Shown here one piece after another: positions 1 to 64,000 of a stretch of 64,000 bases of DNA; positions within the stretch are counted from its first letter, which is position 1, and each line of letters starts with the position of its first letter. Source of the stretch: Candidatus Magasanikiibacteriota bacterium (GTDB lineage: Bacteria; Patescibacteriota; Patescibacteriia; Magasanikbacterales; UBA922); NCBI GenBank assembly GCA_042218065.1, contig JBDGRL010000012.1, positions 4,244 through 68,243 of the forward strand, in the 5' to 3' direction. The position numbers and the translations under genes were made by a program. The notes under the pieces are model-generated. The model worked only from the letters and a program-made list of their open reading frames with translations, did not search any database and was not told the origin of the DNA.

Positions 1-1653
1 CCAGTTTAGATCTCGGCTGTCGGCACACAGATTCCAGCCTATGAACTTATGCATTTTTCTCTTTTCGTGTGTTGCCATAAATGTAAGGTGGTTGTTATTC
101 GATCCCACCGGTTTTACCGATTGTACTTCCAGCTCTTCTGCTAGGTACTTCGGCTTTCTGTTTCCTTTTCCAAAGGGTTTGAACTGTTGTAGTATATCAT
201 AAAGTTCCCAGTCTACGTGCTTCATTTTTATCTTTGAATCAATTACTATTTTTTTCTTTAGATCTTCCTTGTCGGTTTCTTGTTTGAATTTATCTATTAA
301 ATCTTCTTTGAAATCTTCAAGTGTATCGTTTTCAGATAAGGTAAAGCCGCAAGCCATAGGATGGCCCCCGAAAGTAGAGAAGTAATGGTCCATATCTTGA
401 AGTGCTTCTACTATATTAAACCCCTCTATGCTTCTGCCCGAGCCGGTGTATTCCCCTGATTTGTAGGTTACAGCTATTGTCGGCTTGTGATGTTTTTCCT
501 TTATCTTGCTGGCGATAAGCCCGGTAAGCCCCTTTTTCCAACCCTCGCCTCGGACAAATAGTAACGGCTGATCTTGTTGTTCTTCTATCTGCCTTTCGAC
601 TTCTTGCATATTTTCCTTTACCATCTGTTGTCGGTCTCTGTTATTTTGGTTTAGCTCATCAGCCAAATCTATCGCTTCTATCTCATCGTCCGTGACCATC
701 AGCCTGTAAGCTACATTGGCGTGGTTTATGCGTCCGGCTGCGTTTATCCTGGGGGCAATTTGGAAAGCTATAGTGCCGCTGTCTATCTCTTGTTTCATGT
801 TGCCGTCCTCTTCCATAATACTGGCTTCGAGCAATAGTTTTTGCAGACCTATTCTTTTGGTTTTATTTAGTACTATAAACCCGTGCTTGGTCAGTGTTCT
901 AGCTTCGCCTTTCAGCGGCACCATATCAGCTACATTGGCGATAGCTACGAGATCCAAAAGCCACTTCTCAAATCCCTCATGAGAGTGCTCACTTTCCAGT
1001 CTATCGTCTTGTTGTTTGTCTTTTCTTAGCAGACCTTGGGCTAGCTTGAAGGCTACTGCGCCGCCGCTTAGGGTCTGGTCCGGATAGTTTTCTTCTTCTA
1101 TCTTTGGGTGTAGAGTTGCAAAGGAGTCGGGGGTTTGCTCTGGAATGGAGTGGTGGTCGGTAATGATTACATCCATATCGTGTTCATTTGCGACTTCTAC
1201 CTCTTCTTTATCACTGATGCCACAATCGCAGGTGATGATAAGATCAACATTGTCATCTGCAAAAACCTCGATTGCACCTTTGTTTAGCCCGTATCCTTCT
1301 GTCTCGCGATTGGGTAGGTAGACATCCAGGTTTTCTGCTCCTAATGCTTCGAGTGTTTCATCTAGTATTGCAGCTGCGGAGACACCATCTGCATCATAGT
1401 CTCCGAATATCATTATGCTTTCATCTTCGTCTATAGCAGAGAAGATTCGCTCTACCGCGGTTTCCATCTCGCCAAATAAAAAAGGATCATGAATATCTTC
1501 GCTATAGTCGGGGTTTAAAAACTCATCTATTTCTTCTTGGCTGCGAATACCTCTGTGATAGAGAAGACGGGCTACCACTTCTGGTAGCTCAGGGTGTTCA
1601 TCGTAAAATTCTTGAGGAGGTTCATCTTTAAGTTCCCAAATTTTTTCAGACAT
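1..1653 (-). CDS. recJ: Single-stranded-DNA-specific exonuclease RecJ (C-terminus runs off the window start)
   Basis: My own minus-strand translation from the ATG at 1653 gives MSEKIWELKDEPPQEF... It carries DHH-family motifs (GDYDADGV, ITDHH) and the DHHA1 motif GGHPMACG. The frame stays open to position 1 (551 codons). It is absent from the ORF track because no stop lies in the window. Confidence 0.85.
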   Translation of the reverse strand, partial: MSEKIWELKDEPPQEFYDEHPELPEVVARLLYHRGIRSQEEIDEFLNPDYSEDIHDPFLFGEMETAVERIFSAIDEDESIMIFGDYDADGVSAAAILDETLEALGAENLDVYLPNRETEGYGLNKGAIEVFADDNVDLIITCDCGISDKEEVEVANEHDMDVIITDHHSIPEQTPDSFATLHPKIEEENYPDQTLSGGAVAFKLAQGLLRKDKQQDDRLESEHSHEGFEKWLLDLVAIANVADMVPLKGEARTLTKHGFIVLNKTKRIGLQKLLLEASIMEEDGNMKQEIDSGTIAFQIAPRINAAGRINHANVAYRLMVTDDEIEAIDLADELNQNNRDRQQMVKENMQEVERQIEEQQDQPLLFVRGEGWKKGLTGLIASKIKEKHHKPTIAVTYKSGEYTGSGRSIEGFNIVEALQDMDHYFSTFGGHPMACGFTLSENDTLEDFKEDLIDKFKQETDKEDLKKKIVIDSKIKMKHVDWELYDILQQFKPFGKGNRKPKYLAEELEVQSVKPVGSNNNHLTFMATHEKRKMHKFIGWNLCADSRDLNW

Positions 1654-1658
1654 AGCTG

Positions 1659-1757
1659 TTAATATCTAAGTGCCGGCAAGATAGTAAAGAAGAGCATACC
1701 GAGCACTCCTATGACCGTCATAATTATTGTGAGAATTCGTTTATTTTTCTTTTTCAT
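1659..1757 (-). CDS. Possible 32-aa small membrane peptide (MKKKNKRILTIIMTVIGVLGMLFFTILPALRY)
   Basis: My own translation shows a basic N-terminus followed by one hydrophobic helix. The stop lies 5 nt upstream of the recJ ATG. It is below the ORF-track cutoff and has no clear SD. Confidence 0.25.
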   Translation of the reverse strand: MKKKNKRILTIIMTVIGVLGMLFFTILPALRY

Positions 1758-1794
1758 AGAGATTTAGTTACAATTTGATTATATCTTAAAAATT

Positions 1795-3588
1795 TTATCG
1801 CTTCAACACGGACATATACGCCTCCTTGGGTATATCGACGCTGCCGTGCTGTTGCATTTTCTTTTTTTGTTCTTTTTGCCGCTCCAGCAGCTTTCTCTTT
1901 CTAGTCACATCACCGCCGTAGAGGTCTTCCGTGACATTTTTTCTTCTGGCGGATAGATGTTCGGCTGCCACTATATCACCACCTACTGCTGCTTGTATCT
2001 TAAGTTTAAACTGTTGTCGCGGCAGAGTATCCGCCAGAGATTCCACCACCTTTCTTCCAACTTGTTGAGCTTGGTCCTCCCATACCAGCAGTGATAGTGA
2101 GTCTACTTTTTCTTCTGCCACTAGTACATCCATTCGTACTACATCAGCTTCTCGGTACTCATCAAATTCATAGCTGAGGGATGCGTACCCTTTGGAGGCA
2201 GATTTTAGCTTATCGTAAAAGTCTGTAATCAGTGCAGCTAAAGGCATTTTATATGTCAGTATCACCCGTTGTGTATCATCAGTATTTAAATGCTCTCTAG
2301 TATGGTAGTTTCCTTTTTTATTTTCCAACAGTTGCATCACATCACCGATATATTTTTCCGGGGTCAGTATTTCTACATCCATCCAGGGTTCTTTAATGGT
2401 GTCAATTTTTGGTCTCTCCGGTAGGTCCTCAGGACTTTTGACATTTATCTGTTCACCGTCGGTTTTTGTGACTTTGTATTCCACCGAAGGGACTGTAGCA
2501 ACGATATTTAGATCGAACTCGCGCTCCAGACGTTCTTGGAAAATCTCTAAGTGCAGCATACCTAAAAAACCGCACCTAAAGCCATAACCCAAAGCAGGCG
2601 AGTGGTCCGGCCGATAAGTAAGTGCAGAGTCACTAAGCTTGAGCTTTTCTATTGCTTTTCTCAGATCTTTTGATTCATCGCCCTCTTGTGGAAAGATACC
2701 GGCAAAAACTCTTGGTTTTACTTCTTTGTACCCGGGTAGAGGCTTATCAACGGGACTTCCTTGATTAGTGATTGTGTCTCCGACTTGTACTTTGTTTATA
2801 TCTTTCAAATCGGTGACTAAGTATCCTATTTGTCCTGTTTCTAGCTTTTCTTTTTCTTGCATTTTAGGGGAGTGGTAACCAGCTGCCAGTACTTTTGTCT
2901 CAGCTCCTGAGCGCATTAGCTCAATCTCTTCGTCTGTTTCAGCTTGACCCTGCATAACTCGTACTGAGGCGACTACACCTCGGTAATCATCATAGTGAGA
3001 GTCAAAAATAAGCGCCTTCAGCTTGTCCGAGTCGGGGCTTATATCCGGCGGAGGTGTTCTATCTACTACAGCATCTAAAACCTCTTCTACACCTTCTCCT
3101 GTTTTGGCGGAGCAAGTTAAGATATCATCTATGTCACAGTTGAGAAGTTCAGCCAGCTCGATTTTTCGTTTGTCTAAATCAATATTATCCAAATCTATCT
3201 TGTTCAACACCGGTATGACCTCTAAGCCTTGCTCTTGGGCAAGGTACAGATTAGCGATAGTCTGGGCTTGGACGCCCTGAGAAGCATCGACCAGCAAGAT
3301 TACACTCTCTACAGCTGCAAGAGATCGGGACACTTCATAGTTAAAATCGACATGGCCCGGTGTGTCTATCAGGTTTAAGGTGTGGTCTCTGTATTTCATA
3401 CGGACAGGCTGCAGCTTGATAGTAATACCCCGTTCTTGTTCTAGATCCATAGTGTCTAGGTGCTGGTCCGACATTTCATCATCTCTGATGGTTTTGGTCA
3501 TCTCCAAAAATCGGTCTGCCAGAGTAGATTTGCCGTGATCTATGTGAGCTATTATTGAGAAGTTTTTTATTTTATTTTCTTTGCTCAT
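1795..3588 (-). CDS. lepA: Elongation factor 4 (LepA)
   Basis: 597 aa. GTPase motifs AHIDHGKST, DTPGHVDF and NKID are present, and length and domain order are typical of LepA. Confidence 0.97.
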   Translation of the reverse strand: MSKENKIKNFSIIAHIDHGKSTLADRFLEMTKTIRDDEMSDQHLDTMDLEQERGITIKLQPVRMKYRDHTLNLIDTPGHVDFNYEVSRSLAAVESVILLVDASQGVQAQTIANLYLAQEQGLEVIPVLNKIDLDNIDLDKRKIELAELLNCDIDDILTCSAKTGEGVEEVLDAVVDRTPPPDISPDSDKLKALIFDSHYDDYRGVVASVRVMQGQAETDEEIELMRSGAETKVLAAGYHSPKMQEKEKLETGQIGYLVTDLKDINKVQVGDTITNQGSPVDKPLPGYKEVKPRVFAGIFPQEGDESKDLRKAIEKLKLSDSALTYRPDHSPALGYGFRCGFLGMLHLEIFQERLEREFDLNIVATVPSVEYKVTKTDGEQINVKSPEDLPERPKIDTIKEPWMDVEILTPEKYIGDVMQLLENKKGNYHTREHLNTDDTQRVILTYKMPLAALITDFYDKLKSASKGYASLSYEFDEYREADVVRMDVLVAEEKVDSLSLLVWEDQAQQVGRKVVESLADTLPRQQFKLKIQAAVGGDIVAAEHLSARRKNVTEDLYGGDVTRKRKLLERQKEQKKKMQQHGSVDIPKEAYMSVLKR

Positions 3589-3670
3589 TTTTATTTGTTT
3601 GGCGGTTAGTTTAGCAATTTTTTGAATTTTAGTAAAGATAAGATTCTTGCGTATTTATAAGGTTTATTTT

Positions 3671-5284
3671 TTATATTTCATCCGGCTCGTCAACTTCTGC
3701 TTCAATGTCAGTCCAACTTAAGTATTTTCGCTTTGCGCTAGATTGTAGCTGTTGTAGCTCTTTCGTTTTTAGTAGATACGAGATTAGGATATAAACCATC
3801 AGTCCCAATCCTCCTAAAATTAGACCATAGAAGAAAGTGAGAATCATACCTTCAAAGTTTGTTAATCGATTAAGATAAGGTTCAGCTAGATACATTGTCA
3901 GCCACATGAAGATGCTAGCAGGTGTGATTTTAGCTATGAGCTTGAGGAGTTTGCTCTCGCGTATTGATCCTAATTTGTTTCTCAACAAAAGCCAAAGCAG
4001 TGCGAACTGGCATATCATAGAAATCGAAAACGCCATCGCTAGACCGCTGATCCCAAAGCTGTCCTTTAGCAACAGTGCGGCCACCAAATTTATAATCATT
4101 CCTATTGTTGCAACTACAAATGGACCCCATGTATCCTTCAGTGCAAAAAAGCCTCGGATAAGCACAGGGATCAAACTCTGAGCAAAGAGAGATACTGAAA
4201 AGAAGGCAAGTGCTGATGCGGTCTGCTTTATAGACTGCCGGTCAAATTTACCGGAACCAAAAACCACTTCTACTATCTCGACTCTAAGCAGAATAAAGAG
4301 AATTGTTATTGGTATGATCAAAAATAATACCTTTCGGATGGTGCTGACTAGAAGCTCAGTCATATCTTCCGCTTTTTCTTTTGCTATCAGCTCGGAGAGA
4401 GCAGGAAAAGAGGCAAGAGCAAATGAGTAACCTATAATTCCTACAGGAAAGTACTGTATATTTTTTGCAAAATTAAAGATAGTTAGGCTTCCTGCAGCCA
4501 AGGTTGAGGCGAGGATTGTCATAATCAAAAAATTCATCTGATTTGCTGCCAGACCCAGAGTTCTGGGGATCATCATTTTACCTATTTTTTTCAGATGCGG
4601 ATTGTGCCAGGGAAGAATAAATTTATACTCAAAACCGAGATGAAACAAAGTGGGAACTTGTATTGCTAGATGCAGGAAAGCGCCTAAAATTACACCCCAA
4701 GCAAGACCAATTTCTCCAAAGTGAGGAACGAAAAATAATGCTCCTGCGATAATCCCTAGGTTATACACTACAGGAGTAAAGGAGTAAACTATGAATGATT
4801 TAAATGACTGCAGTACACCGCTGGCGATGCTACTAAGCCCCAACAAGATTGGGCTTAAAAACATCACTCGGGTCATTTTTATTGTTAGATCTAATTTTTT
4901 TCCGCTATAACCCGGAACCACCCACTGCATTAATTGTGGGGTGAAGATGAATAAAATAGTACATATGACAATGAGTGATATTCCCAATATATTCAACACC
5001 CCGTTAGTGACCTTCCAGGCCTCGTCCGTATCATCTTCTAGAAGCTCTTTAAACACCGGGATAAAACCGGCAGATAAAGCTCCGACGACCAGCATATTAT
5101 ATACCAAATCCGGCACACGAAAGGCTGCAAAATAAGCATCCAAAGTATTCCCAGCTCCGAACTGGTGGGCAAAAATTTTATCCCGCGCTAAACCGATAAA
5201 ACGGGAGACTAAAGAAGCTGCCCCTACTGCAATAGCGGCTCCGGTAGTGCTTTTAATTTTACTTTTAATCAGTTTCTTTATCAT
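3671..5284 (-). CDS. murJ: Lipid II flippase MurJ/MviN
   Basis: 537-aa polytopic protein. The N-terminus SRFIGLARDKIFAHQFGAGNTLDAYFAAFRVPD is typical of MurJ. Confidence 0.9.
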   Translation of the reverse strand: MIKKLIKSKIKSTTGAAIAVGAASLVSRFIGLARDKIFAHQFGAGNTLDAYFAAFRVPDLVYNMLVVGALSAGFIPVFKELLEDDTDEAWKVTNGVLNILGISLIVICTILFIFTPQLMQWVVPGYSGKKLDLTIKMTRVMFLSPILLGLSSIASGVLQSFKSFIVYSFTPVVYNLGIIAGALFFVPHFGEIGLAWGVILGAFLHLAIQVPTLFHLGFEYKFILPWHNPHLKKIGKMMIPRTLGLAANQMNFLIMTILASTLAAGSLTIFNFAKNIQYFPVGIIGYSFALASFPALSELIAKEKAEDMTELLVSTIRKVLFLIIPITILFILLRVEIVEVVFGSGKFDRQSIKQTASALAFFSVSLFAQSLIPVLIRGFFALKDTWGPFVVATIGMIINLVAALLLKDSFGISGLAMAFSISMICQFALLWLLLRNKLGSIRESKLLKLIAKITPASIFMWLTMYLAEPYLNRLTNFEGMILTFFYGLILGGLGLMVYILISYLLKTKELQQLQSSAKRKYLSWTDIEAEVDEPDEI

Positions 5285-5964
5285 TTATTCGGGATAACTA
5301 TATCCAGAGAACCAATCTCTGTGCCGGGTTGTTCCGGGTTGTTTTCCAGATACAGACTTCCCACTATCCCCCCCTTACTAAAGCCGATTTGTTTAATATC
5401 TTTTTTGTCAGCTGTGCTATTTACCGTAAAGCCGTTCTTTTTTAGCTCGGTAGTATAAAAATCTTTTACGAAGTCTGGCTCGGCTGATATATTTCTCCAT
5501 TCAATCACGATCTTGTTTTGCCTTTTTTTGGTCGGCTGATTCATTAAATAGAGAAACTCCGAAAATATATTCTTTTTCTCGGTCGAATCTTTTGCGTTCA
5601 GGTAGTTTTTAAGCTCAACCGGGGAGTCTTCTTGTAGTATCACGTGAGCAGAGACCAGGAAGAATTTAGGCACTATATCTGAGACTTTCGCTAGAAAGGT
5701 TTTGTTATTCTGAGAAGCCACTGCTATTCTGCTGATGCTGTCTTGTTCATATACCGGTACTCCTTCGGGTAGGCTTTTTGGTACTTTTTTTACCTCTTTT
5801 AGGTGTGGTGAAGAAGCAAATTTAATCAACCCCAAAAAGCTAATAATCAGTAGAATAATAAAGAAACAACCCTTACCGCAGCTTCTCTTTAGGCAAGAAC
5901 CTTTCTCTTCTAGCTCTTGTACTGCTGGCCCTTTTACCTGAACATCATTGTCTTCCTTGCGCAT
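5281..5964 (-). CDS. Hypothetical membrane-anchored protein
   Basis: Track ORF 5281..5982 begins with TTG, and the first ATG (MRKEDND...) is at 5964. It has one TM segment (CFFIILLIISFLGLI). There is a 4-nt ATGA overlap with the murJ start. Confidence 0.7.
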   Translation of the reverse strand: MRKEDNDVQVKGPAVQELEEKGSCLKRSCGKGCFFIILLIISFLGLIKFASSPHLKEVKKVPKSLPEGVPVYEQDSISRIAVASQNNKTFLAKVSDIVPKFFLVSAHVILQEDSPVELKNYLNAKDSTEKKNIFSEFLYLMNQPTKKRQNKIVIEWRNISAEPDFVKDFYTTELKKNGFTVNSTADKKDIKQIGFSKGGIVGSLYLENNPEQPGTEIGSLDIVIPNK

Positions 5965-6111
5965 AGATATAGTTAAAAGCAATAATTAGGATATCAGAAA
6001 TAGGGGTTATTGTACAGATCATCTCCTCCTTAATTACAACTGTATAATTAGACTTATTATTTCTTAGTTAGTTTGCTATACTTCAAATGATAAATAAATA
6101 AAATTAATTTT

Positions 6112-7473
6112 ATGCAGCTACAATTTTGCGGGGCCGCAAGAGAGGTCACGGGATCTTGTCATTTGTTGGAGACGGAAGATAAAAAGATCTTATTAGACTG
6201 CGGGATGTTCCAAGGTGGCAAATATGCAGATAAGAAAAACTGGGATGATTTCCCTTTTGAGCCTAAAGAGCTAGATGCAGTTTTAGTTAGTCACGCTCAC
6301 TTGGACCATGTAGGAAGACTGCCCAAGCTAGTCAAAGAGGGTTATTCGGGCCCGATCTATATGACCGAAGGCACTGTCGCGCTGACAAAGATCGTATTGG
6401 AGGATGCTCAAAAAATAATGGAGCACGATAAGGATCAAAAAGATGATCCTGTACTTTACAGTAAAGAGGATGTAAATAAAGTAATGGAGCTGGCCAAAGA
6501 CGTAGTATATGATAAGGAGGTTAGATTATTTGATGATATAACAGCTAGATGGAAAGATGCCGGTCATATTTTAGGCTCCGCTTTTATAGAAATTGAAGCT
6601 CAGGATAAGAATATAGTGTTCTCGGGTGATATCGGTAATACGGATGTGCCTATTCTCAGAGAAACCAGAGAGATGGGGGAGGTCGATGTATTAATTACAG
6701 AGTCTACCTATGGTGATGAAAAACATGAACCTAGAGATAAATCTACCGAGGTAATGCTTGATTTGATAAAAAAAGCCTGCAAAAACGATGGCACGATAAT
6801 GATCCCGGCTTTTTCAATAGAGAGGACACAAGAGCTGCTGTATGCACTACATCAAATTTCCGAACACTCAAACAATGATCTTTTGGACGGGCTGCCGGTA
6901 TATCTAGACAGCCCGATGGCGATCGATGTAACTGAGGTGTTTGAGGATTATCCTAAGTATTATGACGAAGAGGCTTATCAGCATTATGTAAAAGAGAATG
7001 ATATAATGGATTTGCCGAACTTAGAGTTTACTTATGATCGTAAAGCTTCCAAAAAAATAAACAGCAAACAACCGCCCAAACTGATCATTGCAGGTGCTGG
7101 TATGATGAACGGCGGTAGGATATTACACCATGCAATCAGGTATCTACCTGATCACGACTCTATTTTGCTTATAGTCGGTTATCAAGCTGAAGGAACTACT
7201 GGCAGGAGATTATATGAGGGTTGTGAAAAAATAGAAATATTCGGCAGTGAGGTAGAGGTTAATGCCCAGATAGAAGCGGTAGGCGGGATGTCTGCTCATG
7301 GAGATAAGAATAAGCTCTTAGATTGGATAGGAAGCGGGGAATCTGCGCCGGATAAGATGTATTGTGTACACGGTGAACCTAAATCGGCCACAAAGCTGGC
7401 ACATAGAGCAGAGGAGAAATATGATGGCATGGATGCTTTCGTGCCGGCTTATGGTGAGAAGGTGGAGGTATAA
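6112..7473 (+). CDS. MBL-fold beta-CASP ribonuclease (CPSF/RNase J-like)
   Basis: 453 aa. It has the metallo-beta-lactamase motif HAHLDHVG, the N-terminal FCGAAREVTGSC, and a C-terminal HGE motif (CVHGEPKS). Confidence 0.85.
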   Translation: MQLQFCGAAREVTGSCHLLETEDKKILLDCGMFQGGKYADKKNWDDFPFEPKELDAVLVSHAHLDHVGRLPKLVKEGYSGPIYMTEGTVALTKIVLEDAQKIMEHDKDQKDDPVLYSKEDVNKVMELAKDVVYDKEVRLFDDITARWKDAGHILGSAFIEIEAQDKNIVFSGDIGNTDVPILRETREMGEVDVLITESTYGDEKHEPRDKSTEVMLDLIKKACKNDGTIMIPAFSIERTQELLYALHQISEHSNNDLLDGLPVYLDSPMAIDVTEVFEDYPKYYDEEAYQHYVKENDIMDLPNLEFTYDRKASKKINSKQPPKLIIAGAGMMNGGRILHHAIRYLPDHDSILLIVGYQAEGTTGRRLYEGCEKIEIFGSEVEVNAQIEAVGGMSAHGDKNKLLDWIGSGESAPDKMYCVHGEPKSATKLAHRAEEKYDGMDAFVPAYGEKVEV

Positions 7474-7526
7474 ATAAAAATGCACTCTGCAAATACAGAT
7501 TTTGTCATCAATAAAATTTAAGATTA

Positions 7527-9623
7527 ATGAGTAAAAAGTTCAACCTACAATCAGAATTCGATCCAGCTGGAGACCAACCTAAAGCTATTGAAAAGTTGAC
7601 TGAAGGAGTTGATGAGGGATATGACAAACAAACTTTACTTGGAGTCACCGGCTCCGGGAAAACATTTACTATGGCTAACGTGATAGAAAATGTACAGATG
7701 CCGACCTTGGTTATTGCTCACAACAAGACTCTGGCAGCTCAGCTGTGTAATGAGTTTAGAGAGTTTTTTCCCGATAATGCGGTGCAATATTTTGTTAGCT
7801 ATTATGACTATTATCAACCGGAAGCCTATGTGCCCGGCAGTGATACATATATTGAAAAAGAGGCACAGATAAATGATGAGATAGAGAGGCTTCGCCATGC
7901 TACTACTCAGTCTATCTTGACCAGAAAAGATGTGATTATTGTCGCTTCCGTCTCCGCTATCTATGGGTTGGGCTCACCTGACAAGTACGAAAAAACAGTT
8001 TTAAAGCTAAATAAAGGGCAAGAGCTGGATCGAAGGGGCATGATGGAGCATCTGGTGGAGATGCAGTTTGACCGCACCAAAGATAATCTTGAGCGAGGCA
8101 CCTTCAAGGTTCGGGGCAGGGTATTTGAGATTATGCCGATTCACAAGGAAAGGATTTATCGGTTTGAGATCTCAGATCAGATTGAGCGGATAGAGGTGAT
8201 AGATCCTGTGACACGCAATGTAATTGAGGAAGTCGAACAGGCATGGTTTTTTCCGGCGGAACACTATGTAACTTCTGAGAGCAACAGAGAACAGGCTATA
8301 AAACAGATTCAGCAAGAACTTCAGGAAAGATTGGAATATTTTGAAAAGCAGGATAAAATGCTGGAGTATGAACGACTAAAACGTAGAGTAAATCACGATA
8401 TTGAGATGATCAGAGAAGTCGGGTACTGCAATGGAATTGAAAATTATTCACGTTATTTTGATAATCGTGAGCCGGGAGAAGCCCCATTTACATTAATTGA
8501 TTATTTCAAACATACTCATGATAACTTTTTGACTATTATAGATGAATCCCATGTCACTATACCCCAGATTGGCGGCATGTACGCCGGAGACAAGTCAAGA
8601 AAGGAAACGCTGATTGAGCATGGATTCCGGCTGCCCTCGGCAAAAGATAACAGACCATTGAAGTTTTACGAGTTTGAGGAAAGAATAGAGCAGACGATAT
8701 TTACTTCCGCTACACCTGATGATTATGAACTGGAGGAGTCCGGCCAGGTAGTAGAGCAGATTGTTCGTCCGACCGGTTTGGTCGATCCAGAGGTGTTGGT
8801 GCGCCCTATTACACCTATAAGTCAGGATAAGAGCGGAAATATTCATCAAAATGAAGAGCTGTATACACAAGATGAGATTGCAAGCAAAGACAAATCTCAA
8901 GTAGATGATTTAATTGATAGAATTAAAGATCGGATTGAGTCCGACGAGCGAACACTGGTTACGACTTTAACCAAAAAAATGGCAGAAGACCTAACTGATC
9001 ATCTAAAGAAAGAAAATATCTCCGTGAAGTATCTACACAGTGATATCGATACATTGGATCGAGTAGATATTATTCATGATCTACGCAAGGGAAACATCGA
9101 CGTTATTGTGGGAGTTAATCTACTGCGTGAAGGGTTGGATATACCCGAGGTCTCTCTGGTAGCTATTTTAGATGCTGACAAAGAAGGGTTCTTGCGCAGT
9201 GAGACCACCTTGGTTCAAACTATGGGTAGAGCTGCCAGAAACGTCAATGGACAGGTAGTGCTTTATGCTGATGAGCTCACCGGATCACTTGAAAACGCCA
9301 TTGAAGAGACACAAAGAAGAAGAAAAATTCAGCTGGAGTACAATGAAAAACATGACATTACTCCTGAAACTATTGAAAAGAGAATCAAGAATATTTTAGA
9401 TGAGTTCGGTATTATTAGAAGAAACACATCGGGCAAGAAGGTACCTGATTCAGAAGAAACCCTGGACCTAGAGCTGAAGGGGGACGATAGGGATCTGGAG
9501 GAGATTATAAAAGAGAAAGAAGAAAAAATGGAGCAGGCGGCCGAAGATCTGGACTTTGAGACTGCTGCAGTACTTCGAGATGAGATTAAGGAACTCAGGA
9601 TGAGATTAAAAGCTGAAAGTTAA
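7527..9623 (+). CDS. uvrB: Excinuclease ABC subunit B
   Basis: 698 aa. It has Walker A GVTGSGKT, helicase motifs (DESH, GRAARN) and a C-terminal UVR domain (FETAAVLRDEIKELR). Confidence 0.97.
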   Translation: MSKKFNLQSEFDPAGDQPKAIEKLTEGVDEGYDKQTLLGVTGSGKTFTMANVIENVQMPTLVIAHNKTLAAQLCNEFREFFPDNAVQYFVSYYDYYQPEAYVPGSDTYIEKEAQINDEIERLRHATTQSILTRKDVIIVASVSAIYGLGSPDKYEKTVLKLNKGQELDRRGMMEHLVEMQFDRTKDNLERGTFKVRGRVFEIMPIHKERIYRFEISDQIERIEVIDPVTRNVIEEVEQAWFFPAEHYVTSESNREQAIKQIQQELQERLEYFEKQDKMLEYERLKRRVNHDIEMIREVGYCNGIENYSRYFDNREPGEAPFTLIDYFKHTHDNFLTIIDESHVTIPQIGGMYAGDKSRKETLIEHGFRLPSAKDNRPLKFYEFEERIEQTIFTSATPDDYELEESGQVVEQIVRPTGLVDPEVLVRPITPISQDKSGNIHQNEELYTQDEIASKDKSQVDDLIDRIKDRIESDERTLVTTLTKKMAEDLTDHLKKENISVKYLHSDIDTLDRVDIIHDLRKGNIDVIVGVNLLREGLDIPEVSLVAILDADKEGFLRSETTLVQTMGRAARNVNGQVVLYADELTGSLENAIEETQRRRKIQLEYNEKHDITPETIEKRIKNILDEFGIIRRNTSGKKVPDSEETLDLELKGDDRDLEEIIKEKEEKMEQAAEDLDFETAAVLRDEIKELRMRLKAES

Positions 9624-9718
9624 GCAAATAAAATTATAAAAATAGCTCTGATAAGCATAATGAAGGGCCCAATAAACCTCTTTGTTGTATTTGATATAAT
9701 TTTAAAAAGTTTTGAGCT

Positions 9719-11131
9719 ATGACATATAATCCTACTAAAAATAGAGAAGCATCGGAACCGAACCATAATCAGACTAATTTAGAAAGATTTAAAGAAATTG
9801 CTGAGGAGAACCGTCATGAAGCCCACGAGAAGGCCCCTATTTTGGGGGAAGATTATCTACAGGCTCTCAATGAAGGATTTGAGTCGCAAGCAGATAGGGA
9901 GAGATTGGAACAACATATTGTAGTAAAATTGGGCAAGTGGTTTAAAAAAAGGGCCGAGGAGATGGAAAAAGATAATGAGGTGCCATTGTATTTTAGTCGT
10001 TTGTTAGAATCTGATCACCTTAAAAGATTTTTAGAAGAATCAGAAGATTATGAGAAGGGTGTGGATGCTGATGCTGCTTCAGAACTTTTTTCTCATTGTG
10101 TAGACTTGTTTTCGGGCTGTGGATATGATGATTCTATGGATGGTATACCTAATGATTTGTTAGAAGCTTTATTGCGAGCAAATAAGCAATATAAAACTGA
10201 GTTAAAAAAATATTTTGATGTGGGGGTGGATCAAGAAGCTAAAGATGATTTTCGTAACTTTTTCATCTCTCAAATTACAAAATTATCAGATAAGATAAAT
10301 TTAGCCGAACCTGTTCTACAAAAAATTAGAGAACGTCTTGAAGATATTATTTTTGATTTAGTGGGGGGATTAAGTGGAAGAAATGCCAGAGGGGCATCAT
10401 TTCGTTACTATCCAGAAGAGGATAGGGTAAAATTAACTCTAGATCAATTTAAGGGAGAGCACGACCCCCAAGAACAATGTGATTTAATTAAAAAAATAGC
10501 TGTACACGAAACCCTACATGCCGTGAGCTGTTTTTCTGCCAATAAAGAGAAGACAGACATAGAAAGTTTGGGTTCATGCAAGCTGGGTTTATTGTTTGAG
10601 AGTGATTGGCCGTCCGGAGGTCATAATCTGAATGAGGGGGTTACTGACTATCTTGCTATTCAATTTTTAGGACATGAAAGTAAAAGCATAAGATATTCAC
10701 CCGGTGATTATAAGGTTGGAATATATCAACCACAGATAGCAGCTGTTGAGGCAATTTTAGATGACATCCCTGAGGAAATTTTATTTGGTGCTTATTTTGA
10801 ATCTTATCAGAAATCGCAAGAAAATACAGCCGTAAAAACTAAAGAACTGTTAAGTCTGATGGAAGAAAAATATGGAGATAAAGATTTCTTCTTTGTGTTA
10901 GATGAATCTTTGAGGTATTTGGATCCGCAACATTTTAACCAAAAGAAGCAAGCAAAGAAACTTATAGCAGCTCTAAAAAAGGAAATTCAAAGGAATCAAG
11001 GAGTTTCCGATATACTAGACTCCCATAAGCTCAATAAAGATATGATAGCCAAAGTTCTAGAAAAACATGTTTCATCTCAGGGTGAAGGGTCTGTGAAGAG
11101 TTGGTTTTACAGTGCTGAGAATATAGACTAA
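9719..11131 (+). CDS. Hypothetical protein with a zincin-like HExxH motif
   Basis: 470 aa. It has AVHETLHAV (HExxH) followed about 40 aa later by LNEGVTDYLA, a gluzincin-like third ligand. I recognise nothing else in it. Confidence 0.6.
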   Translation: MTYNPTKNREASEPNHNQTNLERFKEIAEENRHEAHEKAPILGEDYLQALNEGFESQADRERLEQHIVVKLGKWFKKRAEEMEKDNEVPLYFSRLLESDHLKRFLEESEDYEKGVDADAASELFSHCVDLFSGCGYDDSMDGIPNDLLEALLRANKQYKTELKKYFDVGVDQEAKDDFRNFFISQITKLSDKINLAEPVLQKIRERLEDIIFDLVGGLSGRNARGASFRYYPEEDRVKLTLDQFKGEHDPQEQCDLIKKIAVHETLHAVSCFSANKEKTDIESLGSCKLGLLFESDWPSGGHNLNEGVTDYLAIQFLGHESKSIRYSPGDYKVGIYQPQIAAVEAILDDIPEEILFGAYFESYQKSQENTAVKTKELLSLMEEKYGDKDFFFVLDESLRYLDPQHFNQKKQAKKLIAALKKEIQRNQGVSDILDSHKLNKDMIAKVLEKHVSSQGEGSVKSWFYSAENID

Positions 11132-11347
11132 TACGTTGATGTAATTAATTTATAAGTAGAGAAAAAGCACTAATTAGAAAAGACAATAATTAATCATGCC
11201 ATCGAATTTTTGAATTATCGCACCCCTAAGTTTTTTGCTACCACCTCTTCATCAGAAATAATCGATCATCTTACTGGACGACAATATACTCATATATTTT
11301 AGAGTTTATTTTTTAATATGATAATATAAGAATATAACTTTTTATCA

Positions 11348-11716
11348 ATGAAACAAGCAACCTTAATTTACGATGGTGATTGTGGTTTTTGTGAGTATTG
11401 GGTGCAAAGATGGAAGCAAACTACGGGAGATGAGGTAGAGTATAAAGCTTATCAGCAATCTCTATCCGAGTTTGAAAATCTATCTAAAGAAGAATGTGAG
11501 CGCGCTGTACAGCTTATAACCTCAGGTGGAGAAAAATTTAGTGCGGCCGAAGCCGTGTTTGAGACCCTGGCAATTGGCGGTAATACTAAATGGAGGTGGG
11601 TCTATAATAACATACCTTTTGTTAGTTATTTATTTGAGTTTAGCTATAAAATAATAGCACATAATAGGTCTTTCTTTTTTAAGTTGACAAAGATATTTTT
11701 TGATGAAAACGATTAA
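11348..11716 (+). CDS. DCC-family thiol-disulfide oxidoreductase (DUF393)
   Basis: 122 aa. The N-terminal YDGDCGFCEYWV motif is characteristic of the DCC1-like family. Confidence 0.75.
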   Translation: MKQATLIYDGDCGFCEYWVQRWKQTTGDEVEYKAYQQSLSEFENLSKEECERAVQLITSGGEKFSAAEAVFETLAIGGNTKWRWVYNNIPFVSYLFEFSYKIIAHNRSFFFKLTKIFFDEND

Positions 11717-12365
11717 AAACTTTTTTACAACTTATCGCAAGGAAATACTTCTGCTTTTGTTGTTTTTATCCTTAAATTTGCTTGCTTTCATTTTTTACAG
11801 CAATGTACATATACTCCAATTTGAACAAAATATAGTACAAGCTAATCAAGAGAATCTTGGTAATATAACCACTGTGACAATATTTGCCGGTGGTATGAAA
11901 AAAAGAGGAGTGATGACCGAACACCAACGAGACAGGGTAATAAAAGGGGTCAGGGTCTATAAGAGTATAGATGATGTAAAACAGATCTTAATTACAGGTG
12001 ATGATGGAAAAAGGAGGATAAATGAAGTCGATGCCATGAAGGCTCTGGCTAAAAAAATGGGCGTAAAATCAGAAGATATTATCGTCGATCCCCACGGATA
12101 TGGTACTTATGAAAGTTGTCATAGAGCTAATAATGTCTTTGGAATAGATAAGATGGCCGCAGTATCACAAAACTACCACCTTTCTCGTATAGCTTATATT
12201 TGTTCTAATTTTGGTATTAAAACCTTAGGAGTATCAGCAAACTTAAGCGATTATGAAACTACAGGTGGTATTAGAGAAGTGTTAGCTAGAGCTAAAGCAG
12301 TATGGCAGACTGAAGTTACTAGACCTCATCCGAGGTATATGTGGGAGGTTTCTTTTGGATATTAA
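11703..12365 (+). CDS. SanA/YdcF (DUF218) family protein
   Basis: N-terminal TM segment. The motifs ILITGDDGKRRINEVDAMK...DPHGYGTYESC...VSQNYHLSRIAY match the SanA/DUF218 pattern. The first ATG is at 11703; the track starts at a TTG at 11700. Confidence 0.75.
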   Translation: MKTIKNFFTTYRKEILLLLLFLSLNLLAFIFYSNVHILQFEQNIVQANQENLGNITTVTIFAGGMKKRGVMTEHQRDRVIKGVRVYKSIDDVKQILITGDDGKRRINEVDAMKALAKKMGVKSEDIIVDPHGYGTYESCHRANNVFGIDKMAAVSQNYHLSRIAYICSNFGIKTLGVSANLSDYETTGGIREVLARAKAVWQTEVTRPHPRYMWEVSFGY

Positions 12366-12374
12366 TTTGAGCAC

Positions 12375-12815
12375 TTAAAAGTATTCTTTATCTTCTATAT
12401 CTTCTTTTCTTATACTGTGATTGCCCATTAGAACTACAAAACTTGATGCTAGTTTTGGGTTAAATTCAGTTATTACTTGGTCTAGTAGTTCAATAGCCTC
12501 TAGAACCTTACGACTTCTTTGTTTGCTGAATCCACTCCTTTTTTCTCTCCTGTCTTCTGTTGCATCTTTGAAACCCTTCAGTTCTCCAAAGAGCTCACTT
12601 TCATCCAGATCTATATCCCCCTTAAAGAACTCACGAAAATTAGCATTCCAAATATTTGGATGGATTGAAGCCCCTTTTTTGATCATGTCTTTTAGTTTGC
12701 TTTCTTTTTCTTGGCTTAGCTCTAAATCTTTAAAAAAATCTTGTACGCCTTCGCTCTCTAAATTGACAAATTCTGTCTTTTTATCTACTTCGTCTCTTCG
12801 TTCTCTTTCTATCAT
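12375..12815 (-). CDS. Hypothetical acidic protein
   Basis: 146 aa with ordinary composition. The overlapping plus-strand ORF 12421..12831 is S/L-rich and looks like antisense. Confidence 0.6.
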   Translation of the reverse strand: MIERERRDEVDKKTEFVNLESEGVQDFFKDLELSQEKESKLKDMIKKGASIHPNIWNANFREFFKGDIDLDESELFGELKGFKDATEDRREKRSGFSKQRSRKVLEAIELLDQVITEFNPKLASSFVVLMGNHSIRKEDIEDKEYF

Positions 12816-12831
12816 GATCCATCTTGGTTAG

Positions 12832-13293
12832 TTATTTTACTTTCACTTTCACATCATTACTATACTCAGTACATTCATTATTTTCTAGGATACAAATCCG
12901 AAAATGATAAGTTCCACTAGGGATGTTGATCCAAGTTATGCTTCGACGTGATCCAGGTTGTCTGAACCAATAGTTTTTTCCGTTGTGTACTGGATTTTTA
13001 TTTTCGTCTCTCACTATTACAAAACGATCAACCTCTTTTTCATCTCTTAACTTCCATTCAAAATGAACCTTACCTTCTCCGCGTGGTTCAGCTTCCAGTG
13101 ATAATTCGTGTTTCTTATCTTTGTCTTTATTCTTTTCCGTAGCTTTTTCAATATCTTTTTTAATTTGTTCTTCTACTTTAGAAACTTCTCTTTGGTTGTT
13201 TTGGTTTTGTTCTGTTCCGCAAGCTGCTCCCAAAAAAATCAAAGAAGAGGCTATTAAGGAACAAAAGAATACTTTTTTATCAAAAGAAGGCAT
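12832..13293 (-). CDS. Secreted or lipoprotein-like protein with a beta-sandwich-like C-terminus
   Basis: 153 aa. It has a signal peptide ending LGAACG, a K/E-rich linker and a beta-rich C-terminal half. Confidence 0.6.
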   Translation of the reverse strand: MPSFDKKVFFCSLIASSLIFLGAACGTEQNQNNQREVSKVEEQIKKDIEKATEKNKDKDKKHELSLEAEPRGEGKVHFEWKLRDEKEVDRFVIVRDENKNPVHNGKNYWFRQPGSRRSITWINIPSGTYHFRICILENNECTEYSNDVKVKVK

Positions 13294-13355
13294 ATATAAT
13301 TGTTAAAAGTTATCTTTAAAAATTATAACATTTACTTATATGTAGTACAAATTGA

Positions 13356-13384
13356 TTGACAGTACATTGATTTTGAGATATAAT
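13356..13384 (+). promoter_or_regulatory. Sigma70-like promoter upstream of uvrA
   Basis: TTGACA (13356-13361), a 17-nt spacer, then TATAAT (13379-13384). The leader contains a 7-bp hairpin, CCCCACC/GGTGGGG (13411-13433). Confidence 0.55.
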
Positions 13385-13461
13385 TCTTATTGGTTATTTG
13401 AACTTATCCACCCCACCTAAAATCTTGGTGGGGAAGACTATATTATGTAAATCAAAAAAAT

Positions 13462-16020
13462 ATGAAAAAAAAGATAAAAGTTGAAGGCGCAAATGAGCAT
13501 AACTTAAAAGATATAGATTTGGAGATCCCCAGAAACAAAATGATAGTAGTGACTGGCTTGTCTGGTTCAGGTAAGACATCTCTAGCTTTTGATACTATCT
13601 TTGCTGAAGGACAGAGAAGATATGTGGAGAGTTTGTCTGCTTATGCTAGGCAGTTTTTGGGTAGCATGCAGAAGCCGGATGTGGAAGAAATTAAGGGGTT
13701 GTCACCTGGTATATCTATAGACCAGAAATCCAGAGGAGCAAACCCTCGCTCTACTGTTGCAACTATAACCGATATTTATGATTATCTTCGAGTTTTGTTT
13801 GCTCGAGTAGGCACTCCTTATTCCCCGGAATCAGGTAAAGAACTGAAGAAGATGACGACGGATGAGATAACAGAAACTATTTTTGATAATATAGAAAAAA
13901 AGGAGGGGGAGCTGGTAGTATTAGCTCCTATTATCCAAGGTAGAAAGGGCGAGTATTATCAACTCATGTATGATTTATACAACGACGGCTTTTTGGAAGT
14001 GCGTGTAGACGATGAGTTTAGAAGTCTGAGAGAAAAAATAGTACTTGAAAAAAATAAAAAACACACGATTGAAGTAGTAATGGACCGAATCCAGATAGAT
14101 CCGGACCAGGATAAGGATAGTTATATAGAAAGAATAGCAGAAGCGGTAGAAGAAGGTGTGGACTTAGCAGAAGGAACTGTAAGTGTAATTTATAATAATG
14201 GAGAAGAGGAGAAATATAGTACAGAATATGTTTTACCAGAGCAAGGTACAGCATTTCCAGAGATAGAACCAAGACTTTTTAGTTTTAATAGCCCTTATGG
14301 TTATTGTGAAGCTTGTAGTGGTTTAGGTGTGAAACATAAAAAAAGTGAAAAGCTTTGTGAAAAATGTGAAGGCAAAAGATTAAATAAGTATTCTCTAAGC
14401 GTAAAGATAAAAGACAAAAATATTCATGAGCTGACTAAAATGCATATCGGTGACGCTTACGACTTTTTTGAAGATCTAGAAGAGAATTTGACTGAGAAAG
14501 AACTAGAGATTTCCAAAGCCGCACTTAGAGAAACCCGAAACCGTTTGAAGTTTATGAATGATGTCGGACTTCATTATTTAACTTTAGATAGAAAAGCAGG
14601 AACTCTCTCTGGTGGTGAGTCGCAAAGAATTAGGTTAGCATCTCAGGTAGGTCAGCAGTTAGTGGGAGCAATGTATGTGCTGGATGAGCCTACCATTGGT
14701 TTACATCAGAGAGATAATGCAAATTTGATCAAAACCTTAAGGGATCTGTGTGACGATGGTAATACTATAATTATCGTAGAGCATGATCAGGAAACTATTA
14801 CTAGCAGTGACTGGGTGGTGGACTTAGGTCCAGAAGCAGGAAAAAACGGAGGTGAAATAATGTTTTCTGGCCGAAAAGAGAAGCTGCTAAATCCAGGAAA
14901 AGAGGATTTGGATAATTTTGACTGTGAAACTCAGGGTAATCCGGATGAGTCTCTCACTGGAAAGTATTTACGAGGAGAAAAAGAGATTGAAAACCCCACC
15001 AATCAAAGAAAAGTGGACAGCGCTACTAATAAATTAACTATAAAAGGAGCAAAAGAAAATAATCTTAAAAATATTGATATAGAGATTCCACTGAGAAGAT
15101 TTGTTGGGCTTACGGGAGTTTCTGGCTCAGGAAAATCAACAGTAATGGAAAATATACTTCACCGAGCAGCAGCAAATGAACTACATGGGGCGGAACATAA
15201 AGTAGGGGGGCATGATGATATTATTGGTTTGGATCATGTCAGTAAAGTAAAAATGATTGATCAATCCGGCATAGGAAGAACACCTAGAAGTACTCCCGCA
15301 ACTTATACCAAAGCGTTTGATTATATAAGAGATTTATACGCCTCAATGACTGAGTCCAAAGTAAGAGGATATGATAAAGGTAGATTTAGTTTCAATAAAG
15401 AAGGTGGTAGATGTGAGAACTGTGGCGGTAAAGGACAAATTAAAGTGGAAATGCATTTTCTGCCCAGTGTAAGTATTACTTGTGATGTTTGTGGTGGTAC
15501 CAGATACAATAAAGAAACTCGACAAGTGCATTATAAGGATAAAAATATTGCTGAAGTGCTGGATATGACTGTAGCTGAGGCAGAGCAGTTTTTTAAAGAT
15601 ATACCAAAAATTAATGATCGGCTTAGTATCTTGAATGATGTAGGTCTTGATTATCTTACTCTTGGCCAGCCTTCACCCACACTTTCCGGTGGTGAGGCAC
15701 AAAGAATTAAATTAGCAAAAGAGTTAGCTAAAAGAAGAACTACTAAGGCACTTTATCTGTTGGATGAACCTACGACAGGACTTCACTACGAAGATGTAAA
15801 GAAGCTGATAAAAGTTTTACAGCAGTTAGTTTCTAAAGGGAATACGGTCATGGTTATTGAGCACAATTTGGAACTTATAAAGTGTACTGATTGGATTATA
15901 GATCTTGGTCCGGAAGGGGGTGAGAATGGTGGAGAAATAGTAAAAGCGGGTCCACCTGAGCGAATAGCTAGTTATGCTGATAGTTATACTGGTAATTATT
16001 TGCGGAAGCATATAAAATAA
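13462..16020 (+). CDS. uvrA: Excinuclease ABC subunit A (short form lacking the insertion domain)
   Basis: 852 aa. It has two ABC modules (GLSGSGKTS, GVSGSGKST; LSGGESQR, LSGGEAQR) and a C-terminal zinc module CENCGGKG...CDVCGG. Confidence 0.95.
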   Translation: MKKKIKVEGANEHNLKDIDLEIPRNKMIVVTGLSGSGKTSLAFDTIFAEGQRRYVESLSAYARQFLGSMQKPDVEEIKGLSPGISIDQKSRGANPRSTVATITDIYDYLRVLFARVGTPYSPESGKELKKMTTDEITETIFDNIEKKEGELVVLAPIIQGRKGEYYQLMYDLYNDGFLEVRVDDEFRSLREKIVLEKNKKHTIEVVMDRIQIDPDQDKDSYIERIAEAVEEGVDLAEGTVSVIYNNGEEEKYSTEYVLPEQGTAFPEIEPRLFSFNSPYGYCEACSGLGVKHKKSEKLCEKCEGKRLNKYSLSVKIKDKNIHELTKMHIGDAYDFFEDLEENLTEKELEISKAALRETRNRLKFMNDVGLHYLTLDRKAGTLSGGESQRIRLASQVGQQLVGAMYVLDEPTIGLHQRDNANLIKTLRDLCDDGNTIIIVEHDQETITSSDWVVDLGPEAGKNGGEIMFSGRKEKLLNPGKEDLDNFDCETQGNPDESLTGKYLRGEKEIENPTNQRKVDSATNKLTIKGAKENNLKNIDIEIPLRRFVGLTGVSGSGKSTVMENILHRAAANELHGAEHKVGGHDDIIGLDHVSKVKMIDQSGIGRTPRSTPATYTKAFDYIRDLYASMTESKVRGYDKGRFSFNKEGGRCENCGGKGQIKVEMHFLPSVSITCDVCGGTRYNKETRQVHYKDKNIAEVLDMTVAEAEQFFKDIPKINDRLSILNDVGLDYLTLGQPSPTLSGGEAQRIKLAKELAKRRTTKALYLLDEPTTGLHYEDVKKLIKVLQQLVSKGNTVMVIEHNLELIKCTDWIIDLGPEGGENGGEIVKAGPPERIASYADSYTGNYLRKHIK

Positions 16021-16032
16021 AATTTTATAGGG

Positions 16033-16061
16033 TTGACTTTTGTTTTGTTTTATGATTAAAT
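16033..16061 (+). promoter_or_regulatory. Sigma70-like promoter with extended -10
   Basis: TTGACT (16033-16038), a 17-nt spacer ending TGa, then TTAAAT (16056-16061). Downstream lie the leader hairpin GATCC/GGATC (16067-16082), the SD AAGGAGGG (16101-16108) and a GTG start at 16114. Confidence 0.45.
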
Positions 16062-16113
16062 AGTACGATCCTTTTTAGGATCATCAGTCGACTCGAACCA
16101 AAGGAGGGAACAA

Positions 16114-16707
16114 GTGACCAGGTGCTGCTTTTCTTCGTCGGTCTTAGAAAAAGCCAGTGAACTGTTGTCAATCAGTGAAAACGAGACAGTAGAGAAGCTT
16201 CTTGATTTACTACAAAAAGATGATTGTCTGTTATACGATTTAGAAGTTGATGATAATAGTACCTTGAAGTTTTATCAGCTTATGGATACTAACCATGTTT
16301 TAGTTCATAATGTAAGCGAGAATAGAGCAGATAGAGTATTGGAAAATTATTTGGGAAAGAGAAATGGGAATTATTTCTTTTTGAGTCTTCATGCAGTAGA
16401 AAGGTTTGAGCAGAGAATGCCCAGTGACTATTATGATGAAGATAACATTGTAGTTTCTTGCAAAGAGGCTTTTCAGGATTCTAGACTATATGTTAAAGAA
16501 AGGACTGAAGACTATGGAGGAGATGAGTATTGCTTTTATTCTGAAGGTGAGCCTGAATATATCTTCTTTGCTATTCCGGAGAAAGAGTACAAAGACTATT
16601 GTGGATTATGGGTAGTGACTACATTCATCCCAGAAGGGCTTTATGAGGAAAATTGTCTGAGGACTCGTAGAATTCCACTCAACAAGGAAGTAGCACTGTT
16701 TTGTTAA
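16114..16707 (+). CDS. Hypothetical protein
   Basis: 197 aa with a GTG start 5 nt after a strong SD. It has its own promoter and terminator. Confidence 0.7.
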   Translation: MTRCCFSSSVLEKASELLSISENETVEKLLDLLQKDDCLLYDLEVDDNSTLKFYQLMDTNHVLVHNVSENRADRVLENYLGKRNGNYFFLSLHAVERFEQRMPSDYYDEDNIVVSCKEAFQDSRLYVKERTEDYGGDEYCFYSEGEPEYIFFAIPEKEYKDYCGLWVVTTFIPEGLYEENCLRTRRIPLNKEVALFC

Positions 16708-16720
16708 GGAGTTGCTAGCA

Positions 16721-16755
16721 TAGGCCGAGGTCGACCCCTCGGCCTAAATTATTTA
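16721..16755 (+). terminator. Rho-independent terminator
   Basis: A perfect 10-bp stem TAGGCCGAGG/CCTCGGCCTA (16721-16746) with a 6-nt loop, followed by AATTATTTA. Confidence 0.6.
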
Positions 16756-16757
16756 TA

Positions 16758-18065
16758 ATGAAAAATAATATGAAGAATAAAAAGGAAGAAATTAAAAATT
16801 TACCAAATAAACCGGGAATTTATTTATTCTACAGTGATGGTGAGCTAATTTATGTGGGGAAAGCCTCTTCGTTGAAAAATAGGGTAAAAAGTTATTTTCA
16901 GCAATCAGACAAGAAAGAAAAAACGGCACGAGAGGTGATTAGACCAATCGAGGAGATGATAGAGCAAGTTGATGATATTGAATTTAAAGAAACGGATTCA
17001 GCCTTAGAAGCTATCATCTTGGAAGCTGAATATATTAAAAAGCATCAACCTAAATATAATGTATTGGGCAAAGATAATAAAAGCTGGAATTATATAGCAA
17101 TTACTGCGCATAAGTACCCTTCTGTAGATACGGTGAGACAGCATCAGTACAAAAACATGGAACCGGAGGAAAGAGAACAAAAATTTGAAGAGGTATTCGG
17201 GCCTTATCCAAAATTAAATACAAAAGCTACTTTAAAAATATTAAGAAAACTTTTTAATTATTCTACCTGCCAAACTAAAGATAGACCGGAAGGGAAACCC
17301 TGCCTTTATTATCAGATGGGAAAGTGTTTGGGTGTTTGCACCAATGAGATTTCACCGAAAGAATACCGGAATAAAGTGATTAAGCCCTTAAAGAAGTTTT
17401 TATCCGGGGAAAAGGATGAATTGATTGACCAGCTTAAGGAAACAATGAACAAAGCTTCCGAAAATAAGGATTATGAAGAGGCAGCTAGAATCAGAGATCA
17501 GATAGAGGCTTTAAATCATATTCATGACGTAGCCTTATTAAATGAAAGTTTTGTCGAAGATGCCTTATCAATAAATAAATTGAAAATTGGTAGAATTGAA
17601 GGGTATGATATTTCCAATCTGGGCAAAACGGGAGTAGTCGGCAGTTTGGTAGCATTTAAAAATGGTGAAGCTCAAAAAAATCAATATAGAAAGTTTAAAA
17701 TTAGGGATGTGGAAGGGCAAAGTGATGTAGATAGCCTCAAAGAAGTAATTTCCAGAAGAGTAAAATATCTGGGAGAGAAGACGGACTTTGCAAAAGAAGA
17801 TCCTGATTTAATATTAGTAGACGGAGGAAAAGCTCAGGTAAATGCGACTCGTGAAGTTTTAGCTCAAAAAGAGATAGAAATTCCGGTGTTGGGAATAGCT
17901 AAAGGTGAAAACCGAGATAAGAATGAATTAATAATCCATGATCTAAAACCGGAGCTTATAAAGTGGATTAAAGAAAACAAACAAACTCTGGTAGAAGTTA
18001 GAGATGAGGCGCATAGATTTGCTTTAAAATATCAGAAGAAAATAAGAGAGGATAAACTTGACTAA
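16758..18065 (+). CDS. uvrC: Excinuclease ABC subunit C (short form, no C-terminal HhH2)
   Basis: 435 aa. It has a GIY-YIG N-terminus (PGIYLFY...YVGKA...RV), a UVR motif (YEEAARIRDQIEAL) and an RNase H-like endonuclease region (EGYDISN...RDEAHRFA). Confidence 0.9.
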   Translation: MKNNMKNKKEEIKNLPNKPGIYLFYSDGELIYVGKASSLKNRVKSYFQQSDKKEKTAREVIRPIEEMIEQVDDIEFKETDSALEAIILEAEYIKKHQPKYNVLGKDNKSWNYIAITAHKYPSVDTVRQHQYKNMEPEEREQKFEEVFGPYPKLNTKATLKILRKLFNYSTCQTKDRPEGKPCLYYQMGKCLGVCTNEISPKEYRNKVIKPLKKFLSGEKDELIDQLKETMNKASENKDYEEAARIRDQIEALNHIHDVALLNESFVEDALSINKLKIGRIEGYDISNLGKTGVVGSLVAFKNGEAQKNQYRKFKIRDVEGQSDVDSLKEVISRRVKYLGEKTDFAKEDPDLILVDGGKAQVNATREVLAQKEIEIPVLGIAKGENRDKNELIIHDLKPELIKWIKENKQTLVEVRDEAHRFALKYQKKIREDKLD

Positions 18066-18068
18066 TAT

Positions 18069-18097
18069 TTGACAAAGAATAAATATTATGCTAAGTT
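18069..18097 (+). promoter_or_regulatory. Sigma70-like promoter with extended -10
   Basis: TTGACA (18069-18074), a 17-nt spacer ending TGc, then TAAGTT (18092-18097). The SD GGAGG lies at 18153-18157. Confidence 0.5.
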
Positions 18098-18163
18098 GTG
18101 GTGTCATTGCAAAAATCAATGACGCGCTCTTTGTTAATCATAACTCTATACCGGAGGTTTGAA

Positions 18164-18907
18164 ATGAATAAACCTTCGACGAGAAACCTAGAATCAGATC
18201 AGTTAATTTTAGAAAAACTGAAAATAGCGGAGCAAATTGCAAAAAGAGAAGGTGAGGACTTCGGAGAAATAAATAGCTTGATGAGCTGGGTTGAAAATGA
18301 ATATGCTCAAGAACTTACAAGGAGACTGCAGGTAAAAAAAGAAAGCATAAAAACCAGGCTGGAAAACGAAACCCCAGAAATTCGTCGGCAACTGGAAGAT
18401 TTTGAAAGAAGCATAAAAACAGACGAGTCAGTCAGTCAAGAAGTTGAAGACAAAGTTGATGCTATTGAGTGGAAATATGATATTAATGTTCCGGAATGGA
18501 TGAGAAATTCAGTGACCAGAGGAATACCAAGAACAGATTGGATCCGGGTATTCCTAATCTTTCTGTTCGGACGTAAGAGAAGCTTGCAGTCGGCGAAAAA
18601 AGAACTCCGTAGTGAAAGTCACAAGAAAGCAGTTGAAATGGCCGTCAAAAAAATATCTCTGGTTGATCGCTTGATTAATGCAAGTAAAGAGTTATACAAG
18701 TTCTATACAGGTTCTGATTTTGCCTACGGAGAGTTAAGACAAGAAAAAGACCGAGTTTGGAGTGAATTTATGTGGAGGGTGAAAAACTCGGAGGAAGAAT
18801 CACTCAAGAGACTACCCTCCAATAATGAATTTGTGAAATCTTTGATCGATGAGGCTGATTTGCCGGTTTATAAAGTAGATAAGCTACTGGAAGTCATGAG
18901 TAAATGA
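18164..18907 (+). CDS. Hypothetical protein
   Basis: I prefer the ATG at 18164 (MNKPSTRNLE...) because GGAGG lies 6 nt upstream. The track start at 18098 sits at or just past the -10 box (18092-18097) of the predicted promoter. Confidence 0.7.
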   Translation: MNKPSTRNLESDQLILEKLKIAEQIAKREGEDFGEINSLMSWVENEYAQELTRRLQVKKESIKTRLENETPEIRRQLEDFERSIKTDESVSQEVEDKVDAIEWKYDINVPEWMRNSVTRGIPRTDWIRVFLIFLFGRKRSLQSAKKELRSESHKKAVEMAVKKISLVDRLINASKELYKFYTGSDFAYGELRQEKDRVWSEFMWRVKNSEEESLKRLPSNNEFVKSLIDEADLPVYKVDKLLEVMSK

Positions 18908-18926
18908 CACTAATTATAGGGGGGAG

Positions 18927-18960
18927 CGGAGCGGCGTCAGCTGCTCCGTCTTTTTATTTT
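18927..18960 (+). terminator. Rho-independent terminator
   Basis: A 9-bp stem CGGAGCGGC/GCTGCTCCG with a GTCA tetraloop (18927-18948), followed by TCTTTTTATTTT. Confidence 0.7.
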
Positions 18961-18996
18961 TCTGCCGAGTTGTGGATAACTTGGGAAATTATAGTT

Positions 18997-19047
18997 TGCA
19001 TTGAATATAAATGTGGTATATAATGGAATCAAGTGGGTTAAAGTGGG
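18997..19047 (+). promoter_or_regulatory. mraZ promoter overlapped by 10-bp-periodic MraZ-box-like direct repeats
   Basis: TTGCAT (18997-19002), a 16-nt spacer, then TATAAT (19019-19024). Repeats aaTGTGGtat (19011), taaTGGaatc (19021), aaGTGGGtta (19031) and aaGTGGGaga (19041) recur at exact 10-nt spacing. Confidence 0.55.
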
Positions 19048-19109
19048 AGATTTTAAAGTATGAGTGCGGTGCTTGTCCACTCATGCCTTTAATCCGCTAG
19101 TTATTTTCA

Positions 19110-19541
19110 ATGTTTATAGGAGAGTACACCCACAAGTTAGATGATAAAGGTCGTCTCCTTATACCAAAAAAATTTAGAGATGACCTTAAAGATGGGGCGG
19201 TAGTGACCCGAGGATTAGATGATTGTTTGTTTATGTATACAAAAAATGAATGGGGGCAGTTGGCTGAAGAGTTAGCTGACTTGCCATTCGCTCAATCTAA
19301 TTCTCGGGCTTTCACTCGCCTCATGCTTGCGGGTGCTATGGATGTTGATATTGATTCAAAGGGGAGGATAGTAGTTCCGGATTATTTGCGAGAATTTGCG
19401 GATTTAGACAAAGAAGTGATTATAGCCGGCCTCTATAGTCGTCTCGAACTATGGGATAAAGAAAAATGGGCTGAGTACAAACAAAAGACTGAAGATAATA
19501 GTGGGGAGATTGCCGAAAAGATGTCTGATTTAGGAATATAA
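19110..19541 (+). CDS. mraZ: Transcriptional regulator MraZ
   Basis: 143 aa. It begins MFIGEYTHKLDDKGRLLIPKKFR and has a second SpoVT-AbrB repeat, DSKGRIVVPDYLR. Confidence 0.95.
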   Translation: MFIGEYTHKLDDKGRLLIPKKFRDDLKDGAVVTRGLDDCLFMYTKNEWGQLAEELADLPFAQSNSRAFTRLMLAGAMDVDIDSKGRIVVPDYLREFADLDKEVIIAGLYSRLELWDKEKWAEYKQKTEDNSGEIAEKMSDLGI

Positions 19542-19544
19542 GCT

Positions 19545-20441
19545 ATGGACAGACATAAACCTGTACTTGTTAAAGAAGTGATAGAAAATTTGAACCTATC
19601 TGCTGGTGACAATGCTATAGATTGCACTGTAGGAGATGGTGGTCACAGTGAAAGAATCTTGCAAGAAACTGGCCCAGATGGAAGGTTATTAGCTTTAGAT
19701 GCCGACCCTGAGTCTTTACAAAGATCCAAAGAATTTTTAGAAAATTTTTCAGAGAGGATTATTTTTGTTCGAGAAAATTTTAAGAATTTAGAGCAATTAG
19801 TAAAAAAAGAGGATTTTGAGCATATAAAAGCAGTTTTGTTTGATTTAGGTTGGTCTACAGACCAGCTAGAGAGAGGAAAGGGCTTTAGTTTTGATAAAGA
19901 CGAGCCTCTGGATATGCGTTATGATAACGAAGGAAGAACAGCAGCAGATATAGTCAATAATTTTGACAAGACAAAATTAGAGTTTATATTTCGCAGATTA
20001 GGCGAGGAAGATTTTAGTGAGCAAATCTCTGCTTCGATAGTAGAGAAAAGAGAGGAGGAGCAAATACAAACTACAGAAGACTTAAGGAAGCTAGTTTTAG
20101 AAGTGTACAGAAAGCAATTGAACTCTGATAAAGAGGTGCCCTGGGTAGGCGGTAAGCATCCTGCAACAAATGTATTTCAGGCTTTAAGGATAGCTGTAAA
20201 TAAAGAACTAAAAACACTCAGAAGCGCCCTTCCACAAGCATTAGAAGTTTTAGATTCAGGAGGAAGTATGGCTGTTATTAGTTTCCATTCTTTAGAAGAT
20301 AGAATAGTAAAGCACTTTTTCAAAGATAATAAGGGTAATTTAAAGATTATAACTTCCAGTCCTATAACACCTACTTCAGAGGAAATAGAATCCAATCCTA
20401 GTTCTCGTTCTGCTAAATTAAGAGTAGCACAAAAACTATGA
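19545..20441 (+). CDS. rsmH: 16S rRNA (cytosine1402-N4)-methyltransferase RsmH
   Basis: 298 aa. Motifs HKPVL, DCTVGDGGHS, DLGWSTDQL and SFHSLEDRIVK are present. Confidence 0.95.
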   Translation: MDRHKPVLVKEVIENLNLSAGDNAIDCTVGDGGHSERILQETGPDGRLLALDADPESLQRSKEFLENFSERIIFVRENFKNLEQLVKKEDFEHIKAVLFDLGWSTDQLERGKGFSFDKDEPLDMRYDNEGRTAADIVNNFDKTKLEFIFRRLGEEDFSEQISASIVEKREEEQIQTTEDLRKLVLEVYRKQLNSDKEVPWVGGKHPATNVFQALRIAVNKELKTLRSALPQALEVLDSGGSMAVISFHSLEDRIVKHFFKDNKGNLKIITSSPITPTSEEIESNPSSRSAKLRVAQKL

Positions 20442-20779
20442 GAGAATATTCTACTAAAAACTCAAGAAAAGCAAAAAGAAAAAAATGGAAGAGGTTTTTT
20501 CTTGGCACAACCTTTCGATTAATTTTAATTGGTTTGATATTGCTGTTTTCAACTATGTATATTATAGAAACCAGCTCCATTGCTGCTAGTGGTTATAAAA
20601 TCTCTAGTTTAAAGCAAAAGATAGAAAAATTAGAAAATAAAAATCAAAGATTAAAGGTCAAAATTGCACGTAAAAGCTCTATTAACAGCATTACAGATCG
20701 GATCGATCAAGAAGAATATGTGCCGATAAAAAATGCAGAGTATATCTCACTAGAAGGCACCTCTGTAGTGAAGAAATAA
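20438..20779 (+). CDS. FtsL-like cell-division protein
   Basis: 113 aa with a basic N-terminus, a single TM segment and then a coiled coil (LKQKIEKLENKNQRLKVKI). Its position right after rsmH fits FtsL. Confidence 0.6.
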   Translation: MREYSTKNSRKAKRKKWKRFFLGTTFRLILIGLILLFSTMYIIETSSIAASGYKISSLKQKIEKLENKNQRLKVKIARKSSINSITDRIDQEEYVPIKNAEYISLEGTSVVKK

Positions 20780-20806
20780 AAATTAAATAAACACACAAAT
20801 GTACTT

Positions 20807-20830
20807 AGCCGTCTTGGACGGCTTTTTTAT
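20807..20830 (+). terminator. Rho-independent terminator
   Basis: Stem AGCCGTC/GACGGCT with loop TTGG, followed by TTTTTT. Confidence 0.7.
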
Positions 20831-20885
20831 TTATTAGATATTCAACATTATGCTAAAATAATAACTAGAAATATGATTCAAAAAT

Positions 20886-21233
20886 ATGTTTTATCAGAAA
20901 CTAATAGGTAGATTTTTTTTCAGTTTTGTTTATACACCTTTCTGGTGGTATACAAGAGGTCTTGTCAGAGCTTTTTATTTTTGCAAAAGATTATTAAAAA
21001 TTGGAAATAAAAACTTAGTACCGATGCTTTGGTTGAGGAATATTTTTGTCCCTATGTTTGGTCAAAGAGATTGGCAGGGCAGAATTGTTAGTTTTTTTAT
21101 GCGGCTAGCGAATGTTTTTGGTAGGAGCTTAGCTTTATTTTTGTGGTTTATAATCGTATCTCTTGTATTTTTTGTATGGGTATCTTTGCCTGTCTTTGTT
21201 TTGACTATGCTTTTATTTTCTTTATTTAATTGA
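20886..21233 (+). CDS. Hypothetical small membrane protein
   Basis: 115 aa with two or three hydrophobic segments. It abuts or overlaps the downstream AAA+ gene. Confidence 0.6.
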   Translation: MFYQKLIGRFFFSFVYTPFWWYTRGLVRAFYFCKRLLKIGNKNLVPMLWLRNIFVPMFGQRDWQGRIVSFFMRLANVFGRSLALFLWFIIVSLVFFVWVSLPVFVLTMLLFSLFN

Positions 21234-21238
21234 AGGTT

Positions 21239-23917
21239 ATGGATTTTTCAGAGACAGAAAAATTACCACTTCAGAGGCAAGATGGACAGGTGTACTTTCA
21301 GGAGGGTAAGAATGCTTGGTATTTCGGCCAGAAATTAGATCATAATGAGATTCAATATCGTAGGTATAAGGGTTTAGTAGATAAATTACAGATCGGTTTA
21401 TTGACATTGTTTGCTTTATTTTGCTTCGTTTTATTTTATTTGTTTTTACCAGAATCTTCTTTATTATTCTCTTTTAAGTTTTGGTTGAACCCCGATCCTC
21501 TTCTGGCTTGGTTTTGGTTGGGGGTATTAAGTATTTTATATGTTTGGGCTAGAGTTCTGATTTTAAACCATAAGGACTTAAAGGTATTTGATTACCAGGA
21601 GAAAGATTTTAAGCAGAAAAATCCCTCTGGATCTGATTTATCAAAATCTGGAGCTGAAAATTTATCTAAAAAGAGCAATAAAGATTTAACTAAATATTTC
21701 ACAAAAGACTGTAGGAAAATTATAGATAGAGCTTATAGACTAGCTGATAAGAATAATATAAAAGAGGTAAGTCCAGAAGTTATTTTTTATTCACTTTTAT
21801 TTAATGAAAGAATTTCTAGTATTTTTGTAAGATTGAATTTACCAGTAGATCAGATTAAAGAGAAGTTTTCTGAAATTATTTCGGGAAGTACTCAATTAGA
21901 ACCTAAACTAAAAGACGGTTTTTATCAGACAATTTTTCTTGCATATAAGATAGCACGAAAAGAGAAACAAGAACATATTGATGTTACAGAACTTATCTTA
22001 GCTACAGTGCAAAATTCAAATCAGCTTCAAGAATTTCTTTATGATTTAAAAGTAGATATGGAAAAGTTACAGAAAGTAGTAGAATGGGTTCGTATTAGAT
22101 CTAGATTAAGAAAAAGGTATAGAAGGAGACAAAAAGAGGCTGCTTACAGAAGTGAAGCAGGTATTGATAGAGCAATGACCTCAGTAGCTACCCCTTATTT
22201 AAACAAATTTAGCCAAGATCTTACATTTTTGGCTCAGAAATCTCAACTAGAATCCTGTGTGGCTAGAAAAAAAGAGATTGATGAGATCTTTCGAGTAATA
22301 GAAACAGGAAGACAAAGTGTATTGTTAACTGGAGAAATAGGTGTTGGGAAAAGCACTTTAGTTAATGGTATAGCTCAAAGAATGATAGGCAAAAATATTC
22401 CTAAAGAGTTGGAAGAAAAAAGGCTGGTAAAGCTTTCAATTTCTAAATTACTAGCGGGTACTAGTGTAAGCGGTGCTCAACAAAGGTTAATAAATATAAT
22501 GCAAGAAGTAGCAAAAGCCGGGAATGTCGTGCTATTTATAGATGGCATAGATAAATTGATGGGAGCTCAGACGGATAAAGGTTCCAGTTTAGATGTAGCA
22601 GGAACTTTGGCTGAATACCTAAGTTCTGGTAGATTTTTGACTATCGCAGTTACCACAAATAAAGGGTACAATAGACAGATAGTCAACACTCAGCTGGATA
22701 CGATTTTCTCTCGGGTAAACATAGAAGAGATGGATTTGGACCAAACTATAAAGGTTTTGGAGTCGAAAGCAGGCCTAATTGAACACCAACAAAATATATT
22801 TTTCTCTTATAAGGGACTTGAGCAGTCTGCGGAATTAGCAGAAAAATTTATTCAGCAAAAAAATCTACCAGAGAGTGCTATTGAAATAATGACTCAAGCA
22901 GCTAGCTATAGTAGAAGCCAGAAAGGTGAGAAGTCTTTGGTACTAGAAGAAGATGTATCAGAGGTGGTGAGTGATAAGACCGGCATTCCTACTACTTCGT
23001 TGACGGAAGAGGAGTCAGAGAAACTAATGAAACTGGAAGAAAAAATGCATGAAAGAATTATTGGTCAAGATGAGGCGGTGGAAATGGTATCAAACGCGCT
23101 TCGTAGAGCCAGGACAGAGGTTCGATCTGAGGACAAGCCAATCTCTACTTTTCTCTTCTTGGGACCAACCGGGGTGGGTAAGACTGAGCTAGCAAAAACA
23201 ATTTCTTCGACTTATTTTGGTGGAGAAGAGAAAATGATCCGCATAGATATGAGTGAATACCAAGACAAACAATCTGTTTATAGATTAATAGGTCAACCTA
23301 ATGAGCAAGGTACCGGCCTTCTTACTCAGCAAGTCCGCGAAAATCCATTTTCGTTGTTGTTGTTAGATGAGTTGGAAAAATCAAGTCAGGATGTACAAAA
23401 TCTATTCTTACAAGCCTTTGATGACGGGAAGTTGACTGATAGCGTAGGTAGAGAGGTTGATTTTACCAACACCATCATTATTGCTACCTCTAATGCAGGT
23501 ACTGAGTATGTGCAGAAAGAACTAGAAAAAGGAAAAGAACTAGAAGATATAAAAGAAAAACTCATACGAGGAAAGCTGCAAGAATATTATCCCCCTGAGT
23601 TTTTAAACAGATTTGATGGAATAGTGCTGTTTAAATCTTTGAAAAAAGAAGAAGTAAAGCAAATTGCTGATCTGATGCTGGAGCGAGTACGAGAAGATAT
23701 GGAAGATAAGGGTATAAAACTAGAAATTACCGAAGGTGCACTTGAGTCTCTAGTAGAAGAAGGCTATGACCCTCAGTTTGGAGCTAGACCGATGCAGAGA
23801 GCTATTCAGGATAATATAGAAAATAAACTAGCAGAACTAGTACTAGAGGATGATTTAGATCGTAGAGATGAGGTAACTATTAAAAAAGATTTTGAGGTAG
23901 ATGTAAAAAGAAAATAA
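21239..23917 (+). CDS. Membrane-anchored Clp/Hsp100-family AAA+ ATPase
   Basis: It has N-terminal TM helices, a Clp_N-like repeat, D1 Walker A GEIGVGKST and D2 GPTGVGKTE/LLLLDELEK. The start is ambiguous between the track TTG at 21230 and the first ATG at 21239. Confidence 0.85.
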   Translation: MDFSETEKLPLQRQDGQVYFQEGKNAWYFGQKLDHNEIQYRRYKGLVDKLQIGLLTLFALFCFVLFYLFLPESSLLFSFKFWLNPDPLLAWFWLGVLSILYVWARVLILNHKDLKVFDYQEKDFKQKNPSGSDLSKSGAENLSKKSNKDLTKYFTKDCRKIIDRAYRLADKNNIKEVSPEVIFYSLLFNERISSIFVRLNLPVDQIKEKFSEIISGSTQLEPKLKDGFYQTIFLAYKIARKEKQEHIDVTELILATVQNSNQLQEFLYDLKVDMEKLQKVVEWVRIRSRLRKRYRRRQKEAAYRSEAGIDRAMTSVATPYLNKFSQDLTFLAQKSQLESCVARKKEIDEIFRVIETGRQSVLLTGEIGVGKSTLVNGIAQRMIGKNIPKELEEKRLVKLSISKLLAGTSVSGAQQRLINIMQEVAKAGNVVLFIDGIDKLMGAQTDKGSSLDVAGTLAEYLSSGRFLTIAVTTNKGYNRQIVNTQLDTIFSRVNIEEMDLDQTIKVLESKAGLIEHQQNIFFSYKGLEQSAELAEKFIQQKNLPESAIEIMTQAASYSRSQKGEKSLVLEEDVSEVVSDKTGIPTTSLTEEESEKLMKLEEKMHERIIGQDEAVEMVSNALRRARTEVRSEDKPISTFLFLGPTGVGKTELAKTISSTYFGGEEKMIRIDMSEYQDKQSVYRLIGQPNEQGTGLLTQQVRENPFSLLLLDELEKSSQDVQNLFLQAFDDGKLTDSVGREVDFTNTIIIATSNAGTEYVQKELEKGKELEDIKEKLIRGKLQEYYPPEFLNRFDGIVLFKSLKKEEVKQIADLMLERVREDMEDKGIKLEITEGALESLVEEGYDPQFGARPMQRAIQDNIENKLAELVLEDDLDRRDEVTIKKDFEVDVKRK

Positions 23918-23933
23918 TTTCATAAATAAAAAT

Positions 23934-23955
23934 AGCCCAGGATTAATTCTGGGCT
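23934..23955. terminator. Hairpin between convergent units (better T-tail on the minus strand)
   Basis: Stem AGCCCA/TGGGCT with a roughly 10-nt loop. The minus strand continues ATTTTTATTTATG. Confidence 0.45.
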
Positions 23956-23982
23956 GTAAATGGAGATTTTTACTATCACCAC

Positions 23983-24093
23983 TTACCACAAACCTTCCTC
24001 GACAGCTGGCTTGTCGATGCCGCCCCCCTTTTTTATCTCTGGTTCAGATTCACCACCATTTTTCTTTTTAAATTCTTTTTCTGTTTTTATCAT
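23983..24093 (-). CDS. Possible 36-aa peptide (MIKTEKEFKKKNGGESEPEIKKGGGIDKPAVEEGLW) or small RNA unit
   Basis: This is an internal ATG of track ORF 23983..24255. On the minus strand a TATAAT sits about 15 nt upstream, and the terminator hairpin at 23934-23955 follows. There is no SD. Confidence 0.3.
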   Translation of the reverse strand: MIKTEKEFKKKNGGESEPEIKKGGGIDKPAVEEGLW

Positions 24094-24180
24094 TATATTT
24101 GTCCAATGATTATAATTTGAGCTATCTTTAATTCGACAATTGCATTTTAAAAATAGTATAAAAATTGTAAAATAAAAGTA

Positions 24181-24202
24181 CCCAGCAGCTTTAGCCACTG
24201 GG
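24181..24202 (-). terminator. Putative terminator of the G+C-rich minus-strand gene
   Basis: The minus strand reads CCCAGtggctaaagctgCTGGG followed by TACTTTTATTTT. It lies 50 nt after the stop at 24252. Confidence 0.45.
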
Positions 24203-24251
24203 TGTGGTGTGACCGTGCCCGTAGAGTCGGCGGGGGTAGGTCGGAATACCC

Positions 24252-24617
24252 TCAATCCTTGAGGTAGACGTCGACGATGATCGGTGGATTTTTGTCATCG
24301 TTGACTACGGTGATTTCGGCTCGGAACCGCTCGTCTTCGAGAGCGAGTTTGTTGAGATCCGTTTCGACCACTTCTTTCATTTCGGCGAGAGCTTCCTCTA
24401 GTGAACTGTAACTTTTATTTGTGGACCATTTCAACCTTTGATTGTAAATCTGTGCGTGTCCCTGCAACCGGGCGCAGTTTGCCGTGTTGGCGATCAGCTG
24501 CCCGTATTGTGAACTGAAATTGTGCGGTACGCACGAATTCGTTGCAAGCACTGTCGGCTTCTTTTTCAGAGCGAGTGTTTGGGCGATCTGGAGCTGTCCT
24601 TGGTCTTCGAACGACAT
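24252..24617 (-). CDS. Hypothetical 121-aa protein encoded in G+C-rich island 1
   Basis: The ATG at 24617 (MSFEDQGQLQ...) is preceded by GAGG plus 6 nt. By hand count, 24 of the first 40 third codon positions are G/C, against AT-rich third positions in neighbouring genes. I recognise no family. Confidence 0.65.
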   Translation of the reverse strand: MSFEDQGQLQIAQTLALKKKPTVLATNSCVPHNFSSQYGQLIANTANCARLQGHAQIYNQRLKWSTNKSYSSLEEALAEMKEVVETDLNKLALEDERFRAEITVVNDDKNPPIIVDVYLKD

Positions 24618-24684
24618 GGTGTACCTCGATTGCTTTGGGAGCGAAAAGAGCGAAACAATTCCCCAGCAACGGGAAATCAAGTGC

Positions 24685-24711
24685 AACTTATCATATATAT
24701 ATTGATGTCAA
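24685..24711 (-). promoter_or_regulatory. Candidate host-type promoter driving the island-1 gene
   Basis: On the minus strand: TTGACA (24711-24706), a 15-nt spacer ending TGa, then TAAGTT (24690-24685). This is the same extended -10 sequence as at 18089-18097. The spacer is shorter than optimal. Confidence 0.35.
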
Positions 24712-24715
24712 GTAA

Positions 24716-25780
24716 ATGACTTTATTTTTTTACTTTTTAACAACTTTTCTGCTAAGTTTAGTTATAACTTGGGCAATTAAACTATATATGAAACAGCAGG
24801 AGATAGTAGACAAAGCCAAAAGCATACAAAGAAAGATACACGATGAGGATAAGCCACTAGGTGGCGGGGCAGCTATTTATTTATCTTTTTTTATACCAAC
24901 AGCTATAGCTTTTTATTTATCGGATATCGGAACCACTATAAATGGTGGCTATTTATTAGCTATAGCTACCAGTGGAGCAATAATTGTTTTAGGTGGGTTA
25001 TTGGATGATATTTATAATCTTAAATACTATTGGCAGTTTATAGCACCCGTGCTGGCTGTGGTCATAATTATTTTTTTTGGTATAGGACCAGAAGTTATTA
25101 CAAACCCGTTCGGAGGAGTTTTTCGTTTGAATAACTTAGTTTTGAGCTTCGGATCCGTTAAATGGGTATTGCTGAGTGATATTATAGTGTTTTTTTGGTT
25201 GATGGGTATGATGTTTACCACTAAACTTTTGGACGGGCTGGACGGATTGGTAGCAGGTTTGGTGGCTATTGGCGGCTTGATGATTTTCTTTTTATCGCTT
25301 CAGCCACAATGGTATCAACCCGAGATGTCGGTTATATCAATCATTTTCGCTGCTAGTTGTCTTGGTTTTTTGTTCTGGAATTGGCATCCAGCAAGTATAT
25401 TCTTGGGGGAGTCTGGCAGTCTGTTGGTTGGATTTATATTAGGTACTTTAGCTATCATATCGGGGGGTAAAATAGCGACTGCATTGTTGGTGATGGGGAT
25501 TCCCATTTTGGATGTTGTCAGGGTTGTGTTTATGCGTGTCAAAAAGGGTAAGTCTGTTTTTAGGGGTGATAAAGAGCATTTACATTTCAGGCTGATAAGT
25601 AATGGGTTGAATCAAAGACAAGCTGTACTTTTATTTTACGCGATATCTTTTTTGTTTGGTATAACTACTTTATTTTTGCAGAGTAAACAGAAACTGATTG
25701 CTTTGCTGTTTTTAGCTGTTTTGATGCTGTTAGTTGGTATATGGTTTTTAAAGCAAGATTCTAATAATACAAGTACTTAA
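24716..25780 (+). CDS. MraY/WecA-family polyprenyl-phosphate HexNAc-1-phosphate transferase
   Basis: 354-aa polytopic protein. Motifs are LLDDIYNLK, KLLDGLDGL, NWHPASIFLGESGS and GDKEHLHFRL. The last motif looks more like WecA than MraY. Confidence 0.85.
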   Translation: MTLFFYFLTTFLLSLVITWAIKLYMKQQEIVDKAKSIQRKIHDEDKPLGGGAAIYLSFFIPTAIAFYLSDIGTTINGGYLLAIATSGAIIVLGGLLDDIYNLKYYWQFIAPVLAVVIIIFFGIGPEVITNPFGGVFRLNNLVLSFGSVKWVLLSDIIVFFWLMGMMFTTKLLDGLDGLVAGLVAIGGLMIFFLSLQPQWYQPEMSVISIIFAASCLGFLFWNWHPASIFLGESGSLLVGFILGTLAIISGGKIATALLVMGIPILDVVRVVFMRVKKGKSVFRGDKEHLHFRLISNGLNQRQAVLLFYAISFLFGITTLFLQSKQKLIALLFLAVLMLLVGIWFLKQDSNNTST

Positions 25781-25789
25781 TATTTTTTT

Positions 25790-26245
25790 ATGAAATTCCG
25801 GTTTAAATACTTATTTGTAGCTGTTTTTTTGGTTTCTGCTGTATTTTTGTATTTCACTTATGATGATTTTGACACAGCTCGGATTAAACTTGGTGGCGAG
25901 CAATTAAGAGTTTTGGTGGCAGAAACTAGATATCAAAAATATAAGGGTTTAGGTGGCAGGAGAGGGTTAGATGAGTATGATGGTATGTTATTTAAGTATT
26001 TTCCTCCAAGAAAAGTCGGGATTGTAATGCGGGATATGAAATTTCCTATTGATATAGTCTGGTTGAATGATGGTAAAGTAGTGGATATAGCTCCAAATGT
26101 TCAACCTCAACCAGATACTACAGAGGAAAAGCTTAAAGTGTATCGTCCTAGAAAAAAGGCTAATTTAGTAGTAGAGCTACCTGCTGGTTGGAGTAAAAAA
26201 CATAGTTTAGAAATAGGAAATAAAATTAAAATTTTAAAACAGTGA
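25790..26245 (+). CDS. DUF192 family protein
   Basis: 151 aa with an N-terminal TM segment. The region GLGGRRGLDEYDGMLFKY...MRDMKFPIDIVWL matches the DUF192 pattern. Confidence 0.75.
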   Translation: MKFRFKYLFVAVFLVSAVFLYFTYDDFDTARIKLGGEQLRVLVAETRYQKYKGLGGRRGLDEYDGMLFKYFPPRKVGIVMRDMKFPIDIVWLNDGKVVDIAPNVQPQPDTTEEKLKVYRPRKKANLVVELPAGWSKKHSLEIGNKIKILKQ

Positions 26246-26259
26246 TTTAAAATAAAAAA

Positions 26260-26282
26260 AGGCTATTCCCCCCAAATAGCCT
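26260..26282. terminator. Bidirectional terminator hairpin between convergent genes
   Basis: An 8-bp stem AGGCTATT/AATAGCCT with a 7-nt C-rich loop, an A-run upstream and a T-rich stretch downstream. Confidence 0.6.
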
Positions 26283-26291
26283 TATTGTCCT

Positions 26292-27143
26292 TCATTTGGT
26301 TTTAATCTTCGGAATTTGTGCAAAGCTTAAGTTTATTTTCAAAGTGCTAAGTTCGACTTTATGATTTAGTCTCTCTATAGGTAGGCTCATCAAAGAAAAC
26401 GCAGCTCTCTTTAGTTCGGGGTACTGGTTTGTCAACACTTGTAAATAAATGATGGCAGATGTCATTTTCTTACATTCTTTCCATCTCTTTACTTCCGGAC
26501 CATTAATCATTTCTTTCGGTATATGGTATTTTTTCGCTTTTTCCAACAGTTTTTGGAGGCTTTTAACATACTCGATTCCAGCCTGTATTCTTTTTTGCTG
26601 TTCGGATAGGAGTTCTTTTATTTCTTTCTCTTTTTTCTCTATTCTTCTAACAGCTTCTTCAATTTCTGGGTCTTCACTATTAATTTTGGATATTTTCTGA
26701 TTTACTTTGTTCAGTTCCTTCTTAAGTTTATTTTTATCCTTCTTCAAACTTTTTCGAAAACCTTTCATCAAATCCATATAATCCTGAAGCTTGCTTTTGA
26801 TCATACTTTCGTGTTCTTCCATGTATTTCTGAACCCACTTGTTACCTTTAGAGCAGATCTTTAGTACTTGTTCTTTTTTTATGCTTTTGCAAGTAGGTGC
26901 TTTACTACTGGTTAACAAGTCGAACCCTTCTTCAGTGATTTTGTTGAGATACTTTCTTGATTTGCTCTTACTGCTCGTTTTTTTGAGGACTTTTTTAGCC
27001 TTACCAATGTTCCAAAAGAATGCCTGCAACTGAGCGCTCTTTTCACAACTCCATTTGTTGTTTTTTTCTGCGAAAGCTTGACAGCAGAAAATAGTGATCA
27101 TAGAAAAGATGGCAACACCGATCGTGTAAGCACTTCTTTTCAT
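26292..27143 (-). CDS. Hypothetical secreted coiled-coil protein
   Basis: 283 aa with a signal peptide and a K/E-rich helical body. A strong SD, AGGAGGTAACA, precedes the ATG. Confidence 0.7.
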   Translation of the reverse strand: MKRSAYTIGVAIFSMITIFCCQAFAEKNNKWSCEKSAQLQAFFWNIGKAKKVLKKTSSKSKSRKYLNKITEEGFDLLTSSKAPTCKSIKKEQVLKICSKGNKWVQKYMEEHESMIKSKLQDYMDLMKGFRKSLKKDKNKLKKELNKVNQKISKINSEDPEIEEAVRRIEKKEKEIKELLSEQQKRIQAGIEYVKSLQKLLEKAKKYHIPKEMINGPEVKRWKECKKMTSAIIYLQVLTNQYPELKRAAFSLMSLPIERLNHKVELSTLKINLSFAQIPKIKTK

Positions 27144-27400
27144 TGTTACCTCCTGAAGCTGTGCTTGGAAGGAGCGAACTTTAGCTCAAGCCTTATAATA
27201 TAAGAAAACTTTAATTTTGTCAATGTAGATACACTAAACTTAAAAATTCGTATTTGTAGAATATAAGACCGTTGTTAACTTAGAGCGTTTAACCTATCTC
27301 TCGATTTAGCATACTTGTCTGAATAGTGAATTTCAAAAGTATTCCAAATCTGCTTAAAGCATTCTTTCAGTGGTTCTTATCTCTGAAAATACTTGCATTC

Positions 27401-27429
27401 TTGACAGAAAGACAAATTTTAGATAAAAT
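27401..27429 (+). promoter_or_regulatory. Sigma70-like promoter of rplU
   Basis: TTGACA (27401-27406), a 17-nt spacer, then TAAAAT (27424-27429). Confidence 0.55.
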
Positions 27430-27457
27430 ACTTGCGCTGAAAATAAGTAAAATAAAT

Positions 27458-27766
27458 ATGTTTGCAGTAATAGAAACAGGAGGGAAACAATACCAAGTCC
27501 AGGAAGGCGATAAAATAAAAGTAGAAAAATTAGAAGCAGATGAGGGTGAGGAAGTAGAGTTTGATCAAGTGTTGTTAATGTCTGATGAAGAAGGGGAAGA
27601 AACCGAGATCGGAACTCCTTATTTAGAAGAAACTGTGACTGCTGAAGTCACAGAACAAGATCGTCACGATAAAGTTGAGGTAGTAAAATTTAAACGAAAG
27701 AATAGATATAAGAAAACTTACGGACACAAGCAGCCTTACACTGAAGTTAAGATTAAGTCCTTGTAG
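27458..27766 (+). CDS. rplU: 50S ribosomal protein L21
   Basis: The internal ATG at 27458 gives MFAVIETGGKQYQVQEGDKIKVEKL, a canonical L21 N-terminus. The track start at 27326 lies upstream of the predicted promoter. No rpmA follows. Confidence 0.92.
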   Translation: MFAVIETGGKQYQVQEGDKIKVEKLEADEGEEVEFDQVLLMSDEEGEETEIGTPYLEETVTAEVTEQDRHDKVEVVKFKRKNRYKKTYGHKQPYTEVKIKSL

Positions 27767-27814
27767 TTAGAGTTGACTTTTAGGTAGTCTGATTTGCCTA
27801 CTTTCCAAAAAGTG

Positions 27815-28429
27815 TTAACCTTCCTTATTTTTTTTAATTCTATTTTTTAAAGCACTTCCTAAAGTTACCTCATCAGCATATTGTAAGCTGCTGCCCATAG
27901 GTAAGCCCCGAGCTAATCTGGAGATAGTAATATCGGGGTTTATTTTTTTTATCTTCTTTTCTATGTACATCATAGTAGTTTCACCGCTCATATCATGGTT
28001 TAAAGCTAAAATAACTTCTTCTACATCTTGGTTTTTAATTCTCTTTAACAATTCTTTTACTTTTAGGTACTTTATATTCTCCTCTTTGTCAGATTCAATT
28101 GTGCCTCGTAGAATGTGGTAGACACCCTGGAAATCTTCTACTTTTTCTATTGCTTGTTTTTGTTGAGGCTGGGCTACTACACAGATAGTAGATTTATCTC
28201 TATTGGAGTTTTTACAAACTTTACAAGGAGATTGATCAGAGAAGTCCCAGCAAACTTCGCAACTTTCTATTTCTTTTAGCAGCTCTTTTAAAGCTACTGC
28301 AAGTTCACCGGCTTCTTTTTTTCCTGATTTTAAGATATGAAAGATATACCTTTCGGCGGTTTTATTACCTACTCCAGGTAAATTCTTAAAAGACTCTTTT
28401 AATTTTTTGATTGGTTCAGGATAAGCCAT
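27815..28429 (-). CDS. recR: Recombination protein RecR
   Basis: 204 aa. It has a helix-hairpin-helix N-terminus (LPGVGNKTAER), a C4 zinc finger (CEVC...CKVC) and a Toprim region. Confidence 0.95.
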   Translation of the reverse strand: MAYPEPIKKLKESFKNLPGVGNKTAERYIFHILKSGKKEAGELAVALKELLKEIESCEVCWDFSDQSPCKVCKNSNRDKSTICVVAQPQQKQAIEKVEDFQGVYHILRGTIESDKEENIKYLKVKELLKRIKNQDVEEVILALNHDMSGETTMMYIEKKIKKINPDITISRLARGLPMGSSLQYADEVTLGSALKNRIKKNKEG

Positions 28430-28439
28430 ATTTGTGAAA

Positions 28440-28462
28440 ATCCCCGCATTTTTTGCGGGGAT
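28440..28462 (-). terminator. Strong hairpin between ybaB and recR
   Basis: A 9-bp stem ATCCCCGCA/TGCGGGGAT with a T5 loop. The minus strand continues TTTCAC, and the hairpin ends about 10 nt before the recR ATG. Confidence 0.4.
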
Positions 28463-28531
28463 AGTATTTATTCATGAATTTTTGAGATAATTTTTAGCTG
28501 TTAGTAAATATTTTGAGAAGAAAATTACTTT

Positions 28532-28840
28532 TTACATTCCAGGAATATCAGGCATCCCACCCATATCTTTCATTTGCTTGGCCATTTTTTTCTGCATTTT
28601 CTTGCTAGCCTTATCATGAGCCTTTTTAATGTATTTTTCTAGTGCACCCTTGTTACTTGGGTCTAGTAAATCTTCGTCTATATCTATATCTACAATATCC
28701 ATATTTCCATTCATCGTAATTTCCACGTTTCCACCTGTTAAGCCTCCTTTAGAAACAGTAATTTCTTCATCCTCTAGTTCACTTTGCATTTCTTTAGCCT
28801 TATCGCGAGCTTCTTTGAATTGTTTTAGTTTGTTGAACAT
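28532..28840 (-). CDS. ybaB: YbaB/EbfC family nucleoid-associated protein
   Basis: 102 aa. The pattern KEMQSELEDEEITVSKGGLTGGNVEITMNGNMDIVDIDID matches YbaB, and the gene sits directly upstream of recR. Confidence 0.9.
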   Translation of the reverse strand: MFNKLKQFKEARDKAKEMQSELEDEEITVSKGGLTGGNVEITMNGNMDIVDIDIDEDLLDPSNKGALEKYIKKAHDKASKKMQKKMAKQMKDMGGMPDIPGM

Positions 28841-28898
28841 AAAATTAAATTATTTATAAACCTCTATTTATTATATCTAATTCTAGCTTATTTTTCAA

Positions 28899-30335
28899 TT
28901 AAACAGGAATATCTTCCTCTTTTACCGGTTCTTGCTGTGATTCTTCAGGAATTTGCTCTTCGTCGTGTGTAGTATCTAAGGATTTGAAGCTAGCAATAGA
29001 CTCATCAAAGAATGTTTTTACCATGCCGGTCGGTCCATTTCTATGTTTTGCTATATGAACTTGAGCTAAGTTTCTTTCGTCCGGGGGAATATCTTCGATT
29101 CGGTAGTTTCTATCGGCAGCTTTTCTATAGATAAACATAACTACATCGGCATCTTGTTCAATGCTACCAGAATCTCTCAAGTGGGATAGCTTAGGGATAG
29201 CTGGTTTATTTTTTTCTACAGCTCGAGACAACTGGGACAAAGCTAATACAGGTACATCTACTTCACGAGCTAGAGCTTTTAGGTTTCTGCTCATCTGGGA
29301 GACTTCTTGAACTCTGTTTCTAGACCCTGATTTTTTATGTGGCTCCATTAATTGCAGGTAGTCTACGATAATCATACCTAGATTATGTTCTGCCTTTAGT
29401 CTTCTGGCTTTAGTTCTTATCTCCATTGCTGTACTTCCAGCAGTATCGTCGATATATATAGGGGCTTCAGATAGTATACCCATAGCATTTCCTATTTTAG
29501 AAAAATCATTACTTTCTGGTTTATCAGATAAATTCCCGGTTCTTAGCTTCCATAGATTTACCTCAGCTTGAGCGCATAATAGTCTATCTACTAGTTGTTC
29601 TTTGCTCATTTCTAGAGAAAACATTCCCACAGGTACATCAGCTTCTACAGCAGCATGTCGAGCAAAATCAAGCGCTAGCGAGGTTTTACCTACTGATGGT
29701 CTAGCGGCTAGGATGATTAAATCTGAACTTTGGAAGCCGGCTAAAATATTGTCGATCTTTTCAAATCCGGTAGGTATACCTCTAAGCTCACCTTTATTAT
29801 CATGTAAGTCGTCTATCCTTTCAAAAGCTTGGTCTAGGACAGACCTAATGTCTGTAAAGTCTTCTTGCAAGTGTCTTTTTCCAACTGAAAAAACTCTTTC
29901 TTGAGCTACATCTAATAATTCATCCAAATCTTGTGATTCTTCATCGTAACTAAGCTTAGAAATTTCGTGTGCAGCCTCAAGCAGCTCTCTAATGATAGAT
30001 TTCTTTTGAACTATATTAGCGTACTCTTCGATATGTGCTGCGGTAGGTACTGAGTTTGATAGTTCAGCCAAATAGCTTTTTCCTCCAATATTTTCAAGTT
30101 TATCCACCTCTTCTAATCTGTTACTAAGGGTGAGCACATCGATCTGCTCGTTGTTGGAATAGAGATCCATCATTGCTTCATAAATTTGCTGATGTTTAAG
30201 TTTGTAGAAATCATTAGCTTCCATTTCATCAGCAATTTTAAACACTGCATCCTCTTCGATAAGGATTGAGCCAAGTAAGCTTTTTTCAGCCTCTATATTG
30301 TGTGGAGGAACTTTTTCTAATTCTTCTTCTGGCAT
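28899..30335 (-). CDS. dnaB: Replicative DNA helicase DnaB
   Basis: 478 aa. It has PPHNIEAEKSLLGSIL, Walker A ARPSVGKTS, IIVDYLQLM and a RecA-like C-terminus. No intein is apparent. Confidence 0.97.
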   Translation of the reverse strand: MPEEELEKVPPHNIEAEKSLLGSILIEEDAVFKIADEMEANDFYKLKHQQIYEAMMDLYSNNEQIDVLTLSNRLEEVDKLENIGGKSYLAELSNSVPTAAHIEEYANIVQKKSIIRELLEAAHEISKLSYDEESQDLDELLDVAQERVFSVGKRHLQEDFTDIRSVLDQAFERIDDLHDNKGELRGIPTGFEKIDNILAGFQSSDLIILAARPSVGKTSLALDFARHAAVEADVPVGMFSLEMSKEQLVDRLLCAQAEVNLWKLRTGNLSDKPESNDFSKIGNAMGILSEAPIYIDDTAGSTAMEIRTKARRLKAEHNLGMIIVDYLQLMEPHKKSGSRNRVQEVSQMSRNLKALAREVDVPVLALSQLSRAVEKNKPAIPKLSHLRDSGSIEQDADVVMFIYRKAADRNYRIEDIPPDERNLAQVHIAKHRNGPTGMVKTFFDESIASFKSLDTTHDEEQIPEESQQEPVKEEDIPV

Positions 30336-30387
30336 GAAATTTATTTATAGTTCTATCTTATATTAATTTGCTATTTTAATCAACAAT

Positions 30388-30416
30388 TTGACATTCATTG
30401 TATTATTATATTTAAT
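30388..30416 (+). promoter_or_regulatory. Sigma70-like promoter
   Basis: TTGACA (30388-30393), a 17-nt spacer, then TTTAAT (30411-30416). The SD GGAGG at 30450-30454 precedes the ATG at 30460. Confidence 0.45.
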
Positions 30417-30459
30417 TAAATCAAGTAGAAGCCAGTCGACCTTTACAACGGAGGTAGTC

Positions 30460-31500
30460 ATGAAGATCTCAACAGAAGAAAAAGGAGAGTTTTTAGAAAT
30501 AAAGCATTACCGTCTAGTAAATAAGGGCTGGGAAGTATTTGTTGCTATTTACAATACTGTTTATAATCCAGTTCTAGATTTAGAAACTTCATTGGGTGGA
30601 GCTCGCATAAGAGATTATGAAAATTCTAAAGATGCTCTTAGGGATGTGAAGAGGTTAGCAAAAGGTATGGCATATAAGAATGCTATTCATAATTGTAACT
30701 TTGGGGGAGCTAAGGCAGTCATCAATGCTAATCCAGAGGATAAATCAGAGAGATTGTTCCTGGAATTTGGACAAATCGTAGAAGACTTGGGTGGTATGTA
30801 TATCACTGCTGAAGATATTGGAACCACTGTGGAGGATATGAAGGTTGTTAATCGTAAAACAGAACATGTCTGTGGGCTTGCAGGTGATCCATCGCCGGTT
30901 ACTGCTCAAGGAGTTATTTACGGATTGAAAGCTTGTTTGGATAATAAATATGAAGATGCTTCTTTGGAAGGATTAGAGACCTTGATTCAAGGTGTTGGTA
31001 AAGTTGGTTCTGTTTTAGCAGAAAAACTTGACGAGAAAGGAGCCATAGTTAAGATTTCCGATGTTGATAACAAAAAAATAGAACGAGTGCGTGAAGAGGT
31101 CCCTTCCGTGGAGGTTGTCGATCTTGATAAGGTGTTTGGAACGAAATTTGATATATTTATCCCCTGTGCTGTTGGGGGTGTAATTAATGACAGAACGATC
31201 GATAAACTTAACTGTGATATTGTTGCAGGTGCTGCCAATAATCCTCTGCAAGATCAAAAACGCCATGCTGAAGAATTAAGACAAAAAGATATTCTTTATG
31301 CTCCTGATTACGTTATCAATGGTGGGGGCTTGATAGCGGTTGTAAAGGAGCTTCAGAGCCAGAGTGGCATAGAAGCTGCTATGGAAGAAGTAAAAGAAAT
31401 CAGGCCCAGGCTGGAGCGTGTTTTTGAAATATCTGAAAGAAGAGGTATCCCTACACAAAAAGCTGCAGATAAGTTAGCAGAAAAGAAGGGGGGATTATAA
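30460..31500 (+). CDS. Glu/Leu/Phe/Val-family amino-acid dehydrogenase
   Basis: The internal ATG at 30460 (MKISTEEKGEF) follows the SD. It has the catalytic-lysine motif NFGGAKAVI and a Rossmann motif GVGKVG. Confidence 0.85.
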   Translation: MKISTEEKGEFLEIKHYRLVNKGWEVFVAIYNTVYNPVLDLETSLGGARIRDYENSKDALRDVKRLAKGMAYKNAIHNCNFGGAKAVINANPEDKSERLFLEFGQIVEDLGGMYITAEDIGTTVEDMKVVNRKTEHVCGLAGDPSPVTAQGVIYGLKACLDNKYEDASLEGLETLIQGVGKVGSVLAEKLDEKGAIVKISDVDNKKIERVREEVPSVEVVDLDKVFGTKFDIFIPCAVGGVINDRTIDKLNCDIVAGAANNPLQDQKRHAEELRQKDILYAPDYVINGGGLIAVVKELQSQSGIEAAMEEVKEIRPRLERVFEISERRGIPTQKAADKLAEKKGGL

Positions 31501-31515
31501 TAATTTTCATATTTA

Positions 31516-31551
31516 AGCCTGTTCGGCAAGGCCGGACAGGCTTTATTTATT
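31516..31551 (+). terminator. Rho-independent terminator
   Basis: A 12-bp stem AGCCTGTTCGGC/GCCGGACAGGCT (one G-U pair) with a 3-nt loop, followed by TTTATTTATT. Confidence 0.7.
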
Positions 31552-31588
31552 GCAAAATAATAAAGTATTTCTTATATTACACCTAATT

Positions 31589-33193
31589 ATGAAAATTTGC
31601 TTTATCCACAATTTATATAAGCCATTTTCTAGAGGTGGAGCAGAGGGATTTGTAGAGAATAAGGCTAAAACATTAAAATCTGAAGGCAAGGAGCCCGTTA
31701 TTATTACAACTAAGCCATGGAGCGGTTGGGGCTGTTGGGATCCGGAAATACAAAAAGAGGATGGGGTTAAAATTTATAGGTTCTGGGTACCAAATTTATG
31801 TTGGTATGGTGACTTAAATAAATATGGAGTTATTTTTAAACTGTTCTGGCATTTTTTTGATATCTTTAATATCTTTAGCGCCTTTATAATCAAGAAAATA
31901 ATAAGAAAAGAAGAGCCAAAAATAGTAAATACTCATAATTTGACCGGAATTGGTTTTTTGCTGCCACGAGTTATAAATCATTTGGATACTATTTTTGTTC
32001 ATACTTTACATGATGTTCAGTTAGTGGAGCCGAGTGGTATATTACACTGGGATCATAAACAAGATAATCTTTTTCAGAAAATATATTCTGGTTTGATGAA
32101 GAATTTATTCGGTTCTCCAGATAAGGTAAACTCTCCTTCTTATTTTCTTAAAGATTTCCATCGAGATAGGGGTTTTTTTAAAGATAGTGAGTGGCAAGTA
32201 AAAGAGTTTGCTCTAAAAAAGAGAAGGAACATAAAACCAAAAAATATAAGTTACTCTCGTATAATTAAATTTTTGTTTGCTGGATCTTTAGAACCACATA
32301 AAGGACTAGGTTCATTAATGAAATCTTGGGATGATTATATTTCGGCAGGGAAAGAGCTTCATATAGCGGGGGATGGTTCAATGAAAGAAAAAATCAGGGA
32401 GTGGTCCAATTATCGCCAAGGAGTAAAAATGTATGGTAGAGTTTCAAAGCAGAAGCTTGATAAGATTTATAATGAGTCTGATGTACTTATTTTTCCTTCA
32501 GTTTGTATAGAAAATAGCCCGGAAGTTATAAAAGAAGCTCTGAATCGTGATTTGTTTGTAGTAGCAGCAGCCACTGGTGGGGTTGTAGAATTTAAAGATT
32601 ACAATGTTTGGTTGTTTGAACCTGGAAATATAGATGAAATGAAGCAAAAGATAGCTGAGGTTAGTGTTAAGGTGCTAATCAAAAGAGGTTTGAGTACCGA
32701 GAAGGAGGATCAGGATATTTTTGAGATTAGATGGGCTAAATATTTCGTTGATTATATAAATGAGAAATTGAACCGAGATTATAGCGTGGAAAATAATAAG
32801 GACCAAAACTCTGATATAGATGTATTTGCGGTATCCAAAAACGAAGATTTTGATACTTTGAATTTGCAATTAACTCAAGTGCATCCTGAGTTTTTTTATG
32901 AAAAAGCTGGGGGTAGATTTGAATTTAAGGATAATTTAGAGAATGAGGAAGATAAAATAGAGATTATGAAAATAAAATATCTGCTTGAAGATGCTATTGA
33001 AAGGAAAAAGAAGGAGTATGCAAAGACTGAAGATATTATACTACTACTTCAGGGTTATTTTCAGGTTAATAAGGTTAAGAGAGCAATAGATTACATGAAT
33101 AAAAAATTTATACAAGATAATAATTTTTCAGGTATATATTATGTATTTCCGGGAATTAACCGAGGTGGTGTTGAGGAGATTAAGGCAATTTAG
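31589..33193 (+). CDS. GT-B fold glycosyltransferase (GT4-like) with a long C-terminal extension
   Basis: The ATG at 31589 gives MKICFIHNLYKPFSRGGAEGF. The region FAGSLEPHKGL...FPSVCIENSPEVIKEAL is an EX7E-type motif. The last roughly 170 aa are unassigned. Confidence 0.8.
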   Translation: MKICFIHNLYKPFSRGGAEGFVENKAKTLKSEGKEPVIITTKPWSGWGCWDPEIQKEDGVKIYRFWVPNLCWYGDLNKYGVIFKLFWHFFDIFNIFSAFIIKKIIRKEEPKIVNTHNLTGIGFLLPRVINHLDTIFVHTLHDVQLVEPSGILHWDHKQDNLFQKIYSGLMKNLFGSPDKVNSPSYFLKDFHRDRGFFKDSEWQVKEFALKKRRNIKPKNISYSRIIKFLFAGSLEPHKGLGSLMKSWDDYISAGKELHIAGDGSMKEKIREWSNYRQGVKMYGRVSKQKLDKIYNESDVLIFPSVCIENSPEVIKEALNRDLFVVAAATGGVVEFKDYNVWLFEPGNIDEMKQKIAEVSVKVLIKRGLSTEKEDQDIFEIRWAKYFVDYINEKLNRDYSVENNKDQNSDIDVFAVSKNEDFDTLNLQLTQVHPEFFYEKAGGRFEFKDNLENEEDKIEIMKIKYLLEDAIERKKKEYAKTEDIILLLQGYFQVNKVKRAIDYMNKKFIQDNNFSGIYYVFPGINRGGVEEIKAI

Positions 33194-33207
33194 TAAAAAA
33201 ACTCTTT

Positions 33208-35325
33208 TTATTTTTTATACTCAAAAACCCAAACTTTATTTTCAAAATTCCAGAACCTGTCTGCATACTTTTTTGCTTCATCTCTGATCTTGGCTGCCGG
33301 ATACCAGTAATCTGTATGAACAAAATATGCTTTATCTGTACCAGCAAAGTTCATAGCCTGTTTCATCCATTTTCTTTTCGGCTTTTTGTAAACCATTTTA
33401 CTAAAGAATTTTTTGTACAAAGCTCCTCCTGTTGGTATTGAGTAAAAATAGTGTTTAGATCCGTTTTTTAGTTTAATATACTTAGCAAACCCAAATTTCT
33501 TTAGAGCCGCTGCTCCTATCATTTGGTTGGTAATGACTATGTAATCTTTCTTGTTGTTAATTTTATCTATAAATTCTACTGCTTTTAGGTCTGCAGTTCT
33601 TACGTTATATCCTGTATATTTGGATACTGCGTCTCTGGTCGGGTAAGTAAAATATAGGGATAGAGCTAATATTGCAGCAGAAACTAGCGAAATAACTACT
33701 TTTTTTTGGTTCTTATTTATTCTTTTGCTTGCATAGTTTAGAATTTTCTCTATTGAGATGATTAATCCTGGGGTTAGAGTTAGTAGAGACAAATCCAGTA
33801 ACCTTTGAGCAAAAACTGTTTCTTCATAGGAGATTATCTTTGAGAAATTCATGCTAGTGGCTAACAAGAAACTAGAGCAGAACAACCCTACAGCAGTAGA
33901 TAAATAAAATTTAGATTTTTTGTCTTTTACAAAAATAAAGCCAGTTATTGCTAAAAAAACTAACAAATACTTCCAAAAATAAACCTTAATATAATATACA
34001 GCCTGCCAATACCACTCAGCTCCACCAAATAGGTACCAATGAGGTTTATCAAATATATTTAAAAAAGATTGATATTGGTAGAGTGGATTGGTTACCTGAC
34101 CGGAATTAGTGAATAAAATGTACAAGGCCATGATTAAGGGTAGACTTAAAATGATAGCAGAAATATATAGGAGCCAACTGATTCTATTTTTAAAAGAAGT
34201 GTATCTGAAAAATAAAGACCCAAAATAAAAAACAGAGGTGGGAATTCCTATAAAGGGGTGGACAGCTAAAGTTGTTAAAGTTAGGATTATACCAAACAAG
34301 TGGTATCCTATTTTTTCTTTACCCCACTCAAACCAGGTCCAAAACAATAGTATTACTGAAAATAATAATGCAAGATTGTTGGGTGTGGTAACTATGAATT
34401 GATTGAGAAGCAAGACTGGCAGTAGGGCTACACTTACAGTTGTAAGCTTCTTATTTTGTTTTTGCATGCAGAAAAATACAGTAAAAGGGATCAAAATAGT
34501 AGCCGCTACAGGCACCAAAGCTGAATCTACAAGGTGTATTGAAATATTAGTGGCAAAATGGGCAAATAATACTAGCATGTATTGTCCTATATAGAAGGGT
34601 CTTTTAGGGGTTATATAGCCATTTTCAGCTATCCATTTTTCTGTGGCTTGATGGATAAATGGATCAAAGCCGAATCCATGTTTATACAGGATTAAAGCAA
34701 TTAGGAAGAAAATTCCAAAATGAAATATAAGTAGTATATAACTCGATATCCTTTCTTTATAGATTTGTAGAAAATATAAAAGTAGGGAAGTGGTAAAAAA
34801 GAATAATATAAAGAACCTCCAGGTCAAAGGTATCCATGGGGATATTATGGTGTCTCCACTTCTATGAAGAAAGAGTAACACAAACAAACCTGCGTACCCT
34901 ACAGTAATCAGTAAAAAAAATAATAATTTTTTGTAGTTTAAATTTTTAATTGGATTTCGTAAGAATTTAGGTTTTTTTAATTTTATAGTAGTGTTAAGAT
35001 AAGCTATCAATGCAGTCAATACTATGATTGAAGCGGAAACTATTACTTTGTTTATTTGAAAAAACCAGTAAATACCTGATAGAATAATGGTTAAGATGCC
35101 ATATATAGCTACTACTCCAAAAATAGTCCTTGAGACTATATCTAAATCTGATAGTAAGTATTTTCCGGAAGTATACCCTATAGATAGTGAAAATAGAAAA
35201 AAGATTATCAGTCCAATAATTTCAGGAAAATTAAACCAAACGGAAAGTAGGATTCCTAGAGACAATATAACCGTGGTAATATTAAGTGTAGTAGTATTAA
35301 ATTTTGTAAGACTTTTTTTATTCAT
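33208..35325 (-). CDS. Large polytopic membrane protein (possible GT-C-type glycosyltransferase)
   Basis: 705 aa with more than 12 hydrophobic segments and a soluble C-terminal domain. The function is inferred from context only. Confidence 0.6.
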   Translation of the reverse strand: MNKKSLTKFNTTTLNITTVILSLGILLSVWFNFPEIIGLIIFFLFSLSIGYTSGKYLLSDLDIVSRTIFGVVAIYGILTIILSGIYWFFQINKVIVSASIIVLTALIAYLNTTIKLKKPKFLRNPIKNLNYKKLLFFLLITVGYAGLFVLLFLHRSGDTIISPWIPLTWRFFILFFFTTSLLLYFLQIYKERISSYILLIFHFGIFFLIALILYKHGFGFDPFIHQATEKWIAENGYITPKRPFYIGQYMLVLFAHFATNISIHLVDSALVPVAATILIPFTVFFCMQKQNKKLTTVSVALLPVLLLNQFIVTTPNNLALLFSVILLFWTWFEWGKEKIGYHLFGIILTLTTLAVHPFIGIPTSVFYFGSLFFRYTSFKNRISWLLYISAIILSLPLIMALYILFTNSGQVTNPLYQYQSFLNIFDKPHWYLFGGAEWYWQAVYYIKVYFWKYLLVFLAITGFIFVKDKKSKFYLSTAVGLFCSSFLLATSMNFSKIISYEETVFAQRLLDLSLLTLTPGLIISIEKILNYASKRINKNQKKVVISLVSAAILALSLYFTYPTRDAVSKYTGYNVRTADLKAVEFIDKINNKKDYIVITNQMIGAAALKKFGFAKYIKLKNGSKHYFYSIPTGGALYKKFFSKMVYKKPKRKWMKQAMNFAGTDKAYFVHTDYWYPAAKIRDEAKKYADRFWNFENKVWVFEYKK

Positions 35326-35345
35326 ATAGTCCTCATTTTAGCATA

Positions 35346-35972
35346 ATGCAAGAAATATCCAACCGCCTTTCTGAAGAAAAAACAGACCTGTTCGAGTTCT
35401 TACAATCTGACAAAGTTCATCCTCATGATAAGCTTTTAGATAAGACTTTCTTAAGGCTTATACCATCTTTCATAACACCTAATTTTCTAACAACTGTAAG
35501 GGTTTTCTTGACCCCTGTAGTATTTTTTTTGATCTCTAGTCAGTATTATAATGTAGGGATTATCTTATTTCTGCTAGCAGCTTTTACTGATGCTATGGAT
35601 GGATCATTAGCAAGAACAAGAGATCAAATCACTAAATTTGGAATGATGTTTGACCCTTTAGCTGATAAGCTTTTGATAGGTTCATTAGTTATTCTGATAG
35701 TTTTTGATATATATAACTTTTGGTTAGCTATGGCTGTTTTGGGTCTAGAGATCGTTTTTATAGTTGTAGCTACAGTAGGTAAAGTAAAGTTTAAAACGAC
35801 AAGAATGGCAAATATCTGGGGGAAAATTAAAATGATATTACAAGTGATAGCTGTATTTGTGACTTTAGCCGGACTTCTACTTCATGCTCCTGAGTTTTTT
35901 ACTTTTGGGGCATGGATTTTTGGTTTAGCCATAGGTTTTGCTATAGTTAGCCTATTTGCTCATGGAATATGA
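35346..35972 (+). CDS. CDP-alcohol phosphatidyltransferase family protein
   Basis: 208 aa. It carries the signature D-x2-DG-x2-AR...G-x3-D-x3-D, read as FTDAMDGSLARTRDQITKFGMMFDPLADKL. Confidence 0.9.
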   Translation: MQEISNRLSEEKTDLFEFLQSDKVHPHDKLLDKTFLRLIPSFITPNFLTTVRVFLTPVVFFLISSQYYNVGIILFLLAAFTDAMDGSLARTRDQITKFGMMFDPLADKLLIGSLVILIVFDIYNFWLAMAVLGLEIVFIVVATVGKVKFKTTRMANIWGKIKMILQVIAVFVTLAGLLLHAPEFFTFGAWIFGLAIGFAIVSLFAHGI

Positions 35973-38281
35973 AATTTTTTATGAAGAATATTTTACAAAT
36001 ACCTAAAACTAAGTTAAATTTTGTTATTTTATCTGCCTTGATTACTTTGTCTGTTTTGTCTTTTTTACAGATCAGTTTTTTGCAAGAAATGTGGTTTGGA
36101 TTGATTATAGTAATAATATTAACTGTAGGTTTAGGTAAACTTTGGCATGATATTTTATCTAAAGTTTTTCGTATCAAAAGAGGAAAATACACTACTTACA
36201 TTTTAGGTGGACTTGCGGGTATTATTTTTTGGGGTTTTATATTATCTTTTTTTGTTATTACTTATAAGTTGGCAGATTGGGTAGTTCCAATTAGTATACT
36301 AATAGTCTCTGTTGCTACTTATTATTTGAATAAATATTCTGTTCAAAACAAAGTTCGTCTAAAACCCGGGCATTCTGATATTCATATTAGAAATTTTCTA
36401 TTTTTTACCAACCACAATATCTTATTAGCTTTGTACTTCATGTTTTGGGTGTTGTCTGCTTATTTACTTTTTAACTCAAAAAGTACTGCTTCTTTAATGT
36501 CGCCTTGGATGAATATAGAAAGTGGTTTTGTTTATTCTTTTTTAATTTCAACATTAATACTTGCAGCGATACTTTTATCTAAGCATAAAACAAAGACTAT
36601 CTTATTTGTGATTCTTGCTCACTCCTTACTTTTACATTCATACCTTCCATTATCTCACGTACAACCTTGGGGTGGTGATGTATGGAGACATATAAGCTAT
36701 GAAAAGATATTAATTCAAGAAGAGCCTATTAGACCGATTTTATTTGATTCAAGTTTTAATGTAGTAAATATAGGATTTTTAGAGATACCTCAGCTCTTTA
36801 CTCACTTTCAAAAACTTTCATATTCATTTTTATGGGGTTTAATTTCTACTTTAGCACAATTACTTCAAGCTCCACTTACTGTATTACATAAGTGGCTGGT
36901 ACCTCTGTTGTGGTCTGTGACAGTACCTATAATTTTTTTTCAGATTGGTATAGTTTTATTTAAATCACCTCAGAAATCTCTCTGGTTTTCCTTGCTTAGT
37001 CTTGTACCCTTTAGTTTACAAGCCTTGGGTTCTATAACCTCTCCTGTGTCCTTTGGATATTTAATTTTCTTTTTTAGTGTACTGCTGGGGCTGTTATATT
37101 TACAAGATAGATTTAAGTGGCAGAGAAGAATATTTTTCGGTTTAGCAGTGTTGATGTTTTTTGGTTATTTATTACATAGTTTATTGATATGGCTATTGGT
37201 AGTACTTTTGTTTTTGTGGTTCAGTTTTGACGATATAAAGAATAAAATAATTAGAGTCATCTCTAAAACTTCTACTGTTGTAGTTGCAGTAATTTCTATC
37301 CCTACAATAGAGGTAGTGTACGGAGTAAGTAACTTTGATAATTTTAAACCTTTTTATAGCTTTTTAGACTTTATTAAGTTAATAAGCGGTTGGAAGTATA
37401 CAAAAATTATACAAGCTAATAATTCTTTGATAGGTAACATTTTAATAAATCACACCCCAAACTACGCCTTTAAATCCACTTTAATCACTGATTACAGGTA
37501 TCATGTTTTTATTTTTTCTTCCTTAGTATTAATTGCAGCTATTGTAGGTCTAAGAAATATAATCAAAAACAACAAATCTACCTGGAAAGCAATAGGTTTT
37601 TTATTTTTGGTTAGTTTTTCTGGGTATTTCTTTAGTTGGTACTTTTTGAGTGGTGATCATTTATTAGCTAGAAGACTTAATGGGATGATAGCATTTAGTT
37701 TGCTACTTATTTCTTTGCTTGGAGTATGGAGAGTTATTACATACTTTAGTAAGAATTTATCAAAAAACTCTATTAAGTTAATTTTAGCAGGTATTTTGGC
37801 TTTAACCTCTTTGTTTGCCGCGACCTCTTATATGTCCGGTCCCGATATGCGTGTATTAGCACAGAGTGAGGATGAAAGTGCTGGTTATGTTTGGAGTAAT
37901 ATTTCTGAAAGAAATCTAGATTCAAAGAATCATTGCATTTTGGCAAATACTTGGATCTTATTAAGATTGAGGGCATATTCATCCAACAAGATAATAGGTG
38001 GCGGTTACCCAATCGGAAAACAATTTGCTCAACCCGAACGTATAAAATTACTTAATGAGATAAAAAATAAACCAAGTAGAGACATATTACAGAAATCTCA
38101 TGATATTACTGACTCAGATTTTTGTTGGATAATTTTACCGATAGAGAACTTTTCAGATAAAAAAATAAATGATATAAATCGCATTACGGGTAGTAAACCG
38201 AAATATATGAGAGAGTTTGCAATATGGAAAGAGCAAAAAGAGTTGAAAAAAAGTAGTAAAATAGATAACATAAAAGAGTAA
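35969..38281 (+). CDS. Very large polytopic membrane protein (possible GT-C-type or polymerase-like)
   Basis: 770 aa with many TM segments and a soluble C-terminal domain. An ATGA overlap joins it to the upstream gene. Confidence 0.6.
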   Translation: MKFFMKNILQIPKTKLNFVILSALITLSVLSFLQISFLQEMWFGLIIVIILTVGLGKLWHDILSKVFRIKRGKYTTYILGGLAGIIFWGFILSFFVITYKLADWVVPISILIVSVATYYLNKYSVQNKVRLKPGHSDIHIRNFLFFTNHNILLALYFMFWVLSAYLLFNSKSTASLMSPWMNIESGFVYSFLISTLILAAILLSKHKTKTILFVILAHSLLLHSYLPLSHVQPWGGDVWRHISYEKILIQEEPIRPILFDSSFNVVNIGFLEIPQLFTHFQKLSYSFLWGLISTLAQLLQAPLTVLHKWLVPLLWSVTVPIIFFQIGIVLFKSPQKSLWFSLLSLVPFSLQALGSITSPVSFGYLIFFFSVLLGLLYLQDRFKWQRRIFFGLAVLMFFGYLLHSLLIWLLVVLLFLWFSFDDIKNKIIRVISKTSTVVVAVISIPTIEVVYGVSNFDNFKPFYSFLDFIKLISGWKYTKIIQANNSLIGNILINHTPNYAFKSTLITDYRYHVFIFSSLVLIAAIVGLRNIIKNNKSTWKAIGFLFLVSFSGYFFSWYFLSGDHLLARRLNGMIAFSLLLISLLGVWRVITYFSKNLSKNSIKLILAGILALTSLFAATSYMSGPDMRVLAQSEDESAGYVWSNISERNLDSKNHCILANTWILLRLRAYSSNKIIGGGYPIGKQFAQPERIKLLNEIKNKPSRDILQKSHDITDSDFCWIILPIENFSDKKINDINRITGSKPKYMREFAIWKEQKELKKSSKIDNIKE

Positions 38282-38296
38282 AATTAATAAAATAAC

Positions 38297-38701
38297 ATGC
38301 AAGAATGTGATTTTTGTAAAATTGTAGATGGAGAAATCCCTAACCATACAGTGTATGAAGATAACCACTCGCTAGCATTTTTGGATATAAACCCTCAGGC
38401 AAAAGGTCATACGATAGTGATTCCCAAAGTGCATGCAGAAACTTATTTTGATTTGAATGAAGAGCTTGTAAAAGAACTATTTAAGGCAGTGCAAAGAGCT
38501 ATGGAGAATATAGATTCTAAGATTAACCCAGACGGGTACAATGTAGGCTGGAACCAAGGAAAAGCTGGTGGCCAGGTTGTACCGCACCTGCATGTGCACA
38601 TTATGCCCCGATGGGAAGACGACGGCGGAGGCAATATGCACTCTATAGTAGACAGCCCAGGTGATATGAAAGTGGAGGAGGTAGCTGAATTGTTTAATTA
38701 A
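38297..38701 (+). CDS. HIT-family nucleotide hydrolase/transferase
   Basis: 134 aa. It has CDFCKIV...GHTIVIPKVH and the histidine triad HLHVHIMP. Confidence 0.92.
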   Translation: MQECDFCKIVDGEIPNHTVYEDNHSLAFLDINPQAKGHTIVIPKVHAETYFDLNEELVKELFKAVQRAMENIDSKINPDGYNVGWNQGKAGGQVVPHLHVHIMPRWEDDGGGNMHSIVDSPGDMKVEEVAELFN

Positions 38702-38709
38702 TAAATGGT

Positions 38710-39309
38710 ATGGCGAATAGGCCCGAGAAGATATCAGAAGAAGAAATACACGAAAACCCCTGGTGGAGCTACAAGCACGATAAATATAAATTGCCAAGCG
38801 GAGAAGAGGGTGACTATTATTATGCTGATACAGAAGGTGGAGTAATGGTAGTGCCGGTACTCCCAGACGGGAAACTGGGACTGATTCGGCAGTACAGATA
38901 CCTTGCAGACAAAAAGGGGATAGAGTTCCCCGGAGGTCAAATACTGGAAAATAAGAGCCCTGAAGAGTCAGCCAGGGTTGAGCTGAGAGAAGAAACGGGG
39001 TTTATAGCTGATGGATTTACTCAGGTAGCTACATTTGAAGTAGCTCCCGGCTTTGCCAAAGACAAAGCACACTTATTTTTAGCTCAAGTTGAAGAGCAAA
39101 AACAGCAGCAACTAGACAGCTCTGAAAATATAGAGGTTTTATCGAGGAGAGTAGATGAATTTCAGGAAATGATTACACGTGGGGATATTTTCCACGGTAT
39201 GACTCTCGCCGCTTGGAGCTTGGTGTCTCCATATTTTGAACGTCTACATGAAGAACCGAGAGAAAAATCGCCAAAAGTAAAGCAGATTCTAGATAAAATA
39301 TTTCGTTAA
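38710..39309 (+). CDS. NUDIX hydrolase
   Basis: 199 aa. The Nudix box reads GGQILENKSPEESARVELREETGF. Confidence 0.9.
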   Translation: MANRPEKISEEEIHENPWWSYKHDKYKLPSGEEGDYYYADTEGGVMVVPVLPDGKLGLIRQYRYLADKKGIEFPGGQILENKSPEESARVELREETGFIADGFTQVATFEVAPGFAKDKAHLFLAQVEEQKQQQLDSSENIEVLSRRVDEFQEMITRGDIFHGMTLAAWSLVSPYFERLHEEPREKSPKVKQILDKIFR

Positions 39310-39866
39310 TGACAGCTAAATTTAATAAAAAGTCTGAAGAGGTCGTAGCTAAAAATCCTTATTGGGTTTATAAGCATGATAAATATGAGCTACCTAATGG
39401 AGAGGATAGTGACTATTATTATGCCGATATTAATGATTTTGTAATGATTGTGCCTGTCTTAGATAGTGAAACCTTAGTTGCTATTAAAGAGTTTAGGTAT
39501 TTACTTCAGGATTATAGCATAGAACTGCCGGGTGGTTATTGTGAGGATGACAAAACTATAAAAGATTCAGCTAAGAGCGAGCTTAAAGAAGAAACAGGAT
39601 ATGGTGTAGATAAGTTGGAGAAAGTTGGTAGTTTCGGGTCTTCGCCGGGGGTTATGAAAAACACCACCCATGTTTTTTGGGCTTCTGTATCAAAAAAAGA
39701 TAAACAAAAACTTGATGAGTCTGAGGAGATAGAAGTGCTTGAGATGTCAATAAAAAAATTTCAAAGGTTAATAAAAGAGGATAAGGTCAAACATGGAGAA
39801 ACATTGGGGGCATGGACACTAGTTTCTGCAAAAATACAAAGGGAAGTTGATAGTTTTAATATATAA
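39309..39866 (+). CDS. NUDIX hydrolase (tandem paralog)
   Basis: 185 aa. The Nudix box reads GGYCEDDKTIKDSAKSELKEETGY. It shares the N-terminal block NP(W/Y)W.YKHDKY.LP.GE..DYYYAD with the upstream gene. Confidence 0.9.
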   Translation: MTAKFNKKSEEVVAKNPYWVYKHDKYELPNGEDSDYYYADINDFVMIVPVLDSETLVAIKEFRYLLQDYSIELPGGYCEDDKTIKDSAKSELKEETGYGVDKLEKVGSFGSSPGVMKNTTHVFWASVSKKDKQKLDESEEIEVLEMSIKKFQRLIKEDKVKHGETLGAWTLVSAKIQREVDSFNI

Positions 39867-39868
39867 AC

Positions 39869-40879
39869 ATGAATTTACTAGTAACTGGAGGTGCTGGTTT
39901 TATCGGTAGTAACTTCATCCATTATTGGCTGGATGAAAACCCTGAGGATGAGGTTGTAAACCTTGATCTTCTTACTTATGCCGGTAATTTAGAGAATTTA
40001 AAAGATGTGGAGAACAACCCAAACTACTCTTTTATTAAGGGTGATATAACTAACAAAGAGTTAGTGGAGGATGTCATCAGAGAGCATGAAATCGACACTA
40101 TCGTACATTTTGCAGCTGAAAGTCATGTAGACCGATCCATAATGAATTGTGAGGATTTTGTGCACACAAATGTAGTTGGCACTTACTCTTTGTTAGAGCA
40201 AGCTAGAGATTTTAACCTAAATTTTCATCATGTCTCTACTGATGAGGTCTTTGGAGAGCTGGATCCGGAAGACCCGCCTTTTGATGAAAATACCGACTAT
40301 GACCCGCAAAGCCCGTATGCGGCCTCAAAAGCAGGGTCTGATCATCTGGTTCGTTCTTATCATAATACTTACGATTTAGAGGTGACTATCTCCAACTGTT
40401 CTAATAACTATGGACCATACCAATTTCCGGAAAAAATTATTCCTTTGTTTATTTCGAATCTAATGACTGATGAAAAGGTTCCGGTCTATGGTGATGGAAA
40501 ACAGCGTAGAGACTGGATACATGTAGATGATCACAGCCGAGGAGTTGAAAAGATTATAAAAGATGGGGAGTCGGGAGAAACATATTGTTTGGGAGGTGAC
40601 AGTGAAATGACAAACTTAGAGCTTACTAAAACTTTGCTGGAGTTGATGGACAAGGATGAGTCATATATAAAACACGTAAAAGACAGGCCCGGCCACGATA
40701 GAAGGTATGCTATAGATTTCTCTAAGGCTAAAGAGAAGCTCGGTTGGGAGCCACAAATTGAGTTTAGACAAGGACTTAAAAATACCATTGAGTGGTACGA
40801 ACAAAACCAGGAGTGGGTGAAAAGATGTAAAAGCGGCGAGTACAGAGATTACTATAAGCAGCAATATAAAAAAAGATAA
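39869..40879 (+). CDS. rfbB: dTDP-glucose 4,6-dehydratase
   Basis: 336 aa. Motifs are VTGGAGFIGSNF, HFAAESHVDRS, YAASKAGSD and the RmlB-typical C-terminus. Confidence 0.93.
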   Translation: MNLLVTGGAGFIGSNFIHYWLDENPEDEVVNLDLLTYAGNLENLKDVENNPNYSFIKGDITNKELVEDVIREHEIDTIVHFAAESHVDRSIMNCEDFVHTNVVGTYSLLEQARDFNLNFHHVSTDEVFGELDPEDPPFDENTDYDPQSPYAASKAGSDHLVRSYHNTYDLEVTISNCSNNYGPYQFPEKIIPLFISNLMTDEKVPVYGDGKQRRDWIHVDDHSRGVEKIIKDGESGETYCLGGDSEMTNLELTKTLLELMDKDESYIKHVKDRPGHDRRYAIDFSKAKEKLGWEPQIEFRQGLKNTIEWYEQNQEWVKRCKSGEYRDYYKQQYKKR

Positions 40880-40888
40880 TTAAATTTT

Positions 40889-41740
40889 ATGAAAATATTA
40901 ATTATCGGTGATGGCTTCATTGGGAACAGATGTGCAAATTCCTGGGAAGATGAAGCTGTAATTTCAGACAAAAGGATAAACTCTACTGAAGATATAGTTT
41001 CTGAGATTGAAAAATACAAACCTGATGCCGTACTCAATGCGGCTGGGCGTACAGGAAGACCAAATGTAGACTGGTGCGAAGATAATCAGCTGGAAACTAT
41101 TGTAGGAAATACAAAGCTTCCGATAATACTAGCAGAAGGGTGTCATGAAACTGATACTTATTTGCTTCATGTTGGGTCCGGTTGTATCTTCTATGGTGAG
41201 TCACATCATGAGGACGGAAAGTGGAGAGAAGATGATCACGGCAACCCTGAACCAGTATATTCACGTACAAAGTGGGCTGCCGATCTTACTCTTTCAACTC
41301 TGGAAAATGTAGGTATTGCTCGGATCAGGATGCCGATTGATCATGTTCCCAGCCCCAGAAATCTGATTGATAAGCTAATAAATTATGAGAAGGTAATAGA
41401 TGTAGAAAACAGTGTTACTATCGTAGAAGATATGATAGACGTTTTTTATCAACTATTAGAGCAAAAAGGAGAAGAGATTTATCATGTAACCAATCCCGGC
41501 ACTTTAAAGCACAGGGATATCATAAGCCACTATAAGGAATATGTAGACCCCGACCATGATAATGAGTGGATTACCGAAGAGGAGTTAGTTGAACTGGGAT
41601 TAGCCGATAAAGAGAGATCAAACAATTTTCTTCACTCTAGTAACTTAGAAGATTTGGGGATAGAAATGAGGCACATTCAAGATGCTATCGAAGATACGAT
41701 GAAAAAATATGCAGAATTAAAGAAGATAAATAATGACTAA
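40889..41740 (+). CDS. NRS/ER-like NDP-4-keto-6-deoxyglucose 3,5-epimerase/4-reductase (SDR fold)
   Basis: 283 aa. The blocks GRTGRPNVDWCEDNQLETI, RIRMPI...PRNLIDKLINYEKVIDVENSVTIVEDM and HVTNPGTLKHRDIISHYKEYVDP match, from memory, the plant NRS/ER and RHM C-terminal domain blocks. Confidence 0.7.
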   Translation: MKILIIGDGFIGNRCANSWEDEAVISDKRINSTEDIVSEIEKYKPDAVLNAAGRTGRPNVDWCEDNQLETIVGNTKLPIILAEGCHETDTYLLHVGSGCIFYGESHHEDGKWREDDHGNPEPVYSRTKWAADLTLSTLENVGIARIRMPIDHVPSPRNLIDKLINYEKVIDVENSVTIVEDMIDVFYQLLEQKGEEIYHVTNPGTLKHRDIISHYKEYVDPDHDNEWITEEELVELGLADKERSNNFLHSSNLEDLGIEMRHIQDAIEDTMKKYAELKKINND

Positions 41741-42476
41741 TACACATCAACCTAAAAGTTACGATGAATTCGATAAACGCGAATGGTGGAATGAAGCTGA
41801 AAAAGAAATATTTAAAAAAGTTACCGCCGAAAAATTACCGGAATCTGTTCCAGATGCTGTAGTCTGGATCGAAGGGGATGCAAGGGATAGAGTAGATAAG
41901 ACTATGGAAGTATTGGAATATTATAACCATAAACCAAAGCTAATTTTATCCGGTGGGCTAGAAGGAAACCCATATCGACCAGACTCTGATTTGCGACCCG
42001 ACGGTGGAAATATCCCTTCCTGGGAGATAAAAGAAGAATTCCTCGAGCGAGGAGTAGATAAGGAAAATATAATTTTAGAAGATGAATCTCGCAACGGTTT
42101 AGAGCAAGCAATCAATGATGTCGAGATTGCAAAGAAACGAGACTATGACAGCTTAGTCTTGGTTGCTTCAACTTGGCATCAGCCGAGGTTATTTTTGACT
42201 TTTGTCAATCAGCTACATGAACAAGATGCTTTGGATATTGAGCTGATTAACCAACCGGAGACCAGCTATCCACTAGATAGAAAAATTCCTGGCCGAGGAA
42301 AAGATACATTGGAGATGCTACAAGAGGATCTCTGGAAAATAACTGAATACAATGAAAATGGAACTGTTGCTAAAGCTGAAGTTGAGCTGGAGTATTTGGA
42401 AAGGTTTGAGAAAGAGTATGAAGAAGTCAGTGAAAAGATTGAAGAAATTGTCGAAGAAATTGAGTTAAAAAAGTAG
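41733..42476 (+). CDS. YdcF/DUF218-family protein
   Basis: 247 aa. The regions PKLILSGGLEG...EDESRNGLEQA...LVLVASTWHQPRLFLTF match the DUF218 pattern. The C-terminal tail is acidic. Confidence 0.65.
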   Translation: MTNTHQPKSYDEFDKREWWNEAEKEIFKKVTAEKLPESVPDAVVWIEGDARDRVDKTMEVLEYYNHKPKLILSGGLEGNPYRPDSDLRPDGGNIPSWEIKEEFLERGVDKENIILEDESRNGLEQAINDVEIAKKRDYDSLVLVASTWHQPRLFLTFVNQLHEQDALDIELINQPETSYPLDRKIPGRGKDTLEMLQEDLWKITEYNENGTVAKAEVELEYLERFEKEYEEVSEKIEEIVEEIELKK

Positions 42477-42477
42477 T

Positions 42478-44010
42478 ATGTCACCCCCAAACCGAGGAGA
42501 TAATAATAGAGATCCTGGAAAATTAGGCGATGAAAATTCTGTAAATAACCCAGAACAAGAACCTGGAGAAGAGTTTTTAGACCCTAATCAAAAACCTGAA
42601 AGATATTATGGTGAGCCTGGTAGTTTGTCTGAAAAGTTAGAGTTAATAGATAAAGTTATTCTAAGAAGAGATGCTGATTTGTTAGTTGAGGAAGACTTAA
42701 TGACTGATGATCAATTGATGGAGTATTTAGTATTGGTTGAGGGTGAGCAGTCAGAGCAGATAGTTCGTATGATTAGAAGTTTTAACGTTTTAGTTGAAGA
42801 CTTTACTTCGCAAGATGAAGATCCTTTTTCAGTTGAGGGAATTAGAAAAATAGCTAATAGAACTGGCTTGGATCGTCCTAGTTTTTTTACCAAGATAGCC
42901 AAAGCATATTTTCACATGGGCCAATTTGATCCCTCTTTTTTTCTTACAAGTGAAAGATTGACAAAAGCGGTACTTGATCTAAAAGAGGGAGAAATTTCTC
43001 CGATAGAAAAAGCTGATGCGGTTGAAACCTTAGGTTCTATTCAGGATAAATTTGGAGATCAAGCCAGTGCTTATAAACTAAAAGAAAGCGGATTACAAGT
43101 TTTAAATCATTCAGATATGCAAGATGTAAATCAAGCATGGTTAAAAGCAAAGTGTCTCCACGGAATGGCTGACTATCAAATAGATGATGAGAGAGTTCCT
43201 AATGAAAAGATAGAAGATAGATTTGAAGAGGTAGAACAGATCCTCCGTGATATTCAAGATGAAGCTCATGTAGCTAGAACAAAACTAGATATAGCAAAGT
43301 TTCATATTCAAAATGAGGATTATAAAAAAGCTCACCAATATGCAAGCCAGGCTTATGAAGAATTACACGAAACTGGTTATATTAGGAAATTGCCGGACGC
43401 AGCTGAGATTATGAGGGATAGTCAAGAACAACTTAGTTCGGATGCACAAATTGTAAGAAGAATAGAACAAATCCAAACGCAAGACAGAGAAGCAATACAA
43501 CCTAAAAGAGAAGATTTAGTTGAACTTAAAGAAACAGAAGAAAAGTTAAAACCAGCTAGAGTTTTATTAAAACTCCCAAGCTCTTCTGGAGAAACTGTGT
43601 ATTTTGTTAAAAAAGATTCTGATGGAAGTTATGAGCTGCCAGAAATTGAAGGTTTGGAGAGTGGGGAGGGTTTTTCTAAGTTTGAAATGTTAAAAAATTT
43701 AGAAAGAATGCTAGCAGAGAATTTATCTGAGTCAGAAGATGCAGAATTAGAAAAAATTACATCTAATCATCCAGTCATTCCTACAGGTGAGGAAAAAAGA
43801 AGTGAAGATCGAGAGGTGCAATTATATAAAATAGATCTAACATCAGGACCACAAGATAAAATACCAGAGGTGAAACCTGGTGAGCTTGAAAAAAAAGAAA
43901 AATTTTGCTATGTTGCTATGAAATATGAAGAATTAAAGAGTAATCAAGAAAATTTTGATTCTGAATCGCAAAAATTGATTGAAGGAGAAATTGAATATCA
44001 AGGAGAGTAA
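42478..44010 (+). CDS. Hypothetical acidic protein
   Basis: 510 aa with host-like AT-rich codon usage. I recognise no motif. Confidence 0.7.
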   Translation: MSPPNRGDNNRDPGKLGDENSVNNPEQEPGEEFLDPNQKPERYYGEPGSLSEKLELIDKVILRRDADLLVEEDLMTDDQLMEYLVLVEGEQSEQIVRMIRSFNVLVEDFTSQDEDPFSVEGIRKIANRTGLDRPSFFTKIAKAYFHMGQFDPSFFLTSERLTKAVLDLKEGEISPIEKADAVETLGSIQDKFGDQASAYKLKESGLQVLNHSDMQDVNQAWLKAKCLHGMADYQIDDERVPNEKIEDRFEEVEQILRDIQDEAHVARTKLDIAKFHIQNEDYKKAHQYASQAYEELHETGYIRKLPDAAEIMRDSQEQLSSDAQIVRRIEQIQTQDREAIQPKREDLVELKETEEKLKPARVLLKLPSSSGETVYFVKKDSDGSYELPEIEGLESGEGFSKFEMLKNLERMLAENLSESEDAELEKITSNHPVIPTGEEKRSEDREVQLYKIDLTSGPQDKIPEVKPGELEKKEKFCYVAMKYEELKSNQENFDSESQKLIEGEIEYQGE

Positions 44011-44037
44011 AAATATTACGACTAAATCGAAACAACT

Positions 44038-44084
44038 GCAGGCATAGCTAGCTGGATTTTTTTAATTTAGCTAGGTGTGCCTGC
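44038..44084. repeat. 19-bp imperfect inverted repeat at the AT-to-GC composition boundary
   Basis: GCAGGCATAGCTAGCTGGA (44038-44056) pairs with 44066-84 across a 9-nt T-rich loop. Of 19 positions, 14 are Watson-Crick pairs, 4 are G-U pairs and 1 is a mismatch. Confidence 0.7.
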
Positions 44085-44176
44085 CTCGCTGAGGAGGACA
44101 CCCGCCAAAACTTCCCGCTGGGAATAAGTGGCGTCGTTATAGTCCGTAAACCTTTCCGCGAATGCGGAGGTTTGTG

Positions 44177-44791
44177 ATGAGTAACGAGCAACGGAGAGTC
44201 GTCTCGCTGGACGAAGTCCGCGAGACGCTCGCCGACGAATTTGGGGAAAAGGTCTTGATTGACCTGATTCCACAGATCGACGAGTCCCAGTGGGTCCTCG
44301 ACCTCTGGGCCGAGCTCGATGGGGCACAACCTCATGATGAGTGGGTCGCTGGTCGTCGAGATCGGCGATTCTTCGATGTGGGGGTTCGTAACCCCTATCT
44401 CGATCCCCCTCAAGGAGCGCCATGGGGGCAACTCGAGATCAGGGAGGAGCCGACGATTCAGCCGGACCAGTCCGGCAACCGGATCGTCGGGTACGTCCTC
44501 ATCGAGTCGCTTCGGCTCGAATACGGATCGGCCGTGCGTGTCACGGCCAGCTCCGTCTCGAACGATGAGGCGGAGATCTGCGTCGACGACCAGCCGGCGA
44601 TCGAGTCGGAGGACGAGGTCCACGGGATGTTTCGCACAAACGGCCCCCGAATCAACGGGGACGTGTTGGTGATCGAACGCCCGGTCGAATCCGCTGAGGG
44701 CGATGGGTGGGGAACCCCCAATGCCCTCATCAAGCAGGCCGAAGATCAAAAAGTCGGTCAAGGTCTGCGTCAAGCGGGCCTCGTCGAGTAA
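44177..44791 (+). CDS. Hypothetical 204-aa acidic protein encoded in G+C-rich island 2
   Basis: GGAGG (44166-44170) lies 6 nt before the ATG at 44177 (MSNEQRRVVSLDEV...). In the first 40 codons, 30/40 third positions are G/C against 11/40 second positions (hand count), a coding signature for this frame. I recognise no family. Confidence 0.7.
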   Translation: MSNEQRRVVSLDEVRETLADEFGEKVLIDLIPQIDESQWVLDLWAELDGAQPHDEWVAGRRDRRFFDVGVRNPYLDPPQGAPWGQLEIREEPTIQPDQSGNRIVGYVLIESLRLEYGSAVRVTASSVSNDEAEICVDDQPAIESEDEVHGMFRTNGPRINGDVLVIERPVESAEGDGWGTPNALIKQAEDQKVGQGLRQAGLVE

Positions 44792-44803
44792 TTGAACACC
44801 AAC

Positions 44804-44857
44804 ACCCCGAGTCGCGAACCCACGGACTTCACGGCCCGTGCTGAAGCGGCTCGGGGT
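44804..44857 (+). ncRNA. G+C-rich 12-bp stem enclosing an inner hairpin, directly after the island-2 stop codon
   Basis: ACCCCGAGTCGC (44804-44815) pairs with GCGGCTCGGGGT (44846-44857), 11 Watson-Crick pairs plus 1 G-U. The inner hairpin is CACGG (44821-25) with CCGTG (44836-40). Confidence 0.5.
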
Positions 44858-44860
44858 TGA

Positions 44861-44963
44861 GCCCCAGGAAAGGTAAGCCTGAGAATGGCGGAGCCGAATT
44901 TCCGAGAGGAGGGAGCCTAGCGTGTTAACGTGAGGCTAGCAGGTTCGAATCCTGCCCGGGGCA
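44861..44963 (+). ncRNA. Non-canonical tRNA-like element (T-arm plus acceptor-like helix; no anticodon arm identified)
   Basis: The T-arm GCAGG-TTCGAAT-CCTGC (44939-44955) is perfect. The 3' strand CCGGGGC (44956-62) pairs with GCCCCAG (44861-67) in 6 of 7 positions. The discriminator is A44963 and no CCA is encoded. An extra arm, AGCCT..AGGCT (44914-44937), is present. At 103 nt it is too long and irregular for a standard cloverleaf. Confidence 0.4.
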
Positions 44964-45001
44964 TTTTGCACGATTGTTCGATCTTTGTAGAATTTGGGGG
45001 A

Positions 45002-45066
45002 GCCTAGAACAGTTTGTTCTAGGCAATACAAAAGCTCACCAAATCTGGTGAGTTTTTGTATTTTTT
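45002..45066 (+). terminator. Tandem hairpins; the second is a strong rho-independent terminator
   Basis: Hairpin 1 is GCCTAGAACA/TGTTCTAGGC (45002-45024). Hairpin 2 is a 14-bp stem TACAAAAGCTCACC/GGTGAGTTTTTGTA (45027-45060) followed by TTTTTT. Confidence 0.75.
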
Positions 45067-45091
45067 GCTATAGTTTGAAAAAATAATTTTT

Positions 45092-46312
45092 GTGAAGGAA
45101 AAATTAGCTCGCAACCCAAAACTACTATTCTGGATTAATGCTTTGAAAAATGTGAAAGTTTTAAGCATTGTAATTTCTTTATTTTATCTTCACCGTGGTT
45201 TGAGTTTATCACAGATTTTTTATTTATCGATCGTCTGGGCGGTGACAAATTTACTATTTGAAATCCCTTCTAGCTACATGGCCGATAAGTGGGGCAGGAA
45301 GAAAACTTTATTTGTCGGTGCAGTCTCTTTTTTATTCTACTGGATTGTTTTGTTGGTTGGTGCTAGCTTTTGGGTATTTGCTTTTGCTATTTTTTTGTAT
45401 GCCTTTTCTTTTGCTTGTTTTTCTGGAACAGATGATGCTTTACTTTATGATACCAAAAAAGAGTTAGGCAAAGAGGCAGAAACTTTAGGTTCATTTGGTA
45501 AATATTACTCAGCCAAAAGGATTTTCAAAATTGCTGCTCCAATTTTAGGAGCAGTTATTGCTAAGGATTTACTTGAATGGCAATTTCAGCTAATCATCAG
45601 TATAGATATATTTGCTTCTCTGTTGGCTGTTATTATGACATTGTTTTTAGTTGAGCCCACTCACTACAAGGAAGTAAAACAAGAAGAGGCGGATATATTG
45701 TTAGATGCCTGGAATTTACTCAGCTCGAATAAAAATCTACTCAAAGCCATCTTAAATAAAACTCTGATTTTTATAGCTGGTTTTATAACTTTCCGCTATT
45801 ATCAAAAATTATTTGTCGATCTTGGTATGGCAGTAATAGCGATCGGTATCGGTTGGTCTATGTTTCAGGTAATAATGTTTTGGGGTAATCAAAAAATTAC
45901 TGAAGTCTTCAAAAATTATCCTTTGCCTCAAAGGATAGATTTCCTAAACTATATTTTTGCTGGTGTAATGAGTAGTTTTGTCGCTATTTATTTTATCGCT
46001 TCGGAGAGGTTTTATCTTCTATTTATTTTGTTTGTAGTGGCTCATATAGCCGAGACGCTTAGATATACTTTATTCTCCGAGATGTTCAACAAAAACTTCA
46101 AATCTTTCAATCGTTCGACAGCTTTATCTTTGTCAAATTTTCTTAAAAGTGTGCTAGATATTCCGTTGATATTTTTTGCCGGCTGGTTAGTTAGCCTCGA
46201 TATTATCTACCCTTATGTATTTGCTGCTATTTTAGCTGTTGTAGTTAGTTTGGTTGTTAGTCTCCACGGGTTAGGTTTATATGTTCAGAAAAAGCCAGTT
46301 AAAGCTTCCTAA
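45092..46312 (+). CDS. MFS transporter
   Basis: 406 aa with about 11-12 TM segments and the MFS loop motif MADKWGRKKT. It has a GTG start. Confidence 0.85.
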   Translation: MKEKLARNPKLLFWINALKNVKVLSIVISLFYLHRGLSLSQIFYLSIVWAVTNLLFEIPSSYMADKWGRKKTLFVGAVSFLFYWIVLLVGASFWVFAFAIFLYAFSFACFSGTDDALLYDTKKELGKEAETLGSFGKYYSAKRIFKIAAPILGAVIAKDLLEWQFQLIISIDIFASLLAVIMTLFLVEPTHYKEVKQEEADILLDAWNLLSSNKNLLKAILNKTLIFIAGFITFRYYQKLFVDLGMAVIAIGIGWSMFQVIMFWGNQKITEVFKNYPLPQRIDFLNYIFAGVMSSFVAIYFIASERFYLLFILFVVAHIAETLRYTLFSEMFNKNFKSFNRSTALSLSNFLKSVLDIPLIFFAGWLVSLDIIYPYVFAAILAVVVSLVVSLHGLGLYVQKKPVKAS

Positions 46313-46350
46313 TTTTTTTCAAAGTTTAAATATAATAATATGCCAAAAAA

Positions 46351-46995
46351 ATGAATACCAGAAGTACACAAAAAACAAATGTAAACAAAAAATTTAGCCC
46401 TGGTCACTACGGATTTGTATTGAAGCCAGATTCCAAAATAAGAGAAAAAGTTGAGAAAATCCAGCAGGAATTTTGTCCGAATGTAGAATTTAAGGCTGGA
46501 GCAGATGGGGATATTCACCTTACTTTATATCATGCTCCAATAAGTACTGTTTCCAAGCCAAAAATAGATAAAATTATCAAAACCGTCGAAGCTACAGGAA
46601 TATTAGATGAAAGATTACAACTTAGAGAGTTAGAAATTTATGGAGAAACATTTCTATTTTGGAGTGTCTCAACTATTCCAGAAGTGTTGACTGAAGCTCA
46701 TAAAAAAGCTTTAAATTTGGCTAACTTTTTACAGAAAGAGGCTTCTGAAAGTAAAGAAAATTTAGCAGGTTTAAGCGAGAAAGAACAAGAAAATATCAAA
46801 AAATATAATCATCCGCTGGTAAAAGATTTATACAAGCCTCATATTACTATTGCTTATAACTCGACAGGAATAGAAGTTGAATCTAAAAAAATTGAAAATT
46901 TCTCTCATTCTGCTTCTATTGACATTGAAGAAATAAGTTTTGCTCGTATAGGTGATAATGGTCGGGTAGAAGAAAATTTACTTACAATTTCTTAA
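46351..46995 (+). CDS. 2H-phosphoesterase superfamily protein (LigT-like)
   Basis: 214 aa with two HxTx motifs, DIHLTLYH and KPHITIAYN, at the spacing expected for 2H enzymes. Confidence 0.7.
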   Translation: MNTRSTQKTNVNKKFSPGHYGFVLKPDSKIREKVEKIQQEFCPNVEFKAGADGDIHLTLYHAPISTVSKPKIDKIIKTVEATGILDERLQLRELEIYGETFLFWSVSTIPEVLTEAHKKALNLANFLQKEASESKENLAGLSEKEQENIKKYNHPLVKDLYKPHITIAYNSTGIEVESKKIENFSHSASIDIEEISFARIGDNGRVEENLLTIS

Positions 46996-46997
46996 TT

Positions 46998-47927
46998 ATG
47001 AAAAACACATCTATACTGGAGAAAAATCAAGAAGAGCTAGAAAAAATTATTCAAATATTAGAAGATGCAATTGGCCATAATGCACGAGTTGCCGGAATTA
47101 TTCAAATAGGAAGTTATGCTAATGGTGAGTCGGTACCAGGACTCTCGGATATAGATACAAGAGTGTATGTCGAATCTGATGAAGTATATATCTGGAATGT
47201 AGCTGGACACAAAACCAGCGAAGAAATTTATCAAGAGAATAAACTTGATGATTTTGTTGATGAATATGGAGAAAAGCCGATAGAAGATTTAACGTGGAAT
47301 AATTTTAATCTTCCTATGTGGGACCAACTAGAAGAAGAGTTTGGAGTCCAAATCGAGTTTGGACTTACTGATAAGAGGTATGCTGATTATGCATTGCAAA
47401 ATATTAAGAGTTCACCTACTAATGAGCATTCTTTCTTGATGAAACGAAGTATTATTTATGATCCGGATAATTTTTTATCACAATGGAAACAGAAGCTTTC
47501 CGGAGAAGTTTTTCCTACAATGGTAGAGTTTTACAAGGACCAATACCTCAGCGGTCTGTCAGATAAACTTTATAATAGCACAGAAATAACTGAAGGTGAC
47601 TTAGAAGAAATTGAGAGAAGAAATAAAATCCAATGGATCAAACGAGCAATTCGGCACATTAGAGAAGCTGTTACAACTAAAGTTTATGCCGCTACTGGAG
47701 AAATAGTTCATAAAAAAGACGATATCCTTGCTTTTTATAAAAAACACTTACCTGAAAGATACGATTTTGTAAAAAAATTATATCGCTGGAAGACAGACTA
47801 CGAAACAAGAAAAGAAATGATCAAAGATTGTCTAGAAAATCCTAAAAAATATTCTGAGAAGTTTGAAGAGTTGACTCCAAAGTTGGAGGAAGTTGTTAAA
47901 GAAGTCAGTAATTTGCGACTTAATTAG
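46998..47927 (+). CDS. Pol-beta-superfamily nucleotidyltransferase domain protein
   Basis: 309 aa. It has IGSYANGESVPGLSDIDTRVYV (the GS...DxD catalytic pattern) and a helical C-terminal domain. It begins 2 nt after the upstream stop. Confidence 0.75.
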   Translation: MKNTSILEKNQEELEKIIQILEDAIGHNARVAGIIQIGSYANGESVPGLSDIDTRVYVESDEVYIWNVAGHKTSEEIYQENKLDDFVDEYGEKPIEDLTWNNFNLPMWDQLEEEFGVQIEFGLTDKRYADYALQNIKSSPTNEHSFLMKRSIIYDPDNFLSQWKQKLSGEVFPTMVEFYKDQYLSGLSDKLYNSTEITEGDLEEIERRNKIQWIKRAIRHIREAVTTKVYAATGEIVHKKDDILAFYKKHLPERYDFVKKLYRWKTDYETRKEMIKDCLENPKKYSEKFEELTPKLEEVVKEVSNLRLN

Positions 47928-48196
47928 TAATTAAAATCTTGGCTTTCGTAAATAAGTAAGATAAAATTAAATTACAAGAAATTAAAATTAAGTTTACTTA
48001 TGAAAAACCGAAAAACAAGCACAGAAGAAGATTTTTTTGATCTTGCTGGATCAGTCGATCATGAAGGTGGAGAAAAAGATTTTGATGAGTTAAGAAAAAA
48101 ACTACTAAACAGGTAGCTGAATCTGTCATTAAAGACATACATAAATTAGAATCATAGTTTGCTATTTACTACTCCATCCATTAAAATATCAGCAGT

Positions 48197-49048
48197 ATGA
48201 ATCTATCAGTAATTACCGTAACTTGGAACAATGAAGATGAAATAGCCGAGCAGATACGCTCGGTAAGATCTGCATGTAATGATATCGAATTCGAGCAGAT
48301 TATAGTAGATAATGACTCACCAGATGATACCGTAAAAGTTATTGAAAAAAATTTTCCTGAGGTGAAATTGATAGCTAATAAGGAAAATAAAGGCTTTGGT
48401 ACAGCAAATAATCAAGGAGTTGAACAAGCAGAAGGTGAATTTTTGTTGTTTTTAAATCCGGATATGAAACTAAAAGAGGGAAGCTTAGATAAGATAGTAA
48501 AATGGATGAGAGACAATGAAGATGTAGGAATTGCTTGTCCAAAGCTTATTAACGAAGACGGTAGTTTCAACGAGCATGCCAGTCCACGCAGTTTCCCTAC
48601 AGTTCTAGAGCAGCTAGCGATTATTTTCAAGATCCCTCACATTTTTCCATCTGTATTAGATAGATATTTAATGACAGATTTTGATCCAAGTAAGGAGCGA
48701 GAAGTCGATAGTGTCCGCGGATCTTTTATGCTGATGCGAAGAGAAATTGTAGAAGAACTAGGCTGGGCTTTCGATCCAAGATACTTCATCTGGTATGAAG
48801 ATGTAGATATCTGTCGTGAAGTAAAAAGCCTAGGCTACAAAGTAATGTATACTCCGGTAATTGAAGCAGTTGATTATGTCGGTAAGAGCTTCGGCCAGAG
48901 AAGAGGTCTATGGAAGCAAAAGAACTTTACTGAAAGTATGCTAAAATATTTCAAAAAATGGGAGCCATTCTATAAATGGATCTGGATCGCTATGGCTCGT
49001 CCGATTGGAATTTTTATGGTTTGGTTGCAAGAAAAAATTATAAATTAA
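48197..49048 (+). CDS. GT2 family glycosyltransferase
   Basis: 283 aa. Motifs are LSVITVTWNN, IVDNDSPDDT, NKGFGTANNQG, FLNPDM and YEDVD. Confidence 0.9.
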   Translation: MNLSVITVTWNNEDEIAEQIRSVRSACNDIEFEQIIVDNDSPDDTVKVIEKNFPEVKLIANKENKGFGTANNQGVEQAEGEFLLFLNPDMKLKEGSLDKIVKWMRDNEDVGIACPKLINEDGSFNEHASPRSFPTVLEQLAIIFKIPHIFPSVLDRYLMTDFDPSKEREVDSVRGSFMLMRREIVEELGWAFDPRYFIWYEDVDICREVKSLGYKVMYTPVIEAVDYVGKSFGQRRGLWKQKNFTESMLKYFKKWEPFYKWIWIAMARPIGIFMVWLQEKIIN

Positions 49049-49054
49049 GAAACT

Positions 49055-50584
49055 ATGCCTAAAACACCAGAGGAGAGAAAAAAAGAGCTGAAGCACAACC
49101 TCTCCCTAAAAATAAAAAAGTGGGTAAAAAACTCCAAAAAAAGCCTGAAGGAGCTAGCTACTACCTTATGGCCCAAAGCAAAAGAGGATAAATATTACAA
49201 AAAGAAGAAAGGAGGTTTAGTATTTGATGCTGAGGCATTTTTAAATGACTGGGCTGAAAATATATTGCAAGAAGAACGGGCGGAGCCGAATGATATCTCT
49301 TTTGTAGATAGACCGATTATAGAAACGGATGAAGGGGAAATAACTCCCGGGGAGGAGGAGTTTGAAAGTAAAAAAACAATTCCGAGAACACAATATCTAC
49401 AAGAAGTACTGCAAGAATTCGGTTATGATTTTTCTATTGTCGTAGGTAGCGATAGACCGGAGATGTTCAGAGAAGAACCTTATCAGGCTTATATGGTTCA
49501 AGATATAGACAGGATTGTGTTGGTAAACAACCAAGAAGAAGAAGCGACCTTCGTGATATTCGACAGTGATACGGAAGATCTATTTGACAGGCCTCAGCTA
49601 AAAGATGATCTTAAAAGTAGACCGGATGTAAAACGTATAAAATATGAAGGTAAAGAAAGCTGGCAAAATAAACTAAGGGAGTTATTGGAGGAAGACTATA
49701 ATTTAAAAGAGACTGAAGGACGTTTTCTCAGTTTCGATGAATTGAAAAAAGAAGTACAAGCAGCAGGGGTAGAAAGCAGTAGCGAATATCAAGAAGAACA
49801 AAAAGAACACGACAATTGGCCCAGCACCCCTAATAGAGCTTACTCCAAACAATGGTCAAGCTGGTACGACTTTTTAGGCAAGGAAAAGCCTAAAGAAAGA
49901 TTTCTCGGTTTCAATGAATTACAAAAAGAAATACAGGCAGCAGATATAATGAATCGGTCAGAATATAGAAAAGAACAAAAAGAACACGACAATTGGCCTA
50001 GCCAACCTTATAGAACATACTCCGAACAATGGATCGATTGGTATGACTTTCTAGAAAAGGAAAAACCTGAATATATTAGTTTCAATGAGTTAAAAAAAGA
50101 AGTACAATCTGCAGGAATAGAAAGTCGAAGAGAATATAGAGAAGAACAAAAAGAGCACAATAGATGGCCGTCTAATCCTGTTAAATATTATCAAAATAAA
50201 TGGAAAAATTGGTACGATTTTTTAGGTAAAGAGAAATCTGAATATCTTAATTTTAGTGAATTAAAAAAAGAAGTTCAAGCAACAGGTATAGAAAGTCATA
50301 TAGAATATATAGAAGAACAAAAAAAGCACGACAGTTGGCCCAGTACCCCAGATAGAATTTATTCAGAACAGTGGACTAACTGGTATGATTTTCTGGACAA
50401 AGAAAAACCCGAAGAAAAATTAAGCTTTAATGAGCTAAAGAAAGAAGTACAAGCAGCAAATATAAATACACAAAGAGAATATAGAGAAGAACAAAAAGAG
50501 CATAATAGATGGCCCTCTAAGCCTGAAGGATTTTATCAAAATAAATGGAAAAATTGGTACGACTTTCTAGGTAAAGAAAAATAA
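49055..50584 (+). CDS. Repeat protein with five ~57-aa W-rich repeats
   Basis: 509 aa. The C-terminal 287 aa consist of five copies of F.ELKKEVQ..GI....EY.EEQKEH..WPS.P...Y...W..WYDFLGKEK. Confidence 0.8.
   Translation: MPKTPEERKKELKHNLSLKIKKWVKNSKKSLKELATTLWPKAKEDKYYKKKKGGLVFDAEAFLNDWAENILQEERAEPNDISFVDRPIIETDEGEITPGEEEFESKKTIPRTQYLQEVLQEFGYDFSIVVGSDRPEMFREEPYQAYMVQDIDRIVLVNNQEEEATFVIFDSDTEDLFDRPQLKDDLKSRPDVKRIKYEGKESWQNKLRELLEEDYNLKETEGRFLSFDELKKEVQAAGVESSSEYQEEQKEHDNWPSTPNRAYSKQWSSWYDFLGKEKPKERFLGFNELQKEIQAADIMNRSEYRKEQKEHDNWPSQPYRTYSEQWIDWYDFLEKEKPEYISFNELKKEVQSAGIESRREYREEQKEHNRWPSNPVKYYQNKWKNWYDFLGKEKSEYLNFSELKKEVQATGIESHIEYIEEQKKHDSWPSTPDRIYSEQWTNWYDFLDKEKPEEKLSFNELKKEVQAANINTQREYREEQKEHNRWPSKPEGFYQNKWKNWYDFLGKEK
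49721..50581 (+). repeat. Five in-frame tandem repeats (units start 49721, 49898, 50069, 50240, 50414)
   Basis: By direct comparison of the units, the period is 171-177 nt. The repeats are entirely coding and lie inside CDS 49055..50584. Confidence 0.9.
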
Positions 50585-50585
50585 A

Positions 50586-51647
50586 ATGCGAAAACTATCA
50601 GTACAACTAGTAACTTGGAATGGAGAGGATTATATCCCATATCTGTTTGATTCTCTACGAGATCAAACCTTTGACGATTGGAAGCTGAACATTTTAGATA
50701 ATAATTCTGATGATAATACTTTAGAAGCACTAGAGAAGGAGCTGGAAGACTTTGAAGTTAATTATCACTTCCAACAAAATGATACAAATGTCGGCTTTGC
50801 TCCGGGTCATAATAAGCTTTTTAGGGAAACAAACTCCGAGTATTTTTTAATGCTGAACCAGGATATGTACTTGCAGCCGGATTGCTTAGAAAAGTTGGTT
50901 GATTTTTTAGATAAAAATCAGGAAGCTGCAGGGGTAACACCGCGTTTAATGAGATGGAAATTTGATCTACTAAAAGATAAAAATGTGGAAGAAAATGATC
51001 TGCTTAAGCAAAGCTTTACCGATCAGGTGGACTCTTTGGGTATGAAAATTTTTAAAAATCGCAGAGTTATAGAGCAATATACCCAAAAAAAATGGAGCAA
51101 GATTAAGGATAAATTTGATTCAGATACCCGAGAAGTCTTCGGTGTGTCAGGTGCTTTTCCTATGTTCCGCAGGAGCTCCATAGAAGAAATTACTTTCGAT
51201 AATGGTAATTATCTGGACGAAGATTATCATTCTTACAAGGAGGATGTGGATCTAGCTTATCGTTTGCAGTCCAGCGGCAACAAAGCTTATGTCATATTAG
51301 ATACAGTAGCTTATCATGATCGTTCCGCTGCCGGTCCGGAAAACCCTGGAATTATAGCTACTATAAAGAATAAACTTGATCAGAGTGAGTGGGTGAAAAA
51401 ACACAGCTACAAAAACCATCTGATGACGTTGTATAAGAATGAATATTGGCAGAATTTTTTGCTTGATTTTCCATTTATATTTTGGTATGAATTAAAGAAG
51501 TTCATCTGGTATCTACTATTTGATCCGAAAGTGCTGAAAAGCCTGGCTACAGCATGGAGTCTAAGAGATAGAATGAAAGAAAAAAGAGAACAAATTAAAA
51601 AAGGGCGTGTCAAGAATTATAAAGAAATGAGAGAAAACTGGTTGTAA
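50586..51647 (+). CDS. GT2 family glycosyltransferase
   Basis: 353 aa. Motifs are LSVQLVTWNG, ILDNNSDDNT, NVGFAPGHN, LNQDM and KEDVDLAYR. Confidence 0.9.
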   Translation: MRKLSVQLVTWNGEDYIPYLFDSLRDQTFDDWKLNILDNNSDDNTLEALEKELEDFEVNYHFQQNDTNVGFAPGHNKLFRETNSEYFLMLNQDMYLQPDCLEKLVDFLDKNQEAAGVTPRLMRWKFDLLKDKNVEENDLLKQSFTDQVDSLGMKIFKNRRVIEQYTQKKWSKIKDKFDSDTREVFGVSGAFPMFRRSSIEEITFDNGNYLDEDYHSYKEDVDLAYRLQSSGNKAYVILDTVAYHDRSAAGPENPGIIATIKNKLDQSEWVKKHSYKNHLMTLYKNEYWQNFLLDFPFIFWYELKKFIWYLLFDPKVLKSLATAWSLRDRMKEKREQIKKGRVKNYKEMRENWL

Positions 51648-51659
51648 ATTCCAATGATA

Positions 51660-51838
51660 ATATTAATTTTCCACTATATCGAGCATTTGAGCATGAGCGT
51701 ATAAAATTTTAGCTATGAAGAGCGATTTCTTTGTTTCAATGTTTGACGCCGAGTCGGCGGTGAGTTTTGAAACAAAAGCGATGAATAGTAAAAATTTAGT
51801 GAAAGCTCAACCAGCGAGAGATAGTGGAAAATTAATAT
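51660..51838. repeat. Nested inverted repeat spanning nearly the whole 198-nt intergenic spacer
   Basis: The outer arms ATATTAATTTTCCACTAT (51660-77) and ATAGTGGAAAATTAATAT (51821-38) are a perfect 18-bp match. The middle arms are TTGTTTCAA (51731-39) and TTGAAACAA (51767-75). The apex is CGCCG-agt-CGGCG (51747-59). Confidence 0.85.
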
Positions 51839-51845
51839 CAAACAG

Positions 51846-52691
51846 ATGAAAGACTTAACAATTGCATTCGTCAACTACAAGATGAAAGACGACGTCATTA
51901 AAGCAATAGACTCCATATTGGATGACATCGAGGGGTGCGATTATGATATTCAGATAAATGTAGCTGATAATTCACAAAATGAGGACGGATTGAAAGATGA
52001 AATGGAGGAAAAATTTCCTCAGGATAATGTAAAATATATAGATTCGGGTGGTAATGTCGGATTTGGAGCTGGTAATAACATAGCATTTCAAGAAACACCG
52101 GCTAGGTACTATTTTGCTCTCAATTGTGACACTGTAATACCGAAAGACTCCAACACTATTGAAAGAATTATAGAATTTATGGACGATAATCCTAAGATCG
52201 GTTGTATCGGGCCTAGATTGGAGAATATGGATGGAAGTTTGCAGTATTCTTGTTTTCGCTTTGATCTGCCCTCCATTTTGATCAAACCTCTCAAGAAAGC
52301 AGGCTTACACAAAAAATGGGATTGGGTTAAAAAATACACTGACAATCTACTGATGAAAGATTTTGACCACTCTGAAACCATGCCTGTAGACTGGGTACTG
52401 GGGGCAGCTATGGTAGTACGCAAAGAGGCAGTCGATGATGTAGGCTGGTTCGATGAGCGGTATTTTATGTATATAGAGGATGCAGATTGGTGCCATGAAA
52501 TGTGGGAAGCTGGTTGGCCAGTTTATTATGTTCCTGATATAGTAATAAGGCACAGACATGAGAGGGGTTCAGACAAAGTTCCGGGAATCATAAAAGCTTT
52601 AGTAAAAAATAAATTAGCAAGAATCCACTTGGCCAGTTGGTTAAAATACCTCTGGAAGTGGAGAGGTAATCATAAATATTATGCTAGATAA
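51846..52691 (+). CDS. GT2 family glycosyltransferase
   Basis: 281 aa. Motifs are VADNSQNEDG, NVGFGAGNN, ALNCDT and YIEDADWC. Confidence 0.9.
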   Translation: MKDLTIAFVNYKMKDDVIKAIDSILDDIEGCDYDIQINVADNSQNEDGLKDEMEEKFPQDNVKYIDSGGNVGFGAGNNIAFQETPARYYFALNCDTVIPKDSNTIERIIEFMDDNPKIGCIGPRLENMDGSLQYSCFRFDLPSILIKPLKKAGLHKKWDWVKKYTDNLLMKDFDHSETMPVDWVLGAAMVVRKEAVDDVGWFDERYFMYIEDADWCHEMWEAGWPVYYVPDIVIRHRHERGSDKVPGIIKALVKNKLARIHLASWLKYLWKWRGNHKYYAR

Positions 52692-52692
52692 T

Positions 52693-52787
52693 TTTCATTC
52701 ATTCTTGTCCGCTCATTCTCACTATGTTCCGAGGTAATTACCTGCATGACTTTAGGTAATTAAATCCGCGGACAAGAATGAGTGAAA
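52693..52787. repeat. ~20-bp inverted repeat enclosing a 55-nt insert, starting right after the stop codon
   Basis: TTTCATTCATTCTTGTCCGC (52693-52712) pairs with GCGGACAAGAATGAGTGAAA (52768-52787), with one G-U pair. Inside lies the 12-nt palindrome AGGTAATTACCT (52732-43) and a second AGGTAATTA (52754-62). Confidence 0.8.
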
Positions 52788-52862
52788 TTTTAGATCTATG
52801 ATGATTGAAACATTGTATAAGATTTATTGCATGGATATTTGAATTAAATAATTATCACCAAT

Positions 52863-53984
52863 ATGAAGAAAGAGGCAGAAAATTTAGACGAATATCCAAA
52901 GATAGCGATTGTTTATCTTTCCTTTCATTGTGAGCCCTATATTGATGATGTAGTTTCAGCTCTTAAAAATGTAACTTATCCAAAGGACAAGTTAGAGCTG
53001 GTCATAGTAGATAATCCCCATCCTGATCATGGCTCTTCTGTCCGTTATCTAGAAGAGAATGTCATGCCGATGTCGGGAGAAGAACTGCCTCATATTACAT
53101 TATTACCTCAAGAGGAGAACTTAGGCTTTGCTGGCGGCAACAACAAAGGTGCTGAGTGGGCACTGGAGAATGATTATGATTATGTATTTTTTCATAATGA
53201 TGATGGGTTTGTAGCGACTAATTGTTTTGAACCACTGGTAGAATTAATGGAGCAAAATGAGGGTGTAGGCATGGCTCAGTCATTAATGCTTCTACACCCG
53301 GATACTGATAAAATAAACAATACGGGAAACTCCTTTCATTACTTAGGTTTTGGGTTCGGGAATAATTATAGAATGCCTGTCAAAGATTATGAGAAAGAAG
53401 AACCTCAAGAAATAGGGTATGCAAGTGGAGCAGCTCTTATGGTACCAACTGATCTGATTGAAAAGCATGGAGCCTGGGATGAGGATTACTTTCTGTATCA
53501 TGAAGATATGGAATGGTGTTTTCGGTTGAGATCACTCGGGTATGAAATTAAGATGGTCCCAAACTCTATCTTTTATCATAAATATCAGTTTAGCCGCAGT
53601 ATTACCAAATTCTATTATATGGAAAGAAATAGATATGGAACCTGGCTCAGATTCTTTAGCTGGCCAACTCTTCTTATGTTATTACCCATGGAATTAGTGC
53701 TAGAAATTGGTTTGTTAATCTATTCTATTAAAAATAGCTGGTTTGATAAGAGGTTAAAATTGTATAAGTATTGGCTTAAACCAAAGAATTGGAAAATGTG
53801 GCTTGAAAAAAGAAGAGAAACTAGAAAAAACAAGAAAGTCAGTGATAGAGAATTGCTTGCCAAAGCTAATCCGATAATAGAATTTCAAGAAAAATCGATG
53901 CAAGATCCTTTATTGAAGAAAGTTGGTAATCCGATTATGAAGTTGTATTATTACATAGTAGTTCGTGGTTTGATTTGGTGGTAA
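52863..53984 (+). CDS. GT2 family glycosyltransferase
   Basis: 373 aa. Motifs are IVDNPHPDHGS, NLGFAGGNNKG, FHNDDG and YHEDMEWC. It has a C-terminal membrane-associated segment. Confidence 0.9.
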   Translation: MKKEAENLDEYPKIAIVYLSFHCEPYIDDVVSALKNVTYPKDKLELVIVDNPHPDHGSSVRYLEENVMPMSGEELPHITLLPQEENLGFAGGNNKGAEWALENDYDYVFFHNDDGFVATNCFEPLVELMEQNEGVGMAQSLMLLHPDTDKINNTGNSFHYLGFGFGNNYRMPVKDYEKEEPQEIGYASGAALMVPTDLIEKHGAWDEDYFLYHEDMEWCFRLRSLGYEIKMVPNSIFYHKYQFSRSITKFYYMERNRYGTWLRFFSWPTLLMLLPMELVLEIGLLIYSIKNSWFDKRLKLYKYWLKPKNWKMWLEKRRETRKNKKVSDRELLAKANPIIEFQEKSMQDPLLKKVGNPIMKLYYYIVVRGLIWW

Positions 53985-54056
53985 CTTTTGTTAAAATCTT
54001 TTTAGATTCTAATTACGTATTTAAGTTGGAAAGGTTTTAAATTAAATCTCTAATAT

Positions 54057-55154
54057 ATGAGAGTAACAACAGCAATTTTAACCGGAGGAGGTGAAGGAAC
54101 TAGGTTGCATCCTATTACCCAAAATCGAAATAAGCATATGGTGCCGGTAGGTAATCAACCTATGATATTTCATGCAATTGAAACTGCAGTAGAGGCGGGC
54201 ATAAACACTATATACATTAATCTTAACCCCGGAGAAACTGAGTTGCAAAAACATATCGGAGACGGGGGTCACTGGGGAATTGATATAGAGTATTTTCAAC
54301 AAGAAGGTGGGCCACAAGGTTTGGCTCATGTCGTAAAGCAAGGTGAAGATTTGGTTAAGAATGAGCCTTTCCTTTTCTATTTATCTGATAATATTTTTTT
54401 GGATGGGATAGAGGAACTGGTAGAGGAGTTCGAGTCGGGAAAATATGATTGTATGCTGGCCCTGTCTGAAGTAGAAGAGCCGGAAAGATATGGTGTCCCC
54501 AAATTTCATCCAGAAAAAGAGGATCAGCTTGCTGATGTTCTGGAAAAACCAGATGAGCCGCCTAATAATTTTGCTGTAACGGGTGCATATGTATATGGTC
54601 CGGAAATATTTTTTGATGCATTTGAAGAGATAGAAAAAAGTGAAAGAGGTGAGTATGAAATATCTGATATCCATTCTCGCTTCATTGATAAGGGTAAAAA
54701 AGTAGGATATAAAGAGGTTACAGGATGGTGGACTGATACAGGAAAACCACCGGCATTACTCGAAGCAAACAAAATGGTATTAGACGATATGGAGGAGGAA
54801 AAATTTCCTAAAAACGGATTAATTGATGAGGGGGCTACAATAAAAGGAAATGTTCACATCGGTGTAGGAACGAAAGTAGGCCCAAATGTTCGTATTGATG
54901 GTCCAGTAATTATTGGAGAAAATTGTCAGCTGAAGGACTGCCGAATCGGTCCTTACGTAACTGTTGGGACGGGAGTAGAAATAGAAGAAGCGTCCGTTAC
55001 AAATAGTGTGGTTTTGAGTAACTCAGAACTGAAAATTGACATGGATATTACCAGCAGTTTAGTTGGAGAGAAGGTGAGTGTTAAACACAAAAAACAGGAG
55101 CGGGAAAAAGCTAGAAAAATGCTCTTGGGTGACAAAACAGAGATTGAGATATAA
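54057..55154 (+). CDS. Sugar-1-phosphate nucleotidyltransferase, long form with a left-handed beta-helix C-terminus (RmlA-like)
   Basis: 365 aa. It has the N-terminal LTGGGEGTRLHPIT (GxGxRL) motif and C-terminal hexapeptide-like repeats (IGVGTKVGPNVRIDGPVIIGENC). Confidence 0.85.
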   Translation: MRVTTAILTGGGEGTRLHPITQNRNKHMVPVGNQPMIFHAIETAVEAGINTIYINLNPGETELQKHIGDGGHWGIDIEYFQQEGGPQGLAHVVKQGEDLVKNEPFLFYLSDNIFLDGIEELVEEFESGKYDCMLALSEVEEPERYGVPKFHPEKEDQLADVLEKPDEPPNNFAVTGAYVYGPEIFFDAFEEIEKSERGEYEISDIHSRFIDKGKKVGYKEVTGWWTDTGKPPALLEANKMVLDDMEEEKFPKNGLIDEGATIKGNVHIGVGTKVGPNVRIDGPVIIGENCQLKDCRIGPYVTVGTGVEIEEASVTNSVVLSNSELKIDMDITSSLVGEKVSVKHKKQEREKARKMLLGDKTEIEI

Positions 55155-55182
55155 TAAAAATTTAAAACCTGAAGCTAATACT

Positions 55183-56514
55183 CTAGTATTCTAATTTAAA
55201 TAGACCTGCTTGATTTCCTATTTCTCCCCAAATATAAATAGTTTCTCTTTCTTTATTTACTGAGGTTTTTTTGATCTTTCCGTTTGTAAATATTTTTTGT
55301 TTAACATAGTAGTGGAGGTTGAAAGACTTAAGTCCATCTTTGGTATGGATTAGTGCTAAATTTTGATCACTCATTTGTTTTATATCTTTTATATACTGCC
55401 CGGTTCTATTAATCAGGTTAGTATTTCCGTCCAAACCTATTATCCAGAACTGCCAAGGAGACCAAGCTATCCATCTAGAAGGCGAGTCAAATTCCGTAAC
55501 ATGATCTGCTGAAATTTCTGACACTTCAGTTATTTTATTTTGCAACTTCTTGAAGGTAGCTAATCCTGTATTGGTTTTGGCAATTATTAAGTTATCTTTA
55601 ATGACCTCAAAAGATTTTATATTTTCTTGCATTTGGTGCTTTACTGCCTTTGTAGAATTTAACTCTTTTTCTTCTATATCATAATAAAATACCTCATTTT
55701 GATGCACTTCCCAGGCTTGAGTTGACGTTGGTATATTTTCTAACATCTTTTCATCTCCTGGGCTAATTTCATAAATTTTATCTTTCTGTTTAAGAAAGAT
55801 ATGAGGCGAGAACGAATTTCTATTCCATTTAATATCTTCTTTTTTTACAACAGAGTCAAAATCCTTATTTATTAAAATCTCACTTGATTCTAGATTAAGG
55901 GTTTTTACATTAGTTTTATCTTTTTTGCTTATTATAGCAACGTGGTTGTAGTTATGTCTCCACTTAATCTTTGGTAATTTATTACTTTTTATTCGGTCGA
56001 TAACCTCAGTATCTTTTTGGTTTAGATTAATAAGATTTATTTCATATATGTCACTTTTTTTGTTAAGTGCAATGGCGTATTCTCCCTCAGGAGAAAAGCT
56101 AATCTTTTTTGTAGAGCTTGGATTAAACTCTCTTAATATCCTTACAGGAAGATTTTTTTCTAAGAGGCTTATGTTTTTAATATAAGTCGTTTTATTGCTT
56201 TCTACTTTTATATCTTTTTCCCAGTCCTTATAGCCCTGGTTTGTTATTTTTATATGATAAGTTCCCGGTGCTCGGTTCGACAACCGTAAGGGCATACTTT
56301 CATTAATTTTTACTCCGTTAAGGAAAACCTGAGCATTTTGAGGTTCAACATTGACATTAATTACACCTGTTTTTTTGATTTTCTGTTTTTCCCAGTCATA
56401 TCTATAGCCTGCAGTATATAATATTATTAAGGGAGACAATACAAAAAAAGCAACTACAAATGATATAAAAATTGCGACTCTATACTTGTGGGTTAATTTA
56501 ATCTTGGGATACAT
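55183..56514 (-). CDS. PEGA-domain membrane-anchored protein
   Basis: I prefer the ATG at 56514 (MYPKIKLTHKY...). It has one TM segment followed by a PEGA-like segment, VNVEPQNAQVFLNGV...APGTYHIKITNQGYKDWEKDIKV. The track ORF extends to 56574. Confidence 0.7.
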   Translation of the reverse strand: MYPKIKLTHKYRVAIFISFVVAFFVLSPLIILYTAGYRYDWEKQKIKKTGVINVNVEPQNAQVFLNGVKINESMPLRLSNRAPGTYHIKITNQGYKDWEKDIKVESNKTTYIKNISLLEKNLPVRILREFNPSSTKKISFSPEGEYAIALNKKSDIYEINLINLNQKDTEVIDRIKSNKLPKIKWRHNYNHVAIISKKDKTNVKTLNLESSEILINKDFDSVVKKEDIKWNRNSFSPHIFLKQKDKIYEISPGDEKMLENIPTSTQAWEVHQNEVFYYDIEEKELNSTKAVKHQMQENIKSFEVIKDNLIIAKTNTGLATFKKLQNKITEVSEISADHVTEFDSPSRWIAWSPWQFWIIGLDGNTNLINRTGQYIKDIKQMSDQNLALIHTKDGLKSFNLHYYVKQKIFTNGKIKKTSVNKERETIYIWGEIGNQAGLFKLEY

Positions 56515-56724
56515 ATATTTATGTCTAAATGCTGTTCTTTGTTGTAAATATTTGGCGAACCAAAAACTAAGCACTCATCTTGGTCTTGTTTACAGCTTTC
56601 AAGTCTGTGATTTGGCCTCAAAGCGAAGTGGGAATAAGCTAACAAAGATAGGCGATTCCCCAGCTTGTAATAGTTATTTTTTTCTGTATAATAATACCGT
56701 ATATCATTACTTATTTCAACTGTT

Positions 56725-58032
56725 ATGGCTTATTACGAAATAGAAGGCCCAAACACGGTAGATGGAGATATATCCGTAAGTGCAGGTAAAAACTCTACTA
56801 TAGCTTTGATGTGTGCATCTGTATTAGTTGAAGGAGAGGTGATTTTAAATAACATGTCTCATGTAGAAGATGTAGATAGGATTATTGAGATTTTAAAGAG
56901 CATAGGGGCTGAAGTAGAGTGGTTGAGTGAGACTAAGCTGAGAATTGACACAAGTATGGAGTTGGATATCAGTTCAATAAACAAAGAGGCATGCAAAAAA
57001 ACTCGTGTTTCCTTGTTATTTATAGGCGCCTTAGCTAAAAGAAAAAATAACTTTAAAATTTATCGTTCTGGTGGTTGTAAACTGGGTGAGAGAACTACTC
57101 GACCTCACCGTTGGGCTATGGAGAAGCTCGGAGTAGAAATTGATAATAAAATGGATTGCTATGACATTGAGAGTAGTCAACTAAAAGGCGAGAAAATAGT
57201 AATGTATGAATCAAGTGATACAGCTACAGAAAATACGATAATGGCAGCTGTTCTAGCAGATGGAGTTACAGAGATCCGGATGGCCTCTGCTAATTATATG
57301 GTTCAGGATTTGTGTTACTTTTTGAATAAAGCAGGTGCAGATATATCAGGCATTGGCACTACAAGTTTAAATATAAATGGTGTTAGTTCACTGAAAGATA
57401 GAGTAGAATATACAATAATGCCAGACCCAATTGAAGCTATGACCTGGATCTCTTTAGCGGTGACGACTGATTCAAATCTAACAATAAAAAATTGCCCCTT
57501 ACAGTTTTTAGAGTTAGAGCTAGAGAAGCTGTCGGTGATGGGCTTGAATTTTAATATTGAAAATAAAAGAAAATCAGAAAGCGATAACTTTAAAATAGCG
57601 GACATAGTTATAAAACCATCAGAGCTAGAGGCGTTGCCGGACAAGCTTTCGGGTAGACCTTTTCCGGGGCTGAATATCGATGCAGTTCCTTTGTTTACAC
57701 CAATACTTACTCAAGCAAAAGGAAAAACATTAGTTCATGATTGGTGTTATGAAAACAGGGCAGTTTATTATCTTGAGTTACAGAAGTTGGGGGCTGATGT
57801 ATTATTGATGGATCCACACCGAGCTATGATTGAAGGACAGACTGAACTTTTAGGAAATGAAGTCATAGCTCCTCCTGCTATTAGACCTGCCATGGCTATT
57901 TTAAATGCTATGATTGCAGCAGAGGGCAGTTCTGTCTTGAGAAATATTTATCCTATTGAACGTGGTTATCAAGATTTAATTCCGAGACTTAAAGACTTGG
58001 GTATTAATATTAAGAAAATACAAGATGAGTAA
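56725..58032 (+). CDS. murA: UDP-N-acetylglucosamine 1-carboxyvinyltransferase
   Basis: 435 aa with an EPSP-synthase/MurA fold pattern. It has VSAGKNSTIALM and the active-site loop RSGGCKLGERTTRPH. Confidence 0.9.
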   Translation: MAYYEIEGPNTVDGDISVSAGKNSTIALMCASVLVEGEVILNNMSHVEDVDRIIEILKSIGAEVEWLSETKLRIDTSMELDISSINKEACKKTRVSLLFIGALAKRKNNFKIYRSGGCKLGERTTRPHRWAMEKLGVEIDNKMDCYDIESSQLKGEKIVMYESSDTATENTIMAAVLADGVTEIRMASANYMVQDLCYFLNKAGADISGIGTTSLNINGVSSLKDRVEYTIMPDPIEAMTWISLAVTTDSNLTIKNCPLQFLELELEKLSVMGLNFNIENKRKSESDNFKIADIVIKPSELEALPDKLSGRPFPGLNIDAVPLFTPILTQAKGKTLVHDWCYENRAVYYLELQKLGADVLLMDPHRAMIEGQTELLGNEVIAPPAIRPAMAILNAMIAAEGSSVLRNIYPIERGYQDLIPRLKDLGINIKKIQDE

Positions 58033-59263
58033 AAATTATATTAAAACGACCATAATTGCTATATTGGCGCTTGGTATTGGTTTTTTTGGTGGTATGTTTT
58101 ATGGAACTAAGGCGGCGGTTACAGGTGAAAATGGTCAGGTTGAGATTAGTAAAGTGATAAATCTTTATTCTAATTCAAGATCATCTTCGGTAAATTTTGA
58201 TCAGTATTGGAAGGTTTGGGATTATGTTAAAGAAAAATATGCTGGGGATGTAAATGAGGTTGATTTGTTTTACGGCTCTTTAAAAGGAATGGTGAAAGCA
58301 TTGGATGATCCTTACTCTAAGTACATGCCGCCAAAAGAATCAAAGGAGTTCTCCAAAAGTTTATCTGGAGAGTTTGAGGGTATAGGTGCAGAGATTGGAA
58401 TAAGAGATGAGCAACTTACTATCATAGCACCTCTAGAAGGGTCACCAGCTGAAAAAGCAGGAATTAAATCAGGTGATAAAGTTTTAGCTATAAATGGTGA
58501 GGACACTAAGGGAGTTACTTTGGAAAAGGCAGTACAGAAAATTAGAGGTGAAGGTGGTACAGAAGTAACGCTTACAGTTTTGCATGAAGGTAGTAGTGAA
58601 CCAACAGACATAACTATAACTAGGGGTAAAATTAATATACCTACCGTCAAGTGGGAGATGAAGGACCAAGGTATTGCATATCTTCAAATTAGATACTTCA
58701 ATCAGAATACCTGGTCTCAATTTGATGAAGCTGTAAAAAATATCAAAGAAAAATCAGCCAAAGGGATAATATTAGATCTACGAAGCAATCCAGGTGGTTT
58801 TCTAAAGACCTCCATTGATGTGGCAAGTGAGTGGGTTAGAGAAGGGGTTATTGTAGCTCAAGGTAATGGTGATATAGATAAAAGATTTAAGACCAATGGA
58901 GCTCATCGACTGGCAGGAATCCCGACTGTAGTTCTGGTGGATCAAGGTACAGCTTCAGGTGCTGAGATTGTAGCAGGAGCTTTACGTGATCATAATGCTG
59001 CTACAGTTATAGGCAAACAAACATTTGGTAAAGGTTCTGTGCAGGATCTAAAAGTGTTTCCTGATGGCTCCTCCTTAAAGCTTACAATCGCAAAATGGTA
59101 TACACCTAGCGGTGATTTAATTGCAGAGAAAGGCATAAAGCCAGATATTGTATTAGAAAAGATGTATAAAGAAACTAAGGACAAAGAAGGCAAAACTGAG
59201 GATGTAGAAGACCTTGGTATGAAAAAGGCGAAGGAAGTTCTGAAAAATAAGATTAGTAATTAA
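58025..59263 (+). CDS. S41-family C-terminal processing peptidase
   Basis: 412 aa with an N-terminal TM segment, a PDZ domain (GIKSGDKVLAINGEDTKG), and the motifs RSNPGG, GTASGAEIVAGAL and GKQTFGKGSVQ. Confidence 0.92.
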   Translation: MSKNYIKTTIIAILALGIGFFGGMFYGTKAAVTGENGQVEISKVINLYSNSRSSSVNFDQYWKVWDYVKEKYAGDVNEVDLFYGSLKGMVKALDDPYSKYMPPKESKEFSKSLSGEFEGIGAEIGIRDEQLTIIAPLEGSPAEKAGIKSGDKVLAINGEDTKGVTLEKAVQKIRGEGGTEVTLTVLHEGSSEPTDITITRGKINIPTVKWEMKDQGIAYLQIRYFNQNTWSQFDEAVKNIKEKSAKGIILDLRSNPGGFLKTSIDVASEWVREGVIVAQGNGDIDKRFKTNGAHRLAGIPTVVLVDQGTASGAEIVAGALRDHNAATVIGKQTFGKGSVQDLKVFPDGSSLKLTIAKWYTPSGDLIAEKGIKPDIVLEKMYKETKDKEGKTEDVEDLGMKKAKEVLKNKISN

Positions 59264-59273
59264 GCTATGTTAC

Positions 59274-60209
59274 ATGGAGGTCTATAAAAAAATTTTTAAA
59301 CAATCTTTATTTAACTTATATAGCGATGGTGCAATCAGCTATAGCGCTGCTATATCTTTTTATGTAATTCTGGCTTTGCCCGCATTTTTATTAATAGTAG
59401 TGTCTTTAGGTGGTTTGATTTTAGATAAGCCTACTGTTCAACAGCAGATTCTATTTGCTATCTCTGATTTTTCTGGATTGAAAGATGTCACTATAATAGA
59501 AAATTTACTTAACAATGCTTTTAATTTTAATGCCAGAATTACTACTGTATACAGCATAATTTTACTTATTATTACCTCTGGTGCTATTTTTACCCAACTT
59601 CAACAGTCTTTAAACTCAATTTATGAAATTAAAATTATTCACGATAGTTTAATACAAAATTTTTTACTTCGGAGAACTTTTGCCTTTTTAATGCTTGTAG
59701 GTTTGGGTTTATTATTTATTGTTAATTTAATTATCCAAGGAATATTGTCGATAGGGATAGGATATATTGAGCCTTACATATATTTTTCAGGGAGTGTGTT
59801 TTTGGGAATTAGCACAGGTATAGGGCTGATAGTTTTATTTATTATTTTTTTATTAGTTTTCAAAATTGTGCCAGATCTAAAATTTGCTTGGAAGGATGCG
59901 GCTATGGGAGCATTGGTAACTACTATTTTATTTGCTGTAGGTAATAATATTATAAGCTGGTATGTATCTGGAAATACCTTGACTACTGCTTATGGAGCGG
60001 CGGGATCACTAGTTGTTTTGTTGTTGTGGATATATTATTCATCTTTAATATTATTTTTCGGGGCTGAGTTTACAGAATATTATGCTATTGAGCTAGGAGA
60101 AGGTATAGAACCAAAAGAAAATGCCAGGTTTAGGCTGGAGAAGAGTAATGTTCATGGGTTCTTTGGTGGAATTTATAAGATGATTAAAAAATGGTATAAA
60201 AATAAATAA
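59274..60209 (+). CDS. YihY/BrkB family membrane protein
   Basis: 311 aa with six TM segments, the motif GAISYSAAISFYVILALPAFLL and the C-terminal YYSSLILFFGAEFT. Confidence 0.85.
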   Translation: MEVYKKIFKQSLFNLYSDGAISYSAAISFYVILALPAFLLIVVSLGGLILDKPTVQQQILFAISDFSGLKDVTIIENLLNNAFNFNARITTVYSIILLIITSGAIFTQLQQSLNSIYEIKIIHDSLIQNFLLRRTFAFLMLVGLGLLFIVNLIIQGILSIGIGYIEPYIYFSGSVFLGISTGIGLIVLFIIFLLVFKIVPDLKFAWKDAAMGALVTTILFAVGNNIISWYVSGNTLTTAYGAAGSLVVLLLWIYYSSLILFFGAEFTEYYAIELGEGIEPKENARFRLEKSNVHGFFGGIYKMIKKWYKNK

Positions 60210-60213
60210 TTTT

Positions 60214-61401
60214 ATGAAAAGAAGTTTATACACAAATACAAAAATATTTTTTGCATTTATTATGGTTCTTGCTTTGTTTGTACCACAGATCTCAAAAGCA
60301 GCTAATTTTAAACAAAGCAAGGTAATACAAATCAAACAAGATCAGGTTGAGACTGAAAACTGGTATTCACTGTCAAATTCTTTTAATCATTTTGGAACAA
60401 TAGAGTCAGATTTATTTGCAGCAGCTGAAGATATTGAGACATCCGGAACAACTACTGAGGATCAATTTTTAGCTGGGGTGAATCTAGAGCTAGAAGGGGT
60501 TATCGGAGATGATTTACGCTTGATTGGAAATGAGGTCAGTATTAACTCTGAAGTGTCTGGTGAAACGATTTTACTGGCACCAATAGTAGAAATAAATTCT
60601 CAATCAAGATTAGATGGTGAAACTGTTATAATAGCTGATAATGTTTTTTTAAGAGGGGAAGTAGGAGATAACTTGAGAGTAATTGCAAACAATCTTGTTG
60701 TAGACGGCAGGGTTGACGGAGATGTTGAGGCAAGAACCTTAAATGTAGAAGTAACAAAGAATGCAGTTGTAAATGGCGATCTTCATTATTCATCAAATGA
60801 AGAGATAGAAATACCGGATAAGGCTCAGATAGAAGGTGAAATTAAGTTTGAAAGTGCAGAAAATTGGCCATTTTTTTCTAAACAAGAAGATAAATCGACT
60901 TTAGGTTTGCTGCAGGAAAAATTTGATAGATTTTGGTGGCTTGGGCTTCTTTCGGAGCTAATTGCTGGTTTGTTTTTGTTTTGGCTGTTTAAAGAAAAGA
61001 TAAAGAATATGTGTTCATCTGCTTATTCTAATTTTGGTAGAAATATTTTAATCGGAGTAACTACATTTATAGCTGTGCCAATAATTACTATTGCTTTACT
61101 TGCCACTATGTTTGGTTTTTGGTTTGGTCTATCGGGTGGCTTATTGTTTGGTTTTTTGGTAGTGTTATCCCAGACAGGAGCTGGTATGTTAGTTGGTAGT
61201 TTATTGGAAAAACTTATTACAAAAGAAGAAAAGTTTACTTTGACTTGGAATAGCTTAGCTGCTGGCTTTATTGTTATTTCAGTCTTAGGTGTAGTACCAT
61301 TTTTGGGTGGTTTCTTTAAAACTTTATTCTCAGCAGCTGCTTTAGGTACGCTTGTTAGTTATCTCTATAGTTATTTGAGAAATGTGAGAAAAGAAGAGTA
61401 A
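60214..61401 (+). CDS. Hypothetical protein: signal peptide, beta-helix-like repeat region, C-terminal multi-TM domain
   Basis: 395 aa. G(D/E)xL/V repeats (GDDLRLIGNEV, GETILLAPIV, GDNLRVIANNL, GDVEARTLNV) resemble bactofilin/polymer-forming repeats. About 4 TM segments follow. Confidence 0.6.
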   Translation: MKRSLYTNTKIFFAFIMVLALFVPQISKAANFKQSKVIQIKQDQVETENWYSLSNSFNHFGTIESDLFAAAEDIETSGTTTEDQFLAGVNLELEGVIGDDLRLIGNEVSINSEVSGETILLAPIVEINSQSRLDGETVIIADNVFLRGEVGDNLRVIANNLVVDGRVDGDVEARTLNVEVTKNAVVNGDLHYSSNEEIEIPDKAQIEGEIKFESAENWPFFSKQEDKSTLGLLQEKFDRFWWLGLLSELIAGLFLFWLFKEKIKNMCSSAYSNFGRNILIGVTTFIAVPIITIALLATMFGFWFGLSGGLLFGFLVVLSQTGAGMLVGSLLEKLITKEEKFTLTWNSLAAGFIVISVLGVVPFLGGFFKTLFSAAALGTLVSYLYSYLRNVRKEE

Positions 61402-61408
61402 GATAAGC

Positions 61409-62086
61409 TTAGAAATACTCAAACAGACTTTTTAGTTTTCTCTTGGATGTTTCATACATATATAGAGTGATACTTACTTTAATAATATCTGCAATCATTT
61501 GCACTCGGCTAAAAAATCCTGATATAACTCCGTATTTTTTCTCCTTAGGAATATGATCTAATTTTTTAAGCACTGTAACCCCCATCTTTCTTCCGGTAAC
61601 TTTTGTAAAATAATTTAGTGCAATTTCGATCTGAAAGTCTTTTTTGTAAACTGGAGGAATATCATTCCAAAGTGATTTCTTCAATGTTCTTTGGCCACCT
61701 AGTACTGGTAGAAAAACAAGCAGCCTGCTTAACCTGTTTTTATCTCTCCCGCAAATACCTACAAACATATCATAGTTATCTTTATAAACAGGGTTAATTA
61801 AATCAGACAAGGATTCCTGATTAATATTTTTAAGGTCAGCGTCAAGAAAACACACAATTTCATTTTTAGCATTAGCTACACCATAATCGAGGGCAGTAGC
61901 TTTTCCTTCATTTTGGGGTAATTTTATGACTCGATTAGCTTCTTTTTCTGCCTCTTTCGATGTATTGTCTTCAGACCCGTCATCTACTACTATAACCTCT
62001 TTTATCAGCTCATGTTTTTTTGCTTCTCTTATAGTCTGTCTAATGTTATTTTCCTCGTTGTAGGCTGGGATTATAACTGAAACCAT
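61409..62086 (-). CDS. GT2 family glycosyltransferase (small, DPM/DPG-synthase-like)
   Basis: 225 aa. Motifs are VSVIIPAYNEENNI, VVDDGSEDNT and FLDADL. Confidence 0.88.
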   Translation of the reverse strand: MVSVIIPAYNEENNIRQTIREAKKHELIKEVIVVDDGSEDNTSKEAEKEANRVIKLPQNEGKATALDYGVANAKNEIVCFLDADLKNINQESLSDLINPVYKDNYDMFVGICGRDKNRLSRLLVFLPVLGGQRTLKKSLWNDIPPVYKKDFQIEIALNYFTKVTGRKMGVTVLKKLDHIPKEKKYGVISGFFSRVQMIADIIKVSITLYMYETSKRKLKSLFEYF

Positions 62087-62640
62087 CTGTCTTTTGCTTT
62101 TTTACCGTATATAATTGAGATAATGACAACTATTATAAAGAAGGCTGCAAATACTCCCTCAAAAACTGCAACCGACAGCTTAAATTGCTCTAAGCCTTGC
62201 CTGAAAATAAAAGATAAACCGTATAATACTCCTACATAGGCAACTATCCCAAGTGAGTTTACTATAGCATATTTAATAGCCGAGATTTTATTGATTCCAC
62301 ATAATAATTGCATTATTGTTCTGGTTCCTACAACAAATTTTGATATAAATAGGAAGTAGAGTCCGTGCTTCTTAATAGTGTCTCCCGCATGATTAATTTC
62401 TTCTGTGTATTTGCTGAAAAATTTTGTATGTTTTAGTTTTTCAAACGGGACAAAACGACCTATTAAATACCAAATAGTATCAGCAATTAAGTTTCCTATG
62501 ACAGCAAGAAGCATTAATTTGGAGAAAGATATGAAACCGAAAAAAGAAAAGTAAATAGCAGGTACTAAGATACCTTCCCCACCTATCATTATTCCTATTG
62601 TGACTATAATCTCAAAAAGATATTTATAAATCAGTGACAT
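62071..62640 (-). CDS. DedA/VTT-domain family membrane protein
   Basis: 189 aa with 4-5 TM segments. The pattern NLIADTIWYLIGRF...GLYFLFISKFVVGTR is typical of DedA. A 16-nt overlap joins it to the downstream GT2 gene. Confidence 0.7.
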   Translation of the reverse strand: MSLIYKYLFEIIVTIGIMIGGEGILVPAIYFSFFGFISFSKLMLLAVIGNLIADTIWYLIGRFVPFEKLKHTKFFSKYTEEINHAGDTIKKHGLYFLFISKFVVGTRTIMQLLCGINKISAIKYAIVNSLGIVAYVGVLYGLSFIFRQGLEQFKLSVAVFEGVFAAFFIIVVIISIIYGKKAKDRWFQL

Positions 62641-62748
62641 ATTTTTTGCAAGTATGATACTAAATTTTGATTAATAATAAAAGCTCTTAACTTTTGTAAA
62701 AAGATGTATTTATAATATACTAAAAGAAGTCAATTTATAATTAGTTCT

Positions 62749-64000
62749 ATGTCGATTAAACAATTTTTGTATACTTGTATATTTGGGGTTTTCATAAGCA
62801 GTTTTATTTTTTTGTCTCCTTTACCTTTGCAAGCAGAAGAAATTAATAATTATTCTGTAGATATAAAAATAAATAAAGACTCTTCAATTAATGTGTCTGA
62901 GAGTATTGAATATGATTTTGAAGAATCCTCCCGCCACGGAATTTTTAGAACCATACCACTAGATGCTTGGTCTGGTTTATTAGACAAAAAAATTGAAATC
63001 AGTGATATAAAAGTTACGGATAATAAAGGCAATGAAAGGCCATTTAAAATTCTTAGTAGTTTAAAAAAGAAAAAAATAAAAATCGGCGATCCTGATAAAA
63101 AAATATCAGGTATCCAGACTTACAATATTAGCTATAAAGTTGATTGGGTGTTGCGCTACCTAGCTGAGAAAGATGAGCTGTACTGGAATGCAATCGGTTC
63201 AGGCTGGGATGTCCCTATTAGAAAAGCAGAAGTTATAGTGAGGACTCCTAAGAAGATGGAAAGATCAAAGCTTACACTTAATTGTTTTGTGGGTAAGTCA
63301 GGAAGTAAGGAAAGCTGTGAGAATACTTATTTTGTTGGAAAAAATGGAAAAGTTACGCAAATTACATTTAAGCATAATAGTACAATTTCTGGTTCAGAGG
63401 CGTTTACTATAATTACAGCCTTCCCGAAAGAGATAGTACAAGAACCTAGCCAAGCTCAGTTAGCATTAAAATTAGTTAGCGATAATTGGACTCTAGCTTT
63501 ACCTATTTTGACAATAATAGTTATGTTATTTGTGTGGTATAAATGGGGTAGAGACAGAGCAGGTAGAGATAATGTTATAGCTCAATATGAACCACCTGAG
63601 GGGTTGACACCAATAGAAATTGGCATGTTAGTGGATGAAAAGATAGGTAATCACGATATATCAGCTCAAATAATTTACTTAGCTACTCAAGGTTACCTGG
63701 ATATAGGATACGAAAAAGAAGAGGGTATATTATTTGATGATAAGAAGTACATTCTAAAAAAGAAAAAAGATCTAAAAAAAGCCGAACCTGGATTTAATAA
63801 AAAATTATTGGGGATGTTGTTCAGTAGTAAAGATGAGGTTGGCTTGAGTGAGGTAAACTCAAACAAAATAAAGCTAGGGAGGATAAAAAAAGATATCTCT
63901 AAAAAATTAACTGATTCTGGGTACTACCGATTCAATCCAAATAAGATGCGCGGTATATTCATATTGATTGCAGTATTGCTTGCGTTTGGATCTTTTATCA
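62749..64000 (+). CDS. DUF2207-domain membrane protein (C-terminus runs off the window end)
   Basis: My own translation from the ATG at 62749 shows a signal peptide, INNYSVDIKINKDSSINVSESIEYDF...RHGIFRTIPL, YWNAIGSGWDVPI and YEPPEGLTPIEIGMLVDEKIGNHDISAQIIYLATQGYL. The frame stays open to 64000. Confidence 0.8.
   Translation, partial: MSIKQFLYTCIFGVFISSFIFLSPLPLQAEEINNYSVDIKINKDSSINVSESIEYDFEESSRHGIFRTIPLDAWSGLLDKKIEISDIKVTDNKGNERPFKILSSLKKKKIKIGDPDKKISGIQTYNISYKVDWVLRYLAEKDELYWNAIGSGWDVPIRKAEVIVRTPKKMERSKLTLNCFVGKSGSKESCENTYFVGKNGKVTQITFKHNSTISGSEAFTIITAFPKEIVQEPSQAQLALKLVSDNWTLALPILTIIVMLFVWYKWGRDRAGRDNVIAQYEPPEGLTPIEIGMLVDEKIGNHDISAQIIYLATQGYLDIGYEKEEGILFDDKKYILKKKKDLKKAEPGFNKKLLGMLFSSKDEVGLSEVNSNKIKLGRIKKDISKKLTDSGYYRFNPNKMRGIFILIAVLLAFGSFI

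Follow-up and report, generated by a model that had tools for sequence, protein, structure and literature searches.

Genes and signals at the locus

Here we describe a small gene of atypical composition and the intergenic region in which it lies, within a 64-kb stretch of DNA (the window) from a Candidatus Magasanikbacteria genome. On the left the region is bordered by a clpB-like AAA+ gene (21230-23917, plus strand), assigned by the Pfam families in the gene tables of relatives, and on the right by a plus-strand gene of the MraY/WecA glycosyltransferase family (PF00953, 24716-25780). NCBI places the start of the latter at 24788, but the true start is 24716, and the N-terminal segment encoded from there is conserved in the long forms of the protein in relatives. 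The gap between the two genes, measured from the clpB stop to the MraY start, is 798 nt long. It contains a minus-strand ORF of 121 aa (24252-24617, with the ATG at 24617 and the stop codon at 24254-24252; NCBI ABEJ24_01365, entered under a Candidatus Magasanikbacteria MAG as a hypothetical protein) and, closer to clpB, a second minus-strand ORF of 36 aa.

A promoter-like block of host type (24685-24715, minus strand) adjoins the start codon of the MraY-family gene. It consists of a -35 hexamer TTGACA (24711-24706), a TG (24693-24692) and a -10 hexamer TAAGTT (24690-24685), the extended -10 element reading TGATAAGTT on the minus strand (24693-24685). The hexamers are 15 nt apart, with 12 nt from the -35 hexamer to the TG, and because this spacer is shorter than the 16-18 nt covered by a standard promoter scan, the block was not flagged by one. 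A preliminary description of the locus, made from the sequence alone, had already recognized these elements, although it placed the -35 hexamer 5 nt from the MraY ATG, where the distance is 4 nt. It had also drawn an argument from the recurrence of the same extended -10 sequence at 18089-18097; this argument is withdrawn here, since 6 occurrences of TGnTAAGTT in the window, where 4.1 are expected, are at the level of chance.

The 5' leader (24618-24684, minus strand) contains a small hairpin (24675-24659), a 13-mer, GTTTCGCTCTTTT (24656-24644), and a Shine-Dalgarno (SD) motif GAGG at 24627-24624, 6 nt 5' of the ATG at 24617, as previously described. On the clpB side of the ORF is a putative intrinsic terminator, T2 (24168-24205, minus strand), with a stem-loop at 24203-24180 (10 pairs, of which 6 are G-C, and a 4-nt loop) followed by the tail ACTTTTATTT; among the terminator-like sites of the region it ranks first. 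Judged by sequence and position, 24685-24715 probably works as a promoter, and the promoter, SD and terminator would each have a role in expression of the 121-aa ORF. Transcription would start downstream of TTGACA-N15-TAAGTT (24711-24685), pass through a leader of ~60 nt, proceed leftward from ~24680 to ~24175 and end at the hairpin 24203-24180, while translation would start from the ATG at 24617, aided by the GAGG motif.

Between the clpB stop and T2 lies a further segment of 250 nt (23918-24167, minus strand), for which no equivalent was found in the relatives compared. It contains a hairpin, T1 (23955-23934), AT-rich promoter-like sites and the 36-aa ORF (24093-23983), which has a G+C-rich 3' half and was called by the Logan gene caller. 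The composition of this segment is host-like overall.

The clpB/MraY junction in related genomes

Relatives were found through the neighbouring MraY-family protein, and their contigs were then compared with the window. They have a conserved backbone in the order mraZ-rsmH-two small genes-clpB-[gap]-MraY-family-DUF192-L21-recR-ybaB-dnaB, and over the C-terminal 300 aa of ClpB the relatives L004-L011 have 65-87% identity. The 121-aa gene is absent from all nine distinct relative genomes with this backbone, in which the gap ranges from 3 to 628 nt. This carries out the comparison of synteny in sister genomes that had been proposed earlier: the gene is missing from every relative, and none has a high-GC orthologue, whose presence in all relatives would have spoken against transfer. 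A ClpB scan of a genome collection that lacks the lineage of this genome returned Thauera ClpB only.

The gaps of the most distant relatives are almost closed: 3 nt in L020, 9 nt in L019 and 27 nt in L021, each with 58% identity in the MraY-family protein and no occupant. No occupant is present either in L009 (identity ~65%, gap 72 nt) or in L005/L006 (~71%, 176 nt). The remaining gaps are occupied, and each contains a small ORF divergent from the MraY-family gene: a soluble protein of 66-85 aa in L007/L008 (identity 67%, gap 331 nt), a membrane protein of 71 aa in L010 (~65%, 355 nt), a soluble protein of 52-66 aa in L004 (73%, 370 nt) and a membrane protein of 59 aa in L011 (59%, 628 nt), in addition to the soluble 121-aa protein of the window. 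The gaps of 3-27 nt in distant relatives suggest that the tight clpB/MraY junction is ancestral and that the expanded gap is derived in the subclade of this genome. With no relative closer than 73% identity in the MraY-family protein, the acquisition of the 121-aa gene cannot be dated.

No homology among the occupants was detectable, the best pairwise comparison giving E = 0.006 in a two-sequence search. A possible assignment of the gap ORFs of the relatives to the ribbon-helix-helix proteins was dropped, as Pfam and NCBIfam gave no support. In three of the five occupants GC3 (G+C at third codon positions) lies far above that of the flanking genes in the same genome: 0.60 against 0.32-0.35 in the window, 0.58 against 0.33-0.34 in L007 and 0.75 against 0.38-0.39 in L011. 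The occupant of L004 is host-like, with a GC3 of 0.21. Strong SD motifs precede at least four of the five occupants. From these contigs, the clpB/MraY locus is evidently not the site of a one-off insertion but a hypervariable slot whose occupant changes from lineage to lineage.

The signals on either side of the ORF belong to the host. The minus-strand block CTTGACAT-N-ATATATATATGATAAGTT, which adjoins the MraY start, aligns with L004 (score 31, shuffle maximum 31) and L007 (score 41, shuffle maximum 28), and a 24-mer pattern matches it exactly in L010. Slots with a divergent ORF have the block intact; in the empty slots of L005, where it is degenerate, and L009 it is degenerate or absent. Since it is intact only where an occupant exists, it is likely to serve the divergent ORF and not the MraY-family gene. 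A metagenome scan with the promoter block returned seven contigs, none of them with MraY or clpB, and these were set aside as chance matches. L007 has the 13-mer of the leader without a change (score 26, borderline), and L004 has a similar sequence. T2 is homologous to a terminator directly 3' of the clpB stop in L004 (score 44, null maximum 31) and appears to be ancestral. The hairpin had earlier been given as 24181-24202 and regarded as the island's own terminator; its terminator-like character holds, with the stem at 24180-24203 and a T-tail, but its homology to the clpB-proximal terminator of L004 means that it does not belong to the island. Because promoter, early leader and terminator are conserved in relatives, the foreign unit is limited to ~24206-24643.

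Composition of the island

Maximal-segment analysis delimits a G+C-rich island at 24181-24673 with a GC content of 0.521, against 0.364 for the 64-kb window, and in 300-nt windows the GC content reaches 0.52 (24200-24499). A count of 32 G+C in the 60 nt of 24301-24360, made by hand in the preliminary description, is correct; the 15 of 60 given there for a typical host line is too low, since host lines of 60 nt have a mean of 21.8 and a median of 21. The island ranks second among the G+C-rich segments of the 64 kb, the segment at 44070-44962 being stronger, and no common sequence was found between the two. The tail of this sister island (44795-44970) folds significantly (z = -3.69), and an independent contig stops exactly at its right edge (44968).

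Within the 121-aa ORF, G+C at the three codon positions is 0.55, 0.33 and 0.60. GC1 and GC2 are inside the host range, while GC3 is far outside the 0.20-0.41 found in the 54 other ORFs of at least 100 aa outside both islands, so that the compositional anomaly lies in synonymous sites and not in amino-acid content. The earlier count of 24 G/C third positions in the first 40 codons, unlike the neighbouring genes, agrees with this. Synonymous codon usage of the ORF departs from a host model with z = -6.7, and all 127 host chunks of 121 codons score higher.

The compositionally foreign body (24206-24643, minus strand) comprises the ORF, a 3' UTR of 46 nt and ~26 nt upstream including the SD. Its borders are defined by the flanking homology blocks with relatives; it sits between two host-homologous blocks, and the composition switches abruptly at the homology boundaries. 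Its GC-normalised dinucleotide delta* of 0.253 exceeds that of all 421 host windows, and its likelihood under a third-order Markov model of the host is low (z = -5.0). The comparison of codon usage and tetranucleotides with the rest of the contig, suggested in the preliminary description, thus finds the gene atypical. The view taken there of a compositionally foreign gene is borne out for the ORF body, in GC3, codon usage and di- and tetranucleotide signature, but only ~24206-24643 is foreign.

The 121-aa ORF and its product

The ORF looks like a real coding sequence by its codon structure. Its three-base periodicity (chi2 27.5, host median 25.1) was matched in none of 5000 plain shuffles and in none of 300 shuffles that stay open in frame. 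Its length is unremarkable, an equal open frame occurring in 11% of dinucleotide shuffles of the 463-nt segment (P = 0.11), and it was left uncalled by one gene caller (Logan). A strong SD is atypical for this genome, in which no more than 8 of 54 genes have a core SD before any plausible start and SD-like trimers are under-represented upstream of starts. With the signals described above, the ORF is presumably expressed.

The product is predicted to be soluble and mildly acidic (pI 5.4, GRAVY -0.47), with no transmembrane segment. It matches only itself among 5.8 billion protein clusters and, in an exhaustive HMMER search, only itself among 1.84 billion representatives, apart from one repeat artefact. 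The latter is P0002, a tandem-repeat protein of 1625 aa (E = 7.7e-11), which was rejected as a homologue: its 12 matched repeats score 0.6-6.2 bits each, and one repeat unit on its own reaches 13.4 bits (E ~8e3 when scaled to the database). The E-value arises by summing near-identical repeats and is not meaningful. The statement that no protein family is recognizable stands, as searches of Pfam, PHROGs, NCBIfam, PADLOC and PDB sequences gave no significant match. A word-indexed search with the protein was likewise without significant match, as were searches for the island gene in phages (tblastn), plasmids (blastn) and viral contigs (scan). By these searches the 121-aa protein is apparently a complete orphan among ~15 billion proteins. 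The best AlphaFold model, made from the single sequence, is helical with a pLDDT of 60.6 (the other four, ~42), and Foldseek against PDB and BFVD returned generic helical bundles only (E > 0.5).

Origin of the gene

The reading that we prefer, with a probability of about 60%, is that 24206-24643 is horizontally acquired single-gene DNA from a donor of ~50-55% G+C, residing in a lineage-specific hypervariable slot. The junction would have gained, in this subclade, a divergent minus-strand module composed of a sigma-70-like promoter, a short leader, a small ORF and the clpB-proximal terminator. The gene body between the conserved promoter and terminator would then have been exchanged or lost repeatedly, and in the window a foreign gene body would have been captured into this host expression module or would have replaced an earlier occupant. 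The likeliest route may be DNA uptake followed by illegitimate recombination and by spread or replacement via the conserved flanks; we infer both this direction and this mechanism of acquisition. As a best guess, the product is an accessory protein that the cell can do without and that came from a mobile element or a neighbouring organism.

No homologue of the protein from a donor lineage was found in the clusters, representatives, phage, plasmid and viral collections or PDB, and since neither donor nor homologue was recovered, the argument for transfer is one of composition and phyletic absence only. The preliminary description had suggested the host cell of the symbiont as a possible donor, a suggestion that these searches neither favour nor contradict. 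The neighbouring gene tables contain no integrase or transposase, in agreement with the preliminary description, which had seen no mobility gene nearby. No att or attC sites and no target-site duplication were found, and only a 7-mer is common to both borders.

An unlikely but still credible alternative is that functionless foreign DNA was captured and fixed at a recombination-prone junction, the open frame being a leftover or fortuitous. The non-significant length of the open frame, the absence of any homologue, the low confidence of the structure models, the omission of the ORF by the Logan gene caller and the poor fit of its codon usage to the host are consistent with this. Against it, the ORF is complete and correctly oriented between the conserved promoter and terminator, it occupies nearly the entire foreign segment, its SD is ideally spaced in a genome that rarely uses SDs, and the coding-type periodicity is found in exactly the frame of the ORF.

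It is rather improbable that the gene is native, that is, a fast-evolving positional orthologue of the small gene in L004 and L007, with its G+C raised locally by GC-biased gene conversion at a recombination hotspot or by selection on the mRNA. The promoter, leader start and terminator are indeed common to the relatives, the N-termini look similar (MSFEDQ, MSSEEK and MADREQ), and the raised GC3 of the occupants in three lineages could mean a local process and not independent transfers. However, no significant similarity links the occupants; some are soluble and others are membrane proteins, their lengths span 52-121 aa, and the one in L004 has a fully host-like GC3. Moreover, GC drift alone would not account for the GC-normalised dinucleotide signature of the foreign body, which falls beyond that of every host window, and the composition changes abruptly at the homology boundaries. 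Given this signature and these boundaries, a local GC-raising process is possible but weaker than repeated capture as an explanation. Since these genomes are poorer in G+C than most environmental bacteria, repeated capture of outside DNA explains the G+C-rich occupants simply.

In AT-rich genomes an island of high G+C is often an RNA gene, and a structured non-coding RNA with an incidental ORF would fit the non-significant ORF length; the folding of the sister-island tail also points in this direction. For the island described here such an RNA is very improbable. Rfam gave no hit for the whole window at the gathering threshold and only noise in the region at E <= 10, ARAGORN found no tRNA or tmRNA, and the two strands fold no better than dinucleotide shuffles (z = -0.54 and -0.63). 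The strong three-base periodicity in the ORF frame and the lack of a conserved counterpart in relatives also argue against it. An assembly chimera, in which higher-GC reads were joined into a Magasanikbacteria contig, is very unlikely: the contig does come from a metagenome-assembled genome, the composition switch is abrupt and an independent contig ends at the right edge of the sister island, but the Logan contig SRR28304479_166432, from an independent assembly of run SRR28304479, equals window positions 21350-31780 with 0 mismatches in 10431 nt and covers both junctions, which adjoin promoter and terminator blocks homologous to relatives, and with the same syntenic backbone on both sides of the island a chimera would need two precise joins.

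Relation to known systems

The locus is best classed with small hypervariable islets, as one that contains an orphan gene gained by horizontal transfer. In classical ORFans the tendency is towards A+T, whereas the island gene is G+C-richer than its genome. Horizontal gene transfer and genomic islands are widespread in Patescibacteria, commonly with unrecovered donors (PMC12455944). Horizontally transferred ORFans and islets, including these islands (PMC12455944), are like the present gene in their atypical composition, in their absence at the syntenic site, and in being short genes without homologues or known function whose donor is unrecovered. They differ in that the segment described here is only ~440 nt long, with one gene and no mobility genes, and in that the foreign body is bounded by a conserved host promoter and terminator.

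The hypervariable intergenic regions of streamlined bacteria are also similar, having conserved core flanks and lineage-specific, non-homologous contents, with the slot sometimes empty. The slot described here is far smaller (0.07-0.8 kb), and exchange would proceed via the flanks. The slots of L010 and L011, which hold hydrophobic peptides of 59-71 aa, each with a strong SD and a terminator of its own, resemble type I toxin-like loci; no antisense RNA partner was identified, and the likeness is limited to the relatives, as the 121-aa protein of the window is soluble.

An integron platform comprises a Pc promoter, an attI site and exchangeable promoterless cassettes. The locus is alike in outline, with a fixed promoter followed by a lineage-variable single-gene unit without a promoter of its own, but it offers a single slot where an integron has an array, and its fixed frame includes the terminator. 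The flanking gene tables contain no integrase, and no RYYYAAC/GTTRRRY cores occur on either strand in 24100-24720. With neither IntI nor attC, membership as an integron cassette or platform was rejected. Tentatively, and with a good deal of doubt, the junction may be regarded as a fixed expression socket of this subclade, made up of the conserved divergent promoter and terminator, which repeatedly takes up and swaps single foreign genes without a dedicated recombinase and would be, in a streamlined, SD-poor CPR genome, an integrase-free functional analogue of the integron. It is equally doubtful, as part of the same proposal, whether the captures often came from higher-GC, SD-using organisms, possibly the cells on which these episymbionts live.

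Significance

The acquisition of orphan genes by Patescibacteria has already been documented from composition, and the island itself is therefore ordinary. What is noteworthy is the architecture of the locus, in which a tight ancestral junction appears to have become a slot with conserved host expression signals. From one sampled lineage to the next the contents of the slot change, and of its five occupants three have a G+C content markedly above that of the surrounding genome and are preceded by strong SDs, which this genome otherwise hardly uses. If the reading of repeated capture is true, the slot would be a tractable natural marker of DNA uptake by episymbionts and of its sources, and could reveal how streamlined genomes come to express foreign genes.

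A second G+C-rich island and its right edge

The window contains a second G+C island, island 2 (44070-44962, GC 0.61), which lies between two host genes and is stronger in G+C than island 1, the segment at about 24181-24673 that holds a 121-aa orphan ORF on the minus strand. Island 2 also carries an orphan ORF (44177-44791), encoding a very acidic protein of 204 aa (pI 4.3), with a GC3 of 0.73 and a codon usage that departs from that of the host (z = -8.9). A protein database search with the 204-aa sequence returned only the self-match, and no sequence common to islands 1 and 2 was found.

The 3' tail of island 2 (44795-44970) shows significant folding (z = -3.69), into a long hairpin and a tRNA-like cloverleaf with an acceptor stem and a canonical T-arm (GCAGG-UUCGAAU-CCUGC). 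Neither Rfam nor ARAGORN with default settings called this cloverleaf, and the only setting that gave a call, ARAGORN with introns allowed and thresholds lowered, yielded a doubtful tRNA-Leu(gag) carrying an intron of 62 nt. It may represent a tRNA that has degenerated, what is left of an integration site, or a tRNA-like element. Across the whole 64-kb window (1-64000), no tRNA genes and no Rfam families at the gathering threshold were detected. The first 10 kb or so of the window is moderately G+C-richer than the rest (0.39-0.46, with a GC3 of about 0.41).

An island 2-bearing contig from Logan, an independent assembly, matches window positions 42027-44968 with 0 mismatches. This contig (locus L002) stops exactly at the right edge of the island (44968/44969), just past the tRNA-like element, and the right junction of island 2 therefore has no independent confirmation, unlike both junctions of island 1.

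Lineage-specific segments in the conserved backbone

An extra genome-specific segment (23918-24167) separates the clpB stop from the ancestral terminator (24168-24205), which is homologous to the terminator directly after the clpB stop in a relative. Within this segment are a second terminator hairpin on the minus strand (23955-23934), with flanks similar to those of the ancestral terminator, and a minus-strand 36-aa ORF (24093-23983), whose 5' half is A+T-rich and whose 3' half is G+C-rich (patch 23978-24036). The segment looks like a second insertion, either older or composite.

Further along, a lysine-rich ORF of 283 aa on the minus strand (26292-27143), with a hydrophobic N-terminus, a strong Shine-Dalgarno (SD) sequence CAGGAGGTAACA and no Pfam family, sits between a DUF192 gene and rplU (L21). 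These two genes are adjacent in relatives, which makes the ORF a further insertion that is specific to the lineage and lies in the same backbone of conserved genes. In the distant relative L011, the variable slot between clpB and mraY is occupied by a minus-strand mini-gene (4590-4790 of that locus) encoding a 59-aa membrane peptide. The mini-gene is G+C-rich (GC 0.59, GC3 0.75), against about 0.40 for its genome, and combines a strong SD AAGGAGGT with a clean intrinsic terminator.

SD sites are hardly used by the genome, with a core SD found before any plausible start in only 8 of the 54 window genes, and SD-like trimers upstream of starts are depleted (6/54, versus a background of 25%). Strong SDs occur on lineage-specific genes, namely the island 1 ORF, the slot occupants of relatives and the 283-aa ORF.

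The MraY-family gene and its clpB-like neighbour

In the public annotation, the MraY-family gene begins at an internal Met (24788, giving 330 aa). Relatives keep a 24-residue hydrophobic N-terminal extension of the protein, which favours 24716 as the more likely true start, with a predicted product of 354 aa.

The clpB-like gene (21230-23917) and its counterparts in relatives encode AAA+ proteins of about 890-925 aa with a conserved N-terminal extension containing hydrophobic segments. The gene lies within a division/cell-wall-type cluster (mraZ - rsmH - FtsL-like - x - clpB - MraY-family), and in the ancestral arrangement it abuts the MraY-family gene. These features suggest that the clpB-like gene is co-transcribed and that its product has a membrane-associated role.

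Follow-up and report, generated by a model that had tools for sequence, protein, structure and literature searches.

The window, the 64-kb stretch of Candidatus Magasanikbacteria DNA analysed here, contains a G+C-rich island with sharp composition edges that is centred on a single plus-strand gene, referred to below as gene X. The gene order is HIT-NUDIX-NUDIX-RmlB-RmlD-DUF218-(510 aa)-X ... GT2, and the features of the locus, with the basis of the call in brackets where one is given, are as follows.

38297-42476, plus strand: conserved upstream block from HIT to DUF218 (Pfam scan); orthologues adjoin gene X in L001, L004-L008, L020 and other relatives' loci.
38297-38701, plus strand: HIT gene, followed by two NUDIX genes.
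39869-40879, plus strand: RmlB, dTDP-glucose 4,6-dehydratase-type.
40889-41740, plus strand: RmlD-type reductase.
41733-42476, plus strand: DUF218 gene.
44038-44084, plus strand: imperfect hairpin with 21-nt arms after the upstream 510-aa gene, at the left edge of the G+C-rich stretch (inverted repeat).
44085-44147, plus strand: G+C-rich leader of ~60 nt (~0.53 G+C), without an ORF or recognised promoter.
44148-44173, plus strand: leader hairpin whose 3' arm holds the Shine-Dalgarno (SD) sequence GGAGG (44166-44170), with the core at 44153-44170.
44177-44791, plus strand: gene X, NCBI locus tag ABEJ24_01465, acidic 204-aa protein (ORF list, homology, structure model, folding).
44051-44935, minus strand: antisense stop-free frame of 295 codons, listed as ORF 44048-44773, 241 aa (ORF list).
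44804-44857, plus strand: strong hairpin with 12-nt arms and an inner stem, directly after the stop codon (inverted repeats, folding).
44861-44964, plus strand: tRNA-like element of 104 nt (stem and T arm).
45002-45024, plus strand: perfect 10-bp hairpin between the tRNA-like element and the terminator (inverted repeat, folding).
45025-45072, plus strand: intrinsic-terminator-like 17-bp stem followed by a T-run, at the right edge of the island, where the transcription unit probably has its 3' end (terminator list, inverted repeat).
48197-49048, plus strand: glycosyltransferase-family-2 (GT2) gene, orthologous (61-62%) to the gene directly downstream of gene X in L004 and L023.

The segment 44017-45058 is the strongest G+C outlier of the window (0.61 versus 0.36). 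The 615 nt of the gene X ORF have a G+C content of 0.611, while all other 615-nt windows average 0.361 (s.d. 0.039, maximum 0.468), placing the ORF at z = 6.5. The counts from which an earlier, sequence-only reading had called the island are reproduced (38 of 60 G+C at 44521-44580 and 15 of 60 at 45121-45180), as are the 30 third and 11 second positions with G or C among the first 40 codons from the ATG at 44177. Over the entire ORF GC1/2/3 are 0.72/0.40/0.72, and the GC3 of ~0.73 lies above that of all 46 other long ORFs of the window (median 0.29, maximum 0.41). The island reaches beyond the limits originally drawn for it: 200-nt windows above 0.5 G+C span 44017-45058, which adds ~170 nt of structured non-coding sequence 3' of the gene X stop codon. 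Codon and amino-acid usage are likewise distinct, with CTC serving for 10 of 16 Leu (3% in host genes), GTC for 15 of 20 Val and an Arg/(Arg+Lys) ratio of 0.84 versus 0.32 for the host. The protein is acidic, as had been claimed (computed pI 4.33); its cytoplasmic neighbours have pI values of 4.5-4.8, thus acidity is not a foreign trait here. The ORF of a second proposed island (24252-24617, minus strand, 121 aa) retrieved only itself in a non-exhaustive search.

That gene X is a real coding sequence is borne out by a conserved protein family and a confident structure model. Nothing meaningful came from scanning the protein against Pfam, NCBIfam, PADLOC and PHROGs or from searching PDB sequences with either the single protein or a profile, in agreement with the sequence-only reading, which had recognised no established family. 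An exhaustive single-sequence HMMER search of ~15 billion proteins retrieved homologues of 192-201 aa, and a profile search of public protein collections extended these to 45 homologues (family size ~190 aa) with motifs conserved along the full protein length. The closest homologue is 45% identical and itself resides in an A+T-rich Patescibacteria-type locus. All labelled homologues are assigned to Uhrbacteria, Falkowbacteria, Magasanikbacteria or Patescibacteria with the single exception of L006, which is labelled Gammaproteobacteria yet lies on an 886-kb chromosome of 0.42 G+C in the same gene neighbourhood as the rest of the family and looks mislabelled. No paralogue of gene X is present within the window.

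The AlphaFold2 model of the gene X protein (pLDDT 88.7) bears a distant resemblance to the Nudix / NDP-sugar-pyrophosphatase / EvaA-like fold, with structural scores in the distant range. The protein has no Nudix box (GX5EX7REUXEEXGU on a loop-helix-loop) and no match to Pfam NUDIX (PF00293) at E<=1, and the conserved EEP motif of the family falls on a predicted β-strand instead of the catalytic helix. Alignment of the family profile with the two NUDIX proteins of the window by hhalign gave probabilities below 1%, with no detectable paralogy.

The setting of the gene is conserved. At least 10 Patescibacteria-type loci have a homologue beside the same dTDP-sugar genes, including those with the orders HIT-RmlB-FdtA-X-RmlD (L001), RmlB-FdtA-RmlD-DUF218-X-GT2 (L004) and X-FdtA-GT2 (L023), while orthology of the GT2 gene establishes synteny on the right side of the island. 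Relative to L004 the window is rearranged, a 510-aa gene and an MFS gene having been inserted. The family thus described consists of cytoplasmic proteins accompanying dTDP-6-deoxyhexose (rhamnose-type) sugar genes, and the gene X protein probably binds or processes a nucleotide-sugar. In line with the sequence-only reading, no integrase or transposase was found among the 10 neighbouring proteins scanned against Pfam. No flanking direct repeats of >=12 nt were found around the island, and tblastn and blastn searches of plasmid and phage collections yielded no homologues of it.

The G+C excess is not peculiar to the window. Among 19 distinct loci, 17 have neighbouring ORFs for comparison, and in 14 of these the GC3 of gene X exceeds that of every neighbour (0.73 versus a neighbour maximum of 0.41 in the window, 0.84 versus 0.41 in L001 and 0.85 versus 0.58 in L008); three family members (L010, L019 and L022) show little or no enrichment. 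Some members reside in genomes of 0.52-0.60 G+C, and the excess persists in G+C-rich hosts (0.93 against 0.70); in L018, in a host with 0.59 G+C, gene X reaches a GC3 of 0.93 against a neighbour maximum of 0.75. In most lineages gene X is much richer in G+C than its genome, at every codon position as well as in the amino acids used. High G+C is a property of the gene family and not of a donor organism, and the proposal that the composition reflects a foreign donor is not supported, since gene X is a G+C outlier in most relatives' genomes, G+C-rich ones included.

In one clade of relatives (clade A) GC3 is high from codon 2 although the 5' UTRs are A+T-rich, and the rise in G+C starts within a few nucleotides of the start codon, which was set by eye in some relatives, and stops at the terminator. 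The genes flanking it in clade A have normal GC3 (0.33-0.47) and show mosaic divergence, indicating recombination at the locus. In the subclade of the window the G+C-rich stretch exceeds gene X, taking in the leader and 3' region in the window, 430 nt of non-coding sequence in L004 and the FdtA-like neighbour in L023, a wider extent that would also suit a regional process or block transfer.

Divergence argues that this state is old. Within clade A, identity is 57-76% for gene X as against 80-95% for the flanking genes; median dN is 0.25 for gene X versus 0.04-0.19 for the flanks, and median dS is 0.69 versus 1.0-1.4, as estimated by the NG86 method, which is biased by skewed codon usage. The protein of gene X thus diverges more than those of the flanks and its synonymous divergence is not lowered as a recent transfer would give, contrary to the recent-transfer reading offered earlier. 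Across relatives gene X has only 25-45% protein identity, and a neutral foreign signature could not have lasted over such distances. While the composition pattern is observed directly in the loci compared, we infer its active maintenance from the divergence and the reduced dS, because the G+C-rich state has outlasted saturation of synonymous sites.

The ends of the transcription unit carry their own structural features. The hairpin at 44038-44084 lacks a following T-run and is absent from the terminator list, thus it is not a typical intrinsic terminator. Downstream of it, the SD-containing leader hairpin proposed from the sequence does exist: GGAGG (44166-44170) lies 6 nt 5' of the ATG within TTTCCGC-GAAT-GCGGAGG (44153-44170), the arms TTCCGC/GCGGAG recur in L023 and a compensated variant occurs in L003. 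A longer fold extends the hairpin to ~44148-44173, the 53-nt leader having a predicted folding energy of -14.7 kcal/mol, and in L023 the stem extends over its purine SD (-19.2 kcal/mol for the 53-nt leader). The position of the stem is conserved across the family and the SD is inside it only in the window and L023, so that SD sequestration is a subclade-specific feature; in clade A a conserved stem is found just upstream of a free, extended SD. Rfam gave no match to known riboswitch or thermometer families in the leader.

At the other end, the tRNA-like element starts ~70 nt 3' of the stop codon and combines an acceptor-type stem (GCCCC(A)GG/CCGGGGC, with discriminator A and without CCA) and a canonical T arm (GCAGG-TTCGAAT-CCTGC, 44939-44955) with a 71-nt interior unlike tRNA. 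Its 25-nt 3' end is identical to that of a genuine tRNA-Arg(TCT). The element is not a canonical tRNA, having no cloverleaf recognised by tRNA models: ARAGORN at default settings did not call it and found no full tRNA in the window, and the Rfam tRNA model aligns the T arm alone (13.6 bits versus a gathering score of 29). At the gathering threshold Rfam reported nothing on the window or three relatives, and at E<=10 on the island it returned chance-level matches and the bare T arm only. ARAGORN gave calls only in its relaxed or intron modes, and these are implausible. Two such candidates were rejected. A tRNA-Ser(gga) with a 582-nt intron (intron mode) would place its 5' half inside conserved coding sequence, while a permuted tmRNA with the tag AEPNFREEGA is sub-threshold, lacks G3-U70 and has an atypical tag and the wrong size. 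The hallmarks of tmRNA are an alanine-identity acceptor stem (G3-U70), a tag frame, pseudoknots and a length of 260-400 nt; the Rfam tmRNA models did not match the island even at E<=10. The element was not found in relatives, save for an odd tRNA call downstream of gene X in L016.

Between these ends the coding region itself is predicted to be unusually structured. It folds at -310 kcal/mol versus -262 kcal/mol for synonymous shuffles (z of -6.4 and -7.1 in two runs), the coding region of the nearest relative, L004, scores -5.5 to -5.9 on the same comparison, and four host-gene controls score -1.1 to +0.2. The whole of 44140-45062 has a z of -11.6 versus dinucleotide shuffles, with values of -3.6 for the 3' region of the window and -5.8 for the ORF-less 3' region of L004. 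Structure in excess of codon usage is seen only in the window and L004; selection on structure was rejected as the family-wide cause of the composition, the other G+C-rich homologues (z of +1.1 to -2.25) showing no folding advantage over their synonymous shuffles. Predicted pairs that the window and L004 have in common exceed chance only weakly (19 exact pairs versus a shuffle mean of 4.7 and maximum of 17), and a conserved RNA structure shared by the two was also rejected, as the overlap is marginal and concentrated where the protein sequence is conserved. Obelisks are ~1-kb highly structured RNAs with a ~200-aa ORF; an Obelisk-like RNA element was discarded as a candidate, as the island is encoded in DNA at a chromosomal site with conserved synteny and its predicted fold is not a rod.

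Taken together, we consider it probable that the island is a resident transcription unit of the Candidatus Magasanikbacteria genome whose G+C content would be kept by RNA-level selection. Gene X would be a family member native to Patescibacteria (CPR) and not a recent foreign insertion, and the maintaining force would most likely be selection at the transcript level, favouring an mRNA that is heavily base-paired, resistant to nucleases and tightly controlled. Such a transcript may consist of a leader hairpin that sequesters the SD, a coding region with far more pairing than codon usage requires, and a 3' hairpin, tRNA-like minihelix domain and terminator. A more far-reaching version, which we advance tentatively, is that the gene X transcript is under strong nucleotide- or RNA-level selection across Patescibacteria whatever the genome composition, and that it may serve a second function, or be handled in a special way, in addition to coding, as an extremely long-lived or dormant structured mRNA or as a coding RNA doubling as a structured RNA, with processing at the 3' tRNA-like domain in this lineage.

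Among the alternatives, GC-biased gene conversion is rather unlikely but accounts for several of the observations. Fast-evolving G+C-rich genes such as mouse Fxy have been ascribed to this process, and recombination correlates with GC3 in bacteria. At a hot spot of frequent recombination within the surface-glycan locus, AT-to-GC fixation in and around gene X would raise G+C and speed protein change, consistent with the increase at codon positions 1, 2 and 3, the shifted amino-acid usage, the raised dN, the G+C-rich non-coding or neighbouring sequence that adjoins gene X in the window, L004 and L023, and the mosaic flanks that mark a recombining locus. However those clearly recombining flanks keep their normal GC3 of 0.33-0.47, the G+C edges in clade A, near the start codon and at the terminator, are sharper than conversion tracts should give, and the model does not predict the specific base-pairing excess that the window and L004 show.

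Transfer between CPR bacteria is also unlikely. Here a ~1-kb block (gene X, leader and 3' region) would have come from a G+C-rich relative, perhaps via a tRNA-derived attachment sequence, and would have either taken the place of a resident copy or inserted at a variable point of the glycan locus. The tRNA-like fragment at the right edge, with its 25-nt identity to tRNA-Arg(TCT), and the break of an independent Logan contig at that point are classic hints of integration. In the family members from genomes of 0.52-0.60 G+C the UTRs would be G+C-rich too, in the subclade of the window the G+C-rich block exceeds the coding region, and both the rearrangement relative to L004 (the inserted 510-aa and MFS genes) and the mosaic ancestry of the clade A flanks are in keeping with such an event. 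Against it, no donor of >45% identity exists among the ~15 billion proteins searched, in both clades gene X has diverged further than its flanks, not less far, and the window shows neither an integrase among the neighbours nor flanking direct repeats nor a full tRNA. Moreover gene X exceeds the genomic GC3 even in G+C-rich hosts, therefore donor composition cannot explain the family pattern.

We regard codon-level translational control as very unlikely. Host-rare codons (CTC, GTC, GAG, CGN), which make up nearly all of gene X, would gate translation by tRNA supply, as in the bldA/TTA system of Streptomyces, and one of the tRNAs required might come from the downstream tRNA-like element. The preference for CTC (10 of 16 Leu, 3% in the host) and GTC (15 of 20 Val) fits, as does the location of the element 70 nt after the stop codon, and by our own reading one alternative fold would place GAG in a loop of 7 nt. 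U33 is absent from this putative anticodon loop, the element is missed by ARAGORN (default) and recognised by the Rfam tRNA model in its T arm only, and no such element accompanies other family members. In addition, the G34 tRNAs that decode the common T-ending codons normally decode those ending in C as well.

The unameliorated insertion originally proposed, here taken as a recent arrival from a high-G+C non-CPR organism such as a haloarchaeon or Salinibacter-like bacterium of the same brine, is largely refuted and we give it very little credence. The strong composition contrast, the high-G+C-type codon usage, the acidic protein and the tRNA-like fragment at the right edge would each suit it. 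However the homologues found by exhaustive and profile searches are labelled as Patescibacteria or carry no label, the one exception (L006) looking mislabelled, and the closest of them, at 45% identity, is in an A+T-rich Patescibacteria-type locus. Gene X occupies the family's usual neighbourhood, shared with distant relatives, its host's proteins are as acidic, and neither mobility genes among the neighbours nor plasmid or phage matches point to a vehicle.

An overlapping antisense gene is similarly improbable. Several other frames are open over gene X, among them the 241-aa minus-strand ORF, and if the minus frame coded for a second protein the need to keep it open would force G+C-rich codons onto the sense strand. 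The antisense frame is stop-free across the whole gene in 7 of 7 high-G+C members examined, and TTA, CTA and TCA are absent from 13 of 13, with a probability for the window of 0.014 under a naive third-base model. Yet avoidance of three codons needs no GC3 of 0.7-0.9 and such codons are generally the rarest in G+C-rich genes, the antisense product is less conserved than the sense product in the same genomes (48-61% versus 63-73% identity), and in clade A about a third of the codons for conserved amino acids differ, most often in the third base, the one that forms position 1 of the antisense codon. The boundaries of the frame merely track gene X and the ORF has no Pfam match; we judge it a by-product of the missing TTA, CTA and TCA codons.

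An assembly chimera, in which the MAG contig would have taken up a high-G+C read or contig belonging to a different organism, is scarcely credible: it would fit the sharp composition edges, and the independent Logan contig ends at 44968, but over 43177-44968, which takes in the left junction, that contig matches at 100% identity, the gene at the site is the one that synteny predicts, and both flanks have orthologues adjoining gene X in relatives. Read support across both junctions had been called for; the left junction is thus confirmed, while the right one lies beyond the end of this contig.

Composition outliers are routinely read as horizontal transfer, and here that reading fails: a resident gene keeps a GC3 of 0.7-0.9 where the other genes of the genome have 0.3-0.4. 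If strong nucleotide- or RNA-level selection does act on gene X across Patescibacteria, this would be a rare bacterial case of a deeply conserved, gene-specific G+C set-point. Full-text literature searches returned no account of the phenomenon. RNA-level selection, if it is the cause, would make the locus a natural system for the tuning of mRNA structure and base content under minimal RNA-decay and regulatory machinery, whereas biased gene conversion would make it an unusually sharp bacterial example of that process. The work also defines an uncharacterised Patescibacteria protein family with a link to the synthesis of dTDP-sugars (cell-envelope glycan), together with a 3' tRNA-like element that may be new.

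The island resembles known systems in several respects, and it departs from each. With horizontally acquired islands it shares a sharp ~1-kb anomaly of G+C and codon usage and tRNA-related sequence at one edge; in contrast to these, gene X is found in the same neighbourhood of distant relatives and is anomalous there too, over saturating divergence, without an integrase, flanking direct repeats or donor-type homologues outside Patescibacteria. Genes of the mouse Fxy type likewise combine elevated G+C at all codon positions with accelerated amino-acid change, but the boundaries of the gene X excess coincide with the transcript or coding region and its recombining neighbours are unaffected.

At the protein level, the predicted fold is distantly similar to the Nudix-fold NDP-sugar/ADP-ribose pyrophosphatases NUDT5, E. 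coli YffH/NudK and M. tuberculosis ADPRase and to EvaA, a dTDP-sugar 2,3-dehydratase that also has the Nudix fold. Unlike the Nudix enzymes, gene X lacks the Nudix box and has no profile similarity to the genuine NUDIX proteins encoded 5 kb upstream.

Finally, both ends of the transcript have counterparts among known RNAs. ROSE and fourU RNA thermometers and the ompA 5' stem-loop are known SD-sequestering leaders or 5' stem-loop stabilisers, and like these the gene X leader places a short hairpin at or including the SD near the probable 5' end; it differs in matching no Rfam family and in enclosing the SD within the stem only in the window and L023. tRNA-like domains outside tRNAs are found in tmRNA, in the 3' tRNA-like structures of plant viruses and in MALAT1 mascRNA. 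The element downstream of gene X is distinguished from tmRNA by the absence of G3-U70, a credible tag ORF and pseudoknots and by its size, 104 nt being too small. With all three it shares an acceptor-type stem on a T arm that closes a non-tRNA interior, and it occupies the 3'-terminal part of a coding transcript, a position in which cleavage by RNase P or RNase Z could define an end of the RNA.

Gene X (44177-44791, plus strand), which encodes a 204-aa acidic protein deposited at NCBI as hypothetical protein ABEJ24_01465 in the 70.5-kb contig of a Candidatus Magasanikbacteria MAG, has a G+C content of 0.611, against a mean of 0.361 (sd 0.039, maximum 0.468) for all other 615-nt windows, and GC1/2/3 of 0.72/0.40/0.72 over the whole ORF. 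Recounts agree with the figures of the sequence-only reading (38/60 G+C at 44521-44580 versus 15/60 at 45121-45180; G or C at 30/40 third and 11/40 second positions in the first 40 codons from the ATG at 44177). The G+C-rich stretch runs from about 44017 to 45058, beyond the limits first drawn, and takes in about 170 nt of non-coding DNA 3' of the stop codon. Within the window, Arg/(Arg+Lys) is 0.84 in X versus 0.32, and G+A+R+P is 0.29 versus 0.19. Palindromic tetramers are enriched in 44085-44965 (TCGA 16 observed versus 3.1 expected, GATC 10 versus 3.1), probably as a by-product of NTC-GAN codon pairs, and this enrichment adds to the self-complementarity of the island. The only other stretch of the window to reach 0.55 G+C in 200-nt windows is island 1 (24155-24689), which holds a minus-strand ORF with its own terminator (24252-24617, 121 aa, 0.50 G+C, GC3 0.60); a word-indexed protein search with this ORF returned only a self-match, and RNA structure is not in excess (z -0.3).

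That X resembles no recognised family was borne out by sequence searches of Pfam, NCBIfam, PADLOC, PHROGs and PDB, none of which gave a match, and a word-indexed protein search returned only X itself. Searched exhaustively with HMMER, 1.84 billion representatives yielded full-length homologues of 192-201 aa (best 45% identity, E = 1e-27), and a profile built from these matched 45 proteins of about 160-230 aa, labelled, where a taxon is given, Uhrbacteria, Falkowbacteria, Magasanikbacteria or "Patescibacteria group". Conserved motifs (R-x-D, EEP, RIVG-H, LELKPSS-SKGEL, NPQRI and STDGRS-x-ALAKAGL) extend along the entire length. X thus belongs to a family whose known members all come from Patescibacteria-type genomes. 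One locus (L006, OZ246416.1) was deposited as 'uncultured Gammaproteobacteria bacterium', a label that looks wrong and that we consider an error because the chromosome is 886 kb at 0.42 G+C with the gene neighbourhood typical of X; proteins of this locus are 80-95% identical to those of Patescibacteria relatives. The X of a Falkowbacteria MAG (L005 5001-5648) changes frame over its C-terminal third, with …RERRLPGCGGHDPGR… replacing …DFPEEEG…STDGRSL…; the cause is a frameshift introduced in sequencing or decay of this copy.

DNA was obtained for 19 distinct loci, a modest number, 17 of them with neighbouring ORFs for comparison; start codons of some relatives were set by eye.

GC3 of X and of neighbouring ORFs in the window and in loci of relatives (L numbers)
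Window: X 0.73; neighbours (46 other long ORFs) 0.29 median, 0.41 maximum
L001: X 0.84; neighbours 0.41 maximum
L006: X 0.84; neighbours 0.48 maximum
L007: X 0.84; neighbours 0.51 maximum
L008: X 0.85; neighbours 0.58 maximum
L004: X 0.61; neighbours 0.40 maximum
L023: X 0.85; single neighbour 0.44
L018 (G+C-rich host): X 0.93; neighbours 0.70 median
L020 (G+C-rich host): X 0.92; neighbours 0.68 median
L021 (G+C-rich host): X 0.77; neighbours 0.56 median

In 14 of these 17 loci no neighbouring ORF reaches the GC3 of X; in three members (L010, L019, L022) the excess is slight or absent. In hosts of 0.35-0.41 G+C, whole-gene G+C lies 0.21-0.29 above the rest of the locus. G+C richness is therefore a gene-specific trait across the family and not the property of a donor, since the excess is also present in G+C-rich hosts and a donor signature could not outlast divergence to 25-45% protein identity between lineages. 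In L023 the FdtA-like cupin gene beside X (906-1382) shares the high G+C (100-nt windows at about 0.57-0.69; the next gene, GT2, about 0.41), so that the G+C-rich state can span two adjacent genes with apparently separate promoters.

Secondly, X lies in a conserved neighbourhood, the window's features being as follows.

38297-38701, HIT gene, first of the upstream neighbourhood, followed by two NUDIX genes
39869-40879, RmlB-type dehydratase, 3' of the two NUDIX genes
40889-41740, RmlD-type reductase, between the dehydratase and DUF218
41733-42476, DUF218 gene
42478-44010, very acidic 510-aa protein of host-type composition, between DUF218 and X
44177-44791, plus strand, gene X
44804-44857, strong hairpin 3' of the X stop
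44861-44964, tRNA-like, cloverleaf-like element, 70 nt past the X stop codon
10-bp hairpin, between the cloverleaf-like element and the terminator
45025-45062 plus T-run, terminator
48197-49048, GT2, downstream of X after an MFS transporter and two further genes

Gene orders in relatives are HIT-RmlB-FdtA-(63 aa)-X-RmlD-NTP transferase (L001), RmlB-FdtA-RmlD-DUF218-X-GT2 (L004), X-(149 aa)-RmlC-RmlB-...-RmlD (L003) and X-FdtA-like-GT2 (L023). DUF218 of the window shares 57% identity with its L004 counterpart, and GT2 shares 61-62% with the L004 and L023 proteins, so both sides of the island have orthologous partners that adjoin X in relatives, and X occupies the normal position of its family as a resident gene. 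The 510-aa gene is missing from the loci of relatives, and its product falls in none of the families of Pfam, NCBIfam and PADLOC; it appears to have entered this neighbourhood as a lineage-specific insertion. The sequence-only reading of a foreign, unameliorated single-gene insertion is thus not supported, as the G+C excess recurs across the family and the usual neighbourhood is occupied. An assembly chimera is very unlikely, because flank orthologues adjoin X in relatives and an independent Logan contig (SRR28304479), 100% identical over 43177-44968, bridges the left junction between the A+T-rich 510-aa gene and the island; this contig ends 4 nt past the tRNA-like element, covering the left junction and not the right.

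The proposed leader hairpin is present: GGAGG (44166-44170) sits 6 nt 5' of the ATG within TTTCCGC-GAAT-GCGGAGG, and this SD-containing hairpin is predicted to form in all contexts folded. In L023 (40% protein identity) the arms TTCCGC/GCGGAG are as in the window, lengthened to pair its purine SD tract (53-nt leader, predicted -19.2 kcal/mol), and in L003 they are TTCCGTC/GACGGAG, with one additional compensated pair. Clade A (L001, L005-L008, L012) has another conserved stem, GAAGCC-N5-GGCTTC, directly upstream of an extended SD sequence that is left free. A 5' stem beside the SD is thus family-wide and true sequestration is limited to one subclade.

The X coding region has a predicted MFE of -310 kcal/mol versus -262 +/- 7 in shuffles preserving protein and codon usage (z = -6.4 and -7.1 in two runs). 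By the same shuffle z is -5.5 to -5.9 for L004, -1.1 to +0.2 for four host-gene controls and, unlike the window and L004, +1.1 to -2.25 for the other X homologues. The sense strand is predicted to fold 33 kcal/mol better than the antisense. Several pairs of distant segments are fully or almost fully complementary (e.g. 44348-44359 with 44583-44594), and 44140-45062 as a whole has z = -11.6 versus dinucleotide shuffles. The window transcript is accordingly predicted to be exceptionally structured, with the SD inside a stem. Predicted pairs common to the window and L004 number 19 (shuffle mean 4.7, maximum 17), but they fall where the protein is conserved and so need not reflect a conserved RNA structure.

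Rates in clade A, where flanks are orthologous, show that X synonymous sites are constrained while the protein evolves fast. Protein identity is 57-76% in X versus 80-95% in flanking genes, median dN 0.25 versus 0.04-0.19, dN/dS 0.39 versus 0.04-0.18, and median dS 0.69 versus 1.0-1.4 (NG86, biased by skewed codon usage). Third-position divergence is similar in both; on these values X co-diverged with its flanks and has not recently spread. The persistence of the G+C richness over saturating divergence, together with the reduced dS, suggests that it is actively maintained.

GC-biased gene conversion could raise the G+C of X, as the locus does recombine: the clade A flanks are mosaic, with L007-L008 third-position divergence 0.16 in RmlD versus 0.51 in the NTP transferase. 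These recombining neighbours, however, are unaffected (GC3 0.33-0.47), and the G+C edge in clade A is sharp, GC3 reaching about 0.7 as early as codons 2-6 after a conserved A+T-rich promoter (TTGACA, 17 nt, TAATCT-type) and 5' UTR, which together make plain conversion unlikely.

Transfer of X between Patescibacteria (CPR) lineages is a doubtful alternative, quite improbable in our estimation. The tRNA-like element is the chief residual argument for some past integration at the right edge. Positions 44939-44955 are a perfect match to the T-arm consensus (a purely local match of 13.6 bits to the Rfam tRNA model), and the CCGGGGC-A that follows, with discriminator A, forms an acceptor-type stem with GCCCC(A)GG (44861-44868). 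An unrelated viral (phage) contig carries a true tRNA-Arg(TCT) that ends in exactly the same 25-mer of T arm, acceptor 3' strand and discriminator. The 71-nt interior lacks a D arm and an anticodon arm; the element is called neither by ARAGORN at default settings nor by Rfam at the gathering threshold, relaxed-mode ARAGORN calls on it are implausible, and no intact tRNA occurs in the 64-kb window. Judged from sequence, the element could be a tRNA or attachment-site relic, a functional end-processing minihelix, or chance plus drift. Folding of 44792-44975 gives z = -3.6.

Other oddities adjoin X in relatives. Between X and GT2, L004 has 430 nt of G+C-rich sequence with no ORF (4580-5010; predicted fold z = -5.8 versus shuffles, no Rfam family), a candidate for an undescribed structured RNA. 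At the position equivalent to the window's 3' region, three clade A genomes (L005 ~5650-5950, L007 ~5610-5830, L008 ~5590-5800) carry, directly behind X, another small basic ORF of high G+C, Y (about 70-75 aa, e.g. MARLRKKRRPVGDLSTIQREKMEVARLIRL...; no PHROGs match), and only its last codons (gcggccTGA) are left in L001 and L006, which points to deletion. Beside X in L016 is a second odd tRNA-like gene, an ARAGORN tRNA-Asp call with abnormal anticodon ATC (1711-1787), about 190 nt downstream and with its own TTGACA promoter.

In X, codons ending in G and in C are both enriched, a pattern distinct from the ordinary translational codon bias of A+T-rich bacteria. Codon-based control is a very improbable explanation. 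Selection on the RNA would be what maintains the composition of X; this inferred cause is the best fit for the window's subclade and is tentative for the family as a whole.

No stop interrupts the minus-strand frame in the codon register of X anywhere along the gene in the seven high-G+C members examined, and TTA, CTA and TCA codons number zero in 13/13 high-G+C members, which is improbable under a naive model (P = 0.014 for the window); these are generally the rarest codons of G+C-rich genes. An overlapping antisense gene is very improbable and the open frame is taken as a by-product, as antisense translations are less conserved than sense ones and sense third positions, the antisense first positions, are free to vary.

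Finally, the AlphaFold2 model of X (47-sequence alignment, mean pLDDT 88.7, pTM 0.79) consists largely of beta structure, plus one helix at the N-terminus and two at the C-terminus. X carries no Nudix box, matches no family, and has no resemblance at profile level to the two true NUDIX proteins whose genes lie 5 kb upstream, and hence is not filed as a Nudix hydrolase. Foldseek weakly matched the model to Nudix-like families (E ~8e-3, TM 0.36-0.39), and its predicted fold is best described as distantly Nudix-like, which together with genomic context suggests that the protein may handle a nucleotide-sugar.

Follow-up and report, generated by a model that had tools for sequence, protein, structure and literature searches.

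A G+C-rich gene with hyper-structured RNA and a partly tRNA-derived 3' tail in Candidatus Magasanikbacteria

The formation of an mRNA 3' end by a tRNA mimic is known mainly from organelles and from vertebrate MALAT1. In the MALAT1/MEN-beta mascRNA module, a tRNA-like fold is found at the transcript end. Extensive self-pairing is known from RNA viruses with genome-scale ordered structure, from viroid-like RNAs and from fold-back mRNAs such as hok. To our knowledge, the RNA metabolism of CPR bacteria is almost unexplored. Plant mitochondrial t-elements undergo RNase P/RNase Z-type processing at mRNA ends (PMC1920247). Finally, displaced fragments of tRNA genes are found at the ends of genomic islands (Islander, PMC4383910).

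The stretch of DNA analysed here, termed the window, comprises 64 kb of core chromosome from a Candidatus Magasanikbacteria MAG. Its G+C content is around 35%, with the exception of one block of approximately 0.93 kb (44040-44970) that reaches 58-66%. This block begins with a step up in G+C at around 44040 and contains a single + strand ORF, followed by a tail of 174 nt. The features discussed below are, in order:

44038-44084, + strand: 5' hairpin with 21-nt arms, an inverted repeat paired in the MFE structure, at the start of the G+C-rich block

44153-44170, + strand: hairpin sequestering the Shine-Dalgarno GGAGG, which precedes the ATG at 44177 by 6 nt

44177-44791, + strand: island CDS encoding an acidic protein of 204 aa with a Nudix fold, from an orphan family; its coding RNA is hyper-structured

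44804-44857, + strand: hairpin 1, a 12-bp G+C-rich stem (44804-15/44846-57) around a small inner hairpin, with pair probabilities of 0.9-1.0

44861-44868, + strand: candidate 5' acceptor strand GCCCCAG(G), the first 5 pairs with P >= 0.99

44872-44895, + strand: arm 1, GGU..GCC UGAGAAU GGC..GCC, from the MFE structure and the arm scan

44899-44912, + strand: arm 2, UUUCC GAGA GGAGG with a GNRA-type tetraloop, P = 0.76-0.92 for the inner 4 pairs

44914-44937, + strand: long arm AGCCU-A-GCGU GUUA ACGU-G-AGGCU, located where class II tRNAs have their variable arm, P = 0.8-1.0

44939-44963, + strand: tRNA-derived segment, with the T-arm GCAGG UUCGAAU CCUGC (44939-55), the 3' strand CCGGGGC and the discriminator A, without CCA

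45002-45068, + strand: host-like hairpin (45002-24), then an intrinsic terminator (45025-62) and a T-run, from inverted repeats

In terms of gene content, the domain scan assigns all ORFs of at least 150 aa in the window to core or cell-envelope genes. These include LepA, MurJ, a beta-CASP RNase, UvrABC, MraW, RecR, DnaB and MurA, as well as two NUDIX genes, dTDP-sugar enzymes, DUF218 and many GT2. Both flanks of the block consist of co-oriented genes of one cluster. No integrase, recombinase or transposase Pfam domain was found in any of these ORFs; an INT_rpt match at 49055-50584 is a repeat motif and has no integrase catalytic domain.

Some further observations concern the surroundings of the block. 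Two canonical NUDIX genes (38710-39866) belong to the same sugar cluster as the divergent Nudix-fold protein of the cassette. A second, smaller G+C-rich block is present at 24190-24690 (approximately 51-54% G+C), with a minus strand ORF of 121 aa (24252-24617) without a Pfam match; this block is not hyper-structured, with folding z of -0.7 and +1.4. As for the charge of the proteins, three of the four host proteins checked (41733-44010 and 46998-47927) have a pI of 4.5-5.0 and the fourth (46351-46995) a pI of 6.2, so that the island protein, with a pI of 4.4, is acidic like most of them. Such values suggest that the CPR bacterium is adapted to salt and that the cassette protein shares this adaptation.

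The ORF of the block spans 44162-44791, with its stop codon at 44789-44791. The ATG at 44177 is likely the start codon, in agreement with the 204-aa NCBI protein P0001 ('Candidatus Magasanikbacteria bacterium'). The protein belongs to a tiny family. A full HMMER scan of 1.84 billion representatives returned only four credible relatives, with 31-45% identity, and two extra homologous loci came from DNA scans. A further candidate, P0004 (4122 aa), was rejected as a spurious, repeat-driven match. No match to the family was found in PHROGs, PADLOC, Pfam or the sequences of the PDB. All relative loci are on CPR-type contigs and adjoin sugar-nucleotide and glycosyltransferase genes, in clusters of which the family members are part.

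That the ORF is truly coding is seen from the two relatives L003 (GCA_964511375.1) and L009, where substitutions at codon positions 1, 2 and 3 number 18, 15 and 73. In L009, TTA stands in place of the TAA stop codon of the homologous gene (1378-1480), and the ORF extends by approximately 30 codons into the conserved structured tail.

In both L003 and L009 the homologous gene is flanked by DUF218 and GT2, the same neighbours as in the window. For L003 these correspond as follows:

Window 41733-42476 and L003 5125-5823: DUF218

Window 48197-49048 and L003 7037-7909: GT2

The identity between L003 and the window is 57% for DUF218, 61% for GT2 and 45% for the island protein. When compared to L003, the window lineage has extra genes on either side of the cassette, namely a 510-aa gene on one side, and MFS, 2H-like and nucleotidyltransferase (NTase) genes on the other. 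Since the same neighbours are found in related genomes, the cassette is most simply regarded as an old resident of this neighbourhood, and not as a fresh horizontal transfer. It keeps approximately 60% G+C in a genome of approximately 35%, and this G+C content looks as if it were being maintained. One option of the original prediction had the tail carried in from a high-GC donor, an idea that is weakened by these shared neighbours.

The surroundings also bear on the possibility of an assembly chimera, in which a foreign G+C-rich fragment would have been joined to a CPR contig through shared tRNA k-mers. We consider this highly improbable, since homologous G+C-rich cassettes are present in the same neighbourhood on other CPR contigs, the flanks are co-oriented genes of one cluster, and the left junction of the block is continuous in an independent assembly (Logan, k = 31, sample SRR28304479, with 30-nt overlaps). 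What speaks for a chimera is that this same assembly breaks exactly inside the tRNA-like end.

We observed that the RNA of the whole block is self-paired to an unusual degree. For 44030-44970, the MFE is -468 kcal/mol versus -372 kcal/mol in shuffles (z = -12.95), and the antisense strand has a z of -6.9. The coding region alone gives z = -9.8 in the window, -7.9 in L003 and -8.4 in L009, with flanking host genes near 0. Two other relatives, L004 and L008, are equally G+C-rich and reach only -0.8 to -1.7. When synonymous codons are shuffled and the protein is kept, z is -5.45 in the window, -5.28 in L003 and -6.25 in L009, as against approximately 0 in L008 and L004 and +1.2 to +1.4 in host genes. 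The RNA structure of the coding region is under selection, and it is encoded through synonymous codon choice. The hyper-structured transcripts extend over:

Window: 44030-44970

L003: 5900-6945

L009: 700-1752

Furthermore, among the pairs of the MFE structure calculated from L003 only that changed on both sides in L009, 20 were kept and 6 broken; shifted controls kept 2-9 and broke 8-11. A coding-region architecture shared between the window and L003 was rejected, with only 19 of approximately 200 MFE pairs coinciding in a codon alignment. The conserved feature is heavy pairing, not one architecture. At the ribosome-binding site, L004 has a CCGC-loop-GCGG+GGAG hairpin comparable to the one that sequesters the Shine-Dalgarno in the window.

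A hyper-folded transcript that maintains its G+C content is more surprising than its tRNA-like end. The unit of interest could then be the whole 0.94-kb transcript, vertically kept and self-paired to a viroid-like grade, with interchangeable structured 3' modules and a dual-function or replicon-derived nature. Structure, and not a donor origin, would explain the composition of the 'island', and the tRNA-like end would serve tRNA enzymes or a polymerase as a genuine 3' tag. The structured 3' modules would be the tRNA-like tag in the window and, in the sister lineage, the 340-nt RNA with its covariation. We regard this broad proposal as unlikely. An Obelisk-like interpretation was rejected, given that the protein is a beta-rich Nudix-fold one and the gene is chromosomal.

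The tail follows directly after the stop codon. It folds into a hairpin plus a five-way junction, with an MFE of -78.4 kcal/mol and a z of -4.66 against dinucleotide shuffles. This fold is thermodynamically robust. In an ensemble calculated in a 476-nt context, five acceptor pairs have P >= 0.99 and the T stem 0.92, and both hairpin 1 and the long arm are close to 1.0. The 12-bp stem enclosing a second hairpin and the long arm at 44914-37 had both been drawn from the sequence beforehand, and are recovered here with these high probabilities. Two other proposed pairings fail in the same ensemble. A GGAAA/TTTCC helix (44867-71 with 44899-903) has P = 0.009, as UUUCC instead pairs with GGAGG around the GAGA loop, and a switch between conformers by pairing of GGGG (44853-56) with CCCC (44862-65) has P of approximately 0.

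As for the ends of the RNA, the hairpin at 44038-44084 presumably marks the 5' end of the transcript and the terminator at 45025-62 the end of the primary transcript. Directly 3' of the tRNA-like end there is also a promoter-like site (TTTGCA, 17 nt, TAGAAT), with two hairpins and the intrinsic terminator downstream of it. The region 44965-45068 could be a separate small RNA of approximately 65 nt, or only consensus noise.

Two further elements of the tail were considered. Hairpin 1 has a GTTGAGC that fits GTTRRRY, but it was rejected as an integron attC, since it comes with neither an inverse core nor a cassette array and the relatives have no equivalent. The 10-nt sequence GGGAGCCTAG occurs as an exact direct repeat at 44911-44920 and 44998-45007. 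Its copies bracket the loop side of the long arm, the tRNA piece and 34 nt of trailer, and each copy opens a hairpin. We estimate ourselves, with no tool result, the chance expectation of such a close pair at approximately 0.1-0.3.

In terms of tRNA likeness, the clearest signal is at the very end of the tail. A canonical T-arm, GCAGG TTCGAAT CCTGC, runs directly into the 3' acceptor strand CCGGGGC (7 nt), after which come a discriminator A and no encoded CCA, just as first noted. The 25-mer at 44939-44963 agrees at every base with the 3' end of a tRNA-Arg(TCT) that ARAGORN calls on an IMG/VR contig. The 22-mer GGTTCGAATCCTGCCCGGGGCA is unique within the window and has zero matches in 100 window shuffles, even with 3 mismatches. 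Because of this identity and this absence from shuffles, the segment is derived from a tRNA gene, and is not a chance resemblance.

Only these last 25 nt of the tail are demonstrably tRNA-derived. The proposed 5' acceptor strand, GCCCCAG at 44861-67, is present as described, but at chance level. A 5' strand pairing 6/7 with CCGGGGC within approximately 117 nt upstream is found in 32% of dinucleotide shuffles, and the same is true for 18 of 73 native island windows (25%). The candidate strand is not beyond chance, with an equivalent in approximately 30% of comparable sequence. The acceptor stacked on the canonical T-arm is thus predicted with high probability, yet its 5' strand is within chance expectation.

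The remaining parts of a tRNA are missing. An explicit scan of 44868-44938 for a 5-bp stem closed by a 7-nt loop that has U33 and R37 was negative. Arm 1 is not an anticodon arm, because its position 33 is G. No D-arm was found in the tail, and no D-loop partner for the elbow of the T-loop. ARAGORN gave only artefactual calls with lowered thresholds, nothing credible, and its intron options were empty at normal thresholds, so that an intron-containing or archaeal-type tRNA was rejected. Rfam (Rfam 15) returned nothing at gathering scores across the window. The partial match to RF00005 covers the T-arm only (model positions 47-63), with 13.6 bits versus a threshold of 29 and E = 9.8; apart from it, nothing credible was found in 44600-45200 at E <= 10.

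The tail is accordingly no standard or class II tRNA: it has no D-arm and no U33/R37 anticodon arm, and it is below the Rfam threshold. This agrees with the earlier conclusion, drawn from the absence of both arms, and neither ARAGORN nor Rfam calls a normal tRNA here. A complete tRNA-like fold is not sustained, as the pairings proposed for it are either expected by chance or thermodynamically negligible. At the left border, GCAGGCATAGCTAGCTGGAT was also tried as a tRNA 5' half. Its look is D-arm-like, but it has no Rfam tRNA match and its acceptor does not match the strand at the right end.

A reduced tmRNA-like gene spanning 44804-44963 is effectively refuted. The pair 3-70 is C-G (C44863-G44960) and not the G3-U70 of tmRNA, as had been pointed out, and there are no pseudoknots. 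ARAGORN -m does give a call at an 80% threshold, with the tag AEPNFREEGA, but this tag is without the usual hydrophobic end, there is no call at the default threshold and no Rfam tmRNA match was found.

Decay of a whole tRNA gene would be another way to obtain such a tail. A complete tRNA-Arg would have followed the cassette, with its D and anticodon arms since overwritten, and a single G-to-A change is indeed all that separates GCCCCAG from GCCCCGG, the corresponding strand in the matching tRNA-Arg. However, the 71 nt between the strands hold no trace of a D or anticodon arm, with the 3' 25 nt perfect, which is not uniform decay; ARAGORN, as said, calls nothing credible. We find this very unlikely.

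The tail might also be a stand-alone tRNA-like small RNA of approximately 103 nt, for example a decoy or substrate of tRNA enzymes, or a 3' 'genomic tag' by which this unusually folded RNA would attract a polymerase or reverse transcriptase. Its five-way junction, its class II tRNA topology, its robust predicted fold and the viroid-like degree of pairing of the transcript are in line with this. There is, however, no Rfam family beyond the T-arm match even at E = 10, no reverse transcriptase, replicase or Ro-like gene among the scanned ORFs, and the element is unique to one genome. This makes a stand-alone RNA quite doubtful.

The break in the independent assembly gives a closer view of the tRNA-derived piece. 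Logan contig L012 carries the 510-aa gene together with the island and stops at 44968, and contig L011, which carries the MFS gene, begins at 44945. From this end and this start, with overlaps of 30 nt, a further node can be deduced by k = 31 graph logic:

44939-44974, + strand: 36-nt unit GCAGGTTCGAATCCTGCCCGGGGCATTTTGCACGAT, which begins exactly with the first T-stem base and extends 11 nt past the discriminator

This unlisted node would imply a second sequence context of the unit in SRR28304479.

Such a second context fits an inert tRNA-gene fragment, in which 44939-~44974 would be the 3' part of a tRNA-Arg gene, displaced or truncated, that was left by recombination at the T-arm. The closure of the acceptor would then be a chance pairing in G+C-rich sequence, and the site-specific or illegitimate event could have brought the MFS, 2H and NTase genes, absent at this place in L003. 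Several points agree with this. The significant tRNA likeness is limited to the 3' 25 nt and lies exactly at the boundary between G+C-rich and A+T-rich sequence, the element is not conserved in homologues, and the extra genes of the window lineage flank the cassette on both sides when compared to L003. The assembly break, in turn, fits a 36-nt unit in a second context, like the att identity blocks of the Islander type (PMC4383910).

On the other hand, ARAGORN at default settings finds no intact tRNA or tmRNA gene in the 64-kb window. None of the ORFs of at least 150 aa has an integrase or transposase domain, the window contains neither a second copy of the tRNA-like segment nor a flanking direct repeat, and the flanks are core, syntenic chromosome. 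The second context is also deduced rather than seen. The classical att-site scenario of the original prediction is weakened by the same absences. Overall, we judge an inert fragment rather unlikely, and still a serious alternative.

As for the downstream genes, the 2H-like gene is under the Pfam cut-off for LigT (E = 5e-4), and the match of the nucleotidyltransferase gene to NTP_transf_2 is above the cut-off. Both are A+T-rich host genes. A connection of the tail to this pair had been hinted at and finds no support, as nothing ties either gene to the tail.

A contrasting picture is seen for the tails of the relatives. In L003 and L009, the same position is occupied by a G+C-rich tail of approximately 340 nt:

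L003 6580-6945 and L009 1387-1752: conserved multi-helix 3' tail, approximately 340 nt after the homologous gene

It has 11 compensatory pairs among 98 predicted ones, from two sequences only, and the L003 tail has no Rfam match at E <= 1. Structured tails are selected in this sister lineage, and the L003/L009 tail is a candidate for a new structured RNA. At the tail position of L004 there is a hairpin region of approximately 100 nt, and L008 has, instead of a structured RNA, a second small G+C-rich ORF (3444-3665; 73 aa, basic, helical-looking). L005, L010 and L006 have a terminator only.

The tRNA-like element is absent at every homologous locus. Homology of the window tail to those of L003, L009 or L004 was rejected, with local alignment scores within the shuffle distributions. 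No relatives of the window tail were found with three DNA patterns in viral contigs, with one pattern in metagenome contigs, or by BLAST versus phages and plasmids. Since synteny argues that the cassette is old, the perfectly canonical T-loop would have been either kept or recently recruited.

We tentatively favour a 3' UTR module of tRNA origin that would act in end processing or protection, much as a t-element does. The 174-nt tail would form the 3' UTR of an extremely folded, G+C-rich mRNA that codes for a Nudix-fold protein, whose gene would be a long-standing resident of a cell-envelope sugar cluster. Its first module would be the very stable 12-bp hairpin (44804-57), followed 3 nt later by a multi-arm fold of approximately 103 nt, with the closing helix stacked on the tRNA-derived T-arm. 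The primary transcript would continue to the terminator at 45025-62. The acceptor/T-arm minihelix could be recognised by tRNA-processing enzymes, with RNase P cutting at 44860/44861 and RNase Z or exonucleases trimming after A44963. The mRNA would be left with a terminal 12-bp hairpin that blocks 3' exonucleases. As a minimum role, the module would be one more stabilising fold at the end of a structure-selected RNA. Transcription through the tail, any cleavage and any benefit we infer.

In favour of such a processing module is the layout, with a stop codon, a stable hairpin, a 3-nt spacer, the minihelix and, approximately 60 nt further downstream, the only terminator. So are the identity of T-arm and 3' strand to a real tRNA-Arg end, the high ensemble probability of the acceptor and T stems, the selection on the structure of the transcript and the selected structured tail that the sister lineage has at this position. 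Against it, the tRNA-like end is found in no homologous locus, the window tail is no more similar to the other tails than shuffles are, the T-loop elbow has no D-loop partner and the 5' acceptor strand is not significant. The processing module and the inert relic remain close readings. Of the four origins first suggested, the processing mimic and the tRNA-gene relic (as att-site remnant or pseudogene) survive and none is proven; the underlying observation is real but narrower than described, with its interpretation partly supported.

If the tRNA-like end is processed, this would be mRNA 3'-end formation through a tRNA mimic in a bacterium, in the style of tRNA punctuation. If the element is only a relic of a tRNA gene, it is an ordinary finding. 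A protein-coding gene approximately 25 points above the G+C of its genome is here folded beyond chance through its synonymous sites, and the usual reading of such G+C islands as recent horizontal transfer may be wrong in this case. The locus is a tractable case of selection on mRNA structure.

Compared with the known systems, the tail is like t-elements and mascRNA in that a predicted tRNA-like fold without a usable anticodon arm ends an mRNA, with a stabilising structure just upstream, and that RNase P and RNase Z could define transcript ends by cutting its acceptor/T-arm minihelix. Those systems are organellar or eukaryotic and their cleavage is mapped, whereas the tail of the window belongs to a CPR bacterium, is known from sequence and has a statistically insecure 5' strand.

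With the Islander fragments, the tail shares a 3' tRNA piece that starts from the T-arm at a compositional boundary, and possibly an identity block that reaches a few nucleotides past the tRNA end. Unlike them, the window lacks an intact partner tRNA gene, an integrase and a second repeat, its flanks are syntenic core and its 'island' is 0.93 kb.

In the case of class II tRNAs (Leu, Ser, Sec) and tmRNA domains, the resemblance consists of the 7/5 acceptor/T-arm geometry, the canonical T-loop, the long arm and the five-way junction. The differences are the D-arm, the 7-nt anticodon loop with U33, the G3-U70 pair, the usual tag frame and an ARAGORN or Rfam call, all absent from the tail.

Lastly, unlike RNA viruses, viroid-like RNAs and hok, the island transcript comes from a chromosomal gene that has a promoter-side and a terminator-side context and whose product is a Nudix-fold protein of 204 aa, and neither a replicase nor an antisense partner was found. 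Like them, it is self-paired far above shuffles throughout, coding region included, and its ribosome-binding site is occluded.
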